Positions 1 through 64,000 of a stretch of DNA of 64,000 bases are shown here, in pieces (the first letter of the stretch is position 1; every line of letters starts with the position of its first letter). The DNA is from Candidatus Hydrogenedentota bacterium. Lineage in GTDB: Bacteria; UBA8481; J006. The notes under the pieces were generated by a model, which searched no databases, was not told where the DNA came from, and was given only the letters and a program-made list of their open reading frames with translations. The stretch lies in the NCBI GenBank assembly GCA_003697085.1, contig RFFU01000074.1, positions 17,562-81,561 of the forward strand, in the 5' to 3' direction. Made by a program: the position numbers and the translations under genes.

Positions 1-343
1 GGTCGAGATCGGCTGTGTAGGGATAAGGAAGATCAAGAGCAGAAGCCTTCTCCTGCATTTTCTCAAGCGAATCCTCCGCGTAGTTTTTGTTCGCCGCGTT
101 GGGATTGACCGCGATCCAGTGAATACCGCGAGGCAAAGTCTTGCGGGCGAGAGAGACCGTGCGGAGATCGTAAGCCTTCGCATAGGGACAGTGGTTGCAC
201 GTGAAGACCACAACGAGTCCACGGGATCCCTTGGCGAGCGCGGAGGGAAGATACAGTTTTTCTCCCTCCAGCGTCGTAACGGAAACCTCCGGTACCGGTG
301 AGCCGAAGGGAATGATATCGGGGTTCTTTTCGATCAATACCAT
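1..343 (-). CDS. thioredoxin-fold (redoxin/TlpA-like) protein, N-terminal ~114 codons; gene continues beyond the left edge
   Basis: Absent from the ORF track because it leaves the window. Manual minus-strand translation from ATG (343-341) gives MVLIEKNPDIIPFGSPVPEVSVTTLEGEKLYLPSALAKGSRGLVVVFTCNHCPYAKAYDLRTVSLARK..., open to position 1. A hydrophobic strand followed by CxxC (VVVFTCNHCPY) is the thioredoxin-fold active-site context. Confidence 0.6.
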   Translation of the reverse strand, partial: MVLIEKNPDIIPFGSPVPEVSVTTLEGEKLYLPSALAKGSRGLVVVFTCNHCPYAKAYDLRTVSLARKTLPRGIHWIAVNPNAANKNYAEDSLEKMQEKASALDLPYPYTADLD

Positions 344-412
344 AAGGAAAGTATCCCTCGAAGAAGGGGTGAGGTCAAGACGCGCGGTAGAGAATCGAAA
401 AAAAGAGCGTGT

Positions 413-567
413 TCCTGGGAGCGAAGGCGTCTTGCCCGCAGGAAACGGCGCGCGAATTCTCCAACCCGGGAGCGCGGGCATCTTGCCCGCAAGAAACGGA
501 GCGCAGATTCTCCAACCTGGGAGCGCGGGTATCTTGCCAGCAAGACACGCGGCGCAGATTATCAACC
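413..567. repeat. three tandem ~52-bp copies of intergenic repeat module C (CTGGGAGCGCGGGCATCTTGCCCGCAAGAAACGG.GCGCAGATTCTCCAACC)
   Basis: Read directly. Copies begin near 413, 466 and 518. Each contains a GCGGGCA-TCT-TGCCCGC type palindrome. Related copies sit in at least 10 other intergenic sites of this window. Confidence 0.85.
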
Positions 568-708
568 CGCGGAGAGCAATTCTCTCCATTCACGGCCGAA
601 CGTGTCTGTGGTCGGATGGGACGCGGACATTCTGCTTGTAGGAACGCGAGCAGATGAGATTTTCCCCCGACAAGAGAATTCACCTTTCTTTAGGGAAAAG
701 GAAGGTGA

Positions 709-1527
709 TTATTGGTCAGAGTCCGATCCGGAAGAGGACACTTTTGCGGCGAGGCATCCAGTGAGAAGAAGCAGCGGCCACGCCAATGGTGAGGCGTAGA
801 GACGTTCGGGAGGCCAGAGCAGAGGCGAAACATCCTGTCGGGCAATGAAAAAGAGCGGCGAGGATTTCATCAGAAAGATCCACGCGCTGTGAAGGCCGAC
901 GGAGCGTCCGAGGCGGCCGGTGGCGACGAGGGGAAGCGCCAAGGCGATTCCCGTGCAGAAGAGGCCGAAGGCTTCGGGAGGAATCTGTTGGCCGGGGCGG
1001 ATACGAAGAAAGTGAATCGCGCTGAAGAAAAGGCTCCCGAGAAGAATGCCGGCGGTGCTTCCACCAGAACGAACGAGGATTCCCGTGAGATACCCTCGCA
1101 TGAAGAACTCCTCGGAGAAGGCTATGATCAGGGCGGCGAGAAGATTTTCGAGAAGGCGGAAGGCGAGATCTCCGAGGGTGCGATTGAAACCGAAAAAGGC
1201 CGCGCCGAAAAGGATTCGAAGACCAAGGAAGAAAAGAAAAGGCACCAGACCGAGACGGAATCCGCGGAGGATATCTCCGGTGAGCGCGGAGGAGGGAGCG
1301 AGGCCGACCCGGTTCCAGCCCTCGGGAAAGGTGAAAGTGTAATGAAGGGCGGCCCCGAGAGCCGAGAGAGCCGCGAGGCGGGTAAAGATGCGTTCCGGAG
1401 TGAACGTAGGAAAAAGGGGATGAAGAAGCAACGCGAGAAAAACTGACCCGACCAGAGCGGCGGCGACGCCGGCGAGAAGATGGTGCAATTCGCGACGCCG
1501 CATCCTTGTATTGGCGTTTGAATTCAT
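709..1527 (-). CDS. CPBP family intramembrane glutamic endopeptidase (CAAX protease/Abi family)
   Basis: ORF 709-1584 (-). It has EEFFMRGY (EExxxR) and FFSAIHF (FxxxH) motifs within a multi-helix hydrophobic protein. Start moved to ATG 1527-1525, which is preceded by GGAGG (complement of 1533-1537). Confidence 0.8.
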   Translation of the reverse strand: MNSNANTRMRRRELHHLLAGVAAALVGSVFLALLLHPLFPTFTPERIFTRLAALSALGAALHYTFTFPEGWNRVGLAPSSALTGDILRGFRLGLVPFLFFLGLRILFGAAFFGFNRTLGDLAFRLLENLLAALIIAFSEEFFMRGYLTGILVRSGGSTAGILLGSLFFSAIHFLRIRPGQQIPPEAFGLFCTGIALALPLVATGRLGRSVGLHSAWIFLMKSSPLFFIARQDVSPLLWPPERLYASPLAWPLLLLTGCLAAKVSSSGSDSDQ

Positions 1528-1612
1528 CCCACCTCCCGGTTGTCGGAAAGGAAGGATTCTATCTTTTGCCCGCGTTCCAAACAAGAAAGAGGCATCCTCC
1601 CTCCTCCCCCCT

Positions 1613-1635
1613 CCCTCTCCCCCGTGGGGAGAGGG
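1613..1635 (-). terminator. perfect 10-bp GC hairpin (CCCTCTCCCC-cgt-GGGGAGAGGG) 25 nt downstream of the EF-hand gene stop; possible terminator or RNA stabiliser
   Basis: Inverted repeat read directly. No clean U-tract follows on the minus strand, so terminator function is uncertain. Confidence 0.3.
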
Positions 1636-1659
1636 TTGGGGTGAGGGGAATCTCCTCCG

Positions 1660-2718
1660 TCAATGGTTCCTCTTCCATTTTTTCGCGGCTTTCTTCGCCG
1701 CCTTCGGGTGATGATACGCCGTCTTCGCCGCCTTCGGATGGCTCGTTACAGCCTTCCGATGCTTGTAGGCCTCCTTGGCGGCCTTCGGATGACTTGCGAT
1801 CGCCTTCCGATGTTTGTAAGCCTTCTTCGCCGCCTCCGGATGATTCTTGACAAAGGTCCTATGAGCGTAAATCGCCTTCGCGACCGCGGGATGGGAATTC
1901 AGATACTTCTTGTTCTTCCATAACGCCTCCGCGACCTCGGGATGATCGTACAGGTACTTGCGGTTCTTATATACCTCCTTCGCCACCTCCGGGTGGGCAT
2001 CGAGCCATTTGCGGTTCTCGTAGAGTTTCTTCGCGATCTCCGGGTGCTCGTTGAGAAAAACTCGGTTCTTGTAAACCTCCTTGGCGACTTCCGGGTGTTC
2101 GTTCAACCACGTCCGATTCTCGTAGAGCCGTTTGGCCACCTCCGGATGTTCGTTCAACCATTCCCGGTTCTCGTAGAGTTTCTTTGCCACCTCCGGGTGC
2201 TCGTTCAGCCATTTCTTGTTCCGGGCGAGGGCCTTCGCCACCTTCGGATGTCGATCCAGATAATACTTGTTCTCGAGGAGTTTCTTCGCCACGGTGGGGT
2301 GGTTCTTCAGCCACTTCAGATCGTCGAGATTCGCGTTGGGATACTTCGCCTTGAGATCGCGCCAGGCGCGTGCTTCAAGCGCTTCCCGGTGTCGGATCTC
2401 CCAGCGCCGCTGCGCCTTCGCTTCCTCAAATGAGATTCGTCCATCGCCGTCCTTGTCGGCGTGCTGGAAGCGCTCCCCGTCACGATAGGATTCAAATTCC
2501 AGCATCGCTGCGTCGATCTCATCCTTGTCCAGAAATCCATCTCCGTTTAGGTCTGTCTCGTCAAACCGTTCCTTCGAGTAATACTCCTTGTAAACCTCGC
2601 CCTCGTCGTCCGCTCTCACTGGAAGCACGGAACCAAGGGTACAGCCGATCGCCGATGCCAGAATCACCGCCGCCAGCCTTCGCACCGCTTTGCTCTTTCC
2701 TCGCTTCTCCCTTGCCAT
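1660..2718 (-). CDS. secreted (possibly lipoprotein) EF-hand calcium-binding protein with C-terminal 17-aa tandem repeat array
   Basis: N-terminal signal-like segment RRLAAVILASAIGC. Two canonical EF-hand loops are present: DLNGDGFLDKDE (aa 56-67) and DKDGDGRISFEE (aa 88-99). About 12 repeats of the type WLNEHPEVAKKLYENRx follow and degenerate into HPKAAKEAYKHRKA units. Confidence 0.85.
   Translation of the reverse strand: MAREKRGKSKAVRRLAAVILASAIGCTLGSVLPVRADDEGEVYKEYYSKERFDETDLNGDGFLDKDEIDAAMLEFESYRDGERFQHADKDGDGRISFEEAKAQRRWEIRHREALEARAWRDLKAKYPNANLDDLKWLKNHPTVAKKLLENKYYLDRHPKVAKALARNKKWLNEHPEVAKKLYENREWLNEHPEVAKRLYENRTWLNEHPEVAKEVYKNRVFLNEHPEIAKKLYENRKWLDAHPEVAKEVYKNRKYLYDHPEVAEALWKNKKYLNSHPAVAKAIYAHRTFVKNHPEAAKKAYKHRKAIASHPKAAKEAYKHRKAVTSHPKAAKTAYHHPKAAKKAAKKWKRNH
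1663..2313 (-). repeat. intragenic 51-bp (17-codon) tandem repeat array, about 12 units
   Basis: Periodicity is visible in both the protein (HP-x-VAK-x-LY-x-NR-x-WLNE) and the DNA (recurring GCCACCTCCGGGTGCTCGTTCAGCCA-like blocks on the plus strand). Confidence 0.8.
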
Positions 2719-2908
2719 TCTTCTCCCTCCATCTTTCGATATTCTTGAGGCTCTTTTCGTCCTCTGTTCCTTTAGAAGCTCTGAGGCGAAAACCGTTTAC
2801 CTGAAATAACGGTAACTTTTCTTACATAGGGAGCATACAACATGTTCCCAAAAGGATTTACCACGAAAAGAAGAGAGGGGAGAAAAGAGAAGAGTGATCG
2901 ACCTTCGC

Positions 2909-3904
2909 TCAAGAAACACTTTCCGCGGCACGGACTCCTCCCTTCCGGGAAGCGATGAGAAAGGTGATCAGGTCCCCGAGGGCGCTGACAACGCGCAGAA
3001 GGACCGCCAGCGCCAAGGTGGTTCCCTGTCCCAGGGTTTTTTCATAAAGAAGAAGGAAGACCGTCTCGCGGATTCCCAATCCGGCCGGCGCTCCCGGAAC
3101 CAGGAAACCGGCCAACCACGCCGCCGCGAACCCCCAAGAAAAGTCATACCATCTCAGGGGGACGTGGGAACCGGACAAAAGGGCCAACAACAGCGAAGAG
3201 ATGATGCCGTAAAGCCCGAAAACGATCCAATAGAGAAGGAAAGCAGAAATCAATCGAAGGGGAGAGCAAAAAGCCCGTCGCGCTAGAAACCATCCGCGAA
3301 CCCTCGGCAGGAGAGCGGCGAAAACGGCCGCGCCAACGCCCCCGGCCAGGAAGAGCGGAAGGCCGAATTCCTTGAAGGAAGAAAGAAAGGGAAGGAGTCT
3401 GCCCGCGCTGAAGTAACCGGAAAGGATTCCCGCAAGAATCAGCGAACCTCCGCTGAGAACGATGATGAATGTCTGCATTCCGATCGCCAGAACGGAAACC
3501 TCCCCTGGAATCCGCTTCTTAATCGCGAGGGCCACCTGGCCGATATGCTGAAAGATGTTGCCGGGGATGTACTTGGCAATCTGACTGATTCCGACGATTT
3601 CGTAACATCGTCCAAAAGTGATTGGCGGGGCGCCGGCGGAATAGAAGAGTGTCGAGACGGTCACGGTCAACGCAACGCATGACGTGGCGAGAAGGACCGC
3701 GAGGGAGAAGAAGAGGAGATTGGTTGCGGTGAGGCGGATGGAGGGAATTTGATGGAACAAAGTCGCGAAGCGTGTCAGGAAAAAGAGAAGGGAGAGTCCG
3801 AATAGGACTCGGCCGACAATGTCGATCGCTCTTCCCGCGTTCGTCCTCATTTTGTCGGTAGTTTGATCGGTGGAACGAGCGTTGTCAAAGGAAGGGGGAG
3901 TCAT
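2909..3904 (-). CDS. polytopic membrane protein, flippase-like / lysyl-PG-synthase TM-domain-like (UPF0104-type)
   Basis: ORF 2909-3949 (-) has about 8 hydrophobic helices and an AKYIPGNIFQHIGQ segment resembling the KYLPG motif of UPF0104 proteins. Start moved to ATG 3904, which forms an ATGA overlap with the upstream methyltransferase stop. Confidence 0.5.
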   Translation of the reverse strand: MTPPSFDNARSTDQTTDKMRTNAGRAIDIVGRVLFGLSLLFFLTRFATLFHQIPSIRLTATNLLFFSLAVLLATSCVALTVTVSTLFYSAGAPPITFGRCYEIVGISQIAKYIPGNIFQHIGQVALAIKKRIPGEVSVLAIGMQTFIIVLSGGSLILAGILSGYFSAGRLLPFLSSFKEFGLPLFLAGGVGAAVFAALLPRVRGWFLARRAFCSPLRLISAFLLYWIVFGLYGIISSLLLALLSGSHVPLRWYDFSWGFAAAWLAGFLVPGAPAGLGIRETVFLLLYEKTLGQGTTLALAVLLRVVSALGDLITFLIASRKGGVRAAESVS

Positions 3905-4659
3905 GTCTTCTTCTTGATCAGGAGCCAGATGTAAGTGGGGAAGAGGCAATACAGCCGCCGCACTGCGAAAGCGGCCATCTTTTGCTTGAAGGAACCGGGG
4001 AGTAGCATATCCGTGGCGGCGAACGTTTCCGGCTCCTCAACGATCCTCGGAGTGTAATCGACGACGTCGAAGGCCTTCACAAGTTTTCTCAACCCCCAAC
4101 AGGTGTAAAGGCGTTCGTGGTATTCATTCCCGCGTCCGGTGAGCCGTACATAGGCGTTCGCGAGGGGCCGCGGTAATATCGAGAGAAAGGGAAGTCTATT
4201 GTCCGGCTCGATGAGAATCAGCCTGTTTCCCGCTCCGAAATAACAGACTCCACCCGGTTTAAGGACCCGTTCTATTTCCTTCATCAAGTCCTCGGCGTTC
4301 TCGACATGTTCATAGACGTGGTTACAGACAATGACATCGAAACTCTCGTTCGGAAAATCGGTATGAATTGCATCGCCGATTTGAAAGGAAAGGTTCGGCC
4401 CTTCGAATGTCCGCCGGGCAAACTCCACGGCGGCCTCATCGAGATCGATTCCCGTTGCCGAGCGGAAATGTCGAGCACAGGCGGAAGTCGCGAACCCGGC
4501 CGAGCATCCCATTTCCAGGAGATCAAGATTTCGAGTGTTCGGGAGAAAATCCAGGAGCACGGAGACAATCTTTTTCGCCTTCCAGAGCCGCTGCCGTTCG
4601 TCAAACTGCTCCTGATGAGAGTGGGAATATCCCGTGCGATCATCGGAATCAGGGATCAT
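3901..4659 (-). CDS. class I SAM-dependent methyltransferase
   Basis: Motif I LLEMGCSAGF, then DLDEAAVEFAR, FDVIVCNHVYEHV and LKPGGVCYF (Methyltransf_11-like). Start moved to ATG 4659, an ATGA overlap with the GT4 stop. Confidence 0.85.
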   Translation of the reverse strand: MIPDSDDRTGYSHSHQEQFDERQRLWKAKKIVSVLLDFLPNTRNLDLLEMGCSAGFATSACARHFRSATGIDLDEAAVEFARRTFEGPNLSFQIGDAIHTDFPNESFDVIVCNHVYEHVENAEDLMKEIERVLKPGGVCYFGAGNRLILIEPDNRLPFLSILPRPLANAYVRLTGRGNEYHERLYTCWGLRKLVKAFDVVDYTPRIVEEPETFAATDMLLPGSFKQKMAAFAVRRLYCLFPTYIWLLIKKKT

Positions 4660-5930
4660 TCGGAGAAACCATCCGCTGTTTCCGCGGAAAGAAATGCGAG
4701 ATATTTCCCGACGATCTTTTCCCAACTGTAATGGTTCCGGACGAAAAGGGTGGCGCGGCGTTGTTGTTCGATAGCGTGGTCGGTGTCGAACGAGAGTATC
4801 TCGTTGATTTTTCCGGCCAGTGCCTCGACATCGGCCGGCGGGAAGTAGTAGGCCCCTTCTCCCTCCTGGACGGCCCCGATGTTTCCTCCGACCTCACTGA
4901 CCAACGCGATCGTTCCACAGGCCATTGCTTCAAGGGCGATCGTGGCGGATCCTTCCGTGTCTCCTCGGCTGTCGATGCAGGAGGGGAGAACAAAAAGGTC
5001 GGCGCTTCGCATCCAATCGACGATTTCTTCCTCGGGAATGGGACCGGGCATGATGACGTCGTTTTCGAGACATAATCTTCTCTTCAGAGCCTCCAGTTCA
5101 TTTTGCAAAGGGCCGTCGCCACCGAGAAGGAGACACGCATCGGGATGTTCTTTTTTTACCGCCGGCATCGCCTCCAAAAGGTATCGGTGCCCTTTCCTCT
5201 CAACCATTCTTCCCGTGAAGAAGAGAACTTTCCTGCCGAAGATTTTATATCTTTCGAGAAGGGTGAGGTTGGGAGGTCCTGGAGAATAATAAGCCGTATC
5301 GATGCCATCCGGGATGATCTTGGGGCGGATGCCCGGCGCCACTCGTTCGAGGGCGTCGGCCGTGTTTTTGCTGATGGCAACGAGAAGATCGGCGCCCCGA
5401 GCGCTCATGCGAACGAAAGGTTTGAGAAAAGTCCAGCGGCCGGAATCGAGCGGAAAAATCTCGGCTCCATACGCCGTGATGATCAGCGTGCGACCCGTCA
5501 TTCGTTTGATGAGATAACCGATGAATCCGGGAGGAAACGCCCAGTGGGCATTGATATAACGGATTCTGTTTTCTTGAACGATTCGATAGGCGGTCCAGAA
5601 GAGTCTGAAAAAATAGAACGGAACCTGAAGGAGGCACCACGGGTGACGAATGTTTTCGGGGATTCCGGCGCCCGAGGTGAGTGTCTCCCAGCCGGATACG
5701 AAATAATGAAATCGGTGGATGTTCACACCGTCGACTTTGGCGAAGAGTGCCGTACCGGGTTCGGCGTGAGTCACGACATGAACGGCAAATCCGGCGGAAA
5801 CGAAACTCTTCGCCGCGTGATGGACGAACTTCCCCTTCGGAAGTCTCTTTGAATCGCGGACAAAGGAAGGATAGGAGGTTGTCAGAATACAGAGGGAGCG
5901 TTGGGAGTGCCCGGCGTGGAGAGTCGTCAC
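4656..5930 (-). CDS. glycosyltransferase family 4 (GT-B, Glycos_transf_1)
   Basis: C-terminal half reads FFTGRMVERKGHRYLLEAM...LLLGGDGP...ADLFVLPS...EGSATIALEAMACGTIALVSEVGG, the typical GT4 E-x7-E region. Confidence 0.9.
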   Translation of the reverse strand: MTTLHAGHSQRSLCILTTSYPSFVRDSKRLPKGKFVHHAAKSFVSAGFAVHVVTHAEPGTALFAKVDGVNIHRFHYFVSGWETLTSGAGIPENIRHPWCLLQVPFYFFRLFWTAYRIVQENRIRYINAHWAFPPGFIGYLIKRMTGRTLIITAYGAEIFPLDSGRWTFLKPFVRMSARGADLLVAISKNTADALERVAPGIRPKIIPDGIDTAYYSPGPPNLTLLERYKIFGRKVLFFTGRMVERKGHRYLLEAMPAVKKEHPDACLLLGGDGPLQNELEALKRRLCLENDVIMPGPIPEEEIVDWMRSADLFVLPSCIDSRGDTEGSATIALEAMACGTIALVSEVGGNIGAVQEGEGAYYFPPADVEALAGKINEILSFDTDHAIEQQRRATLFVRNHYSWEKIVGKYLAFLSAETADGFSE

Positions 5931-6130
5931 GAGAATTCCACGAAATGAATGGAAACCGAATCAATGGATCGACGGGATTTTCCCAACACGGATTTCCTTC
6001 TCATCCTCCCGGCGATGAGGGTAGCAAGCCGCCAGGGGGCGGGCAACCGATAAAGCGCCGGAAGGAATGCGGCGTAAAGTCGGTCCCTTGTGTCAATCCT
6101 GTTCTTCATTCCATCGAGTCCCCGTCTCAT
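5927..6130 (-). CDS. small hypothetical protein (uncertain)
   Basis: Its TGA overlaps the GTG start of the GT4 gene (GTGA at 5927-5930), suggesting coupling. The longer ORF-track version (to 6247) runs into repeat module A, so only the distal ~60-67 codons are plausible. No recognisable motif. Confidence 0.25.
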   Translation of the reverse strand: MRRGLDGMKNRIDTRDRLYAAFLPALYRLPAPWRLATLIAGRMRRKSVLGKSRRSIDSVSIHFVEFS

Positions 6131-6177
6131 CTTCGCGGAGCCCTTCGTGGAGGAGGCCGGCCGGGTTCTCTCCCCCG

Positions 6178-6335
6178 GTGTCATTCCGAGCGAGGCGGAG
6201 CGAAGCAACGCCGACGAGGAATCCCCCATGAGTGCCATCCAGCGCATAGCGCGGGGTTCTTACCTGCGGAAATTCGCTTCATAGAGCGGCCAACCCTGGG
6301 AACGCAGGCATCCTGCCTGCATGGAAGGGATGGAA
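6178..6335. repeat. intergenic repeats: module A (GTCATTCCGAG...CGAGGAATCCCCC, 6178-6228) plus a partial module C (6293-6335)
   Basis: Direct sequence match to copies at 11300-11350 (inverted), 29747-29778 and 39955-39986. Confidence 0.7.
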
Positions 6336-6487
6336 CGTAGACTTTTCAGTCCACGCGAGTGAAACGCGGACTCTCCCGTCCGGGGAACGACGCGGCAAAG
6401 TTCGGCACAAATGCCCCCTCTTTGCCTCGCAACCGCGGAACCGCGGGGTTTGTTGCGAAAAGAACACCTCCCTCTTATACTTGATTT

Positions 6488-7474
6488 ATGTATCAAAAAC
6501 AGCGGATCGCGCTGGTTATTCCGGCTCACAACGAAGAGAAACTCATCGGAGATACGTTGCGGGGGGTTCCGGAACTTGTGGACGATATCTACGTAATTGA
6601 CGACGGTTCCACGGACGCGACCTCGGAATGCGCAAGGAAAGTCGGAGACCGCCGGGTCGTGGTCATTCGGAAGGAGAAGAACGAGGGAGTGGGAGCTGCG
6701 ATCGTTACGGGCTACAAGGTTGCCTTTGAGAGAGGCGCCGATATCGCCGTCGTGGTTGGTGGCGATAACCAGATGGACCTGGCGGAGATCGAGAATTTTC
6801 TTCGACCGATCATCGAGGGAGCGGCGGATTACACGAAAGGCAATCGGTTTCTCGATCCCTCCGGGACTTTCGAAAGAATGCCGACCGTCCGGCTCTTCGG
6901 AAATGCCTTGATTTCGGCGATGTGTAAATTGGCTTCCGGTTATTTCAAAGTTTATGATGCGGTGGACGGTTACACGGCGCTGTCGAGATATGGATTCGAG
7001 CAAGTTCGATGGAAGAAGGTCTGGAAGGGATATGGATATCCTTTGGACTTTCTCATTCGTCTCAATACTGCAGGACTTCGGGTAATGGATGTGCCGCGAC
7101 GCGCAATTTACCTTTCCGGGGTCCGACAATCCCAGATTCACGGTTTCTCGTATGCAATTCACGTGTTCCCGATGCTTCTGCGGGGTTTCTTTCGGCGACT
7201 GCTTTACAAATATATTCTTCGAGATTTCCATCCGCTCGTCTTCTTTTATTTGCTGGGGCTCTTCCTGGTTCCGGCGGGATTCGTTTTTGGCCTCTACCTC
7301 GTTTGGCAGCAGGCAAGCGGGATCGGCGTCTCCGGCCCCCGTGCCGTTTTGTGCGCCTTGGCGATCTTGATAGGAGTGCAATCCTTCTTCTTCGCCATCG
7401 CTTTCGAAATCCTGCATCAAGAATCCCCCGGAAACCGACGCCAAGAAGGTCGTTCGAAGCGACAATCGTTATGA
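6488..7474 (+). CDS. glycosyltransferase family 2 with C-terminal transmembrane helices (Dpm1/GtrB-like)
   Basis: ALVIPAHNEEKLIG...VIDDGSTDAT...VVVGGDNQMD (DxD-like) followed by hydrophobic C-terminal helices. Confidence 0.9.
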   Translation: MYQKQRIALVIPAHNEEKLIGDTLRGVPELVDDIYVIDDGSTDATSECARKVGDRRVVVIRKEKNEGVGAAIVTGYKVAFERGADIAVVVGGDNQMDLAEIENFLRPIIEGAADYTKGNRFLDPSGTFERMPTVRLFGNALISAMCKLASGYFKVYDAVDGYTALSRYGFEQVRWKKVWKGYGYPLDFLIRLNTAGLRVMDVPRRAIYLSGVRQSQIHGFSYAIHVFPMLLRGFFRRLLYKYILRDFHPLVFFYLLGLFLVPAGFVFGLYLVWQQASGIGVSGPRAVLCALAILIGVQSFFFAIAFEILHQESPGNRRQEGRSKRQSL

Positions 7475-7573
7475 GAAAACGTTTTGAGAAAATCTTTCGT
7501 AAAAAAAATCACCGACTTCACCCCTTGCGAATCTTTTTCGATCCGGCTTTATTTTTCGATAGAGAGAAGAAAC

Positions 7574-7611
7574 GATTCTCCGCAATCGGGGAGAAAGGAG
7601 AGGTGAAAACG
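7574..7611 (+). promoter_or_regulatory. conserved 38-nt 5' leader with small hairpin and strong Shine-Dalgarno (AAAGGAGAGG), copy 1
   Basis: 35/38 identical to 7791-7828. Contains CTCCG-caat-CGGGG followed by the SD, 8 nt before the ATG. Confidence 0.65.
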
Positions 7612-7758
7612 ATGGCGGAAAAGGAAGCTGAGAAGGTTGAGTCGGATTCCGGGAAGGAGCCGGAGAGGAAAGAGGAGGAGGCGCTTTCCGAGGAGGAGAT
7701 GCGGAAGGTGACGGGGGGACGACTCTTTGGAAATTCGATCGCCGGGCGGGTGCTATGA
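7612..7758 (+). CDS. double-glycine leader peptide precursor A (48 aa: 36-aa leader + 12-aa core RLFGNSIAGRVL)
   Basis: MAEKEAEKVESDSGKEPERKEEEALSEEEMRKVTGG|RLFGNSIAGRVL. L(-12), M(-7), V(-4) and GG(-2,-1) fit the C39-cleaved GG-leader consensus. Strong SD upstream. The leader is paralogous to that of the next gene. An in-frame ATG at 7471 would give a 95-aa form but is not supported by the paralog. Confidence 0.7.
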   Translation: MAEKEAEKVESDSGKEPERKEEEALSEEEMRKVTGGRLFGNSIAGRVL

Positions 7759-7790
7759 CTCGAGTGCTCTTCTTAAATGAGGGCGGAAAT

Positions 7791-7828
7791 GATTCCCCGC
7801 AGTCGGGGAGAAAGGAGAGGTGAAAAGG
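7791..7828 (+). promoter_or_regulatory. conserved 38-nt 5' leader with small hairpin and strong Shine-Dalgarno, copy 2
   Basis: GATTCCCCGCAGTCGGGGAGAAAGGAGAGGTGAAAAGG. Hairpin CCCCG-cagt-CGGGG. An in-frame TGA at 7790 prevents any longer N-terminus for the downstream gene. Confidence 0.65.
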
Positions 7829-8515
7829 ATGGCGGAAAAGGAAGACGGGAAGGCAAAAGCCGACAAAGAGAAGGAACCGGAAAGAAAACCGGAGGAACCC
7901 CTTTCGGAGGAGGAGATGAAGGATGTGGCGGGAGGGTTTATTCCCACTCCGGCCACTTTCGGGAATCCCCTTTCGTCCCGGATGGCGTCGAGATTGCGTC
8001 GGCGCGGCGCGGTCGGTCCGGTCGATCCCGAGGAGGCGGTCTCACGCGGTCCGGTCGATCCCGAACAAAGCCGGCGTCCCGACGATCCGAAACACCCGTG
8101 GCACCTTTGCTTCGGCCCGGAGACGCTGGTTCCAACGCGGAAGGGCTATCAGCCTATTTCTGGGATCGCAGTCGGTGACGAGATCGTCAGTGTCACCTTC
8201 GACGGAACCTTGTTCGTCGATCGGGTCGAAAAGCTGGACGTTCACCACGGGGAGATTTCCGTGATCGAACTTTCGTTGGACGACGACGTGATTCTCGTCA
8301 CTCCTGACCATAAGGTCTGGTCGGGCGAGAAATGGATCCGAGCCGCCGACTCGATCTATGTTTCCCGGACGAAGGTGGGAAGAATCGTTCCGGCGGTCTA
8401 TAACCTTCGAACCACCACGGGAACATACCTGGTCGGATACAGCGGACTGCTCGTTTCAGGTGGGCGGGTGGAAGACCTGCATTCCGAGGATCCGGTGGCG
8501 GAGGTTGCTCGGTAG
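7829..8515 (+). CDS. double-glycine leader precursor B fused to a Hint (Hedgehog/intein-like, BIL-type) domain (228 aa)
   Basis: Leader is MAEKEDGKAKADKEKEPERKPEEPLSEEEMKDVAGG, followed by a 57-aa Pro/Arg-rich segment. Cys94 then opens CFGPETLVPT..G..VGDEIVSV, followed by LVTPDHKVW (TxxH) and VYNLRTTTGTYLVGYSGLLVS. The ORF track starts at GTG 7820; ATG 7829 aligns with precursor A. Confidence 0.8.
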   Translation: MAEKEDGKAKADKEKEPERKPEEPLSEEEMKDVAGGFIPTPATFGNPLSSRMASRLRRRGAVGPVDPEEAVSRGPVDPEQSRRPDDPKHPWHLCFGPETLVPTRKGYQPISGIAVGDEIVSVTFDGTLFVDRVEKLDVHHGEISVIELSLDDDVILVTPDHKVWSGEKWIRAADSIYVSRTKVGRIVPAVYNLRTTTGTYLVGYSGLLVSGGRVEDLHSEDPVAEVAR

Positions 8516-8549
8516 GAATGTCTTCACCTGACAATTCCTGAAGTTCCCG

Positions 8550-8590
8550 AAGGAGGGCGTGTTTTCGGAACCGTCCTCCTTTTCTTTTTT
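8550..8590 (+). terminator. rho-independent terminator after precursor B
   Basis: AAGGAGGGCG (8550-8559), a 12-nt loop, CGTCCTCCTT (8572-8581), then TTCTTTTTT. This is a 10-bp stem with one G-U pair and a U-tract. Confidence 0.7.
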
Positions 8591-8739
8591 GCCGTGCTCG
8601 CTCGATGTCTCCCAAACGTTTCACGCTTCGATTCGCTCTTCCCCCTACCGTTCTGTATCTTCCGAGCGTTCCATCGTTTCTTAGTCCGCGCTCCCCCCTT
8701 TCCGGCGCGGGACGGCGCGTAAATGGCGGGTGGCGGGTT

Positions 8740-10986
8740 TTACCCTTGTTGGAACGGTTCCCCCGGCGCTGCCTCCGCCATACGCTCGAGAAAATAGACC
8801 GCCGGGCCGTCGTAGGGAAGTCGTCGTGCGACCTCGGTGATCGATTCCTTGGCACGGGCGACGTCCTTTTCGCGGTAGGCTCGAACGCCCTTCTCCCACG
8901 TTTCCATAACCTCCAGGTAACTCTTCGGGAGCCGTGCGGTTTCATCCACAAGTTCGTAAACATCCAACGCGGCTTTCTGTCCCCGAAGCCGAAAGACTCC
9001 GACGGTACGGAAATAGAACCGGTTTGGAGCGCACTTTTCGACCTCTTGCTTCGTCTCTCCGGACGTCAGGATTGTCGTGCCGAGATCGCGGTTGAGACTT
9101 TCGAGCCGCGAGGCGATATTGACCGTCGTGCCGATGACCGTGTAATCGAAGATCGTTTCGGAACCGAGGTTTCCGGCCACGACTTCGCCTGTATGGATTC
9201 CGATTCGAATGCCGAGATTTGGCCACACTCCGCTGGCCCACGTCTGGGCCAGCTCCGCCACCGCCCGCCGCTTTTCCAGGGCGCAGGAACAGGCGAGCAC
9301 GGCGTGCTTCTCCTGGTGAAGAGGGACGTTCCATTCGGCCATCACCGCGTCGCCGATCATCTTGTCGATCGTTCCGTCGAACGCGACGATCTTCTCGGTC
9401 ATCCTCGTGAAGTAGGTGTTGAGGAAGCGGACCAGATCTTCCGACGGCAACTCCATCGCCCACCGACTGAAGTGTTTGATATCCGAAAAGAGGACGGTCG
9501 CCGTCGTCTTTCGACCGACGAGTGTCAGCGCCGAGGGGTCCTTCAGGATCTCCCGCATTACGGAGGGGGCGACGTATTTCTGAAAGGCCAATCGCAGCCT
9601 CCGTTTCTCCTCGAACTGGTGATAGGTCCAGTCCGACAGGAGGAAGATGCTGGAGGCGAGCAAGGGAGCCGCGACCGGAAGAAGAAAGCCTTTGTTCATC
9701 AGTACTGCGGCGGCTCCCAGAAGAAGAACGCCACTTCCCGCCAAGGATGTCACTCCCCAAACCAGATTGCGGCGCATCCCCCACCATGCAAGAAACGCCG
9801 TGAGGACCGTAAGCAGCCAACCGAGCCACCTTGGAGGGAGCCGGAGGGAGGTGGGATCGAGCAGGGTTGCCGTGGCGTTTGCCAAAATCCGAGTGTAAGG
9901 AAGGGAAACGCCCAAGGGAGTCCGAATCCTCTTCCGAGCGGGACCGATCAAAACGATTCGCCCGGAAAAACGGTCCCGCGACAGCCGTTTCGGCGCGTTA
10001 TCGAAAGCCGCGTCGTGCCACAGGTCGGCGAAGGAAAGCGGTTCCCCTGGAAAGACCTCGAAACGTCCCGCCCGATCCTTTCGATTCCGTTTCGGGTTTC
10101 GGTAATAGTTGACCAGGATGGTTTCGTCCGCATTGGCGGCGCTTTGCTCCCCGAGATTCCGGAGGAGCGAACATCGTGCGCGCCCGTTTCCAGTAAACCC
10201 ACCGGAGTTGCCGGAGAGAGAAGCCGTCCAACCGGCGATCGCCAACGGCAGAGACGGGAAGAAAACGCCCTTGACCTGGAGCCAGAGTGGGAATCCCATC
10301 GTGGGGCGTTCCGGGCGCCGAAAAGCAAGGAAGCCGATCTCCGTTTTCGGAGTCGATACGCGGGACGAGGGAAAAGAGACGCTCGGAACGGAAAGAATTT
10401 TCTTCGGGGGGGTGGAAAAGGAACAGGCGGCCGCGTCGAGTACGGCGGCTTGTTGCCGGTTTGAATTCGCGAAGCCCGAGTCGATTCGGAGAGGCAGGAT
10501 GTTGGGGATTCGATCGAGCGCACTTCGAAAGGAGGCATCCTGTTCTCGGGAGAAGAGGACGGGAAATTCCGCCACGAAGGTTTCGAGTTGGCTCTCTTGT
10601 TCGGCGAGGTGTTTTCGGAGCGCGTCACGGAAGATCGTTGAATTGAGTTTGACGGGAACTTCGTCCAGTACGAAGGGAATGTGGAACGCGACCCCCTGGG
10701 CCCCGTTCTCCGCGAGATATTCGACCACCTTCGCAAAAACACTTCTCGGCCAAGGAGGTTCTCCCATTTCGGGCTTCAGTCTTCGCAAACTTTCGTCATC
10801 GATTTCCACGACCGTGAGGGGCAACTCCGTGGTCGTTTCCCGGTAATGACGGCGTATCCGAAACGCGATGGTTTCTTCCTCGAGACCCTGAACGAGATAG
10901 AACGGGTCCAAGAGGACGAAGAGGACGATCACCGCGAGAAGAAGGGTGCTCGAGTGAGAGAAGTTCTTGACCGACCTAAGAATCAT
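8740..10986 (-). CDS. CHASE2 sensor domain-containing class III adenylate/guanylate cyclase
   Basis: N-terminus VVEIDDESLRRL...GEPPWPRSVFAKVVEYLAENGAQGVAF is CHASE2-like, followed by TM helices. C-terminus TATVLFSDIKHFS...KMIGDAVMA...GIHTGEVVAGNLG...YTVIGTTVNIASRLES is the class III cyclase catalytic core. Confidence 0.9.
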   Translation of the reverse strand: MILRSVKNFSHSSTLLLAVIVLFVLLDPFYLVQGLEEETIAFRIRRHYRETTTELPLTVVEIDDESLRRLKPEMGEPPWPRSVFAKVVEYLAENGAQGVAFHIPFVLDEVPVKLNSTIFRDALRKHLAEQESQLETFVAEFPVLFSREQDASFRSALDRIPNILPLRIDSGFANSNRQQAAVLDAAACSFSTPPKKILSVPSVSFPSSRVSTPKTEIGFLAFRRPERPTMGFPLWLQVKGVFFPSLPLAIAGWTASLSGNSGGFTGNGRARCSLLRNLGEQSAANADETILVNYYRNPKRNRKDRAGRFEVFPGEPLSFADLWHDAAFDNAPKRLSRDRFSGRIVLIGPARKRIRTPLGVSLPYTRILANATATLLDPTSLRLPPRWLGWLLTVLTAFLAWWGMRRNLVWGVTSLAGSGVLLLGAAAVLMNKGFLLPVAAPLLASSIFLLSDWTYHQFEEKRRLRLAFQKYVAPSVMREILKDPSALTLVGRKTTATVLFSDIKHFSRWAMELPSEDLVRFLNTYFTRMTEKIVAFDGTIDKMIGDAVMAEWNVPLHQEKHAVLACSCALEKRRAVAELAQTWASGVWPNLGIRIGIHTGEVVAGNLGSETIFDYTVIGTTVNIASRLESLNRDLGTTILTSGETKQEVEKCAPNRFYFRTVGVFRLRGQKAALDVYELVDETARLPKSYLEVMETWEKGVRAYREKDVARAKESITEVARRLPYDGPAVYFLERMAEAAPGEPFQQG

Positions 10987-11129
10987 CGTTCTTCCTTCCC
11001 GCCCGACTCGCGTTTTCGATCGCGTTCAAGGACGATTTCGATTCGGTATCCTAAACCACGAAGAAGGCTTTATTGGAGTGGAATTTCGAAGCGGAGGCGC
11101 TTCGCGACGATCCGCGAATCGAGCGTCCG

Positions 11130-11560
11130 TGCGTGGAGCGCGGATTCACCAGTCTGCGGATGGCCGAACCGCTCTGCACAGGTTGGAGAACCTGCGGCCC
11201 ATCCTTGCAGGCAAGATGCGTGCGCTCCGAGGGAGCGTAGACTCTCCAGTCTGCGAATTGCTAATTCGCCCTCCGTGGAAGGGGCTGGTTAGCGCTGGTG
11301 GGGGATTCCTCGTCGGCGTCGCTTCGCGCCGCCTCTCTCGGAATGACACAAGGGGGGAGCGAAGCGACACACTGTTGTCATCCCGAGTTCGCCTCAAGGC
11401 GAACGACGGATCTCCCCAACGCGGTATTCCGCATTGCGAACCGATCGGTGCCTGTGGGGGATTCCTCGGCGCTAATGCGCCTCGGACTGACAGGCCGATC
11501 CGGCTCCATGTTCGCCGTGTTACGGAGCGCGGAGACTCCTGTCTGCGAATTCAGCGATCC
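11130..11560. repeat. intergenic repeat island (modules E, C-inverted, A-inverted, A variants)
   Basis: Module E (GAGCGCGGAyTC.CCAGTCTGCG) at ~11136, 11232 and 11525. Module C inverted at 11179-11233. Module A inverted at 11300-11350. Module A variants at 11376-11417 and 11456-11492. Confidence 0.7.
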
Positions 11561-11718
11561 GTCGCTCGCCGCCGACCGCACCTGTGCATTCCCATTTTTT
11601 CTTTCATTCGCTCTTGAAAATCAATACCAATTGGATTAAACTATAATGCTCTCCTGTTGGAGATTTCGGAGAAGATCGAATTTGAGGAACCGTGGGAGGC
11701 GGGAAGGAGTTCGCGTGT

Positions 11719-12765
11719 ATGAGGTGGTTTTCGCGACGTCTTTTCTCTCTAGGAATGGCGGTTTCGGCTTTGTTTTTGGTGGCGGGAGCCGGGAATGCTT
11801 CCCTCTATTCCTCCAACGGTTTCTATAACGTTACCTTCAACAATCCAACAAACACGAAATATATCGACAAGAGAGCCTCGGATTTCATCGACGCGGCTCA
11901 GTCGTACTGTTACGTCGCGATCTACGCGCTGAATCGCCAGAGGATCGTGGACAGCCTGATCGAGCGTCACCAGGCCGGGGTGGACGTTCGCGTGGTGACC
12001 GAAGCCGATAACCGTAATCACCCCTCCTACAAGGCCGCTTATGATCAACTCGAGGCCGCCGGAATCGTCGTCAAAACCGATAACCGGTCCGCTCTGATGC
12101 ACCACAAGTTCATCGTGGTCGATGATAACGAGGTTCTGACGGGATCCTACAATTTTACCGATGAAGGAACGCAACAGAACAAGAACAATCTCTTGGTCAT
12201 CCACTCCTCGGGCGTCGCTTCGCGTTTCAAGGGAGAGTTCCTCGAGATGTGGGCGGGGAGGTTCGGCAACGCGAAGGCGGATTTCTCGGGGAGAAACACC
12301 GTCAGCGGCGCCACCGTGTACACGAAGTTCGGCCCGAAGGCGAATCTCCGCGCTTCCCTGCTCTACCATCTCAACACCGCCAACGTTTCCGTCTATTTCA
12401 ACATCTTCACCTTCACCGACCAGTCGATCGCGGACAAGTTGGTCGAACTCCACCAGCGCGGTGTTACCGTAAAAGGCACGATGGACGCCTACCAGGCCAC
12501 CGACCAGTATTCGCAGTATCAGTACCTCGTGGCGAACGGCCTGCCGATCAAGCGCGATGCATATGCGGGTTTGTTGCACGACAAATTCATCGCCATCGAC
12601 GCGGGAACCGCCAGCACACCGAAACTGATCACCGGTTCGGCGAACTGGACGGCCGCGGCCGACGAGGAGAACGACGAGGATATGTTGGTCATCTACGACT
12701 ACGACACCGTCGGAAGAAGTTACAAGGGAAACGCCGTTTACGTCTACAACTACAAGGCCTACTGA
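11719..12765 (+). CDS. secreted phospholipase D superfamily protein with two HKD motifs (PLD/Nuc-like)
   Basis: Signal-like N-terminus MRWFSRRLFSLGMAVSALFLVAGAGNA. HKD motifs are HHKFIVVDDNEVLTGSYNFT and LHDKFIAIDAGTASTPKLITGSANWT. Start moved to ATG 11719, with GGGAAGGAG 10 nt upstream. Confidence 0.85.
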   Translation: MRWFSRRLFSLGMAVSALFLVAGAGNASLYSSNGFYNVTFNNPTNTKYIDKRASDFIDAAQSYCYVAIYALNRQRIVDSLIERHQAGVDVRVVTEADNRNHPSYKAAYDQLEAAGIVVKTDNRSALMHHKFIVVDDNEVLTGSYNFTDEGTQQNKNNLLVIHSSGVASRFKGEFLEMWAGRFGNAKADFSGRNTVSGATVYTKFGPKANLRASLLYHLNTANVSVYFNIFTFTDQSIADKLVELHQRGVTVKGTMDAYQATDQYSQYQYLVANGLPIKRDAYAGLLHDKFIAIDAGTASTPKLITGSANWTAAADEENDEDMLVIYDYDTVGRSYKGNAVYVYNYKAY

Positions 12766-13007
12766 GTCGACACGACGAACCTGTATCCTGCGCTTTTTTG
12801 TGCGTATCGAAGAGGCGGACTCAACCCCCCGGTGGTTCGGCCGGCGGATTGGAAAACAAAAACTTTGAGCTGGTATCGCATCGCAGTATACTTTTTCTTG
12901 AATCACAAGGCAGAGGTGCCCGCGTGAAGGCAAAAACGGACGCGTATCCGTTGTAGCGACCGGACGGTGTCGTCCACCACGGCGTCATCGAACCCGATAA
13001 GGATCCT

Positions 13008-13286
13008 GTGGTGCGGGAGATCGTCGGCGAGGCGGCCAAGGTCGAGGGAATCGCCTGGGTCGTCCTTTTCGGTTCCCGCGGCCGGGGGGATCATAATCGC
13101 CGTTCGGATTATGATATCGCAATCTCGGCACCGTTGTTGTCCAGGCAAGATTGGACGTTCTTCGCCTCCCACCTTCGGGATACGGTCCGAACTCTCTGTT
13201 GTCTCGATTTGGTCCGTTGGGAAGATCCCCTCGATCCCGAATTGAGAAGAGAGATCGAACGAGGAATCCGGGTTTACGCGGCGTGA
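13008..13286 (+). CDS. MNT-type nucleotidyltransferase (antitoxin of a HEPN/MNT pair)
   Basis: LFGSRGRGDHNRRSDYDI matches the GSxxxG...SDxD minimal nucleotidyltransferase motif. The stop overlaps the next gene's start (GTGA at 13283-13286). Confidence 0.8.
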   Translation: MVREIVGEAAKVEGIAWVVLFGSRGRGDHNRRSDYDIAISAPLLSRQDWTFFASHLRDTVRTLCCLDLVRWEDPLDPELRREIERGIRVYAA

Positions 13287-13687
13287 ATCGCCTTTCGTCC
13301 TCGATCGAGAACCTGAAATTGGCCTTCGCCGCGCTCGAACGGTTGCTGAAAACCCCCGTCACAGAACCACGCGATCTTTCCGGTATCGTGAAGGATTTCG
13401 AGATCGTCTATGAATTGAGTTGGAAGACCTTGAAAAAATTCCTCGAAAGCGAGGGCCATTCCCCTCGTTCAGCCAGGGAAGCCTTCCTTTTGGCCTTTCA
13501 ACTCGGATACCTGGAGGATGATCGGGTCTGGGTCGAGATGATCGAAGACCGAAACCTCACGGGACACACTTATAATCAACCTTTTGCAGCCTCTTTGGTG
13601 AAGCGGATACGGGAGAAGTATCTCCCCGCTTTGGCGGGACTAAGGAATACGATCGTCTCAGAGAGGGAAAACCAGACCAATCGTTGA
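13283..13687 (+). CDS. HEPN domain / HI0074-family nucleotidyltransferase substrate-binding protein (toxin partner)
   Basis: GTG start overlaps the MNT stop. IEDRNLTGHTYN carries the R-x4-H HEPN motif. The ORF-track N-terminal extension (from 13151) is another reading of the MNT gene region. Confidence 0.8.
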   Translation: MNRLSSSIENLKLAFAALERLLKTPVTEPRDLSGIVKDFEIVYELSWKTLKKFLESEGHSPRSAREAFLLAFQLGYLEDDRVWVEMIEDRNLTGHTYNQPFAASLVKRIREKYLPALAGLRNTIVSERENQTNR

Positions 13688-13859
13688 ATCGCGTTACGAC
13701 TTCCGTCACCCGGCTTCGCAATCTTTCCATAATGACCAGCGATACCGAGTGATGACGAGAGGGAGAACGAGCGTTTGGATAGGCGGGAGGAATGGGATGC
13801 CCGGGCCGCCGCGTTTTCTTGGACGAATCAGCATCTCCCAAAAAGGAATCGACGAAGTC

Positions 13860-14138
13860 TCAACCCCCGTTCCCGAACCGCTGTGCCACAACCAGAAGGA
13901 GTTCTCGAAACCCACCGGGCCGCCGGACAAGCGCAGCCGGATCGGGCAACGACTTCGGCACTTTCGAACCGTCGGTGAAGCCTTGGAGGTAGAGATCCAG
14001 GAAGGAATCGACGAGCGACAATAACTCCTCGAATTGTCCGGGCCCGAGCCGCGAGGCCAGATCGTTCATCAACGTTTCGTCTTCGAGAATCGCCTCGTGA
14101 ACCCGCCGGCGAAAATGAGCCGTGTTTCTTACTGCCAT
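13860..14138 (-). CDS. hypothetical 92-aa helical protein (uncertain)
   Basis: MAVRNTAHFRRRVHEAILEDETLMNDLASRLGPGQFEELLSLVDSFLDLYLQGF... looks protein-like but has no motif I recognise. It ends in FGNGG-stop. Confidence 0.3.
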   Translation of the reverse strand: MAVRNTAHFRRRVHEAILEDETLMNDLASRLGPGQFEELLSLVDSFLDLYLQGFTDGSKVPKSLPDPAALVRRPGGFRELLLVVAQRFGNGG

Positions 14139-14315
14139 TCGATGACTCTATTCTCTCTGTTCCAACGATGCAATTCGATATGGCCGCGCGGGAACGAAGA
14201 AACGGCGAGGGTTTCGGGGCGCGCGGAGATTTGGAGCCGACCGGCCGGTGAAGCGCATAACATCCATTGTGATTTCGTGAAGAGCGGGGCGAACCGACGC
14301 CACCCGGCGCCCCCC

Positions 14316-14672
14316 TGTCCTTCCGAGGAGGCCGAAGGCCAACGAGGAATCCCCCGCGGGAGCGAAACCGGCCCCCTGGAAGTATGGCGAAAAACGGGCA
14401 CCGTTTGTCGGATCGTGTCCGTCCACTCCGGCGCGAAACCCCGCATGGGATCGGGACGGGCGAAAGGTGACCCTCTGCGAACCCGTTTTTGCAGGCAAGA
14501 TGCCTGCCTGTCGGCAGGCAGGCCCGCGCTCCCAGGACACGCTTCCCATTCCCTTTTCGTTTCCCTTCCCCATTCCCTTTTTTTTGCCCTTGCCTTTGCC
14601 CTTGCCCTTCCCGCGTGATACTCCGTGGAGGGGATTCCTCAATCGCCTTACGGCGATTTTCGGAATGATAAA
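14316..14672. repeat. intergenic repeat island upstream of the exporter operon (A variant, F-inverted, C-inverted, B-inverted, A-inverted)
   Basis: 14383-14480 is the reverse complement of 28430-28535 (module F). C inverted at 14485-14536. The C-rich complement of purine module B at 14542-14613. A inverted at 14628-14672. Confidence 0.75.
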
Positions 14673-14875
14673 AGACGCTGTCCTTCCGGGGATGCCGCAG
14701 TCCCGGTGAGGCATCCTCGATGAGGAGGGGCTGCCGACGGCTCGCTTCTCGTCCCCACCTGTCTTTGGGTCTGCGCCCCCGGCAGGAGACAGCCGGATGC
14801 CCCTCTGGATGGCTCACTATGTCCCCGTGTACTTCTGAAACTGTCAAAATGGAAGAATGACACCTTTTTCTTTGT

Positions 14876-15496
14876 ATGATAGGTTGGGAAACGATGCGAA
14901 AGGTCCTTTTCATTCTCGGGCTCCTGACGGATCAGGATGTTGAACGCCTCGGGAGGCTGGGGTCCATCGAGAAGATTTCAGCGGGAGCGACGTTGATAGA
15001 AGCGGGGCGTCATCCCGACAAGGTCTATTTCATACTCAGCGGTATTTTTCGTGTTACGCGGAACGCTGCCGTCGGTACGGAGGGGGCGAGCGAGGGGGCG
15101 GTGGGTTCGAAAAACGTCGTGGCGGAACTGCGCGCGGGTGAAGTATTGGGGGAGATGTCGTTCGTTCAAGATGCGCCGCCGACGGAGACGGTCACGGCGG
15201 TCGGGGAGGGTGAGGTCTTGGCGATACCCCGCGAGGACCTCCGCGCCGTTCTCGAATCGGATCCCGCTTTCGCCTCGCGTTTTTATCAAGCCATCGCCGC
15301 TTTTCTTGCGGATCGCCTGCGCGGAACGATGAACCGGCTCTATGGGAGGCCGACGGAAACGGCGGGAGCGGGAGACGATGACTCGGAGAGAGGAACGATT
15401 CTCGAAGAGGACGAGTTGGATCCCCGCGTTCTTGATCGTGTTTCGCGTGCCGGAGAACGATTCGACCGATTGCTCAAGAAGTTCCGCGGGAGATAA
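14876..15496 (+). CDS. bacteriocin-transport-associated cyclic nucleotide-binding domain protein (cyc_nuc_ocin-like)
   Basis: cNMP-binding beta-barrel: AGATLIEAGRHPDKVYFILSGIFRV...RAGEVLGEMSFVQDAPPTETVTAVGEGEVLAI. First gene of the exporter operon. An alternative ATG lies at 14894. The phosphate-binding-cassette Arg appears replaced (PPTET versus PRSAT). Confidence 0.8.
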   Translation: MIGWETMRKVLFILGLLTDQDVERLGRLGSIEKISAGATLIEAGRHPDKVYFILSGIFRVTRNAAVGTEGASEGAVGSKNVVAELRAGEVLGEMSFVQDAPPTETVTAVGEGEVLAIPREDLRAVLESDPAFASRFYQAIAAFLADRLRGTMNRLYGRPTETAGAGDDDSERGTILEEDELDPRVLDRVSRAGERFDRLLKKFRGR

Positions 15497-15501
15497 GACG
15501 T

Positions 15502-16746
15502 ATGGTCGAATATCGCAAGGCGGCGCTCGATAAACTTGCTTCCCCCGAGCAACTCGACCGTCTCATTACGGTCACCGGTTCCCGTAGTTGGCTCGCTCTG
15601 GGCTCCATCTGTTTTCTTCTTCTCCTGATCCTCGTTTGGAGTGTCGTCGGGCGGATCCCCGTCACCGTCTCGGGACGCGGAATCCTGATCCGGGAGGGGG
15701 GGTTGGTTGAGATCGAGAGTCTGGGGACGGGATTAATTTCGGAGCTCCTGGTGGAGGAAGGGGATCACGTGGAGCCGGGCCAGCTGGTCGCTCGGATCCG
15801 ACAACCGACGCTCGTAACGGAGATCGAACAAGCGCGGGATCGGGTGCAGGAGCTCGAGGTGCAGCGGGAACGGACTTCGAAGCTAGAGTCGGAACGTGTC
15901 CGGCTGGGGGCCGCCGCGCTCGACCAACAGGAGGCGGAATTGCGAGGAACGATCCGCACCTCTCGGGAACGTGTTGCGTGGTTGGAGAAGCGGGTGGAGG
16001 CCTATCGCGATGCTGTTCGCGAGGGGCTGATCACGGAGGAGGAGTTGCGGCGGGTGATGAAGGAACGGGCGAGCGAGCGGGAGGTGATCGCGCGGGCCGA
16101 ATCCCGTCTCAAGAAGATCGCGTCGGATCGCCAAGCGCTGGAGACCGAGCGGGAGCGAAATCTTCTTGCGATCGACAAACAGCTCAGCGACGCCCGGCGG
16201 ACGCTGGCGGCTTTGGAGTCGCGGCTTCGCGAGGAAGGGCAGGTGTTTTCTCCGCACCGGGGCCGGGTCGTGGAGATCAAGGTCGAGCAAGGAGCGATTG
16301 TGACGAGGAACGCGGCCCTGATGAGTCTCGAGGCGGAAACGGGCCCGCTGGTCGCCGAGGTTTTCATTCCGGTCGAGGCGAAGAAGATACGCCGTGGGAT
16401 GGCGGCGCGGATCGCTCCCGCCACGGTGAAAAAGGAAGAGTACGGGATGATTGTCGGGCGCGTGGACGGTGTCTCGGCGCTTCCCGCCACGCGGGAAGGG
16501 ATGATGCATCTTTTGAAGAACGAATTGTTGGTCAAAGAACTGGCTTCGCGCGGCGCCCCCTTCCGTGTCACGTTGTCGCTCGAGGAGGATTCGGCGAGTT
16601 TCAGCGGTTTCCGATGGACCTCCTCGCGCGGGCCGAGAGTGCGGATCGAAAGCGGGATGCTCTGCGAGGGACGGATCGTCGTGGAGAAGAAGGCGCCGAT
16701 CCGCTTTCTTATTCCGGCGCTCAAGTCCTTCTTCGGCATAACGTAA
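15502..16746 (+). CDS. NHLM-type bacteriocin system secretion adaptor (HlyD family membrane fusion protein)
   Basis: N-terminus YRKAALDKLASPEQLDRLITVT, one TM helix, a long coiled coil, then barrel-type domains. Positioned directly before the C39-ABC gene. Confidence 0.88.
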   Translation: MVEYRKAALDKLASPEQLDRLITVTGSRSWLALGSICFLLLLILVWSVVGRIPVTVSGRGILIREGGLVEIESLGTGLISELLVEEGDHVEPGQLVARIRQPTLVTEIEQARDRVQELEVQRERTSKLESERVRLGAAALDQQEAELRGTIRTSRERVAWLEKRVEAYRDAVREGLITEEELRRVMKERASEREVIARAESRLKKIASDRQALETERERNLLAIDKQLSDARRTLAALESRLREEGQVFSPHRGRVVEIKVEQGAIVTRNAALMSLEAETGPLVAEVFIPVEAKKIRRGMAARIAPATVKKEEYGMIVGRVDGVSALPATREGMMHLLKNELLVKELASRGAPFRVTLSLEEDSASFSGFRWTSSRGPRVRIESGMLCEGRIVVEKKAPIRFLIPALKSFFGIT

Positions 16747-16757
16747 CTCGGAGAACG

Positions 16758-18962
16758 ATGGCTGTCGCCGCCGCGGAAGGTATCAAACCGTCTTCGGGAA
16801 AACCGCGGTTCCGTCGTGTCCGAACGCCGACGGTTCTTCAGATGGAGGCGGTGGAGTGCGGCGCGGCATCGCTGGCGATTATTCTCGAGTATTACGGCCG
16901 CGTGGTTCCGCTCGAGGAACTTCGCGTCGCATGCGGGGTGACGCGGGACGGAAGCAACGCCTTTCATTTGATCTCGGCTGCGCGGGAGTACGGATTCGAA
17001 GCCCACGGATACCGAAAGGACATTCCCCACCTCTACAACATCAAACCGCCCTTCATCATCTTCTGGAACTTCAACCATTTTTTGGTCGTCGAGGGATTGG
17101 CCAAGGATCGCGTTTTTCTCAACGATCCCGCGATGGGACCGCGCGTCGTTCCGATGGACGAATTCAACGAGTCCTACACCGGCGTTGTTCTGACCTTTGA
17201 ACCGACGCCGCGCTTCAGGAGAGGGGGACGCCGTCCGAGCCTGTCAGCGGCGGTCTGGAACCGCGTACGCCACTCTTCCGAAGGCATCGCCTACGCCGCT
17301 GTGGCGGCCGTCGCGCTCGTCGGCCCCGGATTGGCGGTTCCCGCCTTTTCGCGGATCTTCATCGATGACATTCTCATCGGCGGAATGCACGACTGGATCC
17401 GTCCCGTCCTGCTCGGTTTGGCGATCACTGGGTTTTTTCGCGTCTTTCTTACCTTTCTCCAGTCCCATTCTCTTCTTCGGCTCGAAACGAAACTTTCGAT
17501 CACCCAGACCGGTCGCTTTTTGCACCATATCCTTCATCTTCCCGTCTCGTTCTACCAGCAGCGTTACGGCGGAGAAATCAGCAACCGAGTCGGTTTCAAT
17601 TCGGACATCGCCCGCATCCTTTCGAACCGTCTCGCCGGAACGATCCTGGACCTTTTCATGACTGTCTTTTATGGAACGGTTCTCTTTCTGCTTTCTCCGG
17701 TGTTGATGCTGATTGCGGTTCTGGGAGTGGCCGCGAATGCCGTTACGGCTCGGACGATGCATCGGACCCTGACCGACGAGAACCTCCGTCTTCAGCAAGA
17801 GGCCGGAGCGACTTTGTCCGCGGCGATGTCCGGCGTGGCCTCGATCGAGACGCTGAAGGCGACGGGGAGCGAATCGGACTTCTTCGCGAACTGGGCGGGG
17901 CATCACGCGAAATACACGGTGACGATGCAAAACCTGAGTCTCAAAAGTGCTCTCTATTCCTCCCTCTCGACCCTCGTGAATTCCCTTTCGGACGTGGCGA
18001 TTCTGGGAGCCGGGGCCCTTCTGATTATGAACGGCCGCATCACGATGGGAACCTTTGTCGCCTTTCACGCGCTCTCCGCCTCCTTTGCGGGTCCGGTGAC
18101 GCGGATCATCAATCTCGCGACGGTGATTCAAGCCTTGCGCGCGCGCCTTGTCCGTCTCGACGACGTGCTCAATCACAAACACGCGCCGGACCTGCGGGTC
18201 GCGGAATCGACGCCGGTCGTTGCAGAAGAGGAAGAGAAACTTTCGGGACATCTCGAGATCCGCAATCTCACCTTCGGCTATTCGCGTTTCGATCCGCCGT
18301 TGATCGAGAATTTTTCGATGACGATCGCTCCGGGCGGGCGCGTGGCTTTGGTGGGGGCATCGGGATGCGGGAAATCGACATTGGCGAAACTGATCACCGG
18401 ATTGTACGAGCCGTGGGAGGGTGAGATTTATTTCGACGGACGTCCGCGAAAGGCGATCCCGCGTTCCGTGCTTACGAGCTCCGTTGCGATGGTGGATCAA
18501 GAGATTTCACTCTTTTCCGGAACCATTCGCGAGAACATTACACTTTGGGACGAGACGATTCCGGATATCGAAGTGGTGCGGGCGGCCAAGGATGCGGCGA
18601 TTCACTCCGAGATCACAGCGCGCGCGGGGGGATATGACGCGGAGTTGGAGGAGGGAGGAGCGAATCTTTCCGGCGGTCAACGCCAGAGGCTGGAGATCGC
18701 CCGGGCGCTCGTGACGAATCCTCGCCTGCTGATTCTGGACGAGGCGACCAGCGCTCTCGATCCCGTGACCGAGAAGGAGATCGATCGCAATCTGCGGGTG
18801 CGCGGTTGTACCTGCGTGATCGTCGCCCATCGGCTTTCGACGATTCGCGACGCGGACGAGATCATCGTCCTTGAACGCGGCCGGGTGGTTCAAAGGGGGA
18901 CGCACGAGGAATTGATCGCCGATCCGGACGCGCCGTATGCGCGATTGGTAAAGGCTCAATGA
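16758..18962 (+). CDS. peptidase C39 domain-containing ABC transporter (NHLM-type ABC1, peptidase/permease/ATPase)
   Basis: C39 domain reads VLQMEAVECGAASLAIILEYYG (Gln28/Cys34), NHFLVVEG (His), LNDP (Asp). Six-helix TMD. Walker A GASGCGKST, signature LSGGQRQR, Walker B LILDEATSALD. The ORF-track start at 15978 is an upstream out-of-gene extension; ATG 16758 lies 11 nt after the HlyD stop. Confidence 0.92.
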   Translation: MAVAAAEGIKPSSGKPRFRRVRTPTVLQMEAVECGAASLAIILEYYGRVVPLEELRVACGVTRDGSNAFHLISAAREYGFEAHGYRKDIPHLYNIKPPFIIFWNFNHFLVVEGLAKDRVFLNDPAMGPRVVPMDEFNESYTGVVLTFEPTPRFRRGGRRPSLSAAVWNRVRHSSEGIAYAAVAAVALVGPGLAVPAFSRIFIDDILIGGMHDWIRPVLLGLAITGFFRVFLTFLQSHSLLRLETKLSITQTGRFLHHILHLPVSFYQQRYGGEISNRVGFNSDIARILSNRLAGTILDLFMTVFYGTVLFLLSPVLMLIAVLGVAANAVTARTMHRTLTDENLRLQQEAGATLSAAMSGVASIETLKATGSESDFFANWAGHHAKYTVTMQNLSLKSALYSSLSTLVNSLSDVAILGAGALLIMNGRITMGTFVAFHALSASFAGPVTRIINLATVIQALRARLVRLDDVLNHKHAPDLRVAESTPVVAEEEEKLSGHLEIRNLTFGYSRFDPPLIENFSMTIAPGGRVALVGASGCGKSTLAKLITGLYEPWEGEIYFDGRPRKAIPRSVLTSSVAMVDQEISLFSGTIRENITLWDETIPDIEVVRAAKDAAIHSEITARAGGYDAELEEGGANLSGGQRQRLEIARALVTNPRLLILDEATSALDPVTEKEIDRNLRVRGCTCVIVAHRLSTIRDADEIIVLERGRVVQRGTHEELIADPDAPYARLVKAQ

Positions 18963-21877
18963 CGGCGCGCGATCTGCTCGCGTCTCTCGCTCGGCTCGGT
19001 CCAGAACGGGATGTGAGCGGGAAGGAGACGTTCTACGTTCAGGGAGCCGAACGCGCGTGGGTCCTGACGAAAGGCGTTGTCGATGTCTTCGCGGTTATGC
19101 TCGAGGACGAGCGGCCCATCGGCCCGCGACATTACCTCTTCAGCGCCTCGCCGGGAATCATTCTCTTCGGTGTCGATCTTCTCCGCTACCACAAGCGTTG
19201 TGCTCTGTTGGCGGTCGGAGTTCCGGGAACGCGTGTTGTTTCCTTCGGCATCGCGGATTTGGTCGAGACGGCCCGGCGAAGTGGAACGCTGGAGGCGCTG
19301 GCGAGGCAGATTGAGGATTTTTCTGGAAAGGTAGGGGCGCTCTTCACCGCTCGTGAGCGGCCACCGTTCGATGAATTTCTCGCCGTGGGAGAGGAACGAG
19401 AGGTTCCGGCGGGTCGTGTTCTCGGAACGGAGCGCGGAATTACTTGGGTCCACGTGATCGGGGGGAAGGTCCGGCTCTGTGGTTTCGAGGATCTCGTCGT
19501 GGAGGCCGACGGCACCGCCGTTCCTCTCGCCCCGGGGCTTTGGCTCGAAACACTTATTGCGTCACATCTCGAGGTGATCGACAGCCGCGCGTTGCTTGAA
19601 CGCGATCCGCGCCTGAAGGCGTTGGGAAATTTGCAAGCCGTATATGTCCGATGGATCGAGGACCGCATCGCGGCGAAGCGGGCCGAGGAGCGGGAACGAA
19701 TTTCCCGGAGGCGTGAGCGGGATCAGGCGATTCTTGCCAAGGCTCTGGAGGATCTTAGCAGTGTTCTTGTCGGAAAAGGGCGCGCCGTGCCGGAGCACGA
19801 TCGTCCTCTGTTGGCCGCCTTGAATCGGATCGGCGCCGCGCTCGATTTGGATTTTCACCTTCCTTCGGAGTGGGAGTTGAGCCGGTACGGCGCCGCGCCT
19901 CTCGAGGCCATCTGCCGCCGTTCGCGGATCCGCCACCGGCGGGTGGCCCTTTACGGAGATTGGTATCGCCGGGACAACGGGCCGTTATTGGTCTTTCGAG
20001 ACAAGGAGCACGGGGCAACGCCCGTAGCCGCGGTTCCTCTTTCGGAGTCGCAGTACGAATACTTTGACCCTGTCACGGGAGCGACGGGGATTCTGACGCG
20101 GGATGTTGCCGCCACGCTCGATCCCTTCGGCGTGATGTTTTATCCTCCGCTTCCCGCAAAACCGCTTCACGTCTTTCAACTACTCAGACACGGAAGCCGG
20201 TTCGTTTCGAAGGACCTCCGGCGGGTGTTGGGGTTGAGTTTGGCGGCCGGCGCGCTTTCGCTGGCGTTGCCGTGGGCGACAGGGCTCCTTTTCAGCGACG
20301 TGATTCCTTCTTCCGAGCGACCGCTTCTTCTGCAGGTTGTTTTAGCGCTGTTGATCGCTTCTTCCGTCCAGACGCTCTTCCATTTCGTTCGCACGATTGC
20401 GCTGACGCGGATGCGGGCACGGTGGGGCGAGACGGTTCAGGCGGCGCTGTGGGACCGGATCGCTTCCTTGCCTCCGCGATTCTTCCGCCGCTTCACCGTC
20501 GGGGATCTCGTGGATCGCGCCGAGGTCGTGGATCACCTGCGCGAGGAACTCAGCGGCGCCGGGCTGACGGCCATCATCGGCGGGTTGATGTCGCTGATGC
20601 AATTTATTTTGATGTTCTACTATAGCCGGGTTCTCGCTCTGGGAGCCTTGGGAATCACGGCGCTCTTTGCTCTCGTGACCGGAGGCCTTGCCGTGGGAAT
20701 GCTGCGGTACGAGAGGGAGATGCAGAGGATCGCGGGGCGCCTCTCGGGTTTTCTTTACCAGGTGATCACCGGCATTGCCAAGATTCGGGTGGCGGGGGCC
20801 GAGGAACGGGCGTTTGCGGAATGGGCGCGACGGTTCCGCCGCGAACGCCTTCTCCGCTTCCGGGCCGGCTCCTACCAGAACATCATTCTCACCGTCAATG
20901 CCGGGCTGCCGATCCTTTCGACGATTCTCGTCTTTCTCCTTGTGCGTTATGCCGCGTTGCTCCCGGAGGGAGCCTGGATCAGTGTCGGGGATTTCATTGC
21001 CTTCAACGCCGCGATGACCGTCTTCCTCAACTCCGCGCTTTCGCTTACCGACACGGCGGTCAACCTTCTCAACCTCGTCCCGATGTTCGAACGCGTCGAG
21101 CCGATTCTTGTGACGGAGCCGGAAGCGCGGGAGGATCGGCCGGATCCGGGGCGCATCACCGGTTCTGTCGAGATGAGTCACGTTTCGTTTCGGTATCATC
21201 CCGACGGGCCGCTTGTTCTCGACGATGTTTCGTGGTCGGCGGCGCCCGGGGAGTTCGTTGCGTTGGTCGGGCCGTCCGGGGGAGGCAAATCGACGATCAT
21301 CCGGTTGTTGCTGGGATTCGAAATCCCGGAGACGGGAAACATCTATTTCGATGGGAGGGATGTATCGGCGGTGGACGTCACGGCGTTGCGGCGTCAGATC
21401 GGAGTCGTTCTCCAGAACAGCCGGCTCCGCCCCGGCTCGATCTTCGACAATATCGTCGGTTCCTCGAATCTTACCCTCGATGATGCCTGGCGTGTGGCCG
21501 AGCAGGCGGGTTTGAAGGAGGATATCGAGGCGATGCCGATGGGAATGCACACGAACATTTCCGAGGGAGGGACGACGTTTTCGGGGGGGCAGCGACAACG
21601 AATTCTGATCGCCCGCGCGCTGATTCATCAACCGCGAATCCTGATCTTCGACGAAGCGACGAGTGCCCTGGACAACACGACGCAGAAAGTCGTCTCCGAC
21701 AGTCTCGACCGTCTCAATGCAACGCGGATCGTGATCGCCCATCGCCTTTCGACGATCCGAAATGCCGACAGAATCTATGTAATCGAGAAGGGAAGGATTG
21801 TACAACGGGGAAACTACGAGGAATTGATGACGGAGGGAGGTCTATTCACCGACCTCGCGCGCCGTCAACTCGCTTAG
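18959..21877 (+). CDS. second ABC transporter of the NHLM-type system (ABC2; long N-terminal regulatory-like domain, no peptidase)
   Basis: ATGA overlap with ABC1. About 400-aa N-terminal region with a degenerate cNMP-barrel-like start, then a TMD, Walker A GPSGGGKST, signature FSGGQRQR, Walker B LIFDEATSALD. Confidence 0.9.
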   Translation: MTARDLLASLARLGPERDVSGKETFYVQGAERAWVLTKGVVDVFAVMLEDERPIGPRHYLFSASPGIILFGVDLLRYHKRCALLAVGVPGTRVVSFGIADLVETARRSGTLEALARQIEDFSGKVGALFTARERPPFDEFLAVGEEREVPAGRVLGTERGITWVHVIGGKVRLCGFEDLVVEADGTAVPLAPGLWLETLIASHLEVIDSRALLERDPRLKALGNLQAVYVRWIEDRIAAKRAEERERISRRRERDQAILAKALEDLSSVLVGKGRAVPEHDRPLLAALNRIGAALDLDFHLPSEWELSRYGAAPLEAICRRSRIRHRRVALYGDWYRRDNGPLLVFRDKEHGATPVAAVPLSESQYEYFDPVTGATGILTRDVAATLDPFGVMFYPPLPAKPLHVFQLLRHGSRFVSKDLRRVLGLSLAAGALSLALPWATGLLFSDVIPSSERPLLLQVVLALLIASSVQTLFHFVRTIALTRMRARWGETVQAALWDRIASLPPRFFRRFTVGDLVDRAEVVDHLREELSGAGLTAIIGGLMSLMQFILMFYYSRVLALGALGITALFALVTGGLAVGMLRYEREMQRIAGRLSGFLYQVITGIAKIRVAGAEERAFAEWARRFRRERLLRFRAGSYQNIILTVNAGLPILSTILVFLLVRYAALLPEGAWISVGDFIAFNAAMTVFLNSALSLTDTAVNLLNLVPMFERVEPILVTEPEAREDRPDPGRITGSVEMSHVSFRYHPDGPLVLDDVSWSAAPGEFVALVGPSGGGKSTIIRLLLGFEIPETGNIYFDGRDVSAVDVTALRRQIGVVLQNSRLRPGSIFDNIVGSSNLTLDDAWRVAEQAGLKEDIEAMPMGMHTNISEGGTTFSGGQRQRILIARALIHQPRILIFDEATSALDNTTQKVVSDSLDRLNATRIVIAHRLSTIRNADRIYVIEKGRIVQRGNYEELMTEGGLFTDLARRQLA

Positions 21878-21927
21878 CGAGGCAGGGCTGGACAAATCCA
21901 TGACGACACGACAGCGAGGCACCAAAG

Positions 21928-23367
21928 GTGAATCTCCGCCCCTTCGTTTCCTTTTTCTCTCCCGCTGATACAATTTCCCCGATGGAACGGTTTTCGGATA
22001 AGAGCTTCTCGGATCGTGATGTCTCCGAACAACGGCGGCCGCGGATTCTCGTGGTTCGCTCCTGCGCGGCGACGCTCCTACCCGCAATCGATTCTCTCCG
22101 TAATGAATTTCCAGATGCGGCTGTCGATCTTCTGGTGAGCCGCGGATTTCGAGACGCGGCGGGGAACGAAGCCGCGAACGGCCGCGTAATCGAGGTTGAT
22201 CGGGACGGACCGTTTCGTCGAGCCAGTCTGCGTGCCGCCACGCGACGAACGTTTCGCAAGACGAATTATATCGCCGTCGTGACCCTCTATCCTCCGGAAA
22301 CCACCGCACCGGCCGCGAATCTCGAGTCCCTCGTCCGATCGCTTCGCGTCCACCGCCACCTTCGGCTTCGCCGAAAGGGAAACAGCGTCGAACCTCTTCC
22401 CGAGACACCGGCGATTCGAGCAAGAACGAGGCAAGGGCGAGGCTCCGGCCGATGGCGTTCGAGTGCATTCGTTGAACTCGCCTCCCCGGCGCGTTCCCCG
22501 CATTCCTTCTCGCGTCGGCTTCGATCCTTTTACGCCACGCTCTTCAATAAACCCGCCTTCCTCCCATGGAACCGTTTTCTCTTCCGGCTCGGACTGGCCG
22601 GTTTGGGCGTCGACCATTGCGGAGACGAGAAGAACAGCGGGGAAGCCTGGTTCGTCCGCAACATCCTGCGCCGTATCGGAAAAAAGGCCACGGTCGTCGA
22701 TGTGGGAGCCGGTATCGGTCGTTACGCACGCTTGGTCCGACGGAATGCTTCCGATGCACGTATCCTCTGCCTCGAACCCCACCCCGCCACCTTTCGCGTT
22801 CTTTCGGCCGCCGCCGCCGAAATAGGAGCGGAGGCTTTCGCCGTCGGCGCAGCGGAGACGGATCGTTCAGCGCCGCTTTTCGATTTTGTTCCGACCGGCT
22901 CGTCCCGAGCATCGCTCTTTCCGGAGACGCTCCTCTCCGGCTCCCGTCTTGATCAGTCACGTCCCGCGGAGGGGGATTCCGGTGAAGAATCCCTCTGGCA
23001 CTCCGACGTTCCCCTCGTCAGCCTCGACTCTTGGCTCCCCGCGCAGGAGGTCTCCCAGATTCATCTTCTTAAAATAGATACCGAAGGTTCTGAACGTCTC
23101 GTCCTCGAAGGGGCACGCCGTTTTCTTTCGGAGGGAAGGGTGGATGTCATTCAGTTCGAATTCAACGAGATGAATCTTGCCTCTCGGACGTTCTTGGCGG
23201 ACATTCGAACGCTTCTCCCCGGATTTCAACTCTATCGGATTCTCTCCACCGGCCTCCTTCCGCTCGATTCCCTCGCTCCCTTCGAGCGAGAGATATTCGC
23301 GTATCAGAATATCGCCGCGATCCGATCCGCTCTGTCGTCGCCGGATGGCATCTTCAACTCACTGTGA
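21928..23367 (+). CDS. two-domain protein: N-terminal GT9-N-like half domain + C-terminal FkbM family methyltransferase
   Basis: C-terminal half VVDVGAGIGRYA...ILCLEPHP...LLKIDTEGSERLVLEGA...IQFEFN is FkbM-like. N-terminal RILVVRSCAATLLPAIDSLRNEFPDAAVDLLV resembles heptosyltransferase (GT9) N-termini. Start uncertain (GTG 21928 or ATG 21982). Confidence 0.75.
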   Translation: MNLRPFVSFFSPADTISPMERFSDKSFSDRDVSEQRRPRILVVRSCAATLLPAIDSLRNEFPDAAVDLLVSRGFRDAAGNEAANGRVIEVDRDGPFRRASLRAATRRTFRKTNYIAVVTLYPPETTAPAANLESLVRSLRVHRHLRLRRKGNSVEPLPETPAIRARTRQGRGSGRWRSSAFVELASPARSPHSFSRRLRSFYATLFNKPAFLPWNRFLFRLGLAGLGVDHCGDEKNSGEAWFVRNILRRIGKKATVVDVGAGIGRYARLVRRNASDARILCLEPHPATFRVLSAAAAEIGAEAFAVGAAETDRSAPLFDFVPTGSSRASLFPETLLSGSRLDQSRPAEGDSGEESLWHSDVPLVSLDSWLPAQEVSQIHLLKIDTEGSERLVLEGARRFLSEGRVDVIQFEFNEMNLASRTFLADIRTLLPGFQLYRILSTGLLPLDSLAPFEREIFAYQNIAAIRSALSSPDGIFNSL

Positions 23368-25089
23368 TTTCGGATTCATCCAGGGAGGGAAGAGTGCGTC
23401 GCGGAAGACCCGCAGAAACTCTTTTGCCGTCAAAAGGGCGATACGCTCTCCCGTTCCATCACGGCATTCGGTCCTTCGGGAATGCCGTTCAAGGAAATTC
23501 CGTAGGCGGAGGTAGGACGCGTCGGCGGGATCGTTGACGGGAAGAACCGCCAGGTCGAACCTCTCTTGAACCAGTTTCTCGAGAACCTCGACACGGTAAT
23601 TTTCGAGATTCGGATAAAAGATCGTCTTTTCCAAACGCGCCTCCTCCGGCGGCGGATAATTGCGGTGGCAGACGAGAGTGAACGAAGCCTGGGGCCATTC
23701 TCGACGGAGAGCATCCCAAACTCTCTTCATAACCTCCCGTCTTGCGGACTGCAAAATGAGAATCGACCGCGGCTGATTCGGCGATACCTCTCTCTCTTTT
23801 TCCCGGGAAATGTCTTCTCCTCTCGATGCCTCTCCCCCCCGTTCGCCTTCCTCCGGCCGTGCTTCGTCTTCCCGGCGCGTTTCGCATTTCGTTCCTCCCC
23901 TCCTTTTTCGAAGTGGCGTCGCTTGTTCCGCGAATTCTGCGAACAACTCCTCGTACCGCCGCGCGACGGCTTCCGAATCGTCCCAGATTTCACGGCGAAC
24001 GCGTTTCGCCCTTGCGCCTCTCTCCAATTCCTCGCGCCGGCGTTCGTTCTTCAATAGGTGCGTCAGGGTTTTCCGTAAAGCGGCACGGCTTCCGGCGGGG
24101 AGAAGCACGCCGTTCACTCCTTCCTCGATCACCTCTTTCACAAGTCCCACGGAAAAGGCCACCGCCGGGATCCCGGCGTCGAGCGCTTCGAGGAGCGTCA
24201 ACGGGAGGCCTTCCGAGCAGGAGAGCACGAGGATGAGGTCGATGAGACCGGTGCGTTCGCGGACGGTGGGCAGTGAGCCCGTGAAGAGAATCCTCTCCGC
24301 CCAAGAGGTCCCGTCGAGCATCTTCCGCATTCTCTCTTCCGTTTCCGGGTCGACGCGGGGACCTATGAAGGCGACGCGAACGCTCCGTCCATCGTCCGTT
24401 TCGGTCGGCAGTCCAGGAAGAACCGCGGCCAAGTGATGAACCCCCTTGTGGGCATTAACAGCGCCGACCATTCCCAAGACGTATTCGTCCTTTTCCAGAC
24501 CGTATTCTTTTCGAAGCGCCTCGTCTCGCCCGCCGGGAGGGCCGAAACGCGGATAGGGGAGGCGAAAGAAGGGACGATGGCGGGCGGGAAGCGAAAGCAA
24601 AGCGGGAGACGGCCCGGCGAACGCGTCGGGAGGGGCGGTTTCATCGAGCCAGCGGCGGTAAGGGGGAGGAGCGAACGATTCCTGGACGAACTGAAGGGCG
24701 GTCGCACCGAGGTTGCGGGCCAGCACGTTGCCGTAGCGGATGGCCCCGGTCGTCGAGACGACAAGGTCCGGTGGTTCCTCGGCGAGCCGTTCTCCGAGGC
24801 GTTCGATGTTCTTCCAGCCCGCGCGAACGGCGGCGACCACTCTCCGAAACCGAACATTGATCGGAAAAGCGCCGTCGTGAAGAAGATGGATCTTTCCGAC
24901 AAACGGACGCAATTCCTCGACAGCCGGCCCCGCGGGAAGGGCCGCGTCGATCAGTAGACCGGTCTCCTTGACTCTTCCCGCGAGATACTCCAGCACGGGG
25001 AGCATCAGGCGGTAGGAGCCGCCGAGCCCGGAGCCGGAATGAAAAAGGAGCAGAACGCGCCGGCGGATGATTTCGTCTCGGAGCGTCAC
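23359..25089 (-). CDS. glycosyltransferase family 4 with charged linker and C-terminal GT9-N-like half domain
   Basis: GMVGAVNAHKGVHHL...ILFTGSL...LSCSEGLPLTLLEALDAGIPAVAFSVGLVKEVIEEGVNGVL is GT4-like. An E/R-rich linker follows, then RSILILQSARREVMKRVWDALRREWPQASFTLVC. The GTG start overlaps the upstream GT2 stop (GTGA at 25086-25089). Confidence 0.85.
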   Translation of the reverse strand: MTLRDEIIRRRVLLLFHSGSGLGGSYRLMLPVLEYLAGRVKETGLLIDAALPAGPAVEELRPFVGKIHLLHDGAFPINVRFRRVVAAVRAGWKNIERLGERLAEEPPDLVVSTTGAIRYGNVLARNLGATALQFVQESFAPPPYRRWLDETAPPDAFAGPSPALLSLPARHRPFFRLPYPRFGPPGGRDEALRKEYGLEKDEYVLGMVGAVNAHKGVHHLAAVLPGLPTETDDGRSVRVAFIGPRVDPETEERMRKMLDGTSWAERILFTGSLPTVRERTGLIDLILVLSCSEGLPLTLLEALDAGIPAVAFSVGLVKEVIEEGVNGVLLPAGSRAALRKTLTHLLKNERRREELERGARAKRVRREIWDDSEAVARRYEELFAEFAEQATPLRKRRGGTKCETRREDEARPEEGERGGEASRGEDISREKEREVSPNQPRSILILQSARREVMKRVWDALRREWPQASFTLVCHRNYPPPEEARLEKTIFYPNLENYRVEVLEKLVQERFDLAVLPVNDPADASYLRLRNFLERHSRRTECRDGTGERIALLTAKEFLRVFRDALFPPWMNPKSQ

Positions 25090-26612
25090 GAAAGCGCCGT
25101 TCGGAGAACGCGAACCATTTCCGGGGGTTTCGTCGAGCCCGCCGGGTGAAGACGCCGGTGAATTCCACCGAGAAGAAGATTCGTTCGCACGAAGGGAATT
25201 GCGCTTCGCGGTCCATGGCGTTCGAGGTAGCGCAGTCGTCCCCGCGCCAACCGCTCCCAGACAATCCAGGAGTTTTCGGTGCTTCCTCTTCCGTAGTGAA
25301 CGACCGGTCCCACCGGAAGATAACCGATACGGTATCCGGCCTTGCGCATCCGGCGGCAGAGGTCGGGATCGTCAAAGTACATCCGGAAGGTTTCATCGAT
25401 TCCACCGGTTCGTTCGAGTGCCTCGCGGCGCAAGGCGACGAAGGCGAAGGAGACCGAGGCGAGATTCCGATGCTCGCTTTCATATTCACGCGGATCTCGA
25501 ATCAATAGTCTGTTGTGCCAACGCCGATAACGCGGCGTTCTTCCAAGCCATGCATCCACGAGCCCCTGTTCCAAAAGCGTCTTCCAACCATAATCGTCGC
25601 GAACAAGGTTGAAATACGGACGTCCGGAGCCATCCTCCATCCGACACGTCACCGCTCCGAGACCTCGATGCTTCTCCAGAAATCCAATCAGCGGTTCGAA
25701 CGGGTCGATGGGAAACGAGAGATCACTGTTGCAAAGAAACAATATCTCCGCGCGACTCGCTTCCAATCCGTCATTCACGCTCGCCGCATATCCCCGATTC
25801 CGTTCGTGAGCGATGAGACGAATTTCCGGATATCTTTCCCTCACGAACTCGGCGCTTCCGTCGGTCGAAGCGTCATCGACGACGGTAACGGGAATCGCGA
25901 TGCGCAGGCGGCTCAGGCTTCGAAGAATTTCGGCAAGATACTCGCGGGTGTTGTAGTTGGTAACGATAATTTCCGCAGGATCTTCCTTTGTCAGCGAAGA
26001 CGTTTTTCGAGCGGAGCCGATCTTCCAATCGTCTCCTGCTTTCGCGGCGCCGTCCGGTCGCATCTTCCTCCGTGAGGGGATCGTTCGGATTCGCGGCGGT
26101 TCGAATCGAATGAGAGAGAGAATCGTGCCGAACGAGGCCGCAGCGAAAACGGGAGGGAGAAGGAGAGCCTCAATCAGCCCGGTAAAGAGAGACCGTATCA
26201 GGGTTCTTCTTCGCGCCCGCCGACACTCTTTCGGCGACAACATTCGAATATCCCCGCGCGAAAGACACGCGTGAACCGAGGACGCCCCGAGGGAATAAAG
26301 CCGGCCGGCAAGCCGTAACAGAGCCGCGGATTCATCGATTCCGGCGATGACGACGCGATCGAAAACGTGCGGCTTTACCTCGAACTTCCCGGAATCAGGA
26401 AGGAGGTTTTGGTCGAAGGAACGTTGAAGAACGAGCGACTCCCCGTTCGGTCTCTTCCGGAAGGAAAAACCGTTCCGTTCCGCCAAAGCCGCCTCCTCGG
26501 ATCGAATCATACAGATCCGCGTCGAAGACTCCTGACCGGGGATCGAAAAGGGCGTCTCCAACGCGCGCCGAACCTCGTCGGACCACCTCAATACAAGCCA
26601 GAGCTCCTTCAT
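25086..26612 (-). CDS. glycosyltransferase family 2 with N-terminal extra domain and TM segment
   Basis: IIVTNYNTREYL...VTVVDDASTDGS...HERNRGYAASVNDGL...LCNSDL is a GT2 core. The ORF-track start (27011) is antisense to the OmpA gene. Start moved to ATG 26612 (MKELWLVLRW...). Confidence 0.85.
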   Translation of the reverse strand: MKELWLVLRWSDEVRRALETPFSIPGQESSTRICMIRSEEAALAERNGFSFRKRPNGESLVLQRSFDQNLLPDSGKFEVKPHVFDRVVIAGIDESAALLRLAGRLYSLGASSVHACLSRGDIRMLSPKECRRARRRTLIRSLFTGLIEALLLPPVFAAASFGTILSLIRFEPPRIRTIPSRRKMRPDGAAKAGDDWKIGSARKTSSLTKEDPAEIIVTNYNTREYLAEILRSLSRLRIAIPVTVVDDASTDGSAEFVRERYPEIRLIAHERNRGYAASVNDGLEASRAEILFLCNSDLSFPIDPFEPLIGFLEKHRGLGAVTCRMEDGSGRPYFNLVRDDYGWKTLLEQGLVDAWLGRTPRYRRWHNRLLIRDPREYESEHRNLASVSFAFVALRREALERTGGIDETFRMYFDDPDLCRRMRKAGYRIGYLPVGPVVHYGRGSTENSWIVWERLARGRLRYLERHGPRSAIPFVRTNLLLGGIHRRLHPAGSTKPPEMVRVLRTALS

Positions 26613-26714
26613 AGAGCCATCATACGCCCCCCGATTCTTTTCCACAACCGCGGCCGCAACGACGTTTCTCTCCCTTACCAAGAGCGGTCTCCGTGTTGTA
26701 TAATTCCCCCCGTG

Positions 26715-28169
26715 ATGAGAGCACGGATTTTCACGATACGGGCATTCTTGCTTTTGGTTCTTGCGATCGCATCCGGTTGTGCTCAGGCGGACGTGGTGAT
26801 TGCGAAGGCGGAACAGACGATCGAGAAGGCGCGGGAAGTGCGCGCCGAGGAATTTGCTCCCGACTATTACCGCCAAGCGGTCGACCGGCTCGCGGAAGCG
26901 AAGCGCTATCAGCAGAGCAACAACGCGGCGGCGCTCGAGAACGCCGAGAAGGCGCTCGATGCCGCCCAACGGGCCTACGAACTCGCCGCCGTCCACTTCG
27001 AACTGGCTCAAACCCGCGAAGAGCTCGAACGAACGAAGGAGGAGGCGCGGAAGAAACTCGACGCGTTGACAAAAGAACTGTTGAAATTACGCGCTGACCG
27101 GGACCGGCTCGAGGCGGCGGCGCGCCAAGCCGAAAAAGAACGCGACGCGCTCCGCGCCGATCTCGAGAAACAATCGCGTCTTCTGGCTGATCTGAAGTCG
27201 GAGAAAGAATCTCTCGGCCGAGAACTCGATTCTCTCAACAACCAGATCGCGACGTTGAGTGAGGCGCGGGAGAAACTTCAGTCCGACAGAGAATCCCTGC
27301 GGAAGGAATTGGAGAAACGCACGAAGGAATTGGAGGAATTGGCGGCGCGAGGCGATTCTTTGGCGAAGCAGGTTGCGGAACTGGCCGCTCACCGCGCCAG
27401 TCTTGAAAAGGCGCTGGCGGAAAAGGATCGCGAGGTCTCGAAGATGAAGGCGGCGGCGGATTCTCTCCGAAAGGAGATTGCGACGCGGGAAGAGGCGTTG
27501 GCGAAGGAGAGAAGAGCGCTCGAAGACCTCCAAAAACAGCGCGAGGAGGCCGAGGGTCTTCTCGAAAGCCTCCGAAAACAGAGCGAAGAGGAGCGCGCGG
27601 CGCTGGAGAAGCAACTCCGGGAATTCGAAACGGCGAAGAAACGATCCGAAGAAGCCTTGCTTGCGGCGAAACAGGAATTGAAGCGGCACGAAGAGGAGTT
27701 GGCGAAGGCGAAGAAAGAGAACGAGAAATTGATGCGCGACCTCAGCGGCCTGCAGAATGAACAGGTTCGTCTTCGTGAGGAGTCGGATCGCATAACGCTC
27801 ACCTTCGTGGATAAGATTCTCTTCGAGTCCGGGAAGGCGGAGATTCAGCCCGAAGGGAAGGAGGCGCTGAAGAAGGTCGCCGAGATTTTGAAGCAGTATC
27901 CCGACCGGATCGTGCAGGTTGCCGGTCATACCGATACGGTGCCGATCACAAGTGCGCGCTTCCCGAGCAACTGGGATCTCTCCGTGGCGCGAGCCGTGAC
28001 CGTCCTGCGGTTTCTCTTGGAGAGTGAGCCGGATCTGAATCCGCGCCGGTTCATCGCCGCCGGGTTCGGCGAGTATCGGCCCGTGGCGACGAATCAAACG
28101 GAGGCCGGACGAAGAGAGAACCGCCGCGTCGAGATCGTCATTCTGAAGGGGAAGTTCGTCATCGAGTAG
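26715..28169 (+). CDS. OmpA family lipoprotein with DUF4398-like N-terminus and long coiled coil
   Basis: Lipobox MRARIFTIRAFLLLVLAIASGC. About 300 aa of heptad-rich E/K/R/L sequence. C-terminal OmpA/MotB domain (AGHTDTVPI...NWDLSVARA...NRRVEIVI). Start moved from 26367 to ATG 26715. Confidence 0.9.
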   Translation: MRARIFTIRAFLLLVLAIASGCAQADVVIAKAEQTIEKAREVRAEEFAPDYYRQAVDRLAEAKRYQQSNNAAALENAEKALDAAQRAYELAAVHFELAQTREELERTKEEARKKLDALTKELLKLRADRDRLEAAARQAEKERDALRADLEKQSRLLADLKSEKESLGRELDSLNNQIATLSEAREKLQSDRESLRKELEKRTKELEELAARGDSLAKQVAELAAHRASLEKALAEKDREVSKMKAAADSLRKEIATREEALAKERRALEDLQKQREEAEGLLESLRKQSEEERAALEKQLREFETAKKRSEEALLAAKQELKRHEEELAKAKKENEKLMRDLSGLQNEQVRLREESDRITLTFVDKILFESGKAEIQPEGKEALKKVAEILKQYPDRIVQVAGHTDTVPITSARFPSNWDLSVARAVTVLRFLLESEPDLNPRRFIAAGFGEYRPVATNQTEAGRRENRRVEIVILKGKFVIE

Positions 28170-28364
28170 AGGGCGGGGGGGCGATGGATTCTCCTGATTT
28201 ATCTTTGTTCCGAGGCTTCTCATCGGAACGGCGGAGACAGGCGAAATCCGTTGCGTTTGGTTGCGGAGCCGAGGTGGAGGAACGACGAGCCTAGTAGAGA
28301 AGGGGAACAGCCGAAGAGGATTACGGGTGCAAGGCAAATTTTGGGCAAGGTCAAATTTAGCCAA

Positions 28365-28535
28365 ACAGGTATTCCTGGGAGCGCAGGCCCGCCTGCTGGC
28401 AGGCAGGCATCTTGCCTCTGCAATGACGGACTCGGAGAAGGTTACCTTTCGGCCGCCCCGATCCTATGCAGGGGGTTCGCCTAGGGAGTGGTCTGATACG
28501 ATTCGGCGAAAGCTTCCCGTTTTTCGCCATGCACC
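28365..28535. repeat. intergenic repeats (module C variant + module F)
   Basis: CCTGGGAGCGCAGGCCCGCCTGCTGGCAGGCAGGCATCTTGCC..., followed by ~100 bp whose reverse complement recurs at 14383-14480. Confidence 0.7.
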
Positions 28536-28597
28536 TGAGAATTACAAAGAGAAAGAGATAGAATATTCGGGGAAGTTCTTGTAATCTCGGCTCGAGC

Positions 28598-28672
28598 GGC
28601 GGCGTAGCTCAGAGGTAGAGCAGAGGTCTCATAAGCCTCGTGTCGGCGGTTCGATTCCGCCCGCCGCTACCA
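28598..28672 (+). tRNA. tRNA-Met (anticodon CAT; elongator type, tRNA-Ile2 cannot be excluded)
   Basis: Manual cloverleaf: GGCGGCG/TA/GCTC-AGAGGTA-GAGC/A/GAGGT-CTCATAA-GCCTC/GTGTC/GGCGG-TTCGATT-CCGCC/CGCCGCT/A/CCA. 75 nt with encoded CCA. Confidence 0.9.
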
Positions 28673-28737
28673 AGGCGGTGACGGTGCCTCTTCTTCTGCG
28701 GGAGGGAAGCGGTTTTGGACGAAGGCGGGGGTGGCCT

Positions 28738-29406
28738 ATGAAAATCAATCGTGTTTATACGCGCGCGGGCGATGACGGAACAACGGCGTTGTTGGGTGGA
28801 GGACGGGTTCCGAAGGACTCGGTGCGCGTCGAGGCTTACGGAACACTTGATGAACTCCAATCGATTCTCGGGCTTTTGCGCGCTGAACTGCGCGGAATCG
28901 TCGAATCCGGCGGGCAAGACAGTGCTTTCGCCACCGGTGTCCTCAATGACCTCCACGCTCTCCAGAACGACCTTTTCGATATCGGCCGGAGGCTTTCGAT
29001 TTTCGGCGGCAATTCCGAGGCCGGCGCCGAACCGTTCGACGAGAAACGAGTGCGGTTCTTGGAGTACCGCATCGACGAGGGCACGGCGGATTTGCCCGAG
29101 TTGCGTTCGTTCATACTCTCCGGAGGAGGTCGGTTCTCGGCGCTGGCTCATTTCGCGAGAACGGTCTCACGGCGCGCCGAGCGGATCGTCGTGGCGCTTG
29201 CGCGTTCCGAGCCCGTCTCGAGCGTCACACTTGCCTATCTCAATCGCCTTTCCGATTATCTCTTCGTCCTGGCACGGCGTCTGGCCGCCCATTTCGGCGA
29301 AAGCGAACCGTTGTGGGAAACACCGCTGAAGAAGGAATCTCAACAAGAAGATACCTCGCCGCCCCCGCAAGTCGAAGGAGAAGGGGGAACGCCGGCTGGG
29401 AAATGA
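28738..29406 (+). CDS. PduO-type ATP:cob(I)alamin adenosyltransferase
   Basis: MKINRVYTRAGDDGTTALLGG...VEAYGTLDELQS...DLFDIG...FILSGG. Start moved from 28678 to ATG 28738. Confidence 0.9.
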   Translation: MKINRVYTRAGDDGTTALLGGGRVPKDSVRVEAYGTLDELQSILGLLRAELRGIVESGGQDSAFATGVLNDLHALQNDLFDIGRRLSIFGGNSEAGAEPFDEKRVRFLEYRIDEGTADLPELRSFILSGGGRFSALAHFARTVSRRAERIVVALARSEPVSSVTLAYLNRLSDYLFVLARRLAAHFGESEPLWETPLKKESQQEDTSPPPQVEGEGGTPAGK

Positions 29407-29408
29407 CG

Positions 29409-29482
29409 TAGCGGGGGGAGGATTTGAACCTCCGACCTCTGGGTTATGAGCCCAGCGAGCTACCAGACTGCTCTACCCCGCG
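29409..29482 (-). tRNA. initiator tRNA-fMet (anticodon CAT)
   Basis: Reverse complement is CGCGGGGTAGAGCAGTCTGGTAGCTCGCTGGGCTCATAACCCAGAGGTCGGAGGTTCAAATCCTCCCCCCGCTA. It has a C1-U72 mismatch and three G-C pairs closing the anticodon stem, and is very close to the E. coli initiator as I recall it. CCA is not encoded. Confidence 0.9.
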
Positions 29483-29589
29483 TCGCTGAAGGGTATCCTA
29501 TTCACGTTTCTCGAAATTTCAAGACGAATTTTTGGACGAGTTGGGAATGCACATCTACAGTACGAGACACCTGGAGGGGCCGCTGCCGC

Positions 29590-30075
29590 GTTGTGTCCTT
29601 CCGACGCGCGTCTTCGATGTCAATCCGAGGCACGCATCTTCTGTCATTCCGATGCGCGTCTCTTCTATCATTCCGGGGCGCGTCTTTTCTGTCATTCCGA
29701 GGCGCTTTGGCGCCGAGGAATCCCCTTCCCGTGGTATCCCGCGTTTTGTCATTCCGAGCGCCAGCGAGGAATCCCCTCGGCGCGGTATCCCGCGGGAAGG
29801 GCAAGGGCAAAAGCAAGGCCAAGAATAAGGGAATGGGGAAGGGAAAGGAAAAAGGGAATGGGAAGCGTGTCCTGGTAGCGCAGGCAATCTGCTTGCAAGG
29901 ATGGGGCGCAGGTTCTCCAACCTGCAGGGCCGATCGGCACTCGTGGGGGATTCCTCGTCGGGCTTCGCCCTCCTCGGAATGACAAGTATGGTGTCGGATT
30001 GCGCCTGCCTGCCGGCAGGGCCTCCTCAGAATGACACGCCTGGGGGGCGGGATCGGCCAAACGCAGACTGGAGAG
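29590..30075. repeat. large intergenic repeat island (several A heads, A, B, C, A-inverted, E-inverted)
   Basis: A heads at ~29641, 29665 and 29689. A at 29747-29778. Purine-rich B at 29794-29866. C at 29870-29927. A inverted at 29945-29985. E inverted at ~30055. Confidence 0.8.
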
Positions 30076-30293
30076 TCCGCGCTCTATAACTCGGCGAAAA
30101 TCGAGTGTAGGTTATCCAGCTCCATTGGGAGCGAACGTTTTCTTGACAGTACCGCCGTTCGACGTGGATCGGGAACGATTCTTGCTACCATCATCGCCGG
30201 TCGATTTTGAATCGCCCGATCGCCGCTGTCTGATTTCCCGAAACGGCTTTCGGACGTCGCTGAAAATGACTCTCTACGCACGGTGACTGTCAG

Positions 30294-31358
30294 ATGGGCG
30301 TTTTTGAGATGCAAGAAAATGTCATAACGGCACGGCGGATTCTTTGCGGCCGTTCTTCCTTTTCAATCCCTTTCCATTCCTTTCTAGCGGTTTTCGCGGC
30401 CGCACTTGTTTTCGCGTCACCGGCGCCGGCGACAACAGCCGCCGCGGACTCGGCCCCCGTGAATCGATCTTTTCCGCCGCCGCGTTCCTCCACTCCGTCC
30501 GTCCCCGCGCTCGTCACGCCCACGCCTCTTCGACGGCCACTCCCGCCCGACGCGGACTTCCAGGATCAGATCCGCCTCGGCGTCGAGACCTCCCGCGACA
30601 GCCTCCCCTTAGGGGATTCGGTTTCAGTCACGATCACAATTGCCACGCGGGGAACCCCGATCATTTTCGATCCGATCGACCATCTTCCCACCCGCGGCCT
30701 CCGCCTCATCGGCTCCCGCCACGAGGTTCTCTCGGAAGGGGCGGAAACCGCTTCTCTCCGCGTCACCCGCTTCCGTTTTCTCTTCCGCGCCTCCGAACTC
30801 GGAATGGCGTATCTCGAACCGATTCGATTCCGCTATCGTGTTTCCTCGGATACTGCGGAACGGATTCTCTTTTCTCCCCAGATCGGATTTCTGGTGATAC
30901 GCGGTGCGGAGGTGAATCAAACCCATCGCGGTCTCTTTATCGTTGGGGGGATAACGTTACTGATTCTGTTCTTGCTGGGGGGAGCGCTTTTCGTTTTGCG
31001 TCGCCGGTCCGGGACGGTCGAAAAGGAAGAAGCCGAAGAGGAGCGGGAGGAAATCATCGCGGAGATGGTGTCCGCCGTAGACGGGGTGGATGTCGAGGAC
31101 CCGGCGGCGGCGGGGGAGCTCTACCGACTGGCGCGCGAGTTTGTCCGGCGTTACGATCCGGACGCGCCGTCGTTTCCAACGGCGAAGAATCTTTGTCACT
31201 ATCTTGCCGAGCGGCATCCCGGTGTCGATGCCGACTTTCTGCCGCGCCTCGAGGAGCGTCGTTTCGCCAAGAGCATTACGCGGGACGACCTCGTCGTGGA
31301 AAAGATGCGGGTCAAGAATTTCATTCGATCTTTCAGAAAGAGGAGGAAGAGTCAATGA
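30294..31358 (+). CDS. BatD-like/DUF4381-like single-pass membrane protein (first gene of the Bat-type operon)
   Basis: Signal/TM segment, Pro-rich segment, beta-rich domain (LPLGDSVSVTITIATRG), TM helix GLFIVGGITLLILFLLGGALFVL, helical C-terminus. Same architecture as ORF 33268-34287. The stop overlaps the moxR ATG. Confidence 0.55.
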   Translation: MGVFEMQENVITARRILCGRSSFSIPFHSFLAVFAAALVFASPAPATTAAADSAPVNRSFPPPRSSTPSVPALVTPTPLRRPLPPDADFQDQIRLGVETSRDSLPLGDSVSVTITIATRGTPIIFDPIDHLPTRGLRLIGSRHEVLSEGAETASLRVTRFRFLFRASELGMAYLEPIRFRYRVSSDTAERILFSPQIGFLVIRGAEVNQTHRGLFIVGGITLLILFLLGGALFVLRRRSGTVEKEEAEEEREEIIAEMVSAVDGVDVEDPAAAGELYRLAREFVRRYDPDAPSFPTAKNLCHYLAERHPGVDADFLPRLEERRFAKSITRDDLVVEKMRVKNFIRSFRKRRKSQ

Positions 31359-32344
31359 ACCCGGAGATTGAAGCGATCCAGAAACGGATCACGGAGACGA
31401 GCGGTTTCGTGGAGCCCTTCTTCGAGAGGGCGGGGACGGTCGTGATCGGACAGAAGAACCTTCTGCGGTCGATCCTGATGACGATTTTGGCGCGGGGGCA
31501 CATCTTGATCGAGGGCTTGCCGGGCCTGGCGAAGACGCTGGCCGCGCGCACGACTGCGGCTCTAATCGAGGGGACCTACTCGCGGATCCAGTTCACGCCG
31601 GACCTGCTTCCTTCGGACATCACGGGAACGACGATCTACAATCAGAACACGGGGAAGTTCGAATCGCGAAAAGGCCCTATCTTCGCGAACATCGTCCTGG
31701 CGGACGAGATCAACCGCGCACCGGCGAAGGTCCAATCGGCGCTTCTGGAGGCGATGCAGGAGCGCCAGGTGACGATCGGCGAAACCTCGTATCCCTTGCC
31801 CGATCCGTTTCTCGTTTTGGCGACGGAGAATCCGATCGAGCAGGAGGGAACGTATCCGTTGCCGGAGGCTCAAATCGACCGATTCCTCTTTAAGATCGAT
31901 GTTACGTATCCGTCGCGCGAGGAAGAGGAAGAGATTCTCAAGCGAATGAGCGCGGCGGCGCCGGCGTTGCCGGAGCCGGTGATCACGCAGGAAGGGTTGG
32001 CGCGCGCCGTCGAGGCGTACGAAGGCATCTATGTGGACGAGAAACTCTACGGCTATGTCGCGCGGTTGCTCGAGGCGACCCGCACTCCCGGAAAGGCGGG
32101 ATTGTCGGATCTGGAGGCGATGATCCAATACGGCGCCTCGCCCCGGTCCGGAATCTTCCTCGTTCGGGCCGCCAAAGCCAACGCCTTCCTGAACCACCGC
32201 GGCTACACGACCCCGGAGGATGTTCGTGAGGTCGCACGGACGGTGTTGAGCCACCGGATCATTCCGACGTATGAGGCGGAGGCGGAGAATATCTCGCGCG
32301 AAGAGATCATCCTGAAGATACTCGATACCGTCGAAGCGCCCTGA
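31355..32344 (+). CDS. moxR: MoxR family AAA+ ATPase
   Basis: Walker A GLPGLAKT, Walker B LADEINRAPAKVQSALLEAMQE, and VLATENPIEQEGTYPLPEAQIDRF. Start moved to ATG 31355 (ATGA overlap); the ORF-track start at 30344 is out of gene. Confidence 0.92.
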   Translation: MNPEIEAIQKRITETSGFVEPFFERAGTVVIGQKNLLRSILMTILARGHILIEGLPGLAKTLAARTTAALIEGTYSRIQFTPDLLPSDITGTTIYNQNTGKFESRKGPIFANIVLADEINRAPAKVQSALLEAMQERQVTIGETSYPLPDPFLVLATENPIEQEGTYPLPEAQIDRFLFKIDVTYPSREEEEEILKRMSAAAPALPEPVITQEGLARAVEAYEGIYVDEKLYGYVARLLEATRTPGKAGLSDLEAMIQYGASPRSGIFLVRAAKANAFLNHRGYTTPEDVREVARTVLSHRIIPTYEAEAENISREEIILKILDTVEAP

Positions 32345-32357
32345 GGAGGTCCCGCGC

Positions 32358-33260
32358 GTGATCGACAAACGCCTTCTGGCTTATCTCCGGCGGCTGGAGT
32401 TGGAGAGCCGTTCCCGACTGACCGGCCTCTTCAGCGGGCGCTACCGGAGCGTCTTTCGCGGCCAAGGAATCGAGATGGCCGATCTGCGTGAGTACATACC
32501 CGGCGATGACATCAAGGCGATTCACTGGAAGGTCACGGCTCGGACCGGAACCCCGCACGTGAAACTCTTCGAGGAGGAGCGGGAGTTGGAGATGATGATC
32601 GTCGTGGATGTTTCCGGGTCGCAATCCTTCGGCTCGAAGCGCAACACGAAGACGGCGACGGCGGCGGAAGCGGCGGCCTTCCTCGCTCTGGCGGCCGGAT
32701 TCAACAACGATCGGGCCGGACTCGTTCTCTTTTCAGAAACGATCGAGCACTTCGTTCCAGCCCGCCGCGGGCGTAATCACGCCCTCCGTCTCGCTCGCGA
32801 TATTCTCGAGCAGCGTTCCGGTCGCCGGGCGACCGATCTCGATCGCGCGATCCGCTTTACGGATCGTATTATGAAGAAGCGCGGGATGGTCTTTCTCATC
32901 TCCGATTTCCTCGACGAGGGCTACGAACGGGCCTTGAGCCGGCTCTGCGGTCGGCACGACGTCACCGCTTTGGTGGTCCTCGATCCCCGGGAATGCGCCT
33001 TGCCCGACGCCGGCGTGGTTCTTCTTGAGGACGCGGAGACGGGAGGGATTCTCGAGGTCGAGACCGGCTCGGAAGAGATTCGTGAATCCTTCGCTACAGC
33101 GGCACGAAAGCGGAAACGCGACCTCGAGGTGCAACTGCGCGGGATCGGCGCCGATGTCGTCTTCCTCTCGACCGATCGCCTCTGTTACCCGGAACTGGTC
33201 GCGTTCTTCAACCGCCGCGCGGTCCGGTCGCGGCGCCGTGAGCGAAGCCGCATTCGGTGA
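32358..33260 (+). CDS. DUF58 domain protein (vWA-like, MoxR partner)
   Basis: GIEMADLREYIPGDDIKAIHWKVTARTG matches the DUF58 signature, followed by VVDVSGSQSFGS. Confidence 0.9.
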   Translation: MIDKRLLAYLRRLELESRSRLTGLFSGRYRSVFRGQGIEMADLREYIPGDDIKAIHWKVTARTGTPHVKLFEEERELEMMIVVDVSGSQSFGSKRNTKTATAAEAAAFLALAAGFNNDRAGLVLFSETIEHFVPARRGRNHALRLARDILEQRSGRRATDLDRAIRFTDRIMKKRGMVFLISDFLDEGYERALSRLCGRHDVTALVVLDPRECALPDAGVVLLEDAETGGILEVETGSEEIRESFATAARKRKRDLEVQLRGIGADVVFLSTDRLCYPELVAFFNRRAVRSRRRERSRIR

Positions 33261-33267
33261 TCCGGCT

Positions 33268-34287
33268 ATGAATGTCCCTCCGCGTTCCCGCAAAACGCGA
33301 AACGGGAGGCGAGACAGCGCCTGCAGGTGTACAGTAGGCTCTTGTCCGCCGGTAAGGATCTTCTTCCTCCTCCTTCTCTTCCTCGCGCCGTATCCTCCCG
33401 CCGGTGCGGCTCCCTCGTTCCGGCCGAAGTTCGTTTCCTCGGAACTCGATCGCCTCGCCGTCCGCATCGGTGATACCGTCACGCTGACCTTGACGGCACG
33501 CTTCGACACGGGTTTCACCGTCCTGAAGCCGCCCGAAATCCGAACCGGTCCGCTCGAATTGCGCCGGTGGAACCTCGATACGTCGCCGACCTCGCTGACT
33601 CTTTCCGTCACCTTTCAAGCCTTCACGCCCGATACGATCCTCGTTCCTCCCGCCTCCCTTTCGGTCCGGCACGCCGATACGATGATCGCAATCCGGTCGG
33701 AAACATTTCCCCTCTTCGTTTCCCTCGGACTTGCCCCGGGTGACTCGGCTCTCCGCGATATTATTGGACCGATCGCGCCGTCACCGCCCTTCTGGAAGCG
33801 CCGGGGGCTTCTCCTCCTCCTCCCGGTGCTCCTTTTCCTTGTGCTCATCCTCGCTCTGGTGTGGAAGGCCGTGCGCCGCCGGAGACGAACGCCGGCGGGA
33901 ACCAAACGACGGACACCGTTCGAGGAGTTCGACGACCGGATGCGGATGATCAAGCGGCTTCTGGCGAGGGACGCCCCGGACATCAAAGAAATCCACTTTG
34001 TTCTTACGGAGGCCTTCAAGGAATACCTCGCCGTGGCGGAGGGGATCGACGTGTTGGGTTTGAGTACGCGGGAAACACTCGAGCATCCCGGACTCCGGGC
34101 TTGGCCGGAATCGTTGTATCGAAAGACGGCCGAGGTTCTTCGAGCAGCCGACCTCGTGAAATTCGCCAAAGCCGCTTCGACGCGCGAGGAGACGTGGAGC
34201 CGAGCGCAAATGCTGCGCGAGGTCGTGGAAGAGCTCGAGGCGGCGCGCAAGCGAGATGAGGCGGAGACAGGAGGAACGCACCGATGA
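33268..34287 (+). CDS. DUF4381-like/BatD-like single-pass membrane protein
   Basis: Signal segment, beta-rich domain (RIGDTVTLTLTARFD), TM LLLLLPVLLFLVLILALVW, and a C-terminal helical part with AADLVKFAKA. Start moved from 33025 to ATG 33268, just after the DUF58 stop. Confidence 0.6.
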   Translation: MNVPPRSRKTRNGRRDSACRCTVGSCPPVRIFFLLLLFLAPYPPAGAAPSFRPKFVSSELDRLAVRIGDTVTLTLTARFDTGFTVLKPPEIRTGPLELRRWNLDTSPTSLTLSVTFQAFTPDTILVPPASLSVRHADTMIAIRSETFPLFVSLGLAPGDSALRDIIGPIAPSPPFWKRRGLLLLLPVLLFLVLILALVWKAVRRRRRTPAGTKRRTPFEEFDDRMRMIKRLLARDAPDIKEIHFVLTEAFKEYLAVAEGIDVLGLSTRETLEHPGLRAWPESLYRKTAEVLRAADLVKFAKAASTREETWSRAQMLREVVEELEAARKRDEAETGGTHR

Positions 34288-35276
34288 CGTGGCTGGCTCC
34301 CCAATACTTCTGGCTCCTTCTGCTTCTGCCGTTTCCTTTTCTTGTGCAAAGGAAGCGCCGGGAGGCGGCGGTGCTCTTCTCTTCGTTCCGTTTGCTTCCC
34401 CCATCGATTCGACGGAGGCGCCGGCGGCTCCGTCACATTCTTCCGCCGGTCCTGCGTTTCTTCGTTCTTCTTCTCGGGATCGTGGCGCTGGCGCGGCCGG
34501 TCAAGATCAAGCGGAACGTTACGGAGACGGTCGAGGGGATCGACATCGTGCTCGTGATGGATGTTTCGAGTTCGATGAGCGCGCGGGACCTGGGGCGCCG
34601 GACACGCCTGGAAACCGCCAAAGAGGTCATCAAGGAGTTCATCGGGAAACGTCCGAACGACCGGATCGGTCTAGTCGTCTTTTCCGGGCGCGCGTTCACG
34701 CAGGCTCCGCTCACGCTCGACCACGATCTTGTCGCCACGCTCGTCGATTCTCTCAAGATTGGAATGATCGAAGACGGGACGGCGATCGGGACGGCGCTGG
34801 GAACAGCCGTCAGCCGCTTGCGGACCTCGAAGGCCCGCTCGAAGGTCGTGATCCTCTTGACCGACGGCGATAATAACGCCGGTGTTCTCGATCCGCTTAC
34901 CGCGGCGGAACTGGCCCGGCAGTTCTCGGTTAAGGTTTATACCATCGGCCTCGGGTCCGAATCCGGATACCGCTTCACGCAACGCGATCCAGCCACGGGA
35001 CGCCTTTTTACCGGTCTCTACCGCTTCAATCCTCGACTCCTCCGCCGGATTGCGCAAATCACGACGGGAAGTGAAGCCGCCTATTTCAACGCCACCAGTG
35101 AAGAGGAATTGCGACAGATCTACGACACAATCGATGCACTCGAGAAAACGGCGATCGAGGTCAAGCGTTTCGAGAAGCGGGACGAATACTTCGCTCCGTT
35201 TCTCTTCGCGGCCGTCCTGCTGCTCACTCTCGAGATCGTTCTCACCGCCACGGTGTTCCGGAGGGTGCCGTTATGA
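34284..35276 (+). CDS. batA: vWA domain membrane protein, BatA-like
   Basis: N-terminal TM, MIDAS VLVMDVSSSMS, ...LLTDGDNNAG, C-terminal TM. ATGA overlaps on both sides. Confidence 0.85.
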   Translation: MTWLAPQYFWLLLLLPFPFLVQRKRREAAVLFSSFRLLPPSIRRRRRRLRHILPPVLRFFVLLLGIVALARPVKIKRNVTETVEGIDIVLVMDVSSSMSARDLGRRTRLETAKEVIKEFIGKRPNDRIGLVVFSGRAFTQAPLTLDHDLVATLVDSLKIGMIEDGTAIGTALGTAVSRLRTSKARSKVVILLTDGDNNAGVLDPLTAAELARQFSVKVYTIGLGSESGYRFTQRDPATGRLFTGLYRFNPRLLRRIAQITTGSEAAYFNATSEEELRQIYDTIDALEKTAIEVKRFEKRDEYFAPFLFAAVLLLTLEIVLTATVFRRVPL

Positions 35277-36262
35277 CGCTGGCCCAACCGCACGTCTTGA
35301 TTCTGCTGGCGGTTTTGCCGGTCCTGGTTCTGCTTTATCTTGCCGCGGATCGGGCGTTTCAGGCGCGATTGCACCGCTTTCTCTCCCGCCGCCTCTCTTC
35401 GCGGATGACGCGGTGTTTCTCGCTGGGGCGGCTCCGGTTCAAGCGCATCCTTCTCTTGGCTGCGTTGGCATTGTTGATCCTCGCGGCCGCCCGCCCGCAA
35501 GCCGGTGAGGCGATCCGTATGGTCCGCAAACGCGGAATGAACATCGTCTTCGTGCTCGACACCTCGCGCAGTATGGCGACACCGGATGTCGCGCCGAATC
35601 GATACGCTCGGGCGATGCATGACATCGAAAAGATACTCGAACACCTTGGCACCGATCGTGTCGGGCTGGTGACGTTTGCCGGCGAGGCCTTCCCGCAGTG
35701 TCCACTGACAACCGACTACGCCGCCTTTCGAATCCTGGCGCGCGCGGCACACCTCGGCTCGATCCCGCTGCCGGGAACCAATATCGAGAAGGCCGTCGCG
35801 AAGGCGCTGGAAACACTGGAGGCCGGGTCGAAGGGCAAGGGCAAGGGAGCCGTCGTGCTCTTCACCGACGGCGAGAACCACCAGGGCGATCTCGATGCCG
35901 CGATCGCGGCGGCGAAAAAGAAGAGCATCCCGGTCTTTACGATCGGATTCGGTTCGCCCGCCGGCTCCCCCGTTCCCGATCCTCGCGGGGGCTTCAAAAA
36001 AGACCGCGAAGGGAATATTGTCGTCAGTCGGCTCGATGCCGAGACCCTGCGCCGTCTGGCTTCGGGAACCCGCGGTCGCTTCTTCCTCGCCGACGCTCGC
36101 GGCACCGAGGTCGATGCGGTTCTGCGGGCGCTGGAGGGATTCGAGCGGGAAGAGGTGCTCAGCCGCGAGGTGAGTTCCCGCGCGGAACGGTATCAGTGGC
36201 CGTTGGCCGGAGCCTTGATCCTTTTGGCCTGTGAATTCTGTCTGGGAGTGAGACGCCGATGA
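35273..36262 (+). CDS. batB: vWA domain membrane protein, BatB-like
   Basis: N-terminal TM helices, MIDAS VFVLDTSRSMA, ...LFTDGENHQG, C-terminal TM. Confidence 0.85.
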   Translation: MTLAQPHVLILLAVLPVLVLLYLAADRAFQARLHRFLSRRLSSRMTRCFSLGRLRFKRILLLAALALLILAAARPQAGEAIRMVRKRGMNIVFVLDTSRSMATPDVAPNRYARAMHDIEKILEHLGTDRVGLVTFAGEAFPQCPLTTDYAAFRILARAAHLGSIPLPGTNIEKAVAKALETLEAGSKGKGKGAVVLFTDGENHQGDLDAAIAAAKKKSIPVFTIGFGSPAGSPVPDPRGGFKKDREGNIVVSRLDAETLRRLASGTRGRFFLADARGTEVDAVLRALEGFEREEVLSREVSSRAERYQWPLAGALILLACEFCLGVRRR

Positions 36263-36999
36263 GAGAGTCTTTCTCGAAAAGGACGCGATTGGGTAGGATA
36301 CGCCTTTACCTGCCGACACCGGCCTCGCTCGCCGGAATGGTCGCTTCGCTTCTTCTTCTCTTCTCCTTCTCCGCCGCGGCGGCCGCCGCTGATCCCTTCG
36401 CCGAAGGGTACCGATTTCAAAAGGAACACCGTTACGAGGAGGCCCTCCGCCGCTACGCGGCCGTCCCCGCGGACGCACCGGAGCACGGGGCGGCGCTCTT
36501 CAACAGCGGCGTGGCGGCTTACACCGCGGGGTGGTACGACACCGCAGCACGCTTCTTCACCGCCTGCCGGAACCTCGTCGATACCTTCTCCGTTTCCTAC
36601 AACCTCGGGAACTCCCTCTACCGGGAGGGAAAATTCAAGGAGGCGGTCGAGGCGTACAAGCAAGCCCTGCGCACGCGTCCGGGCGAGGAGCGGGCGGCTC
36701 ACAACCTCGCGCTCGCTTTGGAACACCTCCGGGGAAAGTCCGGCGCGGATACCGGTGCGCGGAACGATACCGGAGCGGGAAACTCCAAGCAGCCGTCTCC
36801 GCGGGCCGATTCCTCGGCGCGCCGGAATCCGTCGCCGCGGGCGGCGCAGAATCCGCCGGCGTCACCGAAGCAGCAGGGGCTCGACCGTGACCAGGCGCAA
36901 CAGATCCTCGATGCGCTCGACGACGCGGACAAAAAGACACGCGAGAAACTCGCCCCCATCGCGGTTCCTCGTGCTCCATACGTGGAGAAGGACTGGTGA
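36259..36999 (+). CDS. batC: TPR repeat protein, BatC-like
   Basis: Signal/TM segment, then TPR-like helices (ALFNSGVAAYTAGWYDTAARFF, YNLGNSLYREGKFKEAVEAYKQAL) and a low-complexity tail. Position in the operon matches batC. Confidence 0.7.
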   Translation: MRESFSKRTRLGRIRLYLPTPASLAGMVASLLLLFSFSAAAAAADPFAEGYRFQKEHRYEEALRRYAAVPADAPEHGAALFNSGVAAYTAGWYDTAARFFTACRNLVDTFSVSYNLGNSLYREGKFKEAVEAYKQALRTRPGEERAAHNLALALEHLRGKSGADTGARNDTGAGNSKQPSPRADSSARRNPSPRAAQNPPASPKQQGLDRDQAQQILDALDDADKKTREKLAPIAVPRAPYVEKDW

Positions 37000-38927
37000 G
37001 GCGCGGCGCCGAGAGTCGCGGGCCTCTACCCCTTATTGCAATGGCGACCGCTGTCGTGCTGATAATGGGCTTGCTCCCCGGTGCGCTGCGCGCCGACGCC
37101 GGAGTTCGCCTCACGGCCAACGTCTCAAGCACTCACGTCCGTGTCGGCGAGCCCTTTCGCTACACCGTCACCGTCTTTTCCTCCTCCGGAAGTGTACCGC
37201 AACCGCAACTCGGTGCTCTGACCGGCGTCGACGTCGTCGGTCGCTCGACCTCCCAGTCCTTCTCCTTCGTCAACGGATCCCTCTCGGCCTCCTCCTCGAC
37301 ACATTACACACTCGTGGCCCGCAGACCTGGAACGCTGACGATTCCGCCCGCAACCATCACCGTAGGCGGAACACTCATCCAATCGAATCCCGTGACCGTC
37401 ACGGTCGATACGGCCGCGCCGACGCCGCCGTCACCGTCCGGATCGGGGGCGGCGCAGGCTCCTCCCGCTTCTGGTGCGAATCCGCCGGCTCACCGATCTT
37501 CGGCCTCCCGCCCCGATATCTGGCTCGAACTCGAGCCCGAAAAACGCACGGTCTTCGTCGGCGAGGCGCTTCCGGTCAATATCCGGCTCTATTCCAACAC
37601 GGCGCTTGCGGGGTATGGATTGGAGCCGATGACACCGAGCGGTTTCTGGATCGAGGAAGCAGAGTTGCCGAAGAAGCCGGAGGTCGAGCAGAAGACGGTC
37701 CGGGGACAGCGCGTCTATTCCGTTCTCGTCCGCCGGCTCATCCTCTTCCCCACCAAGCCGGGGAGACTGACCATCCCCTCGCAGAAGGGAACGATCCAAT
37801 ACTACGTGCGGAAGCGGCAGAGGGATCCGTTCGAGGAGTTCTTCCGGCATCCGTTCTTCAACGATCCCTTCTTCCGCGATCCCTTCTTCGACCGGAGCGT
37901 GCTCGTCGTGGAGGAAACCGAGGCACGATCGAAGCCGCTGGCGATCACGGTGAAGTCTCTGCCGCGATCGAGGTTCCGCCGCAACCACGTTCCCGTCGGA
38001 CGGTTTACCATCGCGGCGCGGCTGAAGAAACGAACCCTCGCCGTGAACGAAGGAACGACTTTGACGGTCACGATTCAGGGGCGGGGAACACTTCAAGGTT
38101 CGAATATCGATACGCCTCCGGAGGTGCCGGGCTGTAACGTCTTTCCGTCACAGACCCGGCGCTCCTTCGAGGCCGATCGGAACTCCTATCGCGGAACACT
38201 GGTTGCCGAATACGCCGTCGTGGGACTGGCCGAAGGCCGGTACACCGTTCCCCCGATTCCTTTCACCTTCTTCGATCCGGAACGGAAACGATATGTCACG
38301 ATCTCTTCGGAGAGCCTCCCTTTTGTCGTCGAAGGAACGGCCTCGGCGGCGCCGATACCCGGCGTGACCGCGCAAGGACCAGCGACTCCCGTCAACCGCA
38401 TCACGGGGGAACAGAAGGATCTGATCGATATCCATACGGAATACCGACCGCGCCGGCGACGGCGGCCCCTGAGCTCGACGCAGAAAATCCTGCTGAATCT
38501 TCTGCCGTGGACTCTGGTTCTTCTGAGTGCACTCGACCGGCGGCGGCGGATCCTTTTGCGCGACCCCGCCTACGCCGCTCGTGTCCGCGCGCCGGCCCGC
38601 GTTCGAGCGGCACTCAGTGATGCGGTGAAAGCACTATCGAGCCCGGAGGTGTCCGAATTTTATCGCCTTCTCTACCTTGCTATCGCCGAGGAGATCGCCG
38701 CGAAGTTCAGTGTTCCCGCCCCGTCGGTTCAGCCGGAGCGCGTCTCGGCGATCCTCCAGGGGGCGGTTCCGGAGGAAAAAATCCGTACCATCCGCGATTT
38801 CCTCGAGATCTGCCATCGACGGCGGTACTCCCCGGAAACGCCGGAGCGTGCGGAGAAGAAACGCGACTTGGAGACGGCTCGGAACCTCGTCAAGACGCTG
38901 GGGCGGATCAAGGTGAGGAACCGATGA
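36996..38927 (+). CDS. batD: BatD-like oxygen-tolerance family protein
   Basis: Signal peptide, repeated beta-rich modules (VGEPFRYTVTV, VGEALPVNIRLY), a late TM helix (ILLNLLPWTLVLLSAL) and a cytoplasmic tail. Size and operon position fit BatD. Confidence 0.75.
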   Translation: MRRGAESRGPLPLIAMATAVVLIMGLLPGALRADAGVRLTANVSSTHVRVGEPFRYTVTVFSSSGSVPQPQLGALTGVDVVGRSTSQSFSFVNGSLSASSSTHYTLVARRPGTLTIPPATITVGGTLIQSNPVTVTVDTAAPTPPSPSGSGAAQAPPASGANPPAHRSSASRPDIWLELEPEKRTVFVGEALPVNIRLYSNTALAGYGLEPMTPSGFWIEEAELPKKPEVEQKTVRGQRVYSVLVRRLILFPTKPGRLTIPSQKGTIQYYVRKRQRDPFEEFFRHPFFNDPFFRDPFFDRSVLVVEETEARSKPLAITVKSLPRSRFRRNHVPVGRFTIAARLKKRTLAVNEGTTLTVTIQGRGTLQGSNIDTPPEVPGCNVFPSQTRRSFEADRNSYRGTLVAEYAVVGLAEGRYTVPPIPFTFFDPERKRYVTISSESLPFVVEGTASAAPIPGVTAQGPATPVNRITGEQKDLIDIHTEYRPRRRRRPLSSTQKILLNLLPWTLVLLSALDRRRRILLRDPAYAARVRAPARVRAALSDAVKALSSPEVSEFYRLLYLAIAEEIAAKFSVPAPSVQPERVSAILQGAVPEEKIRTIRDFLEICHRRRYSPETPERAEKKRDLETARNLVKTLGRIKVRNR

Positions 38928-39835
38928 AGCGATTCGTCGTTGGACTCCTTCTGGCCCTGTTGGCGGGAGGGATCGTCTTGACGAGCACGGCGGCGGAAGA
39001 CACGACGTCTGTATCTCGACAAGGGCCGGCGAAAGAGGCGGCGGTCGGTCCGGAAGTTCTCTTCCGGAAGGCGAATGCCTTGTACAAAGAAGGCGATTAT
39101 GCCGGCGCCGCCGAACTCTACCGGCGCGTGGTGGAGGCCGATCCCGGCAACCCGGTCGCTCTCTTCAATCTCGGCAATACCGCCTACCGCCTCGGACATC
39201 TCGGCCGCGCCGTCGTCGCGTATCGAAAAGCCCTTCTGGTCGATCCCGATTTCACGGATGCAAGAAAGAATCTCGCCTTTGTCCGGAAACGGAGAACCGA
39301 CAAGATCGAAATTCCCACGCCTTCACTGATCGCAAAACTCCTCGCTCGCGCCCAGACAAACGCAGGAACGGGTCTTTTGATCACGAACGGACTCTTCGCC
39401 TTAGTGCTGGCGCTTCTCTTCCGCTTCTCTCCCTTGCCCGGTGATGCCGAACCGGAATCGGGAGCGGTCGAGGGCGAGGAATCCGAGGAGAGCGGCGAAG
39501 GGAGGCGAAGTCGGCGCGGTCGAGCACTGCGATTCGCGGCGATCTTTTTGGGCGTGCTGTTTCTGGGGAATCTCCTTCTTGTCGTTGCAAGCGGAACGCG
39601 GAAGGAGCGCGCGGAGGCGGTGGTGGTCGCAAAAGAAGTGCCGGTCTATGCGGAGCCGAAAGAGACGGCGCCGGTATTGACGGTCCATGACGGGCTGGAA
39701 GTCGTGATCCGGCGTTCGAGCGGCAGTTATGTCGAGATCGGGATCGCGGACGCGCCGCTGGGCTGGGTCCGGAGCGCCGTTCTCTATGTCCTTCCGAAGA
39801 GGGAGCGGAACTTTGATCAGCGTGCCGCAGGTTGA
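38924..39835 (+). CDS. batE: TPR + SH3b domain membrane protein, BatE-like
   Basis: TPRs (ANALYKEGDYAGAAELYRRVVEADPGNPVALFNLGNTAYRLGHLGRAVVAYRKAL), TM helices, and a C-terminal SH3-like segment (VPVYAEPKETAPVLTVHDGLEVVIRRSSGSYVEIG). Confidence 0.75.
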   Translation: MKRFVVGLLLALLAGGIVLTSTAAEDTTSVSRQGPAKEAAVGPEVLFRKANALYKEGDYAGAAELYRRVVEADPGNPVALFNLGNTAYRLGHLGRAVVAYRKALLVDPDFTDARKNLAFVRKRRTDKIEIPTPSLIAKLLARAQTNAGTGLLITNGLFALVLALLFRFSPLPGDAEPESGAVEGEESEESGEGRRSRRGRALRFAAIFLGVLFLGNLLLVVASGTRKERAEAVVVAKEVPVYAEPKETAPVLTVHDGLEVVIRRSSGSYVEIGIADAPLGWVRSAVLYVLPKRERNFDQRAAG

Positions 39836-39869
39836 GGGCCAGGCCTGTCTGCTCTGAGTGCCCGCCAAT

Positions 39870-40420
39870 AGCGCAATTCCTGGGAGCGCAGGCATCATGC
39901 CTGCAAGAATGGGGCGCGGGTTCTCCAACCTGCGGGGCTGATCGCCGTCTGCGTTGTCATTCCGAGCGCCAGCGAGGAATCCCCTTCGCGCGGTATCCCG
40001 AGGGAAGGGCAAGGGCAAAGGCAAGGGCAAGAAAAAGGGAATGGGGAAGGGGAACGAAAAAGGAGACAGGAAGCGCTTCCTGGGAACGCACGCCTGCCTG
40101 CAGGAAGTCCCGCAAGGAGCGCCATTCCCGGTAGCGCAGGCATCTTGCCTGTAAGAATGGGGCGCAGGGTCTCCAAGCTGCGGGGCGCATCGATACCACC
40201 GTTGTCATTACTGAGCCCCTCGCATTCGCTCGGGACAGGCTCCGCGAGGAATTCCCCCAGGTGGTTCCCGTCGCGGGGGCCGATGGGCGCTCGTGGGGGA
40301 TTCCTCGTCGGCCTCCGGCTGCCTCGGAATGACACCACGGGTGGGCGGACCGGCCGAACGCTCCTCACCCCTACCTGTTCTGCACCTCACGTCCTCCTTT
40401 GTCGGCCCGCTCCCGGTGGC
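39870..40420. repeat. large intergenic repeat island (C, A, B, partial C, C, A variant, A-inverted)
   Basis: C at 39879-39933. A at 39955-39986. B at 40002-40075. Partial C at 40076-40105. C at 40128-40185. A variant at 40203-40258. A inverted at 40293-40335. Confidence 0.8.
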
Positions 40421-40865
40421 TCACCTGATCCGACCTAAGATGTGAACTTAATCACCTTGCCCCATGAGTTCCCGAGGCCGGATAATTTAATTGAATTTCG
40501 GAGGAAGTGGTTTTCGGGATTCCGATGGATTCCGCGCAGTTTTCTATATAACTCGTTCCACTCCGCTCATGCGGGGCCCGACCCTCGGGCCCCGCGCTTT
40601 TCTCTGGTTCTCTGCACTTTCCCCTCTCTCTTCTTCGTGCTTCGATCGGGAAGGAAGCATGGGAGACATCAGAACGCAAGACATCAGAACGCAGAAACCG
40701 TGGCGCGAGTGGAAACACCGCCCCGGGAGCGCAGGCATTCTGCCTGTATCCCCGACACGCCGCTGGGCCGAGGGAATCCCGAGTCGAGGGATCGGATAGA
40801 ATCTGCCAAGCCGTTGCGTTCCCTTGGGGGAAAAGCCTTGAGGAAGTATTAAAAGCAGACCATTC

Positions 40866-41255
40866 TCAGGGTTCGAGCAGTTGTAGTTCCCGGAAGTACT
40901 TCCGGAAGAACCCGCGATCACGCGTGCAGAGCCGGTCGGCATGGTGGAGGGCGTGGGCTCCAATCATGAAGTCCGAAAGAATTCGCGTTCTCTTTCCCCC
41001 GGAGCGAAGGTGACGCGTCCAAAGCGCACCAGCCCTGGCGAGCGCGTCCGGTGACGAAGCGACGAAGGTCACACCCAGGCGCGCGAGAATCTCGTCGACC
41101 TCTTGTCGGGATCTCACCGCGCATAACTCCGAGTAGACAACCTCCCCGAGGACCAGGCCGCCCTCCGCGTGGGCTCGCCGAACCGCCTCTCTCGATGCGA
41201 CGTTCGAGGCCGTCACGATGTCGATGAGGATGTTTGTGTCGAGGGCAGTGATCAA
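40866..41255 (-). CDS. vapC: PIN domain ribonuclease toxin VapC
   Basis: ITALDTNILIDIV...(D)...SDFMIGAHALHHADRLCTRD shows PIN acidic residues. The likely TTG start at 41255 overlaps the antitoxin stop; the ORF-track start at 41321 lies inside the antitoxin gene. Confidence 0.8.
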   Translation of the reverse strand: MITALDTNILIDIVTASNVASREAVRRAHAEGGLVLGEVVYSELCAVRSRQEVDEILARLGVTFVASSPDALARAGALWTRHLRSGGKRTRILSDFMIGAHALHHADRLCTRDRGFFRKYFRELQLLEP

Positions 41256-41491
41256 CGTCCGCGGATCGCCTCGATGAACTCGTCCGTAGACATCTTCCCC
41301 GGTAGCCCCTTTTCCGCCCACGCTCCCCAGACGTGATCAACAGGATCCAGGTCGCCTTTTACCAACACCAGACGCCCCTTCTCCTCGCGAAACGTGATGC
41401 TCGTGCCGGGCCGGAGACCGAAGCGATCCCTGAGCGGCTTCGGGATTACTACCTGCCCCTTGGTGTTGACCTGATATGTCTTACTCATCAA
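41252..41491 (-). CDS. vapB: AbrB/MazE/SpoVT family antitoxin (VapB)
   Basis: QVNTKGQVVIPKPLRDRFGLRPGTSITF is the swapped-hairpin AbrB-type DNA-binding motif. Sits directly upstream of the PIN gene. Confidence 0.8.
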   Translation of the reverse strand: MMSKTYQVNTKGQVVIPKPLRDRFGLRPGTSITFREEKGRLVLVKGDLDPVDHVWGAWAEKGLPGKMSTDEFIEAIRGR

Positions 41492-41584
41492 GTAATATCA
41501 TACTACATAAAAAGTAATCACGTCAATAGGGGAAGCAGATCACAAATCTCCTCTGCGGATTCGAAAATCCGTGCTCCGCTGAGG

Positions 41585-41635
41585 ATAAGATGCCTGCCTG
41601 CCGGCGGACAGGCCTGCGCTCCCGGGAAGGCATGT
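41585..41635. repeat. partial inverted module C
   Basis: GATGCCTGCCTGCCGGCGGACAGGCCTGCGCTCCCGGG matches the inverted C cores at 14485-14536. Confidence 0.5.
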
Positions 41636-41794
41636 CTACCGATGATTTAAAAATTTTCCGTTTGATGCGCCGTTGGCTTTCGTGTATCAATTTTTGGATT
41701 TTCCCTGGCATCGATGTGGATTTTTCGTGGTGAGGCATGGCTCACTGATGACCGTGGGGAAGGAACAAAACCGATTCAGCAGGAGAGGAATTCG

Positions 41795-44341
41795 ATGAAG
41801 ATTTTGCCGATTACCGTTCTACCCAACCTTCCGGACCGCCTCAAGCCGCTTCAAGAAATGGCGGAGAATATCTGGTTCTCGTGGCATCCGGAACTGCTCC
41901 TTCTCTTCCGCCAGATGAGCCAGGAACTCTGGCAGTTGACGGGGCACAATCCGGTCAAGATTCTCGCCGAATTGGATCAAGATCGGATCGAGGAATTGCT
42001 CTCGGACGAAGGTTTTCTCGACGGCATGGATTCCGTCTACAAGAAGTTCCAGCGATATATGAAGGAGCAGGCCTCCTACGATTTTCATCTCGAGGAGCCC
42101 GCTGATTACACGATCGCCTACTTTTCGACCGAATATGGTTTGACGGAGTGTCTGCCGATCTACTCCGGAGGTTTGGGAGTCCTCTCCGGCGACCATCTCA
42201 AGTCCGCCAGCGATATCCGCATTCCGCTTGTGGCCGTCGGGCTTCTCTACCAAGAAGGCTATTTCAAGCAACGGCTCAACTCTCAAGGGTGGCAGGAGGA
42301 ACAATATCCGGACAATGATTTCTACGTCCTCCCGTCATCACCGGTTCTCGATGCCAACGGTGAGCCGGAAACGATCGAGATTCTTGTTGGAGAACGATCG
42401 GTCAAGGTTCATATTTGGCGGGTCAAGGTCGGCCGCGTCGACCTTTATCTCCTCGACACGAACCTCGCGGAGAACCACCCGGACGACCGCAAGATCACGG
42501 GACAGCTCTACGGCGGAGACCGGGAGATGCGCCTGAAACAGGAGATCGTGCTGGGGATCGGCGGCGTGCGGGCTCTCCACCATCTCGATATTCATCCGGC
42601 CGTTTACCATATGAACGAGGGGCACAGCGCTTTCGCCACGCTCGAACGCGCCAATATCCTGATGAAGAAAGGCCTCTCCTTCACCGCAGCGAAGAATTAC
42701 ATCCGGGCGACAAGCGTTTTCACGACGCATACTCCGGTCCCGGCGGGCAACGACTACTTCGCGCCCGATCTGATGATTCGTTACTTTCGGAAGTACTGCG
42801 AGGAGATCGGGATCGACCTCGCGCAACTCCTTTCCTTGGGCCGAATCAATCCCGAGGACAAGAACGAGTACTTCTGTATGACAGTCTTTGCTTTGAGATT
42901 AAGTCTGTGGTGCAACGGCGTAAGCAAGATCCACGCTCGCGTCTCCAAGAATATGTGGAAGGGGATCTGGCCGGACGTACCTTTCGACGAGATCCCCATC
43001 AAGCCGCTCACGAACGGCGTGCATATCCCCTCCTGGATCTCTTACGAGATCGGCCTGCTTTACGATCGGTACCTCGGCCCGCGTTGGAGTGAGGATCCGG
43101 ACAATCAGAAGGTGTGGGAGAAATCGCTGACGATTCCGGACACGGAGTTATGGCGGACGCACGAGCGGCGGAGGGAACGGCTGGTCTCCTTCGCCCGGCG
43201 GCGATTGGCGTGGCAGCGGATGCGGCGCGGCGCGGCGCCCTCGGCCGTGGAAGAATCCCGAACGGTCCTTCATCCCGAAGCGCTCACGATCGGCTTCGCG
43301 CGCCGCTTTGCCACCTACAAACGGGCCATTCTCATCTTCCGCGATCCCGAGCGTCTGGCGCGGATTCTCAACGATCCCGAACGTCCCGTTCAAATCATCT
43401 TTGCGGGGAAGGCGCATCCCGCGGACGAACGAGGAAAGGAGTTCATCCAGCAGATCATTCGTTACAGCGAGGATCCTCGTTTCCGGAACCGCGTGGTCTT
43501 CCTCGAGGATTACGATATGAACGTCGCTCGGTATCTCGTCCAGGGAGCCGATGTCTGGCTCAACAATCCCCGGCGCCCCTTGGAGGCTTGCGGGACGAGC
43601 GGGATGAAGGCCGCGGCGAACGGCGCCATCAATCTCAGTGTCCTCGACGGTTGGTGGGCAGAAGGGTATTCCCCCGACAACGGTTGGGCCATCGGCCGAG
43701 GGGAGGAGTATCAGGACGAGGATTACGCCGACGAGGTGGAAGCGCGGGCCATCTACGATCTTCTCGAAAAGGAGGTTATTCCCACCTTCTACCAACTCAG
43801 CGAAGATGGATTACCACACGCCTGGATCGCCCGGATGAAGAATGGTCTCAAGAACGTCTGTCCCTTCTTCAACACCCACCGAATGGTTGAGGATTATATG
43901 GAGATGTTCTACAACCCGGCGGCGCTTCTGGGCAAGCGGCTCCGCCAGAACGATTATCAGGACCTCAATGCGATGACCGAGTGGCTCGATCGAGTCCGTT
44001 CCGTTTGGCCGAATGTCGTCGTGCGCGAAATCCACGTCTCGCCGGAGAAAGAGGTTTCAGTCTATTCCGAACTGACGGTGGAGGCGGTCGTGGACGCCGC
44101 CGGTCTCGCTCCGGCCGAGATCGATGTCCAGGCCTACTACGGTCGGCTCAATACCGCCGGGGAGTTCGAGGAGAGTTGGAAGGATTCGTTGGAATTTGTC
44201 GAGGAACGTGACGGGGCGCTGCTCTTTCGTGGAACGGTGAAGTGCCGGAGGACCGGTCGCGGAGGCGTCACGGTTCGCGTTCTTCCGAAACACGAACTGC
44301 TCCTCAACCCGCTCCATCTCAACCTCGTCCGCTGGGCGTAA
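41795..44341 (+). CDS. glgP: alpha-glucan family phosphorylase (GT35)
   Basis: AYFSTEYGLTECLPIYSGGLGVLSGDHLKSASDIRIPLVAVGLLYQEGYF and the PLP-lysine region EACGTSGMKAAANGAINLSVLDGWW. Start moved to ATG 41795. Confidence 0.9.
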   Translation: MKILPITVLPNLPDRLKPLQEMAENIWFSWHPELLLLFRQMSQELWQLTGHNPVKILAELDQDRIEELLSDEGFLDGMDSVYKKFQRYMKEQASYDFHLEEPADYTIAYFSTEYGLTECLPIYSGGLGVLSGDHLKSASDIRIPLVAVGLLYQEGYFKQRLNSQGWQEEQYPDNDFYVLPSSPVLDANGEPETIEILVGERSVKVHIWRVKVGRVDLYLLDTNLAENHPDDRKITGQLYGGDREMRLKQEIVLGIGGVRALHHLDIHPAVYHMNEGHSAFATLERANILMKKGLSFTAAKNYIRATSVFTTHTPVPAGNDYFAPDLMIRYFRKYCEEIGIDLAQLLSLGRINPEDKNEYFCMTVFALRLSLWCNGVSKIHARVSKNMWKGIWPDVPFDEIPIKPLTNGVHIPSWISYEIGLLYDRYLGPRWSEDPDNQKVWEKSLTIPDTELWRTHERRRERLVSFARRRLAWQRMRRGAAPSAVEESRTVLHPEALTIGFARRFATYKRAILIFRDPERLARILNDPERPVQIIFAGKAHPADERGKEFIQQIIRYSEDPRFRNRVVFLEDYDMNVARYLVQGADVWLNNPRRPLEACGTSGMKAAANGAINLSVLDGWWAEGYSPDNGWAIGRGEEYQDEDYADEVEARAIYDLLEKEVIPTFYQLSEDGLPHAWIARMKNGLKNVCPFFNTHRMVEDYMEMFYNPAALLGKRLRQNDYQDLNAMTEWLDRVRSVWPNVVVREIHVSPEKEVSVYSELTVEAVVDAAGLAPAEIDVQAYYGRLNTAGEFEESWKDSLEFVEERDGALLFRGTVKCRRTGRGGVTVRVLPKHELLLNPLHLNLVRWA

Positions 44342-44489
44342 ACCGCTCCTCGCTCGTTGAAGAGTACCACGGGAATTCGTGTGAGTCCGCCGGAGGTGCA
44401 AGAAACAGCAACTTGGTGATGGAAAATCCGGCGTCCCCGCCGTTTCCTCGGCCCCCCGGGTCCTCAAGTTCAGGAAAGAGTTTCCGGTC

Positions 44490-44795
44490 TTATTTCAGAA
44501 ATCCGCGGACTTTCTGCTCCACGATCTTCGCCTTGATGGACATTGCGCTCTCTTCCGGAAGCGCCTCGACGTGATAACTGTCTCCCAATTCCCGTACGGA
44601 GGTCACTTTCAAACCGGTCCGGATCTTCGGTGTCTGAATCACCAATTGAAAGCGGCTTCCCAGCGCGACGGGATCAAGCGTATAGATTTCCAAATACCCC
44701 TTTTCGCTCACGTGAACCAGCTTGCACGGGATCGAATCGGCATTTTCGTTCACGAGCACCCCGCTGATTTCGAGAGATTGCGTCATTTCACCCAT
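44490..44795 (-). CDS. hypothetical small protein (possibly a degenerate PilZ-like beta-barrel)
   Basis: 101-aa ORF with protein-like composition. HVSEKG resembles the D/NxSxxG half of PilZ, but no RxxxR is present. Confidence 0.45.
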   Translation of the reverse strand: MGEMTQSLEISGVLVNENADSIPCKLVHVSEKGYLEIYTLDPVALGSRFQLVIQTPKIRTGLKVTSVRELGDSYHVEALPEESAMSIKAKIVEQKVRGFLK

Positions 44796-44817
44796 ATCAT
44801 ATTATATCTCGGCTGTT

Positions 44818-45342
44818 ATGAACAGAGACTTTACCGATGAAGACGTCCACTGGCTCGAAGAGGCCTTGAGACTCGCGGAAGAGGCGGCCGCGGCGGGAGA
44901 AGTCCCGGTGGGAGCCGTTGTCGTGGAGGACTCGGAAATGATTGGAAGCGCCCGGAACCGGATGATCGAGGGGAACGACCCGACGGCTCACGCCGAGGTG
45001 TTGGCTCTTCGTCAAGCGGCGCGCCGTCGCCGGAATTATCGGCTTCCCAACACGACCCTCTACACCACCCTCGAGCCGTGTCTTCTCTGCGCAGGAGCCA
45101 TCGTGCAGGCCCGCTGCCGCCGCGTCGTCTTCGGAGCCTTCGATCCGAAAGCCGGAGCGTGCGGCTCCGCGCTTTCGGTTCTGCCTCATCCGGCACTCAA
45201 TCACCGGCCGGAGGTCCGGGGAGGTCTTTTGGCCGATCGCTGCGGAATTCTCCTCTCCACGTTCTTCGCCCTTCGTAGAAATCCGAAAGGTTCGATAAGG
45301 GCACCGGCATCCGCCGCCTCCGACAGTGTCGTTCAGCGCTGA
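44818..45342 (+). CDS. tadA: tRNA adenosine(34) deaminase
   Basis: HAEVLALRQA (HAE) and LEPCLLCAGAI (PCxxC) zinc motifs. Start moved to ATG 44818. Confidence 0.9.
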   Translation: MNRDFTDEDVHWLEEALRLAEEAAAAGEVPVGAVVVEDSEMIGSARNRMIEGNDPTAHAEVLALRQAARRRRNYRLPNTTLYTTLEPCLLCAGAIVQARCRRVVFGAFDPKAGACGSALSVLPHPALNHRPEVRGGLLADRCGILLSTFFALRRNPKGSIRAPASAASDSVVQR

Positions 45343-45351
45343 AGAAGAGCG

Positions 45352-46617
45352 ATGAAGACCGTTGCAATCGTCGGGAGGCCGAACGTGGGAAAATCCCGGC
45401 TCTTCAACCGGTTGATCGGCCGGCGATACGCGATCGTCGAGGGCACCCCGGGCATCACGAGAGATCGAATAGAAAAAGTAGGCGAGTGGAGGGGAAGAAG
45501 AATTCGGTGGATCGATACGGGCGGCATCGGTTCCGATGACGATCTTTCTTCCCTCGTCGCCTTTCAGGTTCGTGTGGCGATCGAAGCCGCCGATCTGATC
45601 ATCTTCGTCGTGGATGGAGCGGAGGGGCTTCTCCCGCTCGACGAGGAAATCGCCGATTCCCTTCGGGGGCGCAAGCCGGTGATCCTTGCCGTCAATAAAA
45701 TCGACCATCCGAAGCGGGAGTCGCTTGTTTCGGAATTCTTCTCTCTGGGATTCGAGGAGAGCTTCGCTGTTTCGGCGGAACACGGCCGCGGCGTCGGCGA
45801 TCTCCTCGACTCCGTCGTCGAACGGCTCGGTTCCGAGGAAGAGGGAGAGTCGGATGAGGAAGGCGGCGTTCGCGTCTCGATCGTCGGGAGGCCCAATGTT
45901 GGGAAATCAAGCCTGCTGAACGCCTTTCTTGAGACGGAACGCGTCATCGTTTCGGAGATTCCCGGTACAACCCGCGATACGGTTGAGGAAACGATCGATC
46001 TTCCTCAAGGACGAATCACGTTCGTGGATACCGCGGGAATACGGAGGAAGCGCCGGAAATACGACCTTCTCGAAAGTATAATGGTCTCCCGAACGCGCAA
46101 CGCCGTCAGTGCCAGTGACGCCGCGATCGTGGTCGCGGACGCCGTGGAGGGAATCACGGAACAAGACGTCAAAATCGTTCAGGCCGTCTTCGCACTCGGC
46201 CGTTGCGCCGTGCTCGCGCTGAATAAATGGGACGCCGTTTCGGAAAAAGATTTCGACGCAGTTTTGAAAGGCTTTCGCGCAAAATATCCGACCGATGCTC
46301 ACCTCCCCGTTATCAGTGTCTCCGCTCTCCGCCGCCTCCGCCTCCGCCGGCTCCTCTCGACGGTTCTCGATACGGTCGAACGGAGTCGATTTCGGTTTCG
46401 GACTTCGGAACTGAACAGGCTCCTCGGTCCGGTGGCCGCGCAAGCGCCGCGAAAGGTGAAACTCCGTTACGCGCTCCAGAAATCGATCTCACCGCCGACC
46501 TTCGTTCTCTTCGGAAGCGGGCGCCCGCCGCATTCCTACCTCCACTTCATCCGGAACACGATCCGCGACGCAGGAGGCTTCCAGGGTATTCCCCTGAATA
46601 TCGAGTTTCGGTCGTGA
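45352..46617 (+). CDS. der: ribosome biogenesis GTPase Der (EngA)
   Basis: Two tandem G domains (GRPNVGKSRLFN...DTGG; GRPNVGKSSLLN...DTAG) plus a KH-like C-terminus. Confidence 0.92.
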   Translation: MKTVAIVGRPNVGKSRLFNRLIGRRYAIVEGTPGITRDRIEKVGEWRGRRIRWIDTGGIGSDDDLSSLVAFQVRVAIEAADLIIFVVDGAEGLLPLDEEIADSLRGRKPVILAVNKIDHPKRESLVSEFFSLGFEESFAVSAEHGRGVGDLLDSVVERLGSEEEGESDEEGGVRVSIVGRPNVGKSSLLNAFLETERVIVSEIPGTTRDTVEETIDLPQGRITFVDTAGIRRKRRKYDLLESIMVSRTRNAVSASDAAIVVADAVEGITEQDVKIVQAVFALGRCAVLALNKWDAVSEKDFDAVLKGFRAKYPTDAHLPVISVSALRRLRLRRLLSTVLDTVERSRFRFRTSELNRLLGPVAAQAPRKVKLRYALQKSISPPTFVLFGSGRPPHSYLHFIRNTIRDAGGFQGIPLNIEFRS

Positions 46618-47213
46618 GTTTCATTCTCTGGTTGGGAGCCGCCGTCATCGGATACTGCTGCGGGGCGATTCCCTTCTGCCTTCTGATCGGCTTGAAGCGG
46701 CACGGAATCGATATTCGTAAACACGGCTCGGGAAACGTTGGAGCCACGAATCTCTGGAGGACGTGCGGATTTCGGAGCGGTCTCCTGGGCTTTTTCTGCG
46801 ATATGGGCAAGGGCCTCCTTCCGACACTGCTCTTCAAGGCCGCTGGCGGGGAATTTCTCGGCTTGACGGCGGGGATCGCCGCCGTCGTGGGACATATCTT
46901 TCCCGTCTCGATCGGAGCCCGCGGAGGAAAGGGCGTCGCGACGATGGCCGGAGTCCTGCTCGTCCTCGCCCCGCACACTTTTCTCTATTCCTTCTTCGTC
47001 TTTCTTATCGTCGGTCCGCTTGCGACACGAACGATATCCGGAGGGAGCCTGGCGGCGGCGGCGCTTCTTCCCTTCGTCTCCTTCACGAATGACTCGACAC
47101 TCGTCGCTTCCGTCTGTACTCTCATCTCCCTCCTCGTAATCTATCGCCACCGCGAGAACATCCGCCGCCTTTACAACGGCACGGAACGAAAAATTTGGGA
47201 AGGGCGTAAATGA
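46614..47213 (+). CDS. plsY: glycerol-3-phosphate acyltransferase PlsY
   Basis: GSGNVGATN motif and a polytopic membrane profile. The GTG start overlaps the der stop (GTGA at 46614-46617). der-plsY-gpsA synteny. Confidence 0.9.
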   Translation: MSFILWLGAAVIGYCCGAIPFCLLIGLKRHGIDIRKHGSGNVGATNLWRTCGFRSGLLGFFCDMGKGLLPTLLFKAAGGEFLGLTAGIAAVVGHIFPVSIGARGGKGVATMAGVLLVLAPHTFLYSFFVFLIVGPLATRTISGGSLAAAALLPFVSFTNDSTLVASVCTLISLLVIYRHRENIRRLYNGTERKIWEGRK

Positions 47214-47285
47214 CGAAATGAACCTTTACGAGAGATTATCGCGTTCACGGTGGTCGAGGTGCGCCGGATTGAACGGAAATTCGGG

Positions 47286-48290
47286 ATGAGGATCGCTGTT
47301 CTCGGAGCCGGGGGGTGGGGAACGGCTCTCGCCGTACTCTGGCACCGCCACGGGCGCGACGTTCTTCTCTGGACGCCCTTCGAGCAGGAGCGGCGGGCGA
47401 TTCGCGAAGCCGGTGAACATTCCCGCGTCCTCCCTGGAATCCGCGTGCCGGAGACACTTCCTATTACGACCGACATCGAGGAAGCCGTCGGCGGCGCACA
47501 GGTCGTGCTCCTCGTGACTCCTTCTCAGTTCATCGAGGAAACGGCGTGCAAGGCCGCGCCCTTCCTCGCTGAGGGGACCCCCGTCATCTCCGCCGCCAAA
47601 GGTCTCGAACGAACGGAGAATCCGGTGCCGCGAACCTTGACGGCGTTGATCGAGGAGGCCTTGCGAACTCACGGGGTCCTGTGCCCCGTTCTGGCGCTCT
47701 CCGGACCGAGCCATGCCGAGGAAGTGGGGCGGGGGCTTCCCACGACCATCGTTCTGGCGGGTGAGAATCCGGAACCGCTTCAAAAAGTCTTCAGCACCCC
47801 GACCTTCCGTGTCTATCGCTCCACCGATCGGCTCGGAGTGGAACTCGGCGGAGCCCTCAAGAACCCCATCGCCATCGCGGCGGGAATCGGAGCAGGGCTG
47901 GGAGGGGGTGATAACGCGCTCGGTGCGCTTGTCACGCGGGGAATGGTCGAGATCGCCCGTCTGGGAACCCGCGCCGGTGCCCGGCCGGAAACCTTCTGGG
48001 GTCTTTCAGGAATCGGTGATTTGGTCACGACATGCGCCAGCCCCCACTCCCGAAACCGGCGCGTCGGAATGGAACTGGCCAAAGGACGAGCCCTGGACGA
48101 CATCTTAAGAGAACTCGGAATGGTGGCGGAAGGCGTTCAGACAGCGCAGACCGTCGATTGCTGGGCCCGCCATCTCGGGATCGAAACGCCGATCACCTCC
48201 GCCGTGGCTCGCGTCCTCTTCCAAGGTTCGTCTCCGATGGAGGAACTTCAAAATCTTATGACCCGAGACCTGAAGGAGGAGCATTTCTGA
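47286..48290 (+). CDS. gpsA: NAD(P)H-dependent glycerol-3-phosphate dehydrogenase
   Basis: MRIAVLGAGGWGTALA..., LSGPSHAEEV, GALKNPIAIAAG. Start moved to ATG 47286. Confidence 0.9.
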   Translation: MRIAVLGAGGWGTALAVLWHRHGRDVLLWTPFEQERRAIREAGEHSRVLPGIRVPETLPITTDIEEAVGGAQVVLLVTPSQFIEETACKAAPFLAEGTPVISAAKGLERTENPVPRTLTALIEEALRTHGVLCPVLALSGPSHAEEVGRGLPTTIVLAGENPEPLQKVFSTPTFRVYRSTDRLGVELGGALKNPIAIAAGIGAGLGGGDNALGALVTRGMVEIARLGTRAGARPETFWGLSGIGDLVTTCASPHSRNRRVGMELAKGRALDDILRELGMVAEGVQTAQTVDCWARHLGIETPITSAVARVLFQGSSPMEELQNLMTRDLKEEHF

Positions 48291-48616
48291 AGGGATCATC
48301 GCCGGATCCGCTCGCTGATTCCCGGCGCCCGAAGGAAGGCACGCCGGCTGGTGGAGCGGGTTGAGACGGCTTTACGGTTGACGCCGGGGTGGCGGATAGA
48401 AATCCTCACCCGATCGAAGCGAAATTCGGGGTGTGCTCTCACACCTCACCTCCCTCCTGTCCCTCCGGGAAATCGTTTCGCCACGCGGGAGTTTTTTTGT
48501 GCCGCGGGAGGAGCTTCTGAAGAGGAAGGATTAGGTTGACGACGGGGATTTTCGCAAAATACCACTTTCTCCCGTTAAATTCCTCACGGAGAACGCCGAT
48601 AAGGATAATACCAAGG

Positions 48617-50071
48617 ATGGTTATGGAAATGATGCAAACGGATTTGTCACAACTTCTTTCTTTCCGGGCCGACTCTCCCGGAAACGGCGTTTCCACCGCT
48701 GTTTCGGCTGCGCCGCCCGCTCCGCCCACCTCGCCTGATCTTTCCGGCATACGCGTTCCGGTTTCCGTTCTTTCCCCGACCGAACCGACTTTCGATCAGC
48801 AAGTTTCGGATACCGCTGCGGGAGCCGATTCGGGAAACGACAGAGTGGAGATTACGGGGGAAAAACCCGATTCCTCCCGGCAAGACCAACTTTTCGAGGA
48901 CGTGGCGCGGAAGACGAAAGACCTTCCAACACCGGAGCAAATCTCCTCGGCCAATATCGTCCGAATCGTCAGTGAGAACGCTCCTCACGTTCTCCAGACA
49001 CTCCGGGCCATTCTGGCGACACGACTCGGGCTCGAACCTCCTCAACCGGCAAGCGACACCGTCTCTGACGAAACAGGCGGTGATTCCTCGAACGAGGTTT
49101 TGCCATCCTTTCCCGCTCCGGAAGGAACGGTTGACGGTTCCACCGTAAAACCGCTCGAAGACGCCTTGACGGCCGCCGCCGGCTCACCGGACCCGAGCCG
49201 GCGCGTGGCGGCAGTTGTCGAGGGAGCGGCGAATTTACCGGAGAAGGTGCGCGATACCTTCTACAAGGCCGCAACGCATCTTCTGAAGAACGAAAGCGCA
49301 GTCGTGCGTCGGGATCTCGTTTCCGGCCAGACTTCCCCCGTTGCCGTCGATCCGTCCTCGGGGGTCTATTCCGCGGAGGGAACGGGGACCCGTGTCGGCG
49401 TCAAATTCGATCTCTTCTATTCCATCTCGTCACGCTACGCCGTTCAGGCCGGGAAAGATGCAAGCGGCTCCTTTTACGAAGCGACGGCGGCCGTGGAGGC
49501 GAAATTTGGCGCGTCCTTCTCTCTGGAGATCGGAGGACGCTTCCTCTCCCTCGCCGACGCCGCTTCCAAGGTCGATCCCACGGTGCTCGACGCTTTCTCG
49601 GAAGCGGTCTCGGGCCTGGCTGGACTCGACGAGAACGCCCTGGATCGCTTCTTCAAAGCGACCGAATCGCTCTTTTCCGCCGTCGAGGATTCCTTGGAGC
49701 TGGCCGACGGCAGCCTCGACGGTGTCGCCACCGAGGTGAAAGAGACGGCGAAATCCTTCTTCGCCGCCGTCTCCTCCGCGACGGCGGACACCTTTCCCGG
49801 GGTCGACGTAAGCCAAATCTTCTCGCTTCCCGAGGGACTGGATTCCAACGGCACGACCCCCTTGTTGGATATGTTGCTGGGGGCGTTGGAGCAGGGAGAC
49901 GTATCGCCGACGGAACGACTCCTTGCCGCGCTCACGGGTGCGGAGAACGGTCGCGCCGCCGCCGCGCAACCGCCTTCAACGGAGAATCTCCCGAACCTTC
50001 CGGTCGGAAGTGTGCCGGGCACCGCTCAAGGAGGAACGACGACTGCGGACACATCCGCGAAGGCGGTCTGA
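48617..50071 (+). CDS. hypothetical acidic, Ala/Ser/Pro/Glu-rich protein
   Basis: Long ORF with no strong competing antisense gene and a terminator downstream. I see no recognisable motif, TM helix or signal peptide. Start uncertain (TTG 48536, ATG 48617). Confidence 0.55.
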   Translation: MVMEMMQTDLSQLLSFRADSPGNGVSTAVSAAPPAPPTSPDLSGIRVPVSVLSPTEPTFDQQVSDTAAGADSGNDRVEITGEKPDSSRQDQLFEDVARKTKDLPTPEQISSANIVRIVSENAPHVLQTLRAILATRLGLEPPQPASDTVSDETGGDSSNEVLPSFPAPEGTVDGSTVKPLEDALTAAAGSPDPSRRVAAVVEGAANLPEKVRDTFYKAATHLLKNESAVVRRDLVSGQTSPVAVDPSSGVYSAEGTGTRVGVKFDLFYSISSRYAVQAGKDASGSFYEATAAVEAKFGASFSLEIGGRFLSLADAASKVDPTVLDAFSEAVSGLAGLDENALDRFFKATESLFSAVEDSLELADGSLDGVATEVKETAKSFFAAVSSATADTFPGVDVSQIFSLPEGLDSNGTTPLLDMLLGALEQGDVSPTERLLAALTGAENGRAAAAQPPSTENLPNLPVGSVPGTAQGGTTTADTSAKAV

Positions 50072-50133
50072 AGACGGAACTTTTACGAATAGGGTGAACG
50101 GCCTTATTCATACGTTATAATATAATTCAAATT

Positions 50134-50164
50134 GTCCCGCAACGACCTTGCGGGACATTTTTTT
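50134..50164 (+). terminator. rho-independent terminator between convergent genes
   Basis: GTCCCGCAA-cgacc-TTGCGGGAC followed by ATTTTTTT. Confidence 0.75.
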
Positions 50165-50217
50165 GGATGGATAGAGGACGCCATTCCGTTTTCCGTTGTT
50201 TGCAATAGTGTGCTTGG

Positions 50218-51156
50218 TTATCCGCGCAAAATCGACTCCAATTGCACACTGAATCCGATGGCGGGAACGTCGGGACCGAAACGGCCGACAACATTATCGT
50301 AGCGGCCGCCGACGAGCACGGGGCGCCCGTGTCCCCGGGCCACTCCTTCAAAGACGATCCCCGTGTAATACGGCGTTACCGGCACCATCGCCGGGTCCAC
50401 GATCACTTCGATCCCTTCCCCCCGCAAAAATTCCGCCACGCCGAACAACCTCTCCACGGCGTCTCGAAATTCCGCATCGGAAGCAAGCGATTCCACCGCG
50501 GACCGCGACGGAGAAAAACCGAACTCAAGGAGTCGCACCAGTCGTTCGCCTCCTTCGAAAGCCCCGAGTGCCGTGCGATCCCGCCGCCGAATACTTTGGA
50601 GTATCGTCTCTCGTTCCGTCTCATCTCCGGCGGAAAGAAGCGCCGGGACAAGCGTGGAGTCTCCCAGGGCGATCCGAACATCCTTCAATCCCAGATCCCG
50701 CAAAGACTCGACCGCCAAACGCACCGTGGCGCGATCTTCTTCGGAAACATCGCCCCCATAAACCTCGTACCCGACCTGGCGGAATTCCCGGGTCCGGCCC
50801 GTATTCCGCAAGACTTGCCGAAAGACTTCGCCGGCATAAAAGACACGCACGGGAAGGTCTCGATCCGTCATTGCAGCGGCGAAAATCCGCGCCGCCGGAA
50901 TCGTCAATTCGGGCCGCAGGGCCAGCGTCTTTCCGTCCGTGTCGGAAAAAAGAAAGAGATCGTCCCAACCGGCATTGGCTTCCTCGAAGACGGAAGCGTA
51001 CTCGAGACACGGAAGCGAAATTTCTTCGGCTCCCCACGCGAGAAACCTCCGCCGCAAAATCTGCTCGCTCTCCCGCAAACGCCGGCAATCTTCGCCGAGC
51101 CACACCGACGTTCCCCAAGGGTACGGCGGAACAGCCCGTTCCTTCTTTTTCTTCAT
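50218..51156 (-). CDS. hisZ: ATP phosphoribosyltransferase regulatory subunit (HisRS-like, no anticodon-binding domain)
   Basis: Class II aaRS-like core: LALRPELTIPAARIF, VFYAGEVFR, REFRQVGYEVYG, GGRYDNVVGRFG. At 312 aa it is too short for HisS. Confidence 0.75.
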   Translation of the reverse strand: MKKKKERAVPPYPWGTSVWLGEDCRRLRESEQILRRRFLAWGAEEISLPCLEYASVFEEANAGWDDLFLFSDTDGKTLALRPELTIPAARIFAAAMTDRDLPVRVFYAGEVFRQVLRNTGRTREFRQVGYEVYGGDVSEEDRATVRLAVESLRDLGLKDVRIALGDSTLVPALLSAGDETERETILQSIRRRDRTALGAFEGGERLVRLLEFGFSPSRSAVESLASDAEFRDAVERLFGVAEFLRGEGIEVIVDPAMVPVTPYYTGIVFEGVARGHGRPVLVGGRYDNVVGRFGPDVPAIGFSVQLESILRG

Positions 51157-51302
51157 CTCTTCACACTCCCTCTTTCCTTCCCTCCGTTTCCTCTCGAAAA
51201 CGTTCTCTCCTCGTTACCCATTCCGCTCCGGATAATCTTCCTCGCACCTTTCCTCGAGACGACACGCCATCGATCGCCCGAGGAAACGGGTCGAGGGACG
51301 AT

Positions 51303-52238
51303 TCAGACGAGCCGATTCCGAAACGTTCCCGAACGGGCGTATTCGACGATAATCGCGGCCGCCTCGGTCGAAACGCTTGCTTGTGCTTCATCCGTGGAGG
51401 CTCCGATGTGAGGCGTTGCGATCACCTTCGGATGACTCGCGATCGAATTCTCTCCCGGCGGTTCCGTTTCATACACATCGAAAGCCGCTCCGGCGACCCG
51501 ACCGTCGTCGAGCGCTTCCCGCAGGGCCTGTTCATCCACGACTCCTCCCCGCGCGCAGTTGATGATCCTCACACCCTTCTTCACCTTCTTCAATGTCTCC
51601 GTGCCGACCATATGCCGAGTCTCTTCCGTCAGGGGAACGTGGAGAGAAAGGTAATCCGCCTCCCGAAAAACCCGATCCAGATCGCATCGTTCGATTCCGG
51701 CGATATCTTCCGTCACGAGCGGATCGTAACCGATGACGGTCATACCGAAAGCACGGGCATATTCCGCAACCGTACGGCCGATCCTTCCAAGGCCGATCAG
51801 GCCCAAGGTCTTGTCCTTCAACTGCGTTCCCTGAAGCGACTTCTTCTCCCAGCGGCCGGCCTTCATCGTGCGGTCCGCCTCGGGAAGACGCCGAGCCAGT
51901 CCCAGCATCATTCCTAAAACCAGTTCCGCCACGGCGCTCGTGGACCCGCCTGGCGTGTTCATTACCGCGATGCCTCGCTCCTTCGCCGCCGTCAAGTCGA
52001 CGTTATCCACCCCGACCCCCGCGCGAACGATCGCTTTCAACGAGACCGCCTTCTCGAGAATCGAAGCCGGAAGTTTCGTCGCTGATCGGATGATGATCGC
52101 TTCGTACCCCCCGATCCGTTCCGACAGCTCCTCCGGACTCAAGCCGACCGCGACATCGAGTTCCACCTCTTCCGCCGCCCGCAAAATCTCCAATCCCGCT
52201 TCCGACAACTTGTCCGATACCAAAACCTTCACCGCCAT
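51303..52238 (-). CDS. D-3-phosphoglycerate dehydrogenase-like 2-hydroxyacid dehydrogenase (short form, no ACT domain)
   Basis: KVLVSDKLSEAGLEIL N-terminus, NAD motif GLIGLGRIGRTVA, and the catalytic-region pattern RGGVVDEQAL...FDVYETEP...ATPHIGAST. Confidence 0.85.
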   Translation of the reverse strand: MAVKVLVSDKLSEAGLEILRAAEEVELDVAVGLSPEELSERIGGYEAIIIRSATKLPASILEKAVSLKAIVRAGVGVDNVDLTAAKERGIAVMNTPGGSTSAVAELVLGMMLGLARRLPEADRTMKAGRWEKKSLQGTQLKDKTLGLIGLGRIGRTVAEYARAFGMTVIGYDPLVTEDIAGIERCDLDRVFREADYLSLHVPLTEETRHMVGTETLKKVKKGVRIINCARGGVVDEQALREALDDGRVAGAAFDVYETEPPGENSIASHPKVIATPHIGASTDEAQASVSTEAAAIIVEYARSGTFRNRLV

Positions 52239-52354
52239 CGATCCGCCTCCTTAATCTTCTGTTCCTTTCAGGAGGAGCGACGATCGGCGTTTTCGCGAAT
52301 CGAAGGTCTCCGCCTCGCGAAGCCCCCCGCTCCTCCGTCCGCAATGCCCGTTTC

Positions 52355-52903
52355 TCACTCCCCCTTCAACACCCGGTATATCCTCCGGCGCAATTCTTCC
52401 ACCCCATAACCGGTCCGCGCGGAAATCGCGATCACTTCCGTTCCGGCCGGGGATTGAGCCTCTCTTCGCCGCATTATTCCCGGAATGGCGGAACGCGCAA
52501 CCTTGTCCGCTTTCGTCAAAAGGAGCAGGTTCTCTCCCTCCCCCTTGGCGAACCACCCTAAAAATTCGCGTTCCTCCTCCCTCAACTCCCGCCGAATATC
52601 ACAGCAGAGAACGAAGAGGGCGACATATCCGGAGGCGAGAAGTTCCCGAATCAGCGGTTCGAAGTTCCGTGAACGCACCTTCGCCGTGGCGGCGTAGCCG
52701 TACCCCGGAAGATCAACGAAATAACCGCCTTGGGAAAGAGAAAAGAAGTTCGCCGCCGCGGTGCAACCGGGCGTCTTCGAGACACGGGCTAATTTTCGGT
52801 TTCCGCACAGAAGATTGAGGACCGTGGACTTTCCGGCGTTGCTCCTCCCGCCGAACAGGACCCATCGCGCATCGTCCCGCGGGAAATCCCTCGCCGACAC
52901 CAC
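52355..52903 (-). CDS. engB: ribosome biogenesis GTP-binding protein YsxC/EngB
   Basis: GRSNAGKSTVLN (G1), DLPGYGYA (G3), TKADK (G4). Directly downstream of lon. Confidence 0.88.
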   Translation of the reverse strand: MVSARDFPRDDARWVLFGGRSNAGKSTVLNLLCGNRKLARVSKTPGCTAAANFFSLSQGGYFVDLPGYGYAATAKVRSRNFEPLIRELLASGYVALFVLCCDIRRELREEEREFLGWFAKGEGENLLLLTKADKVARSAIPGIMRRREAQSPAGTEVIAISARTGYGVEELRRRIYRVLKGE

Positions 52904-52938
52904 GCTTTTGTGGAAAGCGGCTTCAAACCGGATCGGAA

Positions 52939-55386
52939 CTACCTCTTCTTCTTCCGAGCCCTTCCCGACGGCGCCTTCCGCGCCAACGCCAAATCCAAAA
53001 CCTCGTCCATCGACTCGACGGGATGGAATTGGATCTTTTTCTTGATGGATTCGGGAATGTCCTCGAGGTCACGTTCGTTCTCTTTCGGAAAGATGACATG
53101 ATCGATTCCCGCGCGGGCGGCGGCCATAAGTTTCTCCTTCAATCCCCCGATCGGAAGAACCTTTCCTCGCAACGTGATCTCGCCTGTCATCGCCAAATCG
53201 CAACGAACGACGCGATTCGAAACGAGCGAAAGCAGCGCGGTGGCGATCGTGATTCCCGCCGAAGGCCCATCCTTCGGTATGGCCCCTTCGGGAACATGCA
53301 CGTGGACGTCGGTCTTCTTGAAGAAATCCCGCGGACATCCGAACTCCTTCGCGCGCGAGCGGGTGTATCCGTAGGCGGCTTGAGCCGATTCCTGCATCAC
53401 CTCTCCCAGTTTCCCCGTCAGGGTCAGTTTTCCCGTCCCAGGCATCTTCAGGGCCTCCACGGCCAGCAACTCGCCTCCCGTCTCCGTCCAAGCCAATCCC
53501 ATCACGACACCGACCTCGGGTTTCTTTTCCGCGGTTCCCGGCCGGTATTTCGGCACGCCGAGATAGGTTTTGAGGTCTTCCGGAGCGATGCGGCGCGGAG
53601 CGGGCCTTTTCTTCTCCGGTCTCCCGGGGCTTCCCGCTTTCTTCTTTCTCTTCCCCCTTCCCGTTCCTTCTCCCTGCTCGACGATCTCACGTGCCACCTT
53701 CCGGCATGTGCGTGCGATCGAGCGCTCCAAGTTTCTAACTCCGGCTTCGCGCGTGTACTCCCGGATGATTCGATACAGCGTTTCGTCTGGAAACGTGATC
53801 CGAAACTTCTTCAGCCCGTGCTCCTCCAGTTGTTTCGGAACAAGAAAACGTTTCCCGATCTCGACCTTCTCGTCATCGGTGTACCCGGAAAGATTGATCA
53901 CCTCCATCCGATCCAGAAGCGGACGAGGAATCGGATAGAGAACGTTGGCCGTGGTGATGAAGATGACCTGCGAGAGATTGTAGTCGACGTCGAGGTAGTG
54001 ATCGGCGAAGGTCGCGTTCTGCTCGGGATCGAGAACTTCGAGGAGAGCTGCGGAGGGATCGCCCCGAAAATCCATCGCCATCTTGTCCACTTCGTCGAGA
54101 AGAAAGAGCGGATTGATCGAACCGGCGCGGCGCATTCCCTGAATGATCCTTCCGGGCAACGCCCCCACGTACGTACGGCGATGCCCGCGGATTTCCGCCT
54201 CGTCCCGCACACCCCCCAGACTCATTCTGACGAACTTCCGCCCGATCGCCCGCGCGATGCTCCGCCCCAAACTCGTCTTTCCCACCCCGGGCGGTCCGAC
54301 GAAACAGAGGATCGGTCCGCGATGCGTGCGCGAAAGTTTCCGTACAGAGAGATACTCGAGGATTCGTTCCTTTGCCTTCTCCAACCCGTAATGGTCCTCA
54401 TCGAGGATCCTCGCGGCCTTGCGGATATCGAGCCGGTCCCGCGTCGAGGTCTTCCATGGAAGTTCCACGAGCCAATCGAGATACGTGCGGCAGACGGAAG
54501 CCTCGGCCGACATCGGGCTCATTCGCTCCAGTCTCCGCAACTCGCGCTCCGCCTTCACCCGAACCTCGTCCGGCATCCCCGCCGCGGCGATCTTCTGCTT
54601 CAGTTCCTCCATCTCGGTGAAGTCCTCGTCCTTCTTCCCGAGCTCCTTCTGGATCGCCTTCATCTGTTCGTTGAGATAATACTCCCTTTGCGTCTGCTCC
54701 ATCTGACTTCGCACTTCGCTGCGGATCTTCTTTTCGATCTTGAGAATCTCGATCTCGGCCGTCAGTTTCTCCATGATCAACTCGATACGCCGCTTCAAGT
54801 CGCGCGTCTCGAGTATCTCCTGCTTGTCCTTGACCTTCAGAACCATCTGCGCCGCGATCGCGTCCGCTACGCGCGCGGGATCCTCCTGGTTCGTGATCGC
54901 CATCACCGTCTCCGGAGGAACACGCTTGTTCAATTTCACGTATTGTTCGAAAAGCCCCACGCAACTGCGCAACAGTGCGGCGAATTCAACCGTCCCTTCC
55001 ACAATGTCCGGATACGGCGCCGTCAAAACCTCGAAGTATGCATCATTCGGAAGATAATCCCGGATCGCTCTCCGCTCGACCCCTTCCACCAGAACCTTGA
55101 TCGTTCCATCGGGCAGTTTGAGCAGTTGGAGGATCTCAGAGACGGTTCCGATCCGGAAGATGTCGTCTTGAACCGGATCGTCGGTCGTGGGGTCTCGTTG
55201 AGCGGCAAGAAAGATGAGACGCGGTCCCTTCATCGCCGCGTTCAAGGCTTCGACCGAGCGCTCGCGTCCCACGAAAAGCGGAATGACCATATGCGGGAAA
55301 ACGACGAGATCGCGCAAGGGCAACAGCGGCAGCGCCTCCGGAATCCGGGTGACCGAAGCCGCACGCTTGATCGGTCCCGCCGTCAC
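52939..55386 (-). CDS. lon: ATP-dependent Lon protease (LonA)
   Basis: LON N-domain ([24 protein letters not shown]), Walker [10 protein letters not shown], and protease site [10 protein letters not shown]. Confidence 0.95.
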
Positions 55387-55574
55387 GGACTCTCTCCGAA
55401 GAACCGCACCGGCCGCCTCCTGCGCCCGCGTCCTCGTTTTTTAACTCGTTTCGAACTCGTTTTCGTCATTCGTGGGACGGAGTCTAGCCGGGAATCCTTC
55501 CCGGTGGCAAGAAGATTGCGAACGTTTCCGAAGCGGGCATGAGAAATTTTCGGTGAGGAACGTCCCTACGAGCG

Positions 55575-55985
55575 CGGGTTCTATATGCCGGGAACGCCGG
55601 CATCCCTGCCGGCAGAAATGGGGCGCAGGTTCTCCAACCTGCGGAAGCCAAATCGTGCACCCGTAGGGGATTCCTCGTCGGACTGCGCCTGCCTGCCGGC
55701 AGGCAGGCCCGCCTCGGAATGACACTACGTGCGGATCGCCGGTCGCCGCTACGATTGTCGGTCGTGCCAGGAGGGCGACCGGCCGGTCGCCCCTGTGGGA
55801 AGGATGCCCGCGCTCCCAGGTTCCCCTCCTCCCCTTTTTCCTTCTCCCTTTTGCCTTTTTCCTTTTGCCTTCTTCCCGTTCCGTTTTTCGTGATTTCCGT
55901 GTCCGTGGTTTTACTTCCTTCCGCGTCTTCCGTGGTTCTCATTTTTTCCGTGTCCTTCCGCGTGCTCCGTGGTCCTCAGTTTGTG
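55575..55985. repeat. intergenic repeat island (C, A-inverted, partial C-inverted, degenerate B-inverted, module D)
   Basis: C at 55590-55650. A inverted at 55663-55715. Pyrimidine-rich stretch at 55821-55885. TTCCGTG/TTCCGCG-rich module D at 55886-55985, which recurs at 58060-58155. Confidence 0.7.
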
Positions 55986-56377
55986 ACGACGAGTTTGAAG
56001 ATCTGCCGGCTCCGAGCGGGACCGCAGGAAGCATGACAGGTGAAGGCGTAGGTCCCCGGGACAGTCGCCGGGATCTCGATCGGCCCCGCCTCAGGTCCCT
56101 TCTCCTCCCCCTCCTTCCGTGCCGGAATCACAAGGTCGATCCCCAAGGCGCGATTCGTCAAGGTGTGTTCCACGTCGAGCGATCGCGCACGCAGCCGAAG
56201 AATCGTTCCCTTTCGCACCGTTATGCGCGCCGGCTCGTATCCCCACTGCCATGCCGTAAGATTCACTTCGCGTACCGCCGGCAGCGGCTCCATCAGATTC
56301 TCCCGGCAACCCCACGCCAACAACGCCACGCCGAAAAGCGCGATCACGGCTCTCCGAGAAGGTCGAATTCCGCTCAT
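55976..56377 (-). CDS. small cupredoxin-like lipoprotein with incomplete copper site
   Basis: [24 protein letters not shown] (signal/lipobox-like), then a beta-rich domain ending [12 protein letters not shown]. This resembles the C-terminal ligand loop of cupredoxins but lacks the following His/Met. The ATG overlaps the thrC stop (ATGA at 56374-56377). Confidence 0.5.
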
Positions 56378-57744
56378 GAGGCCATTCGGTCCCGGTGCAT
56401 CCGAATTGCCTCGAGAACCGCTTCCGCTCTCGCCGGTAATTCCACCGGCTTGTTGACGTAATGCCCGACGACCCCTTCGAGCGCATCCGTGTGATATCGA
56501 ATCTTGAACTCTGGAAACTTCAAACCGTTGGCCGTGGAAATCACGACAACCTTTTCGTCCTTCCGAATAATTCCCTTTTCCAGACACTTGATCAACGAGG
56601 CCAATGCGACACCGGTGTGGGGACAATTGAAGAGTCCCGTCCGATCCGCGCGGGCGACGGCATCCGAGAGTTCCTGTTCCGTCGCCTGCTCGACGATCCC
56701 GTTGAACCGTTTCAATGTTCGTATCGCCCGCCGAATCGATACCGGATTCCCGATCTGAATCGCCGAAGCCAATGTCTTTTCCGCTTTCTTCGGACGAAAC
56801 TCCGCAAACCCGGTGAGAAAGGATTCGTAGAGCGGATTGGCGCGCGCGGCCTGCGCGCAAACGATCCGCGGCAATCGGTTGATCACGCCCAACTCCTTCA
56901 TCATCCAGAAACCGCTTCCGAGGGCGGAGACGTTACCGAGGTTTCCGCCGGGAATCACGACCCAGTCCGGAACCTCCCAATCACACTGCTGAACGATCTC
57001 GAACGCGACCGTCTTCTGTCCCTCGATCCGCAACGAATTCATCGAGTTGGCGAGATAGATTGATTTGTCCTTTGTGATCTCCTTGACGATGGCCATGCAC
57101 CCGTCGAAGTCGGTATCGAGAGAAAGAACGAGAGCGCCGTTGGCGATCGGCTGGATCAGTTGGGCCGGCGAGATCTTCGCTCGAGGAAGCAGAACCACCG
57201 CTGGGATGCCCGCGGCCGCGCAGTATGCGGCCAGCGCCGCCGAGGTATCACCGGTCGAGGCACACGCGACGGCGTCGATTGCGATTCCCTGAGCAATCAT
57301 CTCGTTCACCATCGAAACCAACACCGTCATGCCGAGATCCTTGAAGGAGCCAGTGTGCGAATTGCCGCACTGCTTGATCCAAAGATCCTCGACCCCGATC
57401 TCGGCTCCAAATCGCTCCGCCCAAAAGAGATTCGTTCCGCCTTCATACATCGAGATGACATTCTCATTACTCACTTCCGGGCAGACCCATTCCTTTTTTC
57501 CCCAAACCCCTGATCCGTAAGGCCAATTCGTGCGCATATAACGCTCGTCGAAGAGCCGGCGCCAGTAATTCGGAGATTGCTGCTTCAATCGTTCGATATC
57601 GTGTTCGACCTCGAGTAACCCTCCGCACTTCGGACAGTGATAAACGATCTCGGTAAGATCCAAGCGAACATCGCAACCTTCTCCACATCGAAACCAGGCC
57701 CGATAAGGAGTCTGCTGTCGGTGATTTTCACGGTTGCCAGCCAT
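56374..57744 (-). CDS. thrC: threonine synthase with N-terminal zinc-ribbon
   Basis: PLP-lysine motif HTGSFKDLG and typical fold-type II PLP blocks. N-terminal Cys pairs CGEGC...CPKCGG. Confidence 0.92.
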
Positions 57745-58019
57745 ACGCTGATCCTATCCGGGAACTTTCCTCTGCGGCAAGCACGGAATCCGATTTTCTT
57801 GGTGACCGGATTGCGCGGATGCGTTCGCTCCGCGTGGCAGTCGGCAACGAGGCGCGGATTCTCAACCCACGGAGGCGAAAAAAGCGCTGGAGAGGCGGAC
57901 GTACCGTTGCGCCCTCCAATGGCCGCCTTCTTTTTTATCCCGGTTCCGATGCCGGCCCCTCGATCAGCCGATGGGGAATAGAGAGACGGGATTCGTGTTG
58001 GATAGCCAAGAGCGTTCGC

Positions 58020-58155
58020 GCCCTTCTTCCTTTGTTTCCTTTGCCCTGTCTCCTTCCTCCTATTTCCGTGCATTCGGTGTATTCCGGGGTTCTCCTTTTC
58101 CGTTTTCCGTCTCTTCCGCGGTTCCTTTCCGCTCCGTGTGTTCCGGTGTTTCGGG
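58020..58155. repeat. degenerate B-inverted + module D copy
   Basis: CCCTTCTTCCTTTGTTTCCTTTGCCC... followed by TTTCCGTCTCTTCCGCGGTTCC...GCTCCGTGTG, parallel to 55821-55985. Confidence 0.55.
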
Positions 58156-58197
58156 CTTGACCAGCGTTACTTTCGAATTGTAGGTGGGGAGGGGGTT

Positions 58198-58899
58198 TCA
58201 GAGGGCTCCGAGTTGTCTGAGGTTGACCCGGGCGGGCTCCATGTTGGGATCGATCAGAAGGGCCGCCCAGTAGTTCTCGACCGCCTTCCTCCGGTTTTGA
58301 AGAGATTGATAGGCTACCCCGAGGGAAAAGTATCCCAGTGCGTCGAACGGATGGTGCCGTACGTAACGGGTGAATATCTCGACGGCGCCCGTGTCATTGC
58401 CGAGCCGTAAACGACACGAACCGACCAACGTCATTACCGTCGTGTCGTCCGGCATCTCGCGAAGGACCGAAAGGCCGTACTCCTCGGCTCGCTCGTAGTC
58501 TCCGCCGTCGTAGTACTGGAGGGCGATATAGAGTCGCCGGAGCCGGTCCAGTTCCGAGAGGAAGGCGGCGCGGTCGGGAGGAACCGGGGCGGCGGCAGCG
58601 GCGGAAGCAGCAATGCCGACGGGACGGGAAGGAGCGGAAGGCGAAGGGGTCGTGGAGGGGGAGGCGGGAGCCGAAGGAGCGCGAACTGAGGACGCGTGTT
58701 GCGCGGTCTCGGCGGAAGCGGTGGAGGGGAGAAGGGAGGGCGAGGAGAGGGAGGCGGCAATGCTGGAGTCGGCGGTGGGAGCGGAGGCGGGTGCGGTTTC
58801 GATGCCGGGGACCGGCGCGCTTGCGGGGGGAGCGGAAGAAGACTCCGCCGCCCCGGCGGGACGCGCGGCCGCCAGAAGCAACACTAGCGGAAACAGCAT
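58198..58899 (-). CDS. secreted TPR repeat protein with Ala/Ser/Pro-rich linker
   Basis: MLFPLVLLLAAARPAGA signal-like start, a low-complexity A/S/P region, and C-terminal TPRs (YIALQYYDGGDYERAEEY, ALGYFSLGVAYQSLQNRRKAVENYWAALLIDP). The ORF-track start (59139) runs through the tRNA-Leu gene, so the start was moved. ATG 58899 is one of two candidates. Confidence 0.6.
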   Translation of the reverse strand: MLFPLVLLLAAARPAGAAESSSAPPASAPVPGIETAPASAPTADSSIAASLSSPSLLPSTASAETAQHASSVRAPSAPASPSTTPSPSAPSRPVGIAASAAAAAPVPPDRAAFLSELDRLRRLYIALQYYDGGDYERAEEYGLSVLREMPDDTTVMTLVGSCRLRLGNDTGAVEIFTRYVRHHPFDALGYFSLGVAYQSLQNRRKAVENYWAALLIDPNMEPARVNLRQLGAL

Positions 58900-59057
58900 C
58901 TTTCCCTTGCCGGAATATGCGAAGTGGGAAAGGACCGAGACGAAGCACAGCGAGAAAACCGAATTCAATTTTGAGAACCCTTTGGACATCATTTCCAGAT
59001 CCAGATAAATATAATCGGTCTTTCCGCTCGAGTCAGAAAGGATTTTCGAGTGAAAAA

Positions 59058-59145
59058 TGGTGCCCCGGGCGGGATTCGAACCCGCACTCCCTTTTGGGGA
59101 ACCGGATTTTAAGTCCGGCGCGTCTGCCGATTCCGCCACCGGGGC
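59058..59145 (-). tRNA. tRNA-Leu (anticodon TAA)
   Basis: Reverse complement is GCCCCGGTGGCGGAATCGGCAGACGCGCCGGACTTAAAATCCGGTTCCCCAAAAGGGAGTGCGGGTTCGAATCCCGCCCGGGGCACCA. Long variable arm, encoded CCA. Confidence 0.9.
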
Positions 59146-59448
59146 TCCGACGGCGGAAATATCTTATGCCACTGATCCAACGTCGAAAACAGGATTTCAA
59201 CCCCGCGAATGGTGTTTAAGAGAACTGCAATTTTTGTAATTCTTTTTCATTTCCTGGTTTTTATGGTTTTTCCTTTTCCGGTGTCCCGTCTTTCAGAACA
59301 GAAGAAGATGGTTGGGAAAGCGGGACAGTCGTTTGCGAAAAATTCTTATCCAATAGCTATGGAATACAGATTCTCCAATTTGAGCGGGAATCGAGTTGTT
59401 TAAATCTTCTGTTCCTCATTTTTTTGAATTACGAAGTGATCCGTGGTC

Positions 59449-60579
59449 TCAAGCGGGGCGTTTTCGCGCCCGCCCTTCCGTCACGGGGAGACTTTCGGCG
59501 CGGGCCAGCCGGGAGAGCTGTTCATCGACGGTTTGTGCAACCCGAGGGAAGTTCTCGTCGGTTACGTTCCTATACGGGAAGGGACGGTGGGGGCCGGCTC
59601 CGGCGCTTCCCGCTCCGCGATGTCCTCCGCCGCCGAACGGTCGCAGCATTTCTCCCGCGTGAAGTTCGTTCTCCCGCGGATTGATCCTGATCGAGAGGAA
59701 CGGGTCGCGGTGGAGGAAGACGGCGACGCGTGCGTGAAGGTTCTGGAGGCAGTGAAGGCCGGCGGCGGTGACCTTAAGTCCGTGATGAGGGGGCATCAGA
59801 GCATAGACGACGTCGATGCGGCGTCCGGAGGCTAAGCGCCATCGGCGCCAGTGGTACCTCAATTCCCGCAAGAGGCGTTGCGTCTTCTCCTCCTGTCGGG
59901 AATGCACGGCGGCCAACTCGCGGTTCCAAAAAATTCCCCGGGAAAGGCAATCCGCTAGTTTCAAGGGAGGATAGTCGGCGCCGATCACGACCGAGATGCG
60001 ATTGGCTTCGGGAATCTCACGGAGCCCGAAGTCCTGATCGTGCGCCCACCGCATAATCCTCCGCGCGGTTTCGTCCAGGGGGACGTTCCATACACGTTCG
60101 AGGAAACGGGCCGTGACTTCCGTCGCACAAAGTTTTCGAGTATGGTCCAGAACTCGATCCTCCTCGGGACAAAAGGGGCAGATCCAAAGGGAGCGGATCA
60201 ATCCGTTTCGGTGGAATTCTTCGAAGATCGCTCGAGTCTCGCGTGTTACAGGGTGATGGTCGAGAAAATGGAGAATGACCTTCTGCGCGCGGAGTTTTTC
60301 GAGGCGTTGTCTGAGACCATCGCGGCCACCGGATTCCGGTTTCAATAATACATCGGGCGGAATATCCGCCAGTAAAATCTCCGTATTCCTTCGTTGAAGG
60401 AGGCGATCGAGCCCCGAGGAGTAGTAATCAATCATATCGAGTTCAAAGTCGCGACCGTACCGAAAGCCCTTTGCCATCGCTGTATGTTGGAGCAAGGCCA
60501 GAGATGCAACCGCGTCGAAATCCGTTCTTGTGTTCTCTCCCTCGGGAGATCCGTGGCTGACGTAGAGATAACGAGGCAT
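59449..60579 (-). CDS. DHH/DHHA1 family phosphoesterase (NrnA/RecJ-like core)
   Basis: Motif I DFDAVAS, motif III FLDHHP, DHHA1 motif FGGGGHRGAGS. Confidence 0.75.
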   Translation of the reverse strand: MPRYLYVSHGSPEGENTRTDFDAVASLALLQHTAMAKGFRYGRDFELDMIDYYSSGLDRLLQRRNTEILLADIPPDVLLKPESGGRDGLRQRLEKLRAQKVILHFLDHHPVTRETRAIFEEFHRNGLIRSLWICPFCPEEDRVLDHTRKLCATEVTARFLERVWNVPLDETARRIMRWAHDQDFGLREIPEANRISVVIGADYPPLKLADCLSRGIFWNRELAAVHSRQEEKTQRLLRELRYHWRRWRLASGRRIDVVYALMPPHHGLKVTAAGLHCLQNLHARVAVFLHRDPFLSIRINPRENELHAGEMLRPFGGGGHRGAGSAGAGPHRPFPYRNVTDENFPRVAQTVDEQLSRLARAESLPVTEGRARKRPA

Positions 60580-60803
60580 AGTACTTCCACTCCGATGAAT
60601 TATGAAAAGTGAGTATAATCCGAAAGCAATTCACGTTAAGATATTTCTTCATTTCTCGGCCGGGATGTCAAAATACCCTTTACGCGACCGCGACGCGACG
60701 TGTGAACGCCGGGCCGGGATGCTTGAACTTTTTTCGTGAGGAGTATCTCCTTCCAAATTCAGCGACGTTTTTTCGGAGAGGGCCATAGGGTGACTGAGAA
60801 CAA

Positions 60804-61850
60804 ATGAGCAAGATAGCGGTGGCAATGTCGGGAGGCGTCGACTCCTCGGTCGTTTTTCGTATGTTGTACGAGGAGGGGCACGAGGTTTTTGGAATCACGA
60901 TGCGGCATCTTCCCGAAGAGTTGGTTCGGGACAGGATCGGTTCTTGTTGTGCTCCTCGGGCTGTTCGTGCGGCTTCTCGTTTGGCGGCGTCTCTGAACCG
61001 GCCGCACTATCTTTTTGATCTCTCGGAGGAGTTCGCCGCCACGGTGATGCGGTGGACGGCCGAGGCCTATCGAAGTGGAGTGACGCCGAATCCCTGCGTG
61101 TTGTGTAACGAGGGAATCAAGTTCGGCCTGCTTTTTCAGCGGGCGCGGGCTTTGGGGGCGGAGTTCCTCGCCACCGGTCATTACGCCCGTGTCCACAACG
61201 GGCGTCTTTTCGCGGCCCGGGATCGGATGCGGGACCAATCTTATTTTCTCTACCGCGTGCCGAGATCGGTCCTTTCCGCGACGTTTTTTCCTCTCGGGGA
61301 AGTGGGCAAAGACGAGGTGCGGAGGATGGCCGAGGAATGGGATTTGGAGATGAAGGATGCGCCGGATTCGACCGACGTCTGCTTCGCTCCCGAGGGGGAT
61401 TTTTCCTATATCTTCGAACGTTTCGCGCCGGAGGCGATCGAGTCCGGACCGATCGTCGACGAGGCAACGCGTCTCTTGGGAAGACACCGCGGCTTCGGGC
61501 GCGTGACGATCGGCCAGAGGCGAGGGTTGGGGATTCCGGCCTCCGAACGGCTTTATGTCCGGGCGATACGCCCGGAAACGAAGACGGTCGTTCTCGGCGG
61601 GCGTCCCGTTGCCTCGCGGATGCTCGTGGAGAACCTCATTTGGCATCAGAAAATGCCGGAGCGATTCGAGGCGGTGGTCAAGATTCGGAGCCGGCATCCG
61701 GGGCGCGCCGTGTCGATCGAACGTATCGGAGACCGCTGTCATGTCACCTTTCCGGCTCCGGAACCGAACGTGACACCGGGGCAATCCGCCGTCTTTTATG
61801 AAGGCGATTGTGTTTTGGGGGGAGGCATTATTTGCCAAGGCGAAGTGTGA
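60804..61850 (+). CDS. mnmA: tRNA 2-thiouridine(34) synthase
   Basis: PP-loop IAVAMSGGVDSSV, catalytic Cys context NPCVLCN, and ATGHYAR. Confidence 0.92.
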   Translation: MSKIAVAMSGGVDSSVVFRMLYEEGHEVFGITMRHLPEELVRDRIGSCCAPRAVRAASRLAASLNRPHYLFDLSEEFAATVMRWTAEAYRSGVTPNPCVLCNEGIKFGLLFQRARALGAEFLATGHYARVHNGRLFAARDRMRDQSYFLYRVPRSVLSATFFPLGEVGKDEVRRMAEEWDLEMKDAPDSTDVCFAPEGDFSYIFERFAPEAIESGPIVDEATRLLGRHRGFGRVTIGQRRGLGIPASERLYVRAIRPETKTVVLGGRPVASRMLVENLIWHQKMPERFEAVVKIRSRHPGRAVSIERIGDRCHVTFPAPEPNVTPGQSAVFYEGDCVLGGGIICQGEV

Positions 61851-61869
61851 CGCGTAGAATCGGGTCGCT

Positions 61870-62958
61870 ATGAGCGGAAACACATTCGGCCGGTTGTTTC
61901 GAGTGACTTCCTGTGGAGAATCGCACGGGGCGGGAATCGGTGTGATCCTCGACGGCGTTCCGCCGGGATTATCGCTCGATCCATCCGAGATCGACGCAGC
62001 ATTGGCCCGGCGACGTCCCGGGCAATCCGACCTCGTTTCGCCGCGGAGCGAGGCGGATCGTTGCGAGATTTTTTCGGGTGTCGAGTCGGGGGTGACACTG
62101 GGGACGCCGATCGGTGTTCTGGTGCGAAACAAGGATGCGCGACCGGAATCTTATGACGAAATCAAGAATGTGTATCGTCCCTCGCATGCCGATTTCACTT
62201 ACGAACGAAAATACGGGCGGACGGCGGCGTCCGGGGGAGGGCGAGCCAGTGCGCGCGAGACGATCGCGCGGGTCGTCGGCGGCGTTGTTGCCGAGAAGAT
62301 TTTATCGCGAGCCGGGAGGATCGAGATCGTCGCGGCGGTCGAGCGGGTGGGAACGATCGAGACGAAGATCAGTCCGGATGATCCGCGTTTGACCCGCGAG
62401 TCCGTCGATGCGCATCCGGTACGATGTCCGGTTGCGGAGATTGCCGATAAGATGGGGGACTTGATCCGTGATACGCGCCGGCAGGGCGACTCGTTGGGGG
62501 GGATCATTTTGGCTGTGGCACGGAACGTCCCGGCGGGGTGGGGGGATCCCGTCTTCGATAAGATCGACGCGACGCTGGCCCACGCGCTCTTTTCGCTTCC
62601 TGCCGTGAAAGGTGTCGAGATCGGTTCGGGATTTGGAGGCGTTGCGCTTCGAGGAAGCGAACACAACGACGTCTTCGAAAATCGAGAAGGGCGAATACAA
62701 ACCCGGACGAACCGCTCAGGCGGCATTCAAGGCGGGATTACGAACGGTGAGAATATCGTGGTGCGCATCGCGTTCAAGCCGACCTCGACGATTGCTTTGG
62801 AGCAGGACACGGTGACGCGGCAAGGAGAACCGGCGCGGCTGAAAGGCCGGGGACGACACGACCCCTGTGTTCTTCCTCGCGCCGTTCCGATCGTCGAAGC
62901 GATGATTGCGATCGTTCTCGCCGACCATTACCTTCGCCAGCGCGCGATTACGTTCTGA
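61870..62958 (+). CDS. aroC: chorismate synthase
   Basis: MSGNTFGRLFRVTSCGESHG..., GRSSARETIARV-like block (GGGRASARETIARV), and RHDPCVLPRA. Confidence 0.95.
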   Translation: MSGNTFGRLFRVTSCGESHGAGIGVILDGVPPGLSLDPSEIDAALARRRPGQSDLVSPRSEADRCEIFSGVESGVTLGTPIGVLVRNKDARPESYDEIKNVYRPSHADFTYERKYGRTAASGGGRASARETIARVVGGVVAEKILSRAGRIEIVAAVERVGTIETKISPDDPRLTRESVDAHPVRCPVAEIADKMGDLIRDTRRQGDSLGGIILAVARNVPAGWGDPVFDKIDATLAHALFSLPAVKGVEIGSGFGGVALRGSEHNDVFENREGRIQTRTNRSGGIQGGITNGENIVVRIAFKPTSTIALEQDTVTRQGEPARLKGRGRHDPCVLPRAVPIVEAMIAIVLADHYLRQRAITF

Positions 62959-62979
62959 TTTGGTGGGTTGTCTGAAGCG

Positions 62980-64000
62980 ATGGATAAGACTCCAAAGCGG
63001 GAAAAGCGCGCGGCTTCCTTGACGATTCGCCTCCGGGTTCTTATCGGTGCTCTTCTCATCGGAAGCCTTGCCGTTTCGGCGGGCGCGGCATCGGTCGAAA
63101 GAGCACCGAACGGTGCGGCCTTGATACTGGAACACCGTGCCGGGGCTCCCGTGACGGCGGTACAACTCTGGGTTCGAACAGGTTCGCGCGACGAAGACAC
63201 GGTGACGATGGGGCTGAGTCATTTTTTGGAGCATATGCTTTTCAAGGGAACGAAGACGCGACCGGTCGGGGAGATCGATGAGGAGGTCGAGAGCAACGGC
63301 GGTGAGATGAATGCCGCGACCTCGAAGGACTGGACCTATTATCACGTCACGATTCGTTCGGAGGAGTGGCGGCGCGCCCTCGAGATCATCACGGATATTG
63401 CGAGGAATGCGTCCTTCCCTCCGGTGGAGATGAAGAAGGAGCGGGAGGTGATCAAGTCGGAGATCGACCGCCGTAACGATGATCCTGTCACGATGCTCTA
63501 CGACAGCATCGATCGCGCCGCCTATCTTCGTCACCCCTATCGCTTCCGCGTCATCGGAACAGACACCACGTTGGATCGCACGACGCGCGAGGACCTTGTT
63601 CGATACTACCGGTCACGTTACGAACCGACACATCTTGCCGTCGTTGTCGTGGGGGACTTCGACACGGTGATCGCACGGAATATCTTCAGGGAAACGCTCG
63701 GCGCGGACACTCGGCGGCCGGCCGTGGATCGGTTCTTCTCACCCGAGGTTGGGCTCCCCGCCGATACACTGCTCATTCTTCATACCAATGCCGTTTCCGC
63801 CTACGGAGCCATTTCCTATCCCGCGCCGGCCGCGCGGAATTTCCGCGACAATGTTGCCGCCGACCTTCTTCTGACCCTCCTTTCCGGAGACGCCGTCGGT
63901 CGCATGCGGCGTCACCTTGTCGAGGAAACCCGCCTCGCTGATCGGTTTTGGATCTCCTTTCCGACTTCGCGCGATCCCGCGCGATTCAGTTTTCTCTACG
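62980..64000 (+). CDS. M16 family (pitrilysin/insulinase-like) zinc peptidase, N-terminal part; continues past the right edge
   Basis: Not in the ORF track (no stop in window). From ATG 62980: MDKTPKREKRAASLTIRLRVLIGALLIGSLAVSAGAA (signal), GLSHFLEHMLFKGT (HxxEH), and EREVIKSEI (distal Glu region). Confidence 0.85.
   Translation, partial: MDKTPKREKRAASLTIRLRVLIGALLIGSLAVSAGAASVERAPNGAALILEHRAGAPVTAVQLWVRTGSRDEDTVTMGLSHFLEHMLFKGTKTRPVGEIDEEVESNGGEMNAATSKDWTYYHVTIRSEEWRRALEIITDIARNASFPPVEMKKEREVIKSEIDRRNDDPVTMLYDSIDRAAYLRHPYRFRVIGTDTTLDRTTREDLVRYYRSRYEPTHLAVVVVGDFDTVIARNIFRETLGADTRRPAVDRFFSPEVGLPADTLLILHTNAVSAYGAISYPAPAARNFRDNVAADLLLTLLSGDAVGRMRRHLVEETRLADRFWISFPTSRDPARFSFLY

Follow-up and report, generated by a model that had tools for sequence, protein, structure and literature searches.

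A peptide precursor with a double-glycine leader and a terminal Hint domain in Candidatus Hydrogenedentota

Hint (Hedgehog/intein-like) domains and the export of peptides by means of double-glycine (GG) leaders are each well known separately. Exporters of the TIGR03796 type usually have NHLP/Nif11 precursors as substrates. Among Hint domains, those of the bacterial intein-like (BIL) kind, especially type B, sit in the variable parts of non-conserved proteins that bacteria secrete (Amitai 2003; Dassa 2004; reviewed in PMC4031507 and PMC7765530). Type B domains are without the C-terminal motif of inteins and their cleavage is uncoupled from splicing (PMC4031507, PMC7765530), while type A domains ligate when a free amine attacks their N-terminal thioester (PMC4031507). 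Hog-Hint domains are described as distinguished by an ‘Asp or His’ at the Hedgehog general-base site (PMC7765530). PT-HINT domains stand immediately N-terminal to a C-terminal toxin domain, which the Hint releases (Zhang et al. 2012, PMC3482391). Bacterial proteins with a Sec signal and a C-terminal Hint-like domain have also been described (Burglin 2008, PMC2362128; Dassa & Pietrokovski). For GG leaders, the LahT150 co-crystal established the recognition rule of C39 peptidases: GG, GA or GS at -2/-1 and a helix with hydrophobic side chains at positions -4, -7 and -12 (PMC6363468).

Here we analyse a gene from a Candidatus Hydrogenedentota bacterium in which both elements meet. The window, that is the whole 64-kb stretch of DNA under analysis, contains an open reading frame at 7829-8515 on the forward strand which translates into 228 amino acids and a stop codon. 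Its ATG at 7829 is preceded by the Shine-Dalgarno sequence GGAGAGG (8 nt 5′), and the product is identical to the NCBI MAG protein D6679_07460. The architecture is a leader, a disordered peptide and a terminal Hint domain, as an earlier sequence-only reading had described it (Table 1). No literature description was found in which a Hint domain and GG-leader export are combined, and the combination appears undescribed, in agreement with that reading.

Table 1. Positions of the precursor genes, their parts and the exporter genes within the window
Feature	Coordinates	Strand	Characteristics
Tandem paralogue, 48-aa GG-leader peptide	7612..7758	+	MAEKEAEKVESDSGKEPERKEEEALSEEEMRKVTGG / RLFGNSIAGRVL; Shine-Dalgarno and 5′ region in common with 7829-8515
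Double-glycine leader of Hint-fused precursor, aa 1-36	7829..7936	+	L-12, M-7, V-4, GG
Cargo and linker, F37-L93, 57 aa	7937..8107	+	Pro/Arg-rich, predicted disordered; ends in family-conserved DPKHPxxx motif
Hint (Hedgehog/intein-like, BIL-like) autoprocessing domain, Cys94-Gly211	8108..8461	+	Cys1-Phe; D137-x-H139; T158-x-x-H161; block F N192; block G Ser-Gly
Post-Hint tail G212-R228 and stop codon	8462..8515	+	Family pattern SGG-x-x-x-DL; without C-extein, toxin domain or sterol-recognition region
Terminator-like hairpin (8549-8582, -19.9 kcal/mol), then U-tract	8549..8593	+	Closes the two-gene unit
cNMP-binding ‘bacteriocin-type transport-associated’ protein, first exporter-operon gene	14876..15496	+	Pfam cNMP_binding; TIGR03896 E=3.6e-38, below cut-off
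NHLP-bacteriocin-system HlyD-type adaptor	15502..16746	+	TIGR03794, 348 bits vs 156 cut-off
C39-peptidase ABC exporter (NHLM_micro_ABC1), candidate leader protease/exporter	16758..18962	+	TIGR03796, 1027 vs 853 bits; Peptidase_C39 E=4e-36
Second ABC subunit (NHLM_micro_ABC2)	18959..21877	+	Without peptidase domain; TIGR03797, 876 vs 709 bits cut-off

The leader is rich in Lys and Glu. The translation of 7829-8515 agrees exactly with the earlier reading, positions -12, -7 and -4 being L25, M30 and V33 ahead of G35-G36. These residues fit the LahT150-derived rule (PMC6363468), and AlphaFold (AF2) predicts a helix for aa 27-33. Searches of the 228-aa protein with curated GG-leader HMMs gave nothing above cut-off (best TIGR03949, E=0.058, and TIGR04149, E=0.17), and an NHLP/Nif11 leader domain was not detected with TIGR03793 or TIGR03798 at E<=10. 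A six-frame motif scan of the window found an acidic GG leader in two genes only, 7829-8515 and the tandem gene just upstream. The assignment as a GG leader is upheld by the fit to the structural rule, by the duplication in the tandem gene, by GG leaders in relatives and by an exporter whose C39 domain has its Gln, Cys, His and Asp.

The tandem gene is 79% identical in nucleotides to the start of 7829-8515, and its product has a core of 12 residues without a Hint domain. Its matches to GG-leader families are weak: lactococcin G-alpha (NF038035) at E=0.0054, TIGR04149 at E=0.0062 and TIGR01847 with 13.2 bits, under the cut-off of 15.7. The NCBI annotation gives this gene a longer 95-aa form with a start at 7471; the sequence-only reading did not mention the gene. 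Downstream of the pair, the terminator-like hairpin is bulged, so that a simple scanner missed it, and its z-score is only -1.6. We propose that 7612-7758 and 7829-8515 form a two-gene unit for exported peptides with near-identical double-glycine leaders.

Identification of the Hint domain depends on its family. Taken singly, the 228-aa sequence stays below the thresholds of all the curated Hint HMMs (Hint_2, 18.7 vs 28.4 bits; Hint, 11.6 vs 29.7; intein_Nterm, 15.2 vs 24.5). Among 31 relatives, Pfam reports Hint_2 in 24 and PT-HINT (PF07591) in 20. A search of the PDB with the family profile retrieved 2lwy, a solved bacterial intein-like domain, at E=2.9e-19 and 1at0 at E=6e-7. The Pfam match proposed as a check is hence present at the family level and sub-threshold for the single sequence, while the structure prediction is confident throughout the domain (pLDDT >90 across aa 90-215). 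On profile and model evidence, Cys94-Gly211 has the horseshoe-shaped, all-beta Hint fold, and it is the family-level evidence that settles the assignment.

The catalytic residues are read from the translation at the positions first reported. Cys94 is encoded by tgc at 8108-8110, T158-P-D-H161 is present, and VYNLRTTTGTYLVGYSGLLVS210 is followed by 18 remaining residues. In the 31 relatives, which are about 30% identical, C94, F95, T158, H161, N192, G198, Y200 and G203 are invariant or at least 90% conserved; H161 is invariant, and C94 and T158 are each conserved in at least 90%. Block G consists of V209-S210-G211. The loss of the terminal His-Asn noted earlier stands, whereas its replacement by Val-Ser does not: by alignment, the His-Asn pair of inteins falls on S210-G211, and V209 is the conserved Val preceding the His.

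Downstream of the Hint there is nothing but a short tail, and the reported absence of a C-extein or toxin domain is borne out. The tail counts 17 residues after G211 here and at most 25 in nearly all close relatives. Without a terminal Asn and a C-extein, the Hint should therefore be able neither to splice nor to cleave its own C-terminus, and an intein or splicing element was rejected on these two grounds.

Comparison of Hint domains according to their position within proteins points the same way. His-Asn is kept in 42 of 43 Hints that have more protein after them but in only 7 of 59 terminal Hints (p=4e-20). The terminal Hints retain Cys1 (58/59), Thr or Ser at the T158 position (58/59) and H161 (59/59). 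Judged from these alignments, loss of the C-terminal chemistry goes with the terminal position of the Hint. As the loss of His-Asn is specific to terminal Hints, the 228-aa protein is expected to form a thioester and to cleave at the N-terminal side of its Hint only, as had been anticipated.

It could be argued that the domain no longer autoprocesses at all and stays on the peptide as a folded solubility, chaperone or binding module. Degenerate Hint domains occur in nature; here the Asp of intein block F is an Asn and the His-Asn of block G is lost. However, the active BIL domain 2lwy also aligns an Asn at block F (VYNF), and the near-absolute conservation of Cys1 and the block B Thr and His among relatives with about 30% identity is hard to explain without catalysis. 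We consider an inactive carrier very unlikely.

The segment between the leader and Cys94 was proposed to be the cargo. AF2 gives pLDDT <50 for aa 45-87 of the precursor, Cys is absent throughout F37-L93, and the DPKHP motif is kept in the GG-type relatives. The most informative relative is P0023, a complete gene of 69 aa with a homologous leader and core and no Hint, which stops short of the DPKHP junction by about 5 aa. That a frameshifted remnant of a Hint might follow P0023 was considered and rejected, as the 300-nt gap that follows contains no ORF with similarity to a Hint. Between the two tandem genes and P0023 the leader is kept and the cores diverge. With the leader and core alone as query, only the tandem gene itself was retrieved. 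Judged from P0023, the segment before Cys94 is an independent module, consistent with its proposed role as the 57-aa cargo.

The earlier suggestion that the cargo might be cyclised head to tail, with the amine of Phe37 attacking the Leu93 thioester after leader removal to give a 57-residue cyclic peptide, is chemically possible in principle. Yet the core has no Cys and the +1 residues of the GG-type cores are F, I, R, S, R and Q, so efficient ligation-type chemistry is lacking; a ligation-competent Cys, Ser or Thr is not found at the first position of any of the family's cores. The reaction would require leader removal before the thioester is resolved, and a core of 57 predicted disordered residues would have to close on itself. 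Moreover, P0023 and the 12-aa-core paralogue have no Hint and therefore cannot cyclise by a Hint thioester, and the route is closed to the RHS and giant toxin relatives. We regard macrocyclisation as extremely improbable.

A different use of the thioester is suggested by the D137-x-H139 motif. In alignments D137 pairs with D46 of 1at0 and H139 with H46 of the active D46H mutant 6tyy, although the register at D46 is ambiguous. The His is found in the H139 column of 49 of 59 terminal and 15 of 43 internal Hints (p=1e-6), and an Asp or Glu two residues before it in 35 of 59 and 3 of 43 (p=3e-8). This base might activate a nucleophile other than water (an amine, a sugar, or the hydroxyl of a lipid or polyprenol) in Hedgehog-like fashion and leave a C-terminal ester or amide adduct on the exported peptide, in which case the precursor would be self-tailoring in the true sense. 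The motif lies at or next to the Hedgehog general base, a feature that PMC7765530 treats as distinguishing, and a productive use of the thioester would make it easier to understand why the whole domain is retained. A GT2 glycosyltransferase is also encoded directly upstream on the same strand, with best similarities to polyprenyl-phosphate sugar transferases, all far below cut-off. Against such transfer, the sterol/adduct-recognition region is absent, only 17 residues following the Hint; no candidate nucleophile has been identified; and P0023 together with the 12-aa paralogue shows that the peptide family can do without thioester chemistry. Transfer of the cargo to a lipid, glycan or amine by an in-cis Hint with a D-x-H base thus remains doubtful in our view. 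If it does occur, secreted peptides and toxins would mature by a previously unrecognised route that yields bacteriocins or RiPPs with a conjugated C-terminus. Such a route would parallel Hedgehog cholesteroylation in bacteria, and cargos with a GG leader, with a lantibiotic leader, from radical-SAM clusters and from polymorphic toxins would each have recruited it independently.

The GT2 gene also bears on the statement that the window has no separate tailoring enzyme. This holds for LanM, LanB, YcaO and rSAM genes, none of which is found within the 64 kb, although a GT2 does lie directly upstream. Glycocin-type tailoring by this enzyme was rejected on account of its resemblance to polyprenyl-phosphate sugar transferases.

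Downstream, the genes at 14876-21877 constitute, judged by profiles and residues, a complete and catalytically competent NHLP-type C39-ABC exporter. The C39 domain of 16758-18962 has the catalytic Gln28, Cys34, His107 and Asp. Downstream of 7829-8515, the operon begins after 6.4 kb and the C39-ABC gene after 8.2 kb; an oppositely oriented adenylate cyclase and unrelated genes stand between the precursor genes and the exporter.

With regard to the proposed search for other proteins with a GG leader and a Hint, the combination recurs in a few other uncultured bacteria. A protein search with the profile of 31 sequences matched at least six proteins. GG leaders are carried by the relatives P0002, P0003, P0005, P0006 and P0027 and by the Hint-less P0023. 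A degenerate DNA pattern for YN[LVI]RT..G[TS]Y[LI][VI]G located 5 genome and 5 metagenome loci, and no new GG-leader member was among them. Other cargos bear the same cap. P0041 and its tandem paralogue, from GCA_041156725.1, have a terminal Hint on a mersacidin-type lantibiotic leader (TIGR03898, 64 bits vs 23.5 cut-off), and P0018 and P0131, long-leader precursors with a terminal Hint, adjoin B12-radical-SAM enzymes. The N-domain of about 190 aa in P0018, P0020 and P0037 has no PDB match by sequence to a nitrile-hydratase-like (NHLP) fold, and for this reason we do not call it NHLP. In other bacteria, the same terminal Hint thus stands at the end of cargos of lantibiotic type, from radical-SAM clusters and from polymorphic toxins.

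These relatives also allow a reading in which the protein is not of bacteriocin type. It would be a small PVC/Hydrogenedentota ‘terminal-Hint’ protein akin to polymorphic-toxin tips, its N-segment a linker and its GG unused by the distant exporter, and would be cytoplasmic or exported by another route. The closest relatives include RHS-tip and giant Calx-beta proteins in which the pre-Hint domains are swapped. Minimal relatives of about 175 aa have only some 23 aa before Cys1 and no leader, so that exported peptides are not the only proteins in which the Hint family occurs. No similarity was found among the genes upstream of relatives that would mark a conserved neighbour, and none of the relatives has the expected C39-ABC genes beside it, on contigs that are short; the exporter in the window is itself 6.4-8.2 kb away, beyond unrelated genes. 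On the other side, the leader is kept across the tandem genes and P0023 although the cores diverge, it obeys the structural C39 rule (PMC6363468), and the two genes are the sole GG-leader candidates of the 64-kb window near an otherwise orphan exporter. Independent fusions join the Hint to a lantibiotic leader of a curated family and to precursors from rSAM clusters, which shows that the family does serve secreted-peptide precursors. We judge a protein outside the bacteriocin type unlikely. A narrower idea, an orphan polymorphic-toxin cassette, was rejected since 7829-8515 has its own Shine-Dalgarno sequence, ATG and leader.

We favour, at somewhat better than even probability for the reading as a whole, a Hint that serves as a self-removing C-terminal cap or activating group on an exported GG-leader peptide. 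The Hint would fold, and Cys94 together with T158-x-x-H161 would turn the Leu93-Cys94 bond into a thioester by an N-to-S acyl shift. An external nucleophile would then resolve the thioester, by default either water or, with subsequent hydrolysis, a cellular thiol. The upstream peptide, possibly bioactive, would be freed with a defined C-terminus ...DPKHPWHL and the Hint discarded; since the Hint is the last domain, only the upstream part can be freed. The leader would be cut between Gly36 and Phe37 and the peptide exported by the C39-ABC/HlyD system at 14876-21877. Hint cleavage would most simply be cytoplasmic and precede export, which would present the exporter with a 93-aa substrate, a normal size for such systems.

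Several observations weigh against the self-removing cap. Autocleavage, its order relative to export, expression and export by this transporter are steps that we infer. The single sequence is under every curated Hint and GG-leader threshold. The exporter is separated from the precursor by 6.4-8.2 kb and unrelated genes, and its usual NHLP/Nif11 substrates are unlike the 228-aa precursor. The C39-ABC gene is on no relative's contig, and the minimal relatives have no leader. Finally, it is unexplained why a 135-aa domain would be kept merely for self-hydrolysis, a hint that the thioester is put to chemical use.

Should the Hint cleave itself as predicted, the gene defines a class of secreted-peptide precursors with a built-in enzyme for processing or activating the C-terminus. 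Natural-product mining currently misses this design, since searches for precursors presuppose short peptides and enzymes that act in trans. Its recurrence on lantibiotic, B12-rSAM and RHS or giant toxin proteins suggests that the Hint cap is a general, portable means to release or chemically arm secreted cargo. The protein may also offer a simple bacterial model of Hedgehog-type, N-terminal-only Hint chemistry, and, as an Asp/His pair is conserved at the general-base site, whether bacteria carry out Hedgehog-like C-terminal conjugation can be tested directly. A natural ‘peptide-intein-fusion’ expression strategy and a new family of splicing-dead, thioester-forming Hints could help in producing peptide thioesters.

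Among the known systems, BIL domains such as 2lwy (Clostridium thermocellum) share the Cys1 and T-x-x-H block with our Hint. Set against the published definitions, the motif pattern and context fit a putative type B domain with predicted cleavage. Unlike BIL domains, however, the Hint lies at the extreme C-terminus with nothing downstream to cleave or ligate, and it comes with a GG leader peptide and the family-specific D-x-H motif. Type A, to which 2lwy belongs, differs further in having His-Asn where the 228-aa protein has Ser-Gly. Inteins are set apart by the block G His-Asn, a C-extein with Cys, Ser or Thr at +1 and insertion in a conserved host protein, none of which is present here.

The Hedgehog Hog domain (1at0, 6tyy) likewise follows a secreted cargo as a C-terminal Cys-Phe Hint and forms an N-terminal thioester without splicing, as predicted here, and it has an Asp or His at or adjoining the general-base position 46 (PMC7765530), within the ambiguity of the D46 register. 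It differs in its sterol/adduct recognition region of ~60-70 aa, replaced here by a 17-aa tail, in the scissile bond (Gly-Cys versus Leu-Cys), and in a Sec signal peptide rather than a GG leader; for the bacterial protein there is no evidence of a lipid adduct. With PT-HINT the family has in common the PF07591 matches of 20/31 relatives and an occurrence on the tips of RHS proteins and on giant repeat proteins, where domains can be swapped. In contrast to PT-HINT, the Hint is the last domain in the 228-aa protein and all close relatives, and the His-Asn for downstream release is lost. The bacterial proteins of Burglin 2008, which are presumably secreted, likewise end in a Hint-like domain. They have signal peptides, a conserved Cys-containing N-region and a Hint-like domain described as very divergent, with motifs A and B only, whereas in the 228-aa protein blocks A, B, F and G are all clear and the leader is of the GG type.

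GG peptides of C39-ABC (PCAT/AMS) systems, including NHLP/Nif11 (TIGR03794, TIGR03796, TIGR03797), resemble the precursor in the L-12/M-7/V-4/GG leader, the tandem precursors with one common leader and the complete exporter cassette in the neighbourhood. They differ in that the 228-aa protein has no NHLP/Nif11 leader domain and attaches a 135-aa folded autoprocessing domain to its cargo, and in that its genes adjoin no tailoring enzyme and are 6.4-8.2 kb from the exporter operon. In relation to RiPPs, the window is without LanM, LanB, YcaO or rSAM, but related Hint-fused precursors adjoin rSAM enzymes or carry a lantibiotic leader.

Re-translation of the Hint gene, which encodes a double-glycine (GG) leader, a 57-residue core and a terminal Hint domain (one that ends its protein), exactly reproduced the product proposed in the sequence-only reading. 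NCBI lists an identical MAG protein, D6679_07460, from a Candidatus Hydrogenedentota bacterium. As claimed, L25, M30, V33 and G35-G36 occupy positions -12, -7, -4 and -2/-1, the core spans F37-L93, Cys94 opens the Hint domain and the T158-x-x-H161 block is present. In the LahT150 co-crystal structure, it is through its -4, -7, -12 and GG positions that a leader helix docks in the groove of C39 (PMC6363468), and the V-4/M-7/L-12/GG pattern fits these positions, in agreement with the proposed GG leader. AlphaFold2 (AF2) places a helix at residues 27-33. Blocks F and G read VYNLRTTTGTYLVGYSGLLVS210-G211, followed by a 17-residue tail. The terminal His-Asn is indeed replaced, but the aligned pair is S210-G211 and not V209-S210, a shift of one residue. 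A Shine-Dalgarno (SD) sequence, GGAGAGG, lies 8 nt 5′ of the ATG.

Coordinates of the Hint gene, its neighbourhood and selected loci of relatives (L-numbers)
Feature	Position	Strand	Remarks
Rce1-like/CPBP intramembrane protease	709-1584	-	
Upstream glycan-gene flank	4656-7474		
Hairpin, tandem paralogue	7579-7594	+	TCTCCGcaatCGGGGA
Tandem paralogue	7612-7758	+	48 aa from ATG with SD
Hairpin, Hint gene	7797-7812	+	TCCCCGcagtCGGGGA
Hint gene	7829-8515	+	228 aa
Cys94 codon	8108-8110	+	
Hairpin (U-tract after it), 3′ of Hint-gene stop codon	8549-8582		-19.9 kcal/mol
CHASE2-sensor adenylate/guanylate cyclase	8740-10986	-	converges on Hint gene
Two-domain PLD-family protein	11692-12765	+	NucT/DrmC-like similarities
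HEPN-type 'nucleotidyltransferase substrate-binding' protein	13151-13687	+	
NHLP-type export cassette	14876-21877	+	
cNMP-binding protein, 'bacteriocin-type transport-associated'	14876-15496	+	TIGR03896-like; first gene of exporter operon
HlyD adaptor			TIGR03794
C39-ABC	16758-18962	+	TIGR03796, 1027 bits vs 853 cut-off
Second ABC subunit			TIGR03797
Downstream glycan-gene flank	21928-27011		
Weak Rce1-like gene near P0027	L006 7130-7738; L007 6244-6852		1.1 kb downstream of P0027
Lantibiotic-leader Hint genes	L018 5100-5771, 5990-6631		tandem; GCA_041156725.1, JBFPDZ010029231.1
P0018 locus	L019 7343-11526		
P0131 locus	L023 7061-11188		
Minimal relative	L010 4367-4900		

Taken alone, the product falls below all curated thresholds (Hint_2, 18.7 against 28.4 bits; Hint, E=0.21; intein_Nterm, E=0.033), and the anticipated Pfam assignment holds only at the family level. 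An exhaustive phmmer search of 1.84 billion representatives with this query yielded 126 relatives, of which 14 scored E<1e-10. Across 31 aligned relatives (~30% identity), H161 and W169 are invariant, while C94, F95, T158, H139, N192, G198, Y200 and G203 are at least 90% conserved; Hint_2, PT-HINT and Hint match 24, 20 and 12 of the 31, respectively. Among solved structures, the family profile matches the bacterial intein-like (BIL) domain 2lwy over its full length (E=2.9e-19), as well as Hedgehog HhC 1at0 (6e-7) and many mini-inteins. AF2 modelling on the 31-relative alignment gives pLDDT >90 at residues 90-215 and <50 at residues 45-87, which are predicted to be disordered. Foldseek returned Hint domains alone as top matches. 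Together, these results establish the Hint fold and superfamily membership.

In order to define the remaining chemistry, all full-length Hint modules of the relatives were aligned and divided into those followed by at least 60 residues (n=43) and terminal ones (n=59). The block-G His-Asn, the intein motif for C-terminal chemistry, is present in 42/43 followed but only 7/59 terminal modules (Fisher p 4e-20). Ser-Gly, the state of the window's Hint, takes its place in 28 of the 59 terminal modules and in none of the 43 others. Cys at position 1 is found in 37/43 (the remaining six have Ser) and 58/59, and His161 of T-x-x-H in 42/43 and 59/59. These patterns show that the thioester-forming half of the active site is strongly constrained and that the Asn-cyclisation half was lost specifically in Hints without downstream sequence. 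The expectation that the window's Hint performs N-terminal thioester formation and cleavage alone, as in Hedgehog, is well supported. We judge it quite improbable that the domain is a cleavage-dead carrier.

Terminal Hints have also gained a D-x-H motif: Asp/Glu occupies column 137 in 3/43 followed and 35/59 terminal modules (Fisher p 3e-8), and His column 139 in 15/43 and 49/59 (Fisher p 1e-6). Aligned pairwise, D137 falls opposite D46, the general base of Hedgehog (1at0), and H139 opposite H46 in 6tyy, an active D46H mutant, so the register is ambiguous by one strand position. 'Asp or His' at the general-base site is described as a hallmark separating out Hog-Hint domains (PMC7765530). The enrichment of D-x-H speaks for a Hedgehog-like transfer of the thioester to a nucleophile other than water. 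However, the Hint gene product lacks the sterol- or adduct-recognition region of Hedgehog and Hint-less homologues exist, and we regard such a transfer as unlikely.

One of these homologues, P0023, is a complete 69-residue gene from another metagenome. It shares the leader (ELSEEEAREVRGG) and the core start (FIPTPAGLGDP...GPIDP...SRGPIDP) of the Hint gene, ends ~5 residues short of the DPKHP...C junction and has no Hint remnant within 300 nt downstream. Leader and core therefore form an independent unit to which the Hint is an add-on, as expected if the segment between GG and Cys94 is a separate cargo. DPKHP itself (positions -9 to -5) is conserved in GG-type Hint proteins with otherwise unrelated cores and is probably an N-extein contact that belongs to the Hint module. 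The suggested head-to-tail cyclisation of the core fares poorly: no member has Cys or a ligation-competent residue at +1, the 57-residue core is predicted to be disordered, and the route is closed to Hint-less and toxin relatives. We consider it highly improbable.

Directly upstream of the Hint gene lies a tandem paralogue absent from the sequence-only reading, MAEKEAEKVESDSGKEPERKEEEALSEEEMRKVTGG followed by RLFGNSIAGRVL. Its leader is as in the Hint gene, and its 12-residue core RLFGNSIAGRVL aligns to the beginning of the long core. The NCBI version (D6679_07455; 95 residues, start 7471) is probably too long. The leader weakly matches several GG-leader families (e.g. TIGR01847, 13.2 bits against a cut-off of 15.7). 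Besides SD, leader and core start, the duplication (79% nucleotide identity) takes in a small hairpin. This conserved hairpin lies just 5′ of the SD in both copies and may have a regulatory role or stabilise the transcript; through a T-to-C difference between TCTCCGcaatCGGGGA and TCCCCGcagtCGGGGA, a G.U pair is replaced by G-C.

A complete NHLP-type export cassette lies downstream, and its C39 domain keeps Gln28, Cys34, His107 and Asp. Since strict and loose motif scans in six frames found no further credible GG-leader peptide anywhere in the 64-kb window, the two tandem peptides are the sole candidate substrates, within this window, of an exporter that would otherwise be an orphan. The connection is loose: between the Hint gene and the exporter operon lie ~6.4 kb, and the C39-ABC gene is 8.2 kb away; the convergent cyclase and the PLD-type and HEPN-type genes intervene, and the leader belongs to neither the NHLP nor the Nif11 type. 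That the product is not an exported bacteriocin-type precursor is, in our estimation, improbable.

The intervening PLD-family and HEPN-type genes may belong to defence or toxin-antitoxin systems unrelated to the Hint precursor. Given the CHASE2 cyclase and the cNMP-binding first operon gene, peptide export may be gated by cyclic nucleotide. On either side, the precursor-exporter region is bordered by genes for glycosyltransferases (GT4, GT2, GT1) and for methyltransferases (class I, FkbM), and the peptide and exporter genes look embedded in an envelope-glycan locus. The GT2 gene directly upstream of the precursor genes, on the same strand, resembles polyprenyl-phosphate sugar transferases. CPBP/Abi proteins are often bacteriocin immunity proteins, and the window's Rce1-like/CPBP gene is therefore a possible immunity gene; a weak Rce1-like gene also lies near the GG-Hint relative P0027. 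As previously noted, no LanM, LanB, YcaO or radical-SAM gene occurs in the 64-kb window.

The best joint explanation, which we hold to be somewhat probable, is a GG-leader precursor with Hint-driven release of the leader-core followed by trimming and export. The terminal Hint would catalyse an N-to-S acyl shift at Leu93-Cys94, and resolution of the thioester, by default through hydrolysis, would free the leader-core. The C39-ABC system would then cut the leader after Gly36 and export the peptide.

Among relatives, the terminal Hint always closes the protein while the preceding part varies. The search for further GG-leader Hint proteins succeeded in a first class of short proteins (P0002, P0003, P0005, P0006, P0027); the relatives' contigs carry no C39-ABC gene or conserved neighbour, a weak negative at lengths of 1-14 kb. 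In a second class, P0041 and its tandem paralogue, both encoded on one contig, have N-termini matching the curated TIGR03898 mersacidin/lichenicidin type-2 lantibiotic leader (64 bits against a cut-off of 23.5), then a conserved Thr/Ser/Cys-rich core (AITTSSW.C..V.VT.CDEL), a Pro-rich linker and the Hint. A P450 gene lies upstream of this pair, and the contig stops before possible LanM/LanT positions. A third class (P0018, P0020, P0037, P0131) has a ~190-residue N-domain ending in GG, with no detectable solved homologue for P0018/P0131, then a glycine-zipper segment and the Hint. The divergent P0018 and P0131 adjoin B12-binding radical-SAM enzymes, methyltransferases and genes for sugar modification, as well as glycosyltransferases, a decarboxylase and a sulfotransferase, and these clusters are RiPP-like. 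The fourth class comprises RHS-tip fragments and Calx-beta-like repeat proteins of 2,300-2,400 residues. Orthologues of the latter in Planctomycetaceae (L009) and Pirellulaceae (L012) MAGs differ in the domains before the shared Hint, a polymorphic-toxin-like swapping. Downstream of its Hint, L012 carries a partial second block F/G copy, VYDLQTESGTCLVGSVGYL, resembling a recombination scar left by cassette exchange. Lastly, minimal proteins of ~175 residues (L008, L010, L011, L016, L017) have ~23 residues before Cys1 (e.g. MNRKLTELLPSKTIAACKGIHEC, then CF), no leader or signal peptide and unrelated neighbours; they come from Verrucomicrobiota and Kiritimatiellae MAGs and metagenomes. The named hosts of the terminal-Hint family are PVC-group MAGs and the window's Hydrogenedentota MAG.

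The original observation is confirmed, and the architectural interpretation (GG leader, cargo, Hint) is supported. It is extended by the paralogue in tandem and the homologue that stands alone, by the internal control on His-Asn, and by the recurrence with other precursor types. The 'self-tailoring' chemistry is a hypothesis. Hint/BIL autoprocessing and GG-leader export are each of a known kind, and their union runs against expectation in RiPP and bacteriocin biology. In line with the claim that no such precursor class was described, full-text searches turned up no report joining Hint/intein-like domains with C39, lanthipeptides, double-glycine leaders or the leader peptides of RiPPs. In PT-HINT proteins the Hint precedes a toxin domain (PMC3482391), whereas here the order is reversed and the cargo comes first. 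Proteins with Sec signal peptides and a C-terminal Hint-like domain, described in bacteria by Burglin (2008), are a loose precedent for a secreted cargo plus terminal Hint (PMC2362128). Going by published descriptions, the nearest functional match is to type B BILs, in which the C-terminal motif of inteins is missing and cleavage occurs with no splicing (PMC4031507, PMC7765530).

What the first reader, a model, noticed from the sequence alone, without database searches (positions are those of the whole stretch)
14876..21877. Complete NHLM-type export module whose only candidate substrates in the window are the Hint-linked GG precursors
SEEN:
- A four-gene same-strand block with tiny gaps or overlaps (6 nt, 11 nt, ATGA): cNMP-domain protein, HlyD-like adaptor starting YRKAALDKLASPEQLD, ABC transporter with N-terminal C39 domain, and a second 972-aa ABC protein without peptidase.
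- The C39 catalytic residues are intact (Gln28, Cys34 in ECGAAS, NHF His, NDP Asp).

ESTABLISHED: This gene quartet is the transport cassette described for nitrile-hydratase-leader/Nif11-leader microcin systems (TIGRFAM families for the NHLM HlyD, ABC1, ABC2 and the cyc_nuc_ocin protein, as I recall them).

SEEN: Scanning the six-frame track, I find no NHLP- or Nif11-like precursor. The only ORFs with a canonical GG leader are at 7612-7758 and 7829-8515, 6.4 kb upstream. A cyclase, a PLD-family gene and a TA pair lie between them and the exporter.

INFERENCE: The exporter processes and secretes those two precursors. No outer-membrane channel gene is in the window.
Basis: partly seen in the sequence, partly recalled or inferred. 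Interest (0 to 1): 0.6.

Follow-up and report, generated by a model that had tools for sequence, protein, structure and literature searches.

The report
Peptide exporter beside self-cleaving double-glycine precursors
This is an ordinary, already auto-annotated bacteriocin-type peptide export pump, but the only plausible cargo genes near it are unusual: two short-leader peptides, one fused to a self-cleaving Hint (intein/Hedgehog-like) domain.

Summary
The four-gene block is real and is an NHLM-type (NHLP/Nif11-associated) export cassette. HlyD, C39-ABC and second ABC all exceed NCBIfam cutoffs (348/156, 1027/853, 876/709 bits). The cNMP protein does not (131.7 vs 161); it is a half-length form that recurs beside related cassettes. 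The C39 residues Q28, C34, H107 and D123 are present.

No NHLP or Nif11 precursor, second C39 gene or TolC-type channel was found in the window. The ORFs at 7612 and 7829 are the only canonical double-glycine leaders. They are tandem paralogues with 36-aa leaders: DNA identity is 76% up to the GG codons and 24% after. Both carry the L-12, M-7, V-4, GG recognition pattern.

The exporter-cargo link remains inference. They are separate transcription units 6.4 kb apart. One related cassette (L030) has a similar short acidic GG-leader peptide next to its HlyD gene; two others have no precursor nearby.

The 228-aa precursor ends in a confidently modelled Hint domain (C94, T158, H161). At least seven clusters share this leader-core-Hint layout, one with a genuine lantibiotic leader.

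Verdict: known exporter type; the Hint-linked cargo I found undescribed in the paper library I searched.

The parts
14876..15496 (+). Single-domain cyclic-nucleotide-binding companion protein (206 aa; the start is more likely 14894). It is a half-length relative of the 'cyc_nuc_ocin' bacteriocin-transport-associated protein.
   Evidence: Pfam cNMP_binding 65.5 bits. TIGR03896 131.7 bits against a cutoff of 161.05, profile positions 137-317 of 317 only. It is 43% identical to the 182-aa cNMP protein that follows ABC2 in L027, including a conserved DDELDP..LD.V..AG.RF..LL tail. Orthologues in L027 and L030 give the same half-profile, sub-cutoff match.
15502..16746 (+). HlyD-type periplasmic adaptor (membrane fusion protein) of the NHLM export cassette, 414 aa
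   Evidence: TIGR03794 348.4 bits against a cutoff of 156.2, full length. NCBI names it 'NHLP bacteriocin system secretion protein'. The closest relatives are 45% identical.
16758..18962 (+). Peptidase-containing ABC transporter (PCAT/AMS type; 'ABC1'), 734 aa: C39 peptidase, transmembrane domain and ATPase
   Evidence: TIGR03796 1027.4 bits against a cutoff of 853.3. Pfam Peptidase_C39 124 bits at residues 23-151. Q28, C34, H107 and D123 are present. It aligns end to end with PCAT1 (4ry2, E 4e-103) and ComA (8hf4).
18959..21877 (+). Second ABC permease/ATPase without peptidase ('ABC2'), 972 aa, with a conserved N-terminal extension of about 280 aa of unknown family
   Evidence: TIGR03797 876.3 bits against a cutoff of 709.4, covering residues 281-971. 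There is no C39 hit. Residues 1-280 have no Pfam or NCBIfam hit but are conserved in the ABC2 of L027 and L029. The fold is undetermined.
7612..7758 (+). Candidate cargo 1: a 48-aa double-glycine precursor with a 36-aa acidic leader ending LSEEEMRKVTGG and a 12-aa core, RLFGNSIAGRVL
   Evidence: Translation. GGAGAAAGGAGAGG ribosome-binding site. It is a paralogue of the next gene, with similarity ending exactly at the GG codons. Weak sub-threshold hits to GG-leader bacteriocin models.
7829..8515 (+). Candidate cargo 2: a 228-aa precursor made of a 36-aa GG leader (7829-7936), a 57-aa Pro/Arg-rich core predicted to be disordered (7937-8107), and a Hint autoprocessing domain starting at Cys94 (8108-8512)
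   Evidence: Translation. Homologues share the same leader-core-DPKHP..CF-Hint layout. All 9 family members hit Pfam Hint_2. In the AlphaFold model the Hint part has block-mean pLDDT about 80-95, with one dip to 68, and the core is below 50. Foldseek top hits are BIL domains, inteins and the Hedgehog autoprocessing domain, probability 1.0.
8740..10986 (-). CHASE2-sensor adenylate/guanylate cyclase. It is a possible source of the nucleotide read by the cNMP protein; this link is speculative.
   Evidence: Pfam CHASE2 84.8 bits and Guanylate_cyc 83.5 bits. No cyclase lies next to the related cassettes in L027 or L030.

Best explanation
Genes 14876-21877 encode the inner-membrane and periplasmic parts of an NHLM-type, peptidase-containing type I exporter. 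The parts are a HlyD adaptor, an ABC half-transporter with an active C39 cysteine peptidase (ABC1), a second ABC half-transporter without peptidase (ABC2), and a small cyclic-nucleotide-binding accessory protein. The outer-membrane channel must be encoded elsewhere.

The most likely cargo is the tandem gene pair at 7612-8515. The C39 domain binds the amphipathic end of the 36-aa leader (L-12, M-7, V-4), cuts after Gly-Gly, and feeds the core into the transporter.

For the 228-aa precursor, the C-terminal Hint domain is inferred to cut itself off first. It would do this by an N-to-S acyl shift at His-Leu|Cys94. The exported product would then be the 57-residue core, with its N-terminus set by C39 and its C-terminus set by the Hint domain. 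The 48-aa gene would yield a 12-residue peptide.

Shown here: gene identities, catalytic residues, leader features, Hint fold, and recurrence of the architecture. Inferred: that this exporter handles these peptides, that the Hint domain cleaves, the order of events, and any regulation by cyclic nucleotide.
For: Cassette:
- TIGR03794, TIGR03796 and TIGR03797 are all above their cutoffs.
- C39 domain and residues are present.
- ABC1 aligns full-length with PCAT1 and ComA.
- The genes are translationally coupled: 5-nt gap, 11-nt gap, ATGA overlap.
- The same HlyD-ABC1-ABC2-short-cNMP set occurs in L027 and L030, and both pass the same models.

Cargo:
- These are the only canonical GG leaders in the window.
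- No NHLP or Nif11 hit was found among 72 intergenic ORFs.
- The two leaders share 24 of 36 residues. DNA identity is 121/160 up to the GG codons and 10/41 after.
- The last 13 residues, (A/P)LSEEEM..V.GG, fit the NHLP/N11P/TIGR01847 cleavage-region logo.
- They also fit the Val-4/Leu-7/Leu-12 pockets and the 13-residue minimal motif shown for LahT150.
- L030 has MSEKTESKTENVLSEDELEKVSGG|RMSV... about 275 bp from its HlyD gene, divergently oriented.
- Haft et al. state that this cassette is more widespread than NHLP and that precursors may lie at a distance.

Hint:
- Searches support the fold. C94, D137, T158 and H161 are invariant.
- P0023 is a free-standing 69-aa homologue of leader plus core. 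It ends where the Hint junction would be.
- P0041 joins a leader that passes the TIGR03898 lantibiotic model (64.2 bits against a cutoff of 23.5) to a Hint domain.
Against: - The precursor pair and the exporter are not one operon. A terminator-like hairpin follows 8515.
- A convergent cyclase gene, a PLD-family gene, toxin-antitoxin-type genes and 1.2 kb of non-coding DNA with a dispersed repeat lie between them.
- No transporter is seen next to the four other GG-Hint genes examined, although those contigs are only 1.9-9 kb.
- Related cassettes in L027 and L029 have no GG peptide nearby, and the L032 gene list shows none either, so adjacency is not a rule.
- Only 64 kb of a contig of at least 199.7 kb was available, and the rest of the genome was not.
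- No outer-membrane factor is in the window.
- The leader and core give only sub-threshold hits to curated bacteriocin models.
- Hint self-cleavage and C39 cleavage are untested.
Confidence: 0.55

Rival explanations
1. The cassette's real substrates are encoded elsewhere in the genome, as NHLP, Nif11 or other double-glycine peptides, possibly next to tailoring enzymes. The two GG genes 6.4 kb away would then be handled only incidentally, or by another transporter.
For: - Haft et al. describe precursors located far from their export genes.
- Related cassettes in L027 and L029 have no GG peptide nearby, and the L032 gene list shows none either.
- The intervening genes look like unrelated insertions.
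- Only about a third of the contig was visible (one search gives 199,724 bp).
Against: - No other precursor or C39 gene lies within 64 kb.
- The leaders fit the recognition motif.
- C39 domains are promiscuous towards any leader with this motif, so even then these peptides would probably still be cut.
- L030 pairs the same cassette type with a similar short leader.
Confidence: 0.28
2. The 228-aa protein is not an exported peptide precursor. It would be a small Hint-domain protein with another role, for example a remnant or module of polymorphic-toxin-type or surface proteins. The 48-aa ORF would be a decayed duplicate, and the resemblance to GG leaders would be fortuitous.
For: - The same Hint subfamily ends 2300-2400-aa proteins in Planctomycetes (L006, L009) and occurs in small forms without a leader (L007, L008; P0008-P0010).
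- Pfam PT-HINT hits occur in 5 of 9 members.
- The window protein itself is below the Hint_2 cutoff.
Against: - The leader is conserved while the core diverges exactly at GG.
- Both genes have strong identical ribosome-binding sites.
- GG or GA leaders precede the Hint domain in at least seven independent clusters with four unrelated leader types, one a validated lantibiotic leader.
- P0023 conserves leader plus core without a Hint domain.
Confidence: 0.1
3. The block is an orphan or inactive exporter with no working substrate in this organism. It would lack an outer-membrane partner, and its accessory protein would be truncated.
For: - No OMF gene is in the window, whereas the related L027 cassette has one immediately upstream.
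- The cNMP protein is half the length of the TIGR03896 model.
Against: - All four ORFs are intact, translationally coupled and carry catalytic and ATPase motifs.
- The short cNMP form is conserved in L027 and L030, so it is a variant and not a truncation.
- An OMF shared from elsewhere in the genome is normal for type I systems (own knowledge: E. coli HlyBD uses an unlinked tolC).
Confidence: 0.07

Closest known systems
NHLP/Nif11-associated three-gene export cassette (TIGR03794 HlyD, TIGR03796 ABC-peptidase, TIGR03797 ABC; Haft, Basu & Mitchell 2010, PMC2887384)
   Same: All three models are passed, in the same order and tightly coupled. There is a C39 peptidase on one ABC protein only, and a cNMP-binding accessory gene is attached.
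   Different: - No NHLP or Nif11 precursor lies within 64 kb.
- The candidate leaders are 36 aa, not about 70-83 aa. They share only the last 13 residues or so with NHLP/N11P.
- The accessory protein is a single-domain half of TIGR03896 and falls below its cutoff.
- No tailoring enzyme (cyclodehydratase, LanM) is nearby.
Peptidase-containing ABC transporters (PCAT1 of Clostridium thermocellum, ComA, LahT, LanT)
   Same: ABC1 aligns over its full length with PCAT1 and ComA. The Q/C/H/D residues are present. The substrate motif L-12, L/M-7, V-4, GG is present in both candidate leaders.
   Different: Those are homodimers from Gram-positive bacteria. Here two different ABC proteins, one of them without peptidase, plus a HlyD adaptor imply a heteromeric, envelope-spanning machine.
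Class II bacteriocin and pheromone double-glycine leaders (TIGR01847 type; ComC/BlpC)
   Same: Short leader, acidic residues, LS.EE(L/M)..V.GG. A 12-residue mature peptide is pheromone-sized.
   Different: - The leader N-terminus is an unusual Lys/Glu-rich stretch.
- Only sub-threshold hits to curated models.
- The host is a Hydrogenedentota MAG.
- No histidine kinase/response regulator pair is adjacent.
Hint superfamily: Hedgehog C-terminal autoprocessing domain, bacterial intein-like (BIL) domains, inteins
   Same: Predicted fold matches BIL2, the C. thermocellum BIL domain, mini-inteins and Hedgehog HhC. There is a first-residue Cys and a T-x-x-H motif. The Asp at relative position 44 has spacing like Hedgehog D46 (own knowledge).
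   Different: - The domain sits at the very C-terminus with no His-Asn plus nucleophile junction, so it cannot splice and can only release what lies upstream.
- The upstream part is a double-glycine-leader peptide. I found no report of this in the paper library.

Membership tests
NHLM (NHLP/Nif11-type) bacteriocin export cassette | HlyD-like adaptor scoring above the TIGR03794 cutoff | tested here: met
   348.4 bits against 156.2, profile positions 1-421
NHLM (NHLP/Nif11-type) bacteriocin export cassette | ABC transporter with N-terminal C39 peptidase scoring above the TIGR03796 cutoff | tested here: met
   1027.4 bits against 853.3. Peptidase_C39 124 bits. Q28, C34, H107, D123 present.
NHLM (NHLP/Nif11-type) bacteriocin export cassette | Second ABC permease/ATPase lacking the peptidase, above the TIGR03797 cutoff | tested here: met
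   876.3 bits against 709.4, residues 281-971. No C39 hit.
NHLM (NHLP/Nif11-type) bacteriocin export cassette | Co-occurrence with NHLP (TIGR03793) or Nif11-derived (TIGR03798) precursors in the genome | tested here: not met
   None among the 72 intergenic ORFs of at least 55 aa or the called genes of the 64-kb window. The rest of the genome could not be searched. Haft et al. note that the cassette is more widespread than NHLP.
cyc_nuc_ocin bacteriocin-transport-associated protein (TIGR03896) | Score above the curated cutoff over the 317-position profile | tested here: not met
   131.7 bits against 161.05, profile positions 137-317 only. The orthologues beside the cassettes in L027 (138 bits) and L030 (119.6 bits) behave the same way. 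This is a conserved single-domain variant, not a member by the curated test.
Peptidase-containing ABC transporter (PCAT/AMS) | C39 domain with catalytic Cys/His/Asp and oxyanion Gln, fused to a type I exporter core | tested here: met
   Full-length alignment to PCAT1 and ComA chains.
Peptidase-containing ABC transporter (PCAT/AMS) | Cleavage of the cargo after Gly-Gly, coupled to export | not testable with these tools
   Needs a biochemical assay.
Tripartite type I secretion system of diderm bacteria | TolC-family outer-membrane factor | tested here: not met
   No PF02321/TolC hit in any scanned gene of the window. tblastn with the L027 OMF found nothing. The related cassette in L027 has one directly upstream.
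Double-glycine leader peptide (substrate class of C39 transporters) | Hydrophobic residues at -12, -7 and -4 and Gly-Gly at -2/-1 within the last 13 leader residues | tested here: met
   ALSEEEMRKVTGG and PLSEEEMKDVAGG.
Double-glycine leader peptide (substrate class of C39 transporters) | Match to a curated bacteriocin or leader model above its cutoff | tested here: not met
   Best hits are 16.8 bits (lactococcin G-alpha, cutoff 37) and 16.4 bits (TIGR04149, cutoff 25).
Hint (Hedgehog/intein) autoprocessing domain | Hint fold with a nucleophilic first residue and a T-x-x-H motif | tested here: met
   The window protein alone scores 18.7 bits against the 28.4 Hint_2 cutoff. All 9 family members hit Hint_2, best E 8.8e-9. 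C94, T158 and H161 are invariant. The model has block-mean pLDDT about 80-95, with one dip to 68, and matches BIL, intein and Hedgehog structures.
Intein (protein splicing element) | C-terminal His-Asn followed by a Cys/Ser/Thr extein residue | tested here: not met
   The domain ends ...LVSGGRVEDLHSEDPVAEVAR-stop, with no downstream extein. It is therefore not an intein; at most it can cleave at its N-terminus.

The most novel reading that the evidence does not exclude
A type I/PCAT exporter secretes a ribosomal peptide whose two ends are made by two different proteolytic devices. The transporter's C39 domain removes the leader. A cis-acting Hedgehog-like Hint domain removes itself from the C-terminus through a thioester, which could leave the peptide activated for C-terminal modification, ligation or cyclisation. 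This would define a new class of precursor, 'leader-core-Hint', found with several leader types including lantibiotic leaders. Export might in addition be gated by cyclic nucleotide made by the neighbouring CHASE2 cyclase, possibly in response to the exported 12-residue peptide.
Probability: 0.2. Interest if true: 0.75.

Novelty: new variant of a known kind. Interest (0 to 1): 0.45.

Why it matters
The exporter adds little by itself. It is a further member of a cassette described in 2010 and named automatically by NCBI.

What matters is the cargo it points to. If the cassette handles these genes, NHLM-type exporters also serve short-leader peptides outside the NHLP/Nif11 families, as Haft et al. 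anticipated.

A C-terminal Hint domain on a double-glycine precursor would be a new way to define the end of a secreted peptide. It might also chemically activate that end. The same layout on a lantibiotic-type leader (P0041) suggests a general and overlooked 'follower domain' in ribosomal peptide biosynthesis.

The idea is directly testable with a few constructs. Self-cleaving, thioester-forming follower domains would also be useful tools for peptide engineering.

Tried and rejected
- The search for related loci with Hint-family alignments A2 and A3 failed because no stretch was conserved enough. I replaced it with a degenerate DNA pattern for YN(L/I)RT..G(T/S)Y(L/I)(V/I)G. That found 5 PVC-group loci, none with a GG leader or a transporter in the 8-kb pieces.
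- The metagenome scan with the HlyD protein returned only distant generic HlyD genes.
- The search for homologous proteins with ABC2 residues 1-420 returned nothing, so that search was wasted.
- I tested whether the ABC2 N-terminus is a cNMP-binding domain. BLASTP showed no similarity. hhalign gave probability 0.5%. The single-sequence AlphaFold model had pLDDT 39.6 and is unusable. Result: inconclusive.
- I tested whether ABC2 residues 271-440 form a degenerate C39-like domain. BLASTP against the ABC1 C39 domain showed no significant similarity, so I make no such claim.
- The look-up of the CAAX-protease gene, meant to extend beyond the window start, failed because that product is not on record.
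- The neighbourhoods of GG-Hint homologues P0002, P0003, P0005, P0006 and P0023 sit on contigs of 1.9-9 kb with no transporter. This is uninformative rather than negative.
- The 1.2 kb upstream of the cassette (13688-14875) was examined for a hidden precursor. It holds only Arg/Pro-rich junk ORFs and a dispersed repeat.
- Sigma-70 promoter scans found nothing above chance.
- Rfam found only three tRNAs.

Full report
**Observation.** The four + strand ORFs exist as described:
- 14876-15496 (206 aa)
- 15502-16746 (414 aa, starting MVEYRKAALDKLASPEQLD)
- 16758-18962 (734 aa)
- 18959-21877 (972 aa)

The junctions are a 5-nt gap, an 11-nt gap and an ATGA overlap. Alignment with an orthologue suggests the first gene really starts at the ATG at 14894. 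The window comes from a Candidatus Hydrogenedentota metagenome-assembled genome. NCBI already names the HlyD gene 'NHLP bacteriocin system secretion protein'.

**Identity of the cassette.** The scores against NCBIfam are:

| Protein | Model | Score (bits) | Cutoff (bits) |
|---|---|---|---|
| HlyD | TIGR03794 | 348.4 | 156.2 |
| ABC1 | TIGR03796 | 1027.4 | 853.3 |
| ABC2 | TIGR03797 | 876.3 | 709.4 |
| cNMP protein | TIGR03896 | 131.7 | 161.05 |

- Pfam finds Peptidase_C39, ABC_membrane and ABC_tran in ABC1, and only the last two in ABC2.
- Q28, C34, H107 and D123 are in place.
- ABC1 aligns end to end with the solved transporters PCAT1 and ComA.
- The cNMP protein has a clear cNMP_binding domain (65.5 bits) but fails TIGR03896, matching profile positions 137-317 only.

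This is not decay. Two related cassettes also pass TIGR03794, TIGR03796 and TIGR03797 and are followed by 182-aa and 169-aa cNMP proteins. One is in a Myxococcales MAG (L027) and one on a 4.9-Mb contig (L030). Their cNMP proteins give the same half-profile, sub-cutoff match. The L027 protein is 43% identical to the window protein, including a conserved acidic C-terminal tail. The quartet is therefore a conserved variant of the cassette of Haft et al. 2010 with a single-domain accessory protein.

ABC2 carries about 280 extra N-terminal residues. They are conserved among these cassettes, but I could not assign a fold.

**What else is in the window.** No TolC/OEP-family gene was detected in any gene scanned. 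A tblastn with the L027 outer-membrane factor was also empty. In L027 such a gene sits directly upstream of HlyD. The rest of the window is polysaccharide and housekeeping genes. Between precursors and exporter lie:
- a CHASE2-adenylate/guanylate cyclase on the minus strand
- a PLD/NucT-like gene
- a HEPN-type gene preceded by a small ORF with no family hit (the presumed MNT partner)
- 1.2 kb of non-coding DNA carrying a dispersed repeat

**Candidate substrates.** A six-frame motif scan finds a canonical double-glycine leader only at 7612-7758 and 7829-8515. None of the 72 intergenic ORFs of at least 55 aa hit an NHLP, Nif11 or other precursor model.

The two genes are tandem paralogues:
- Their ribosome-binding sites are identical.
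- Both leaders are 36 aa, with 24 of 36 residues identical.
- DNA identity is 121/160 up to the last Gly codon and 10/41 immediately after.

A conserved leader with a diverged core is the pattern expected of ribosomal peptide precursors.

The leader ends, ALSEEEMRKVTGG and PLSEEEMKDVAGG, match the cleavage-region logo that Haft et al. give for NHLP/N11P and class II bacteriocin leaders. That logo has Leu at positions 2 and 7, Ser/Thr at 3, acidic residues at 4 and 6, Val/Leu at 10, and GG at 12-13. They also place L, M and V at -12, -7 and -4. These are the residues that dock into the hydrophobic groove of the LahT C39 domain, whose minimal recognition element is the last 13 leader residues. 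By sequence they are competent C39 substrates.

**Link between exporter and precursors.** This remains inference.

In favour:
- There is no rival precursor or second C39 gene in 64 kb.
- They are close: 6.4 kb apart. If the genome is a few megabases (an assumption), a random locus would fall that close less than about 1% of the time.
- L030 encodes MSEKTESKTENVLSEDELEKVSGG|RMSVEGMHAEGSHAQGAHAQGAHAQGVHAELGKKAV. This is a short Lys/Glu-rich leader of the same style, about 275 bp from the HlyD start and divergently oriented.

Against:
- The precursors are a separate unit ending in a terminator-like hairpin.
- The intervening genes look unrelated.
- L027 and L029 have no GG peptide nearby, and the L032 gene list shows none either.
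- The four other GG-Hint genes I could place lie on contigs too short to show a transporter.
- The rest of the genome is unseen.

**The Hint-linked precursor.** An exhaustive HMMER search of 1.84 billion representative proteins gave 126 hits. Among them, at least seven clusters have a GG or GA leader, a variable low-complexity core, a conserved DPKHP..(C)F junction and a C-terminal Hint domain: P0001, P0002, P0003, P0005, P0006, P0027 and P0041.
- The leaders are of unrelated types.
- P0041's leader passes the mersacidin/lichenicidin lantibiotic model TIGR03898 (64.2 bits against 23.5) and precedes a Ser/Thr/Cys-rich core.
- All nine aligned members hit Pfam Hint_2.
- C94, D137, T158 and H161 are invariant.
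- An AlphaFold model built from the alignment gives block-mean pLDDT of about 80-95 for the Hint part (one dip to 68), a short helix over LSEEEMK, and a disordered core.
- Foldseek matches BIL domains, mini-inteins and the Hedgehog autoprocessing domain.
- There is no C-terminal His-Asn/extein junction, so this is not an intein. At most it can release what lies N-terminal to Cys94.
- P0023 is a free-standing 69-aa homologue of leader plus core (53% identity). It stops about where the Hint junction would be. This fits the idea that the mature product is the core alone.
- The same Hint subfamily also ends very large Planctomycete proteins and occurs in small forms without a leader. The Hint domain is therefore a portable C-terminal module and is not specific to peptide precursors.
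- I found no paper in the searchable library that joins Hint domains with double-glycine, bacteriocin or lanthipeptide precursors.

**Mechanism proposed.** The Hint domain self-cleaves at Leu93|Cys94 through a thioester (inferred). The C39 domain of ABC1 cuts after Gly36 (inferred from motifs). An ABC1/ABC2 heteromer with HlyD and an unlinked outer-membrane channel exports the 57-residue core and the 12-residue peptide (inferred). The cNMP protein, and perhaps the neighbouring CHASE2 cyclase, would modulate export. That last step is speculative, because no cyclase lies next to the L027 or L030 cassettes.

**Verdict.** Its assignment to the NHLM cassette is right for three of the four genes. 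Its inference about cargo is reasonable and somewhat strengthened, but unproven. The exporter is a new member of a known kind. With short-leader, Hint-linked candidate cargo and a single-domain cNMP companion, the system as a whole is a new variant of a known kind.

Noticed in passing
window 7829-8515; proteins P0002, P0003, P0005, P0006, P0027, P0041, P0023: A recurrent but rare 'double-glycine leader - variable core - DPKHP..CF - Hint domain' architecture, seen in at least 7 representative clusters out of 1.84 billion proteins. One member (P0041) has a leader that passes the mersacidin/lichenicidin lantibiotic model. P0023 is a Hint-less 69-aa version of the window's leader plus core.
   Followed up: partly
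L006 99-7370 (-) and L009 3-6959 (+): The same Hint subfamily forms the extreme C-terminus of surface-type repeat proteins of about 2300-2400 aa in Planctomycetes MAGs. This suggests Hedgehog-like C-terminal self-removal in giant bacterial proteins.
   Followed up: no
window 14316-14640; also 28373-28530, 29766-29984, 39974-40334, 41587-41627: A dispersed intergenic repeat of about 120-250 bp, 80-89% identical between copies. One copy lies about 240 bp upstream of the exporter operon. Its translation gives the recurring GKGKGKGKKKG / PFPFPF strings.
   Followed up: partly
window 8740-10986 (-): A CHASE2 extracellular-sensor adenylate/guanylate cyclase lies between the GG precursors and an exporter that carries a cNMP-binding accessory protein. 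A peptide-sensing, cyclic-nucleotide feedback loop is conceivable. No cyclase accompanies the related cassettes in L027 or L030.
   Followed up: partly
window 18959-19798 (ABC2 residues 1-280): An N-terminal extension conserved in the ABC2 proteins of L027 and L029, with no Pfam, NCBIfam or PDB sequence match. The predicted secondary structure is an eight-strand beta region followed by helices and a long helix, but the model confidence is too low to use.
   Followed up: partly
window 11692-12765 (+) and 12967-13687 (+): A two-domain PLD/NucT-like protein with weak similarity to DISARM DrmC and DpdK. Next to it is a HEPN-type gene (HI0074/NTase_sub_bind, 13151-13687), preceded by a small overlapping ORF (12967-13245) that hit no family and is presumably the MNT partner. 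These look like defence or mobile genes inserted between precursors and exporter.
   Followed up: no
window 709-1584 (-) and 1660-2718 (-): A CAAX/Rce1-like intramembrane protease, a family often linked to bacteriocin immunity, and an EF-hand lipoprotein-like gene lie about 6 kb upstream of the precursors. Any relation to the peptide system is untested.
   Followed up: no
window 30344-39835 (+): A MoxR AAA ATPase - DUF58 - BatA/VWA - TPR - BatD - TPR operon (Bat aerotolerance-type cluster).
   Followed up: no
window 40869-41491 (-): A VapC (PIN) toxin and AbrB/SpoVT-type antitoxin pair inside a repeat-rich intergenic stretch.
   Followed up: no
window 28598-28672 (+), 29408-29482 (-), 59058-59145 (-): Two tRNA-Met genes in opposite orientation flank a cob(I)alamin adenosyltransferase gene. 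There is also a tRNA-Leu(taa).
   Followed up: no
L026 2464-2784 (+): In an unrelated metagenome contig, a GG-leader peptide (…MRELTLDELDEVSGG|GGKKGKHGGGKKGKHGGG… repeats) lies just upstream of a distant HlyD homologue.
   Followed up: no
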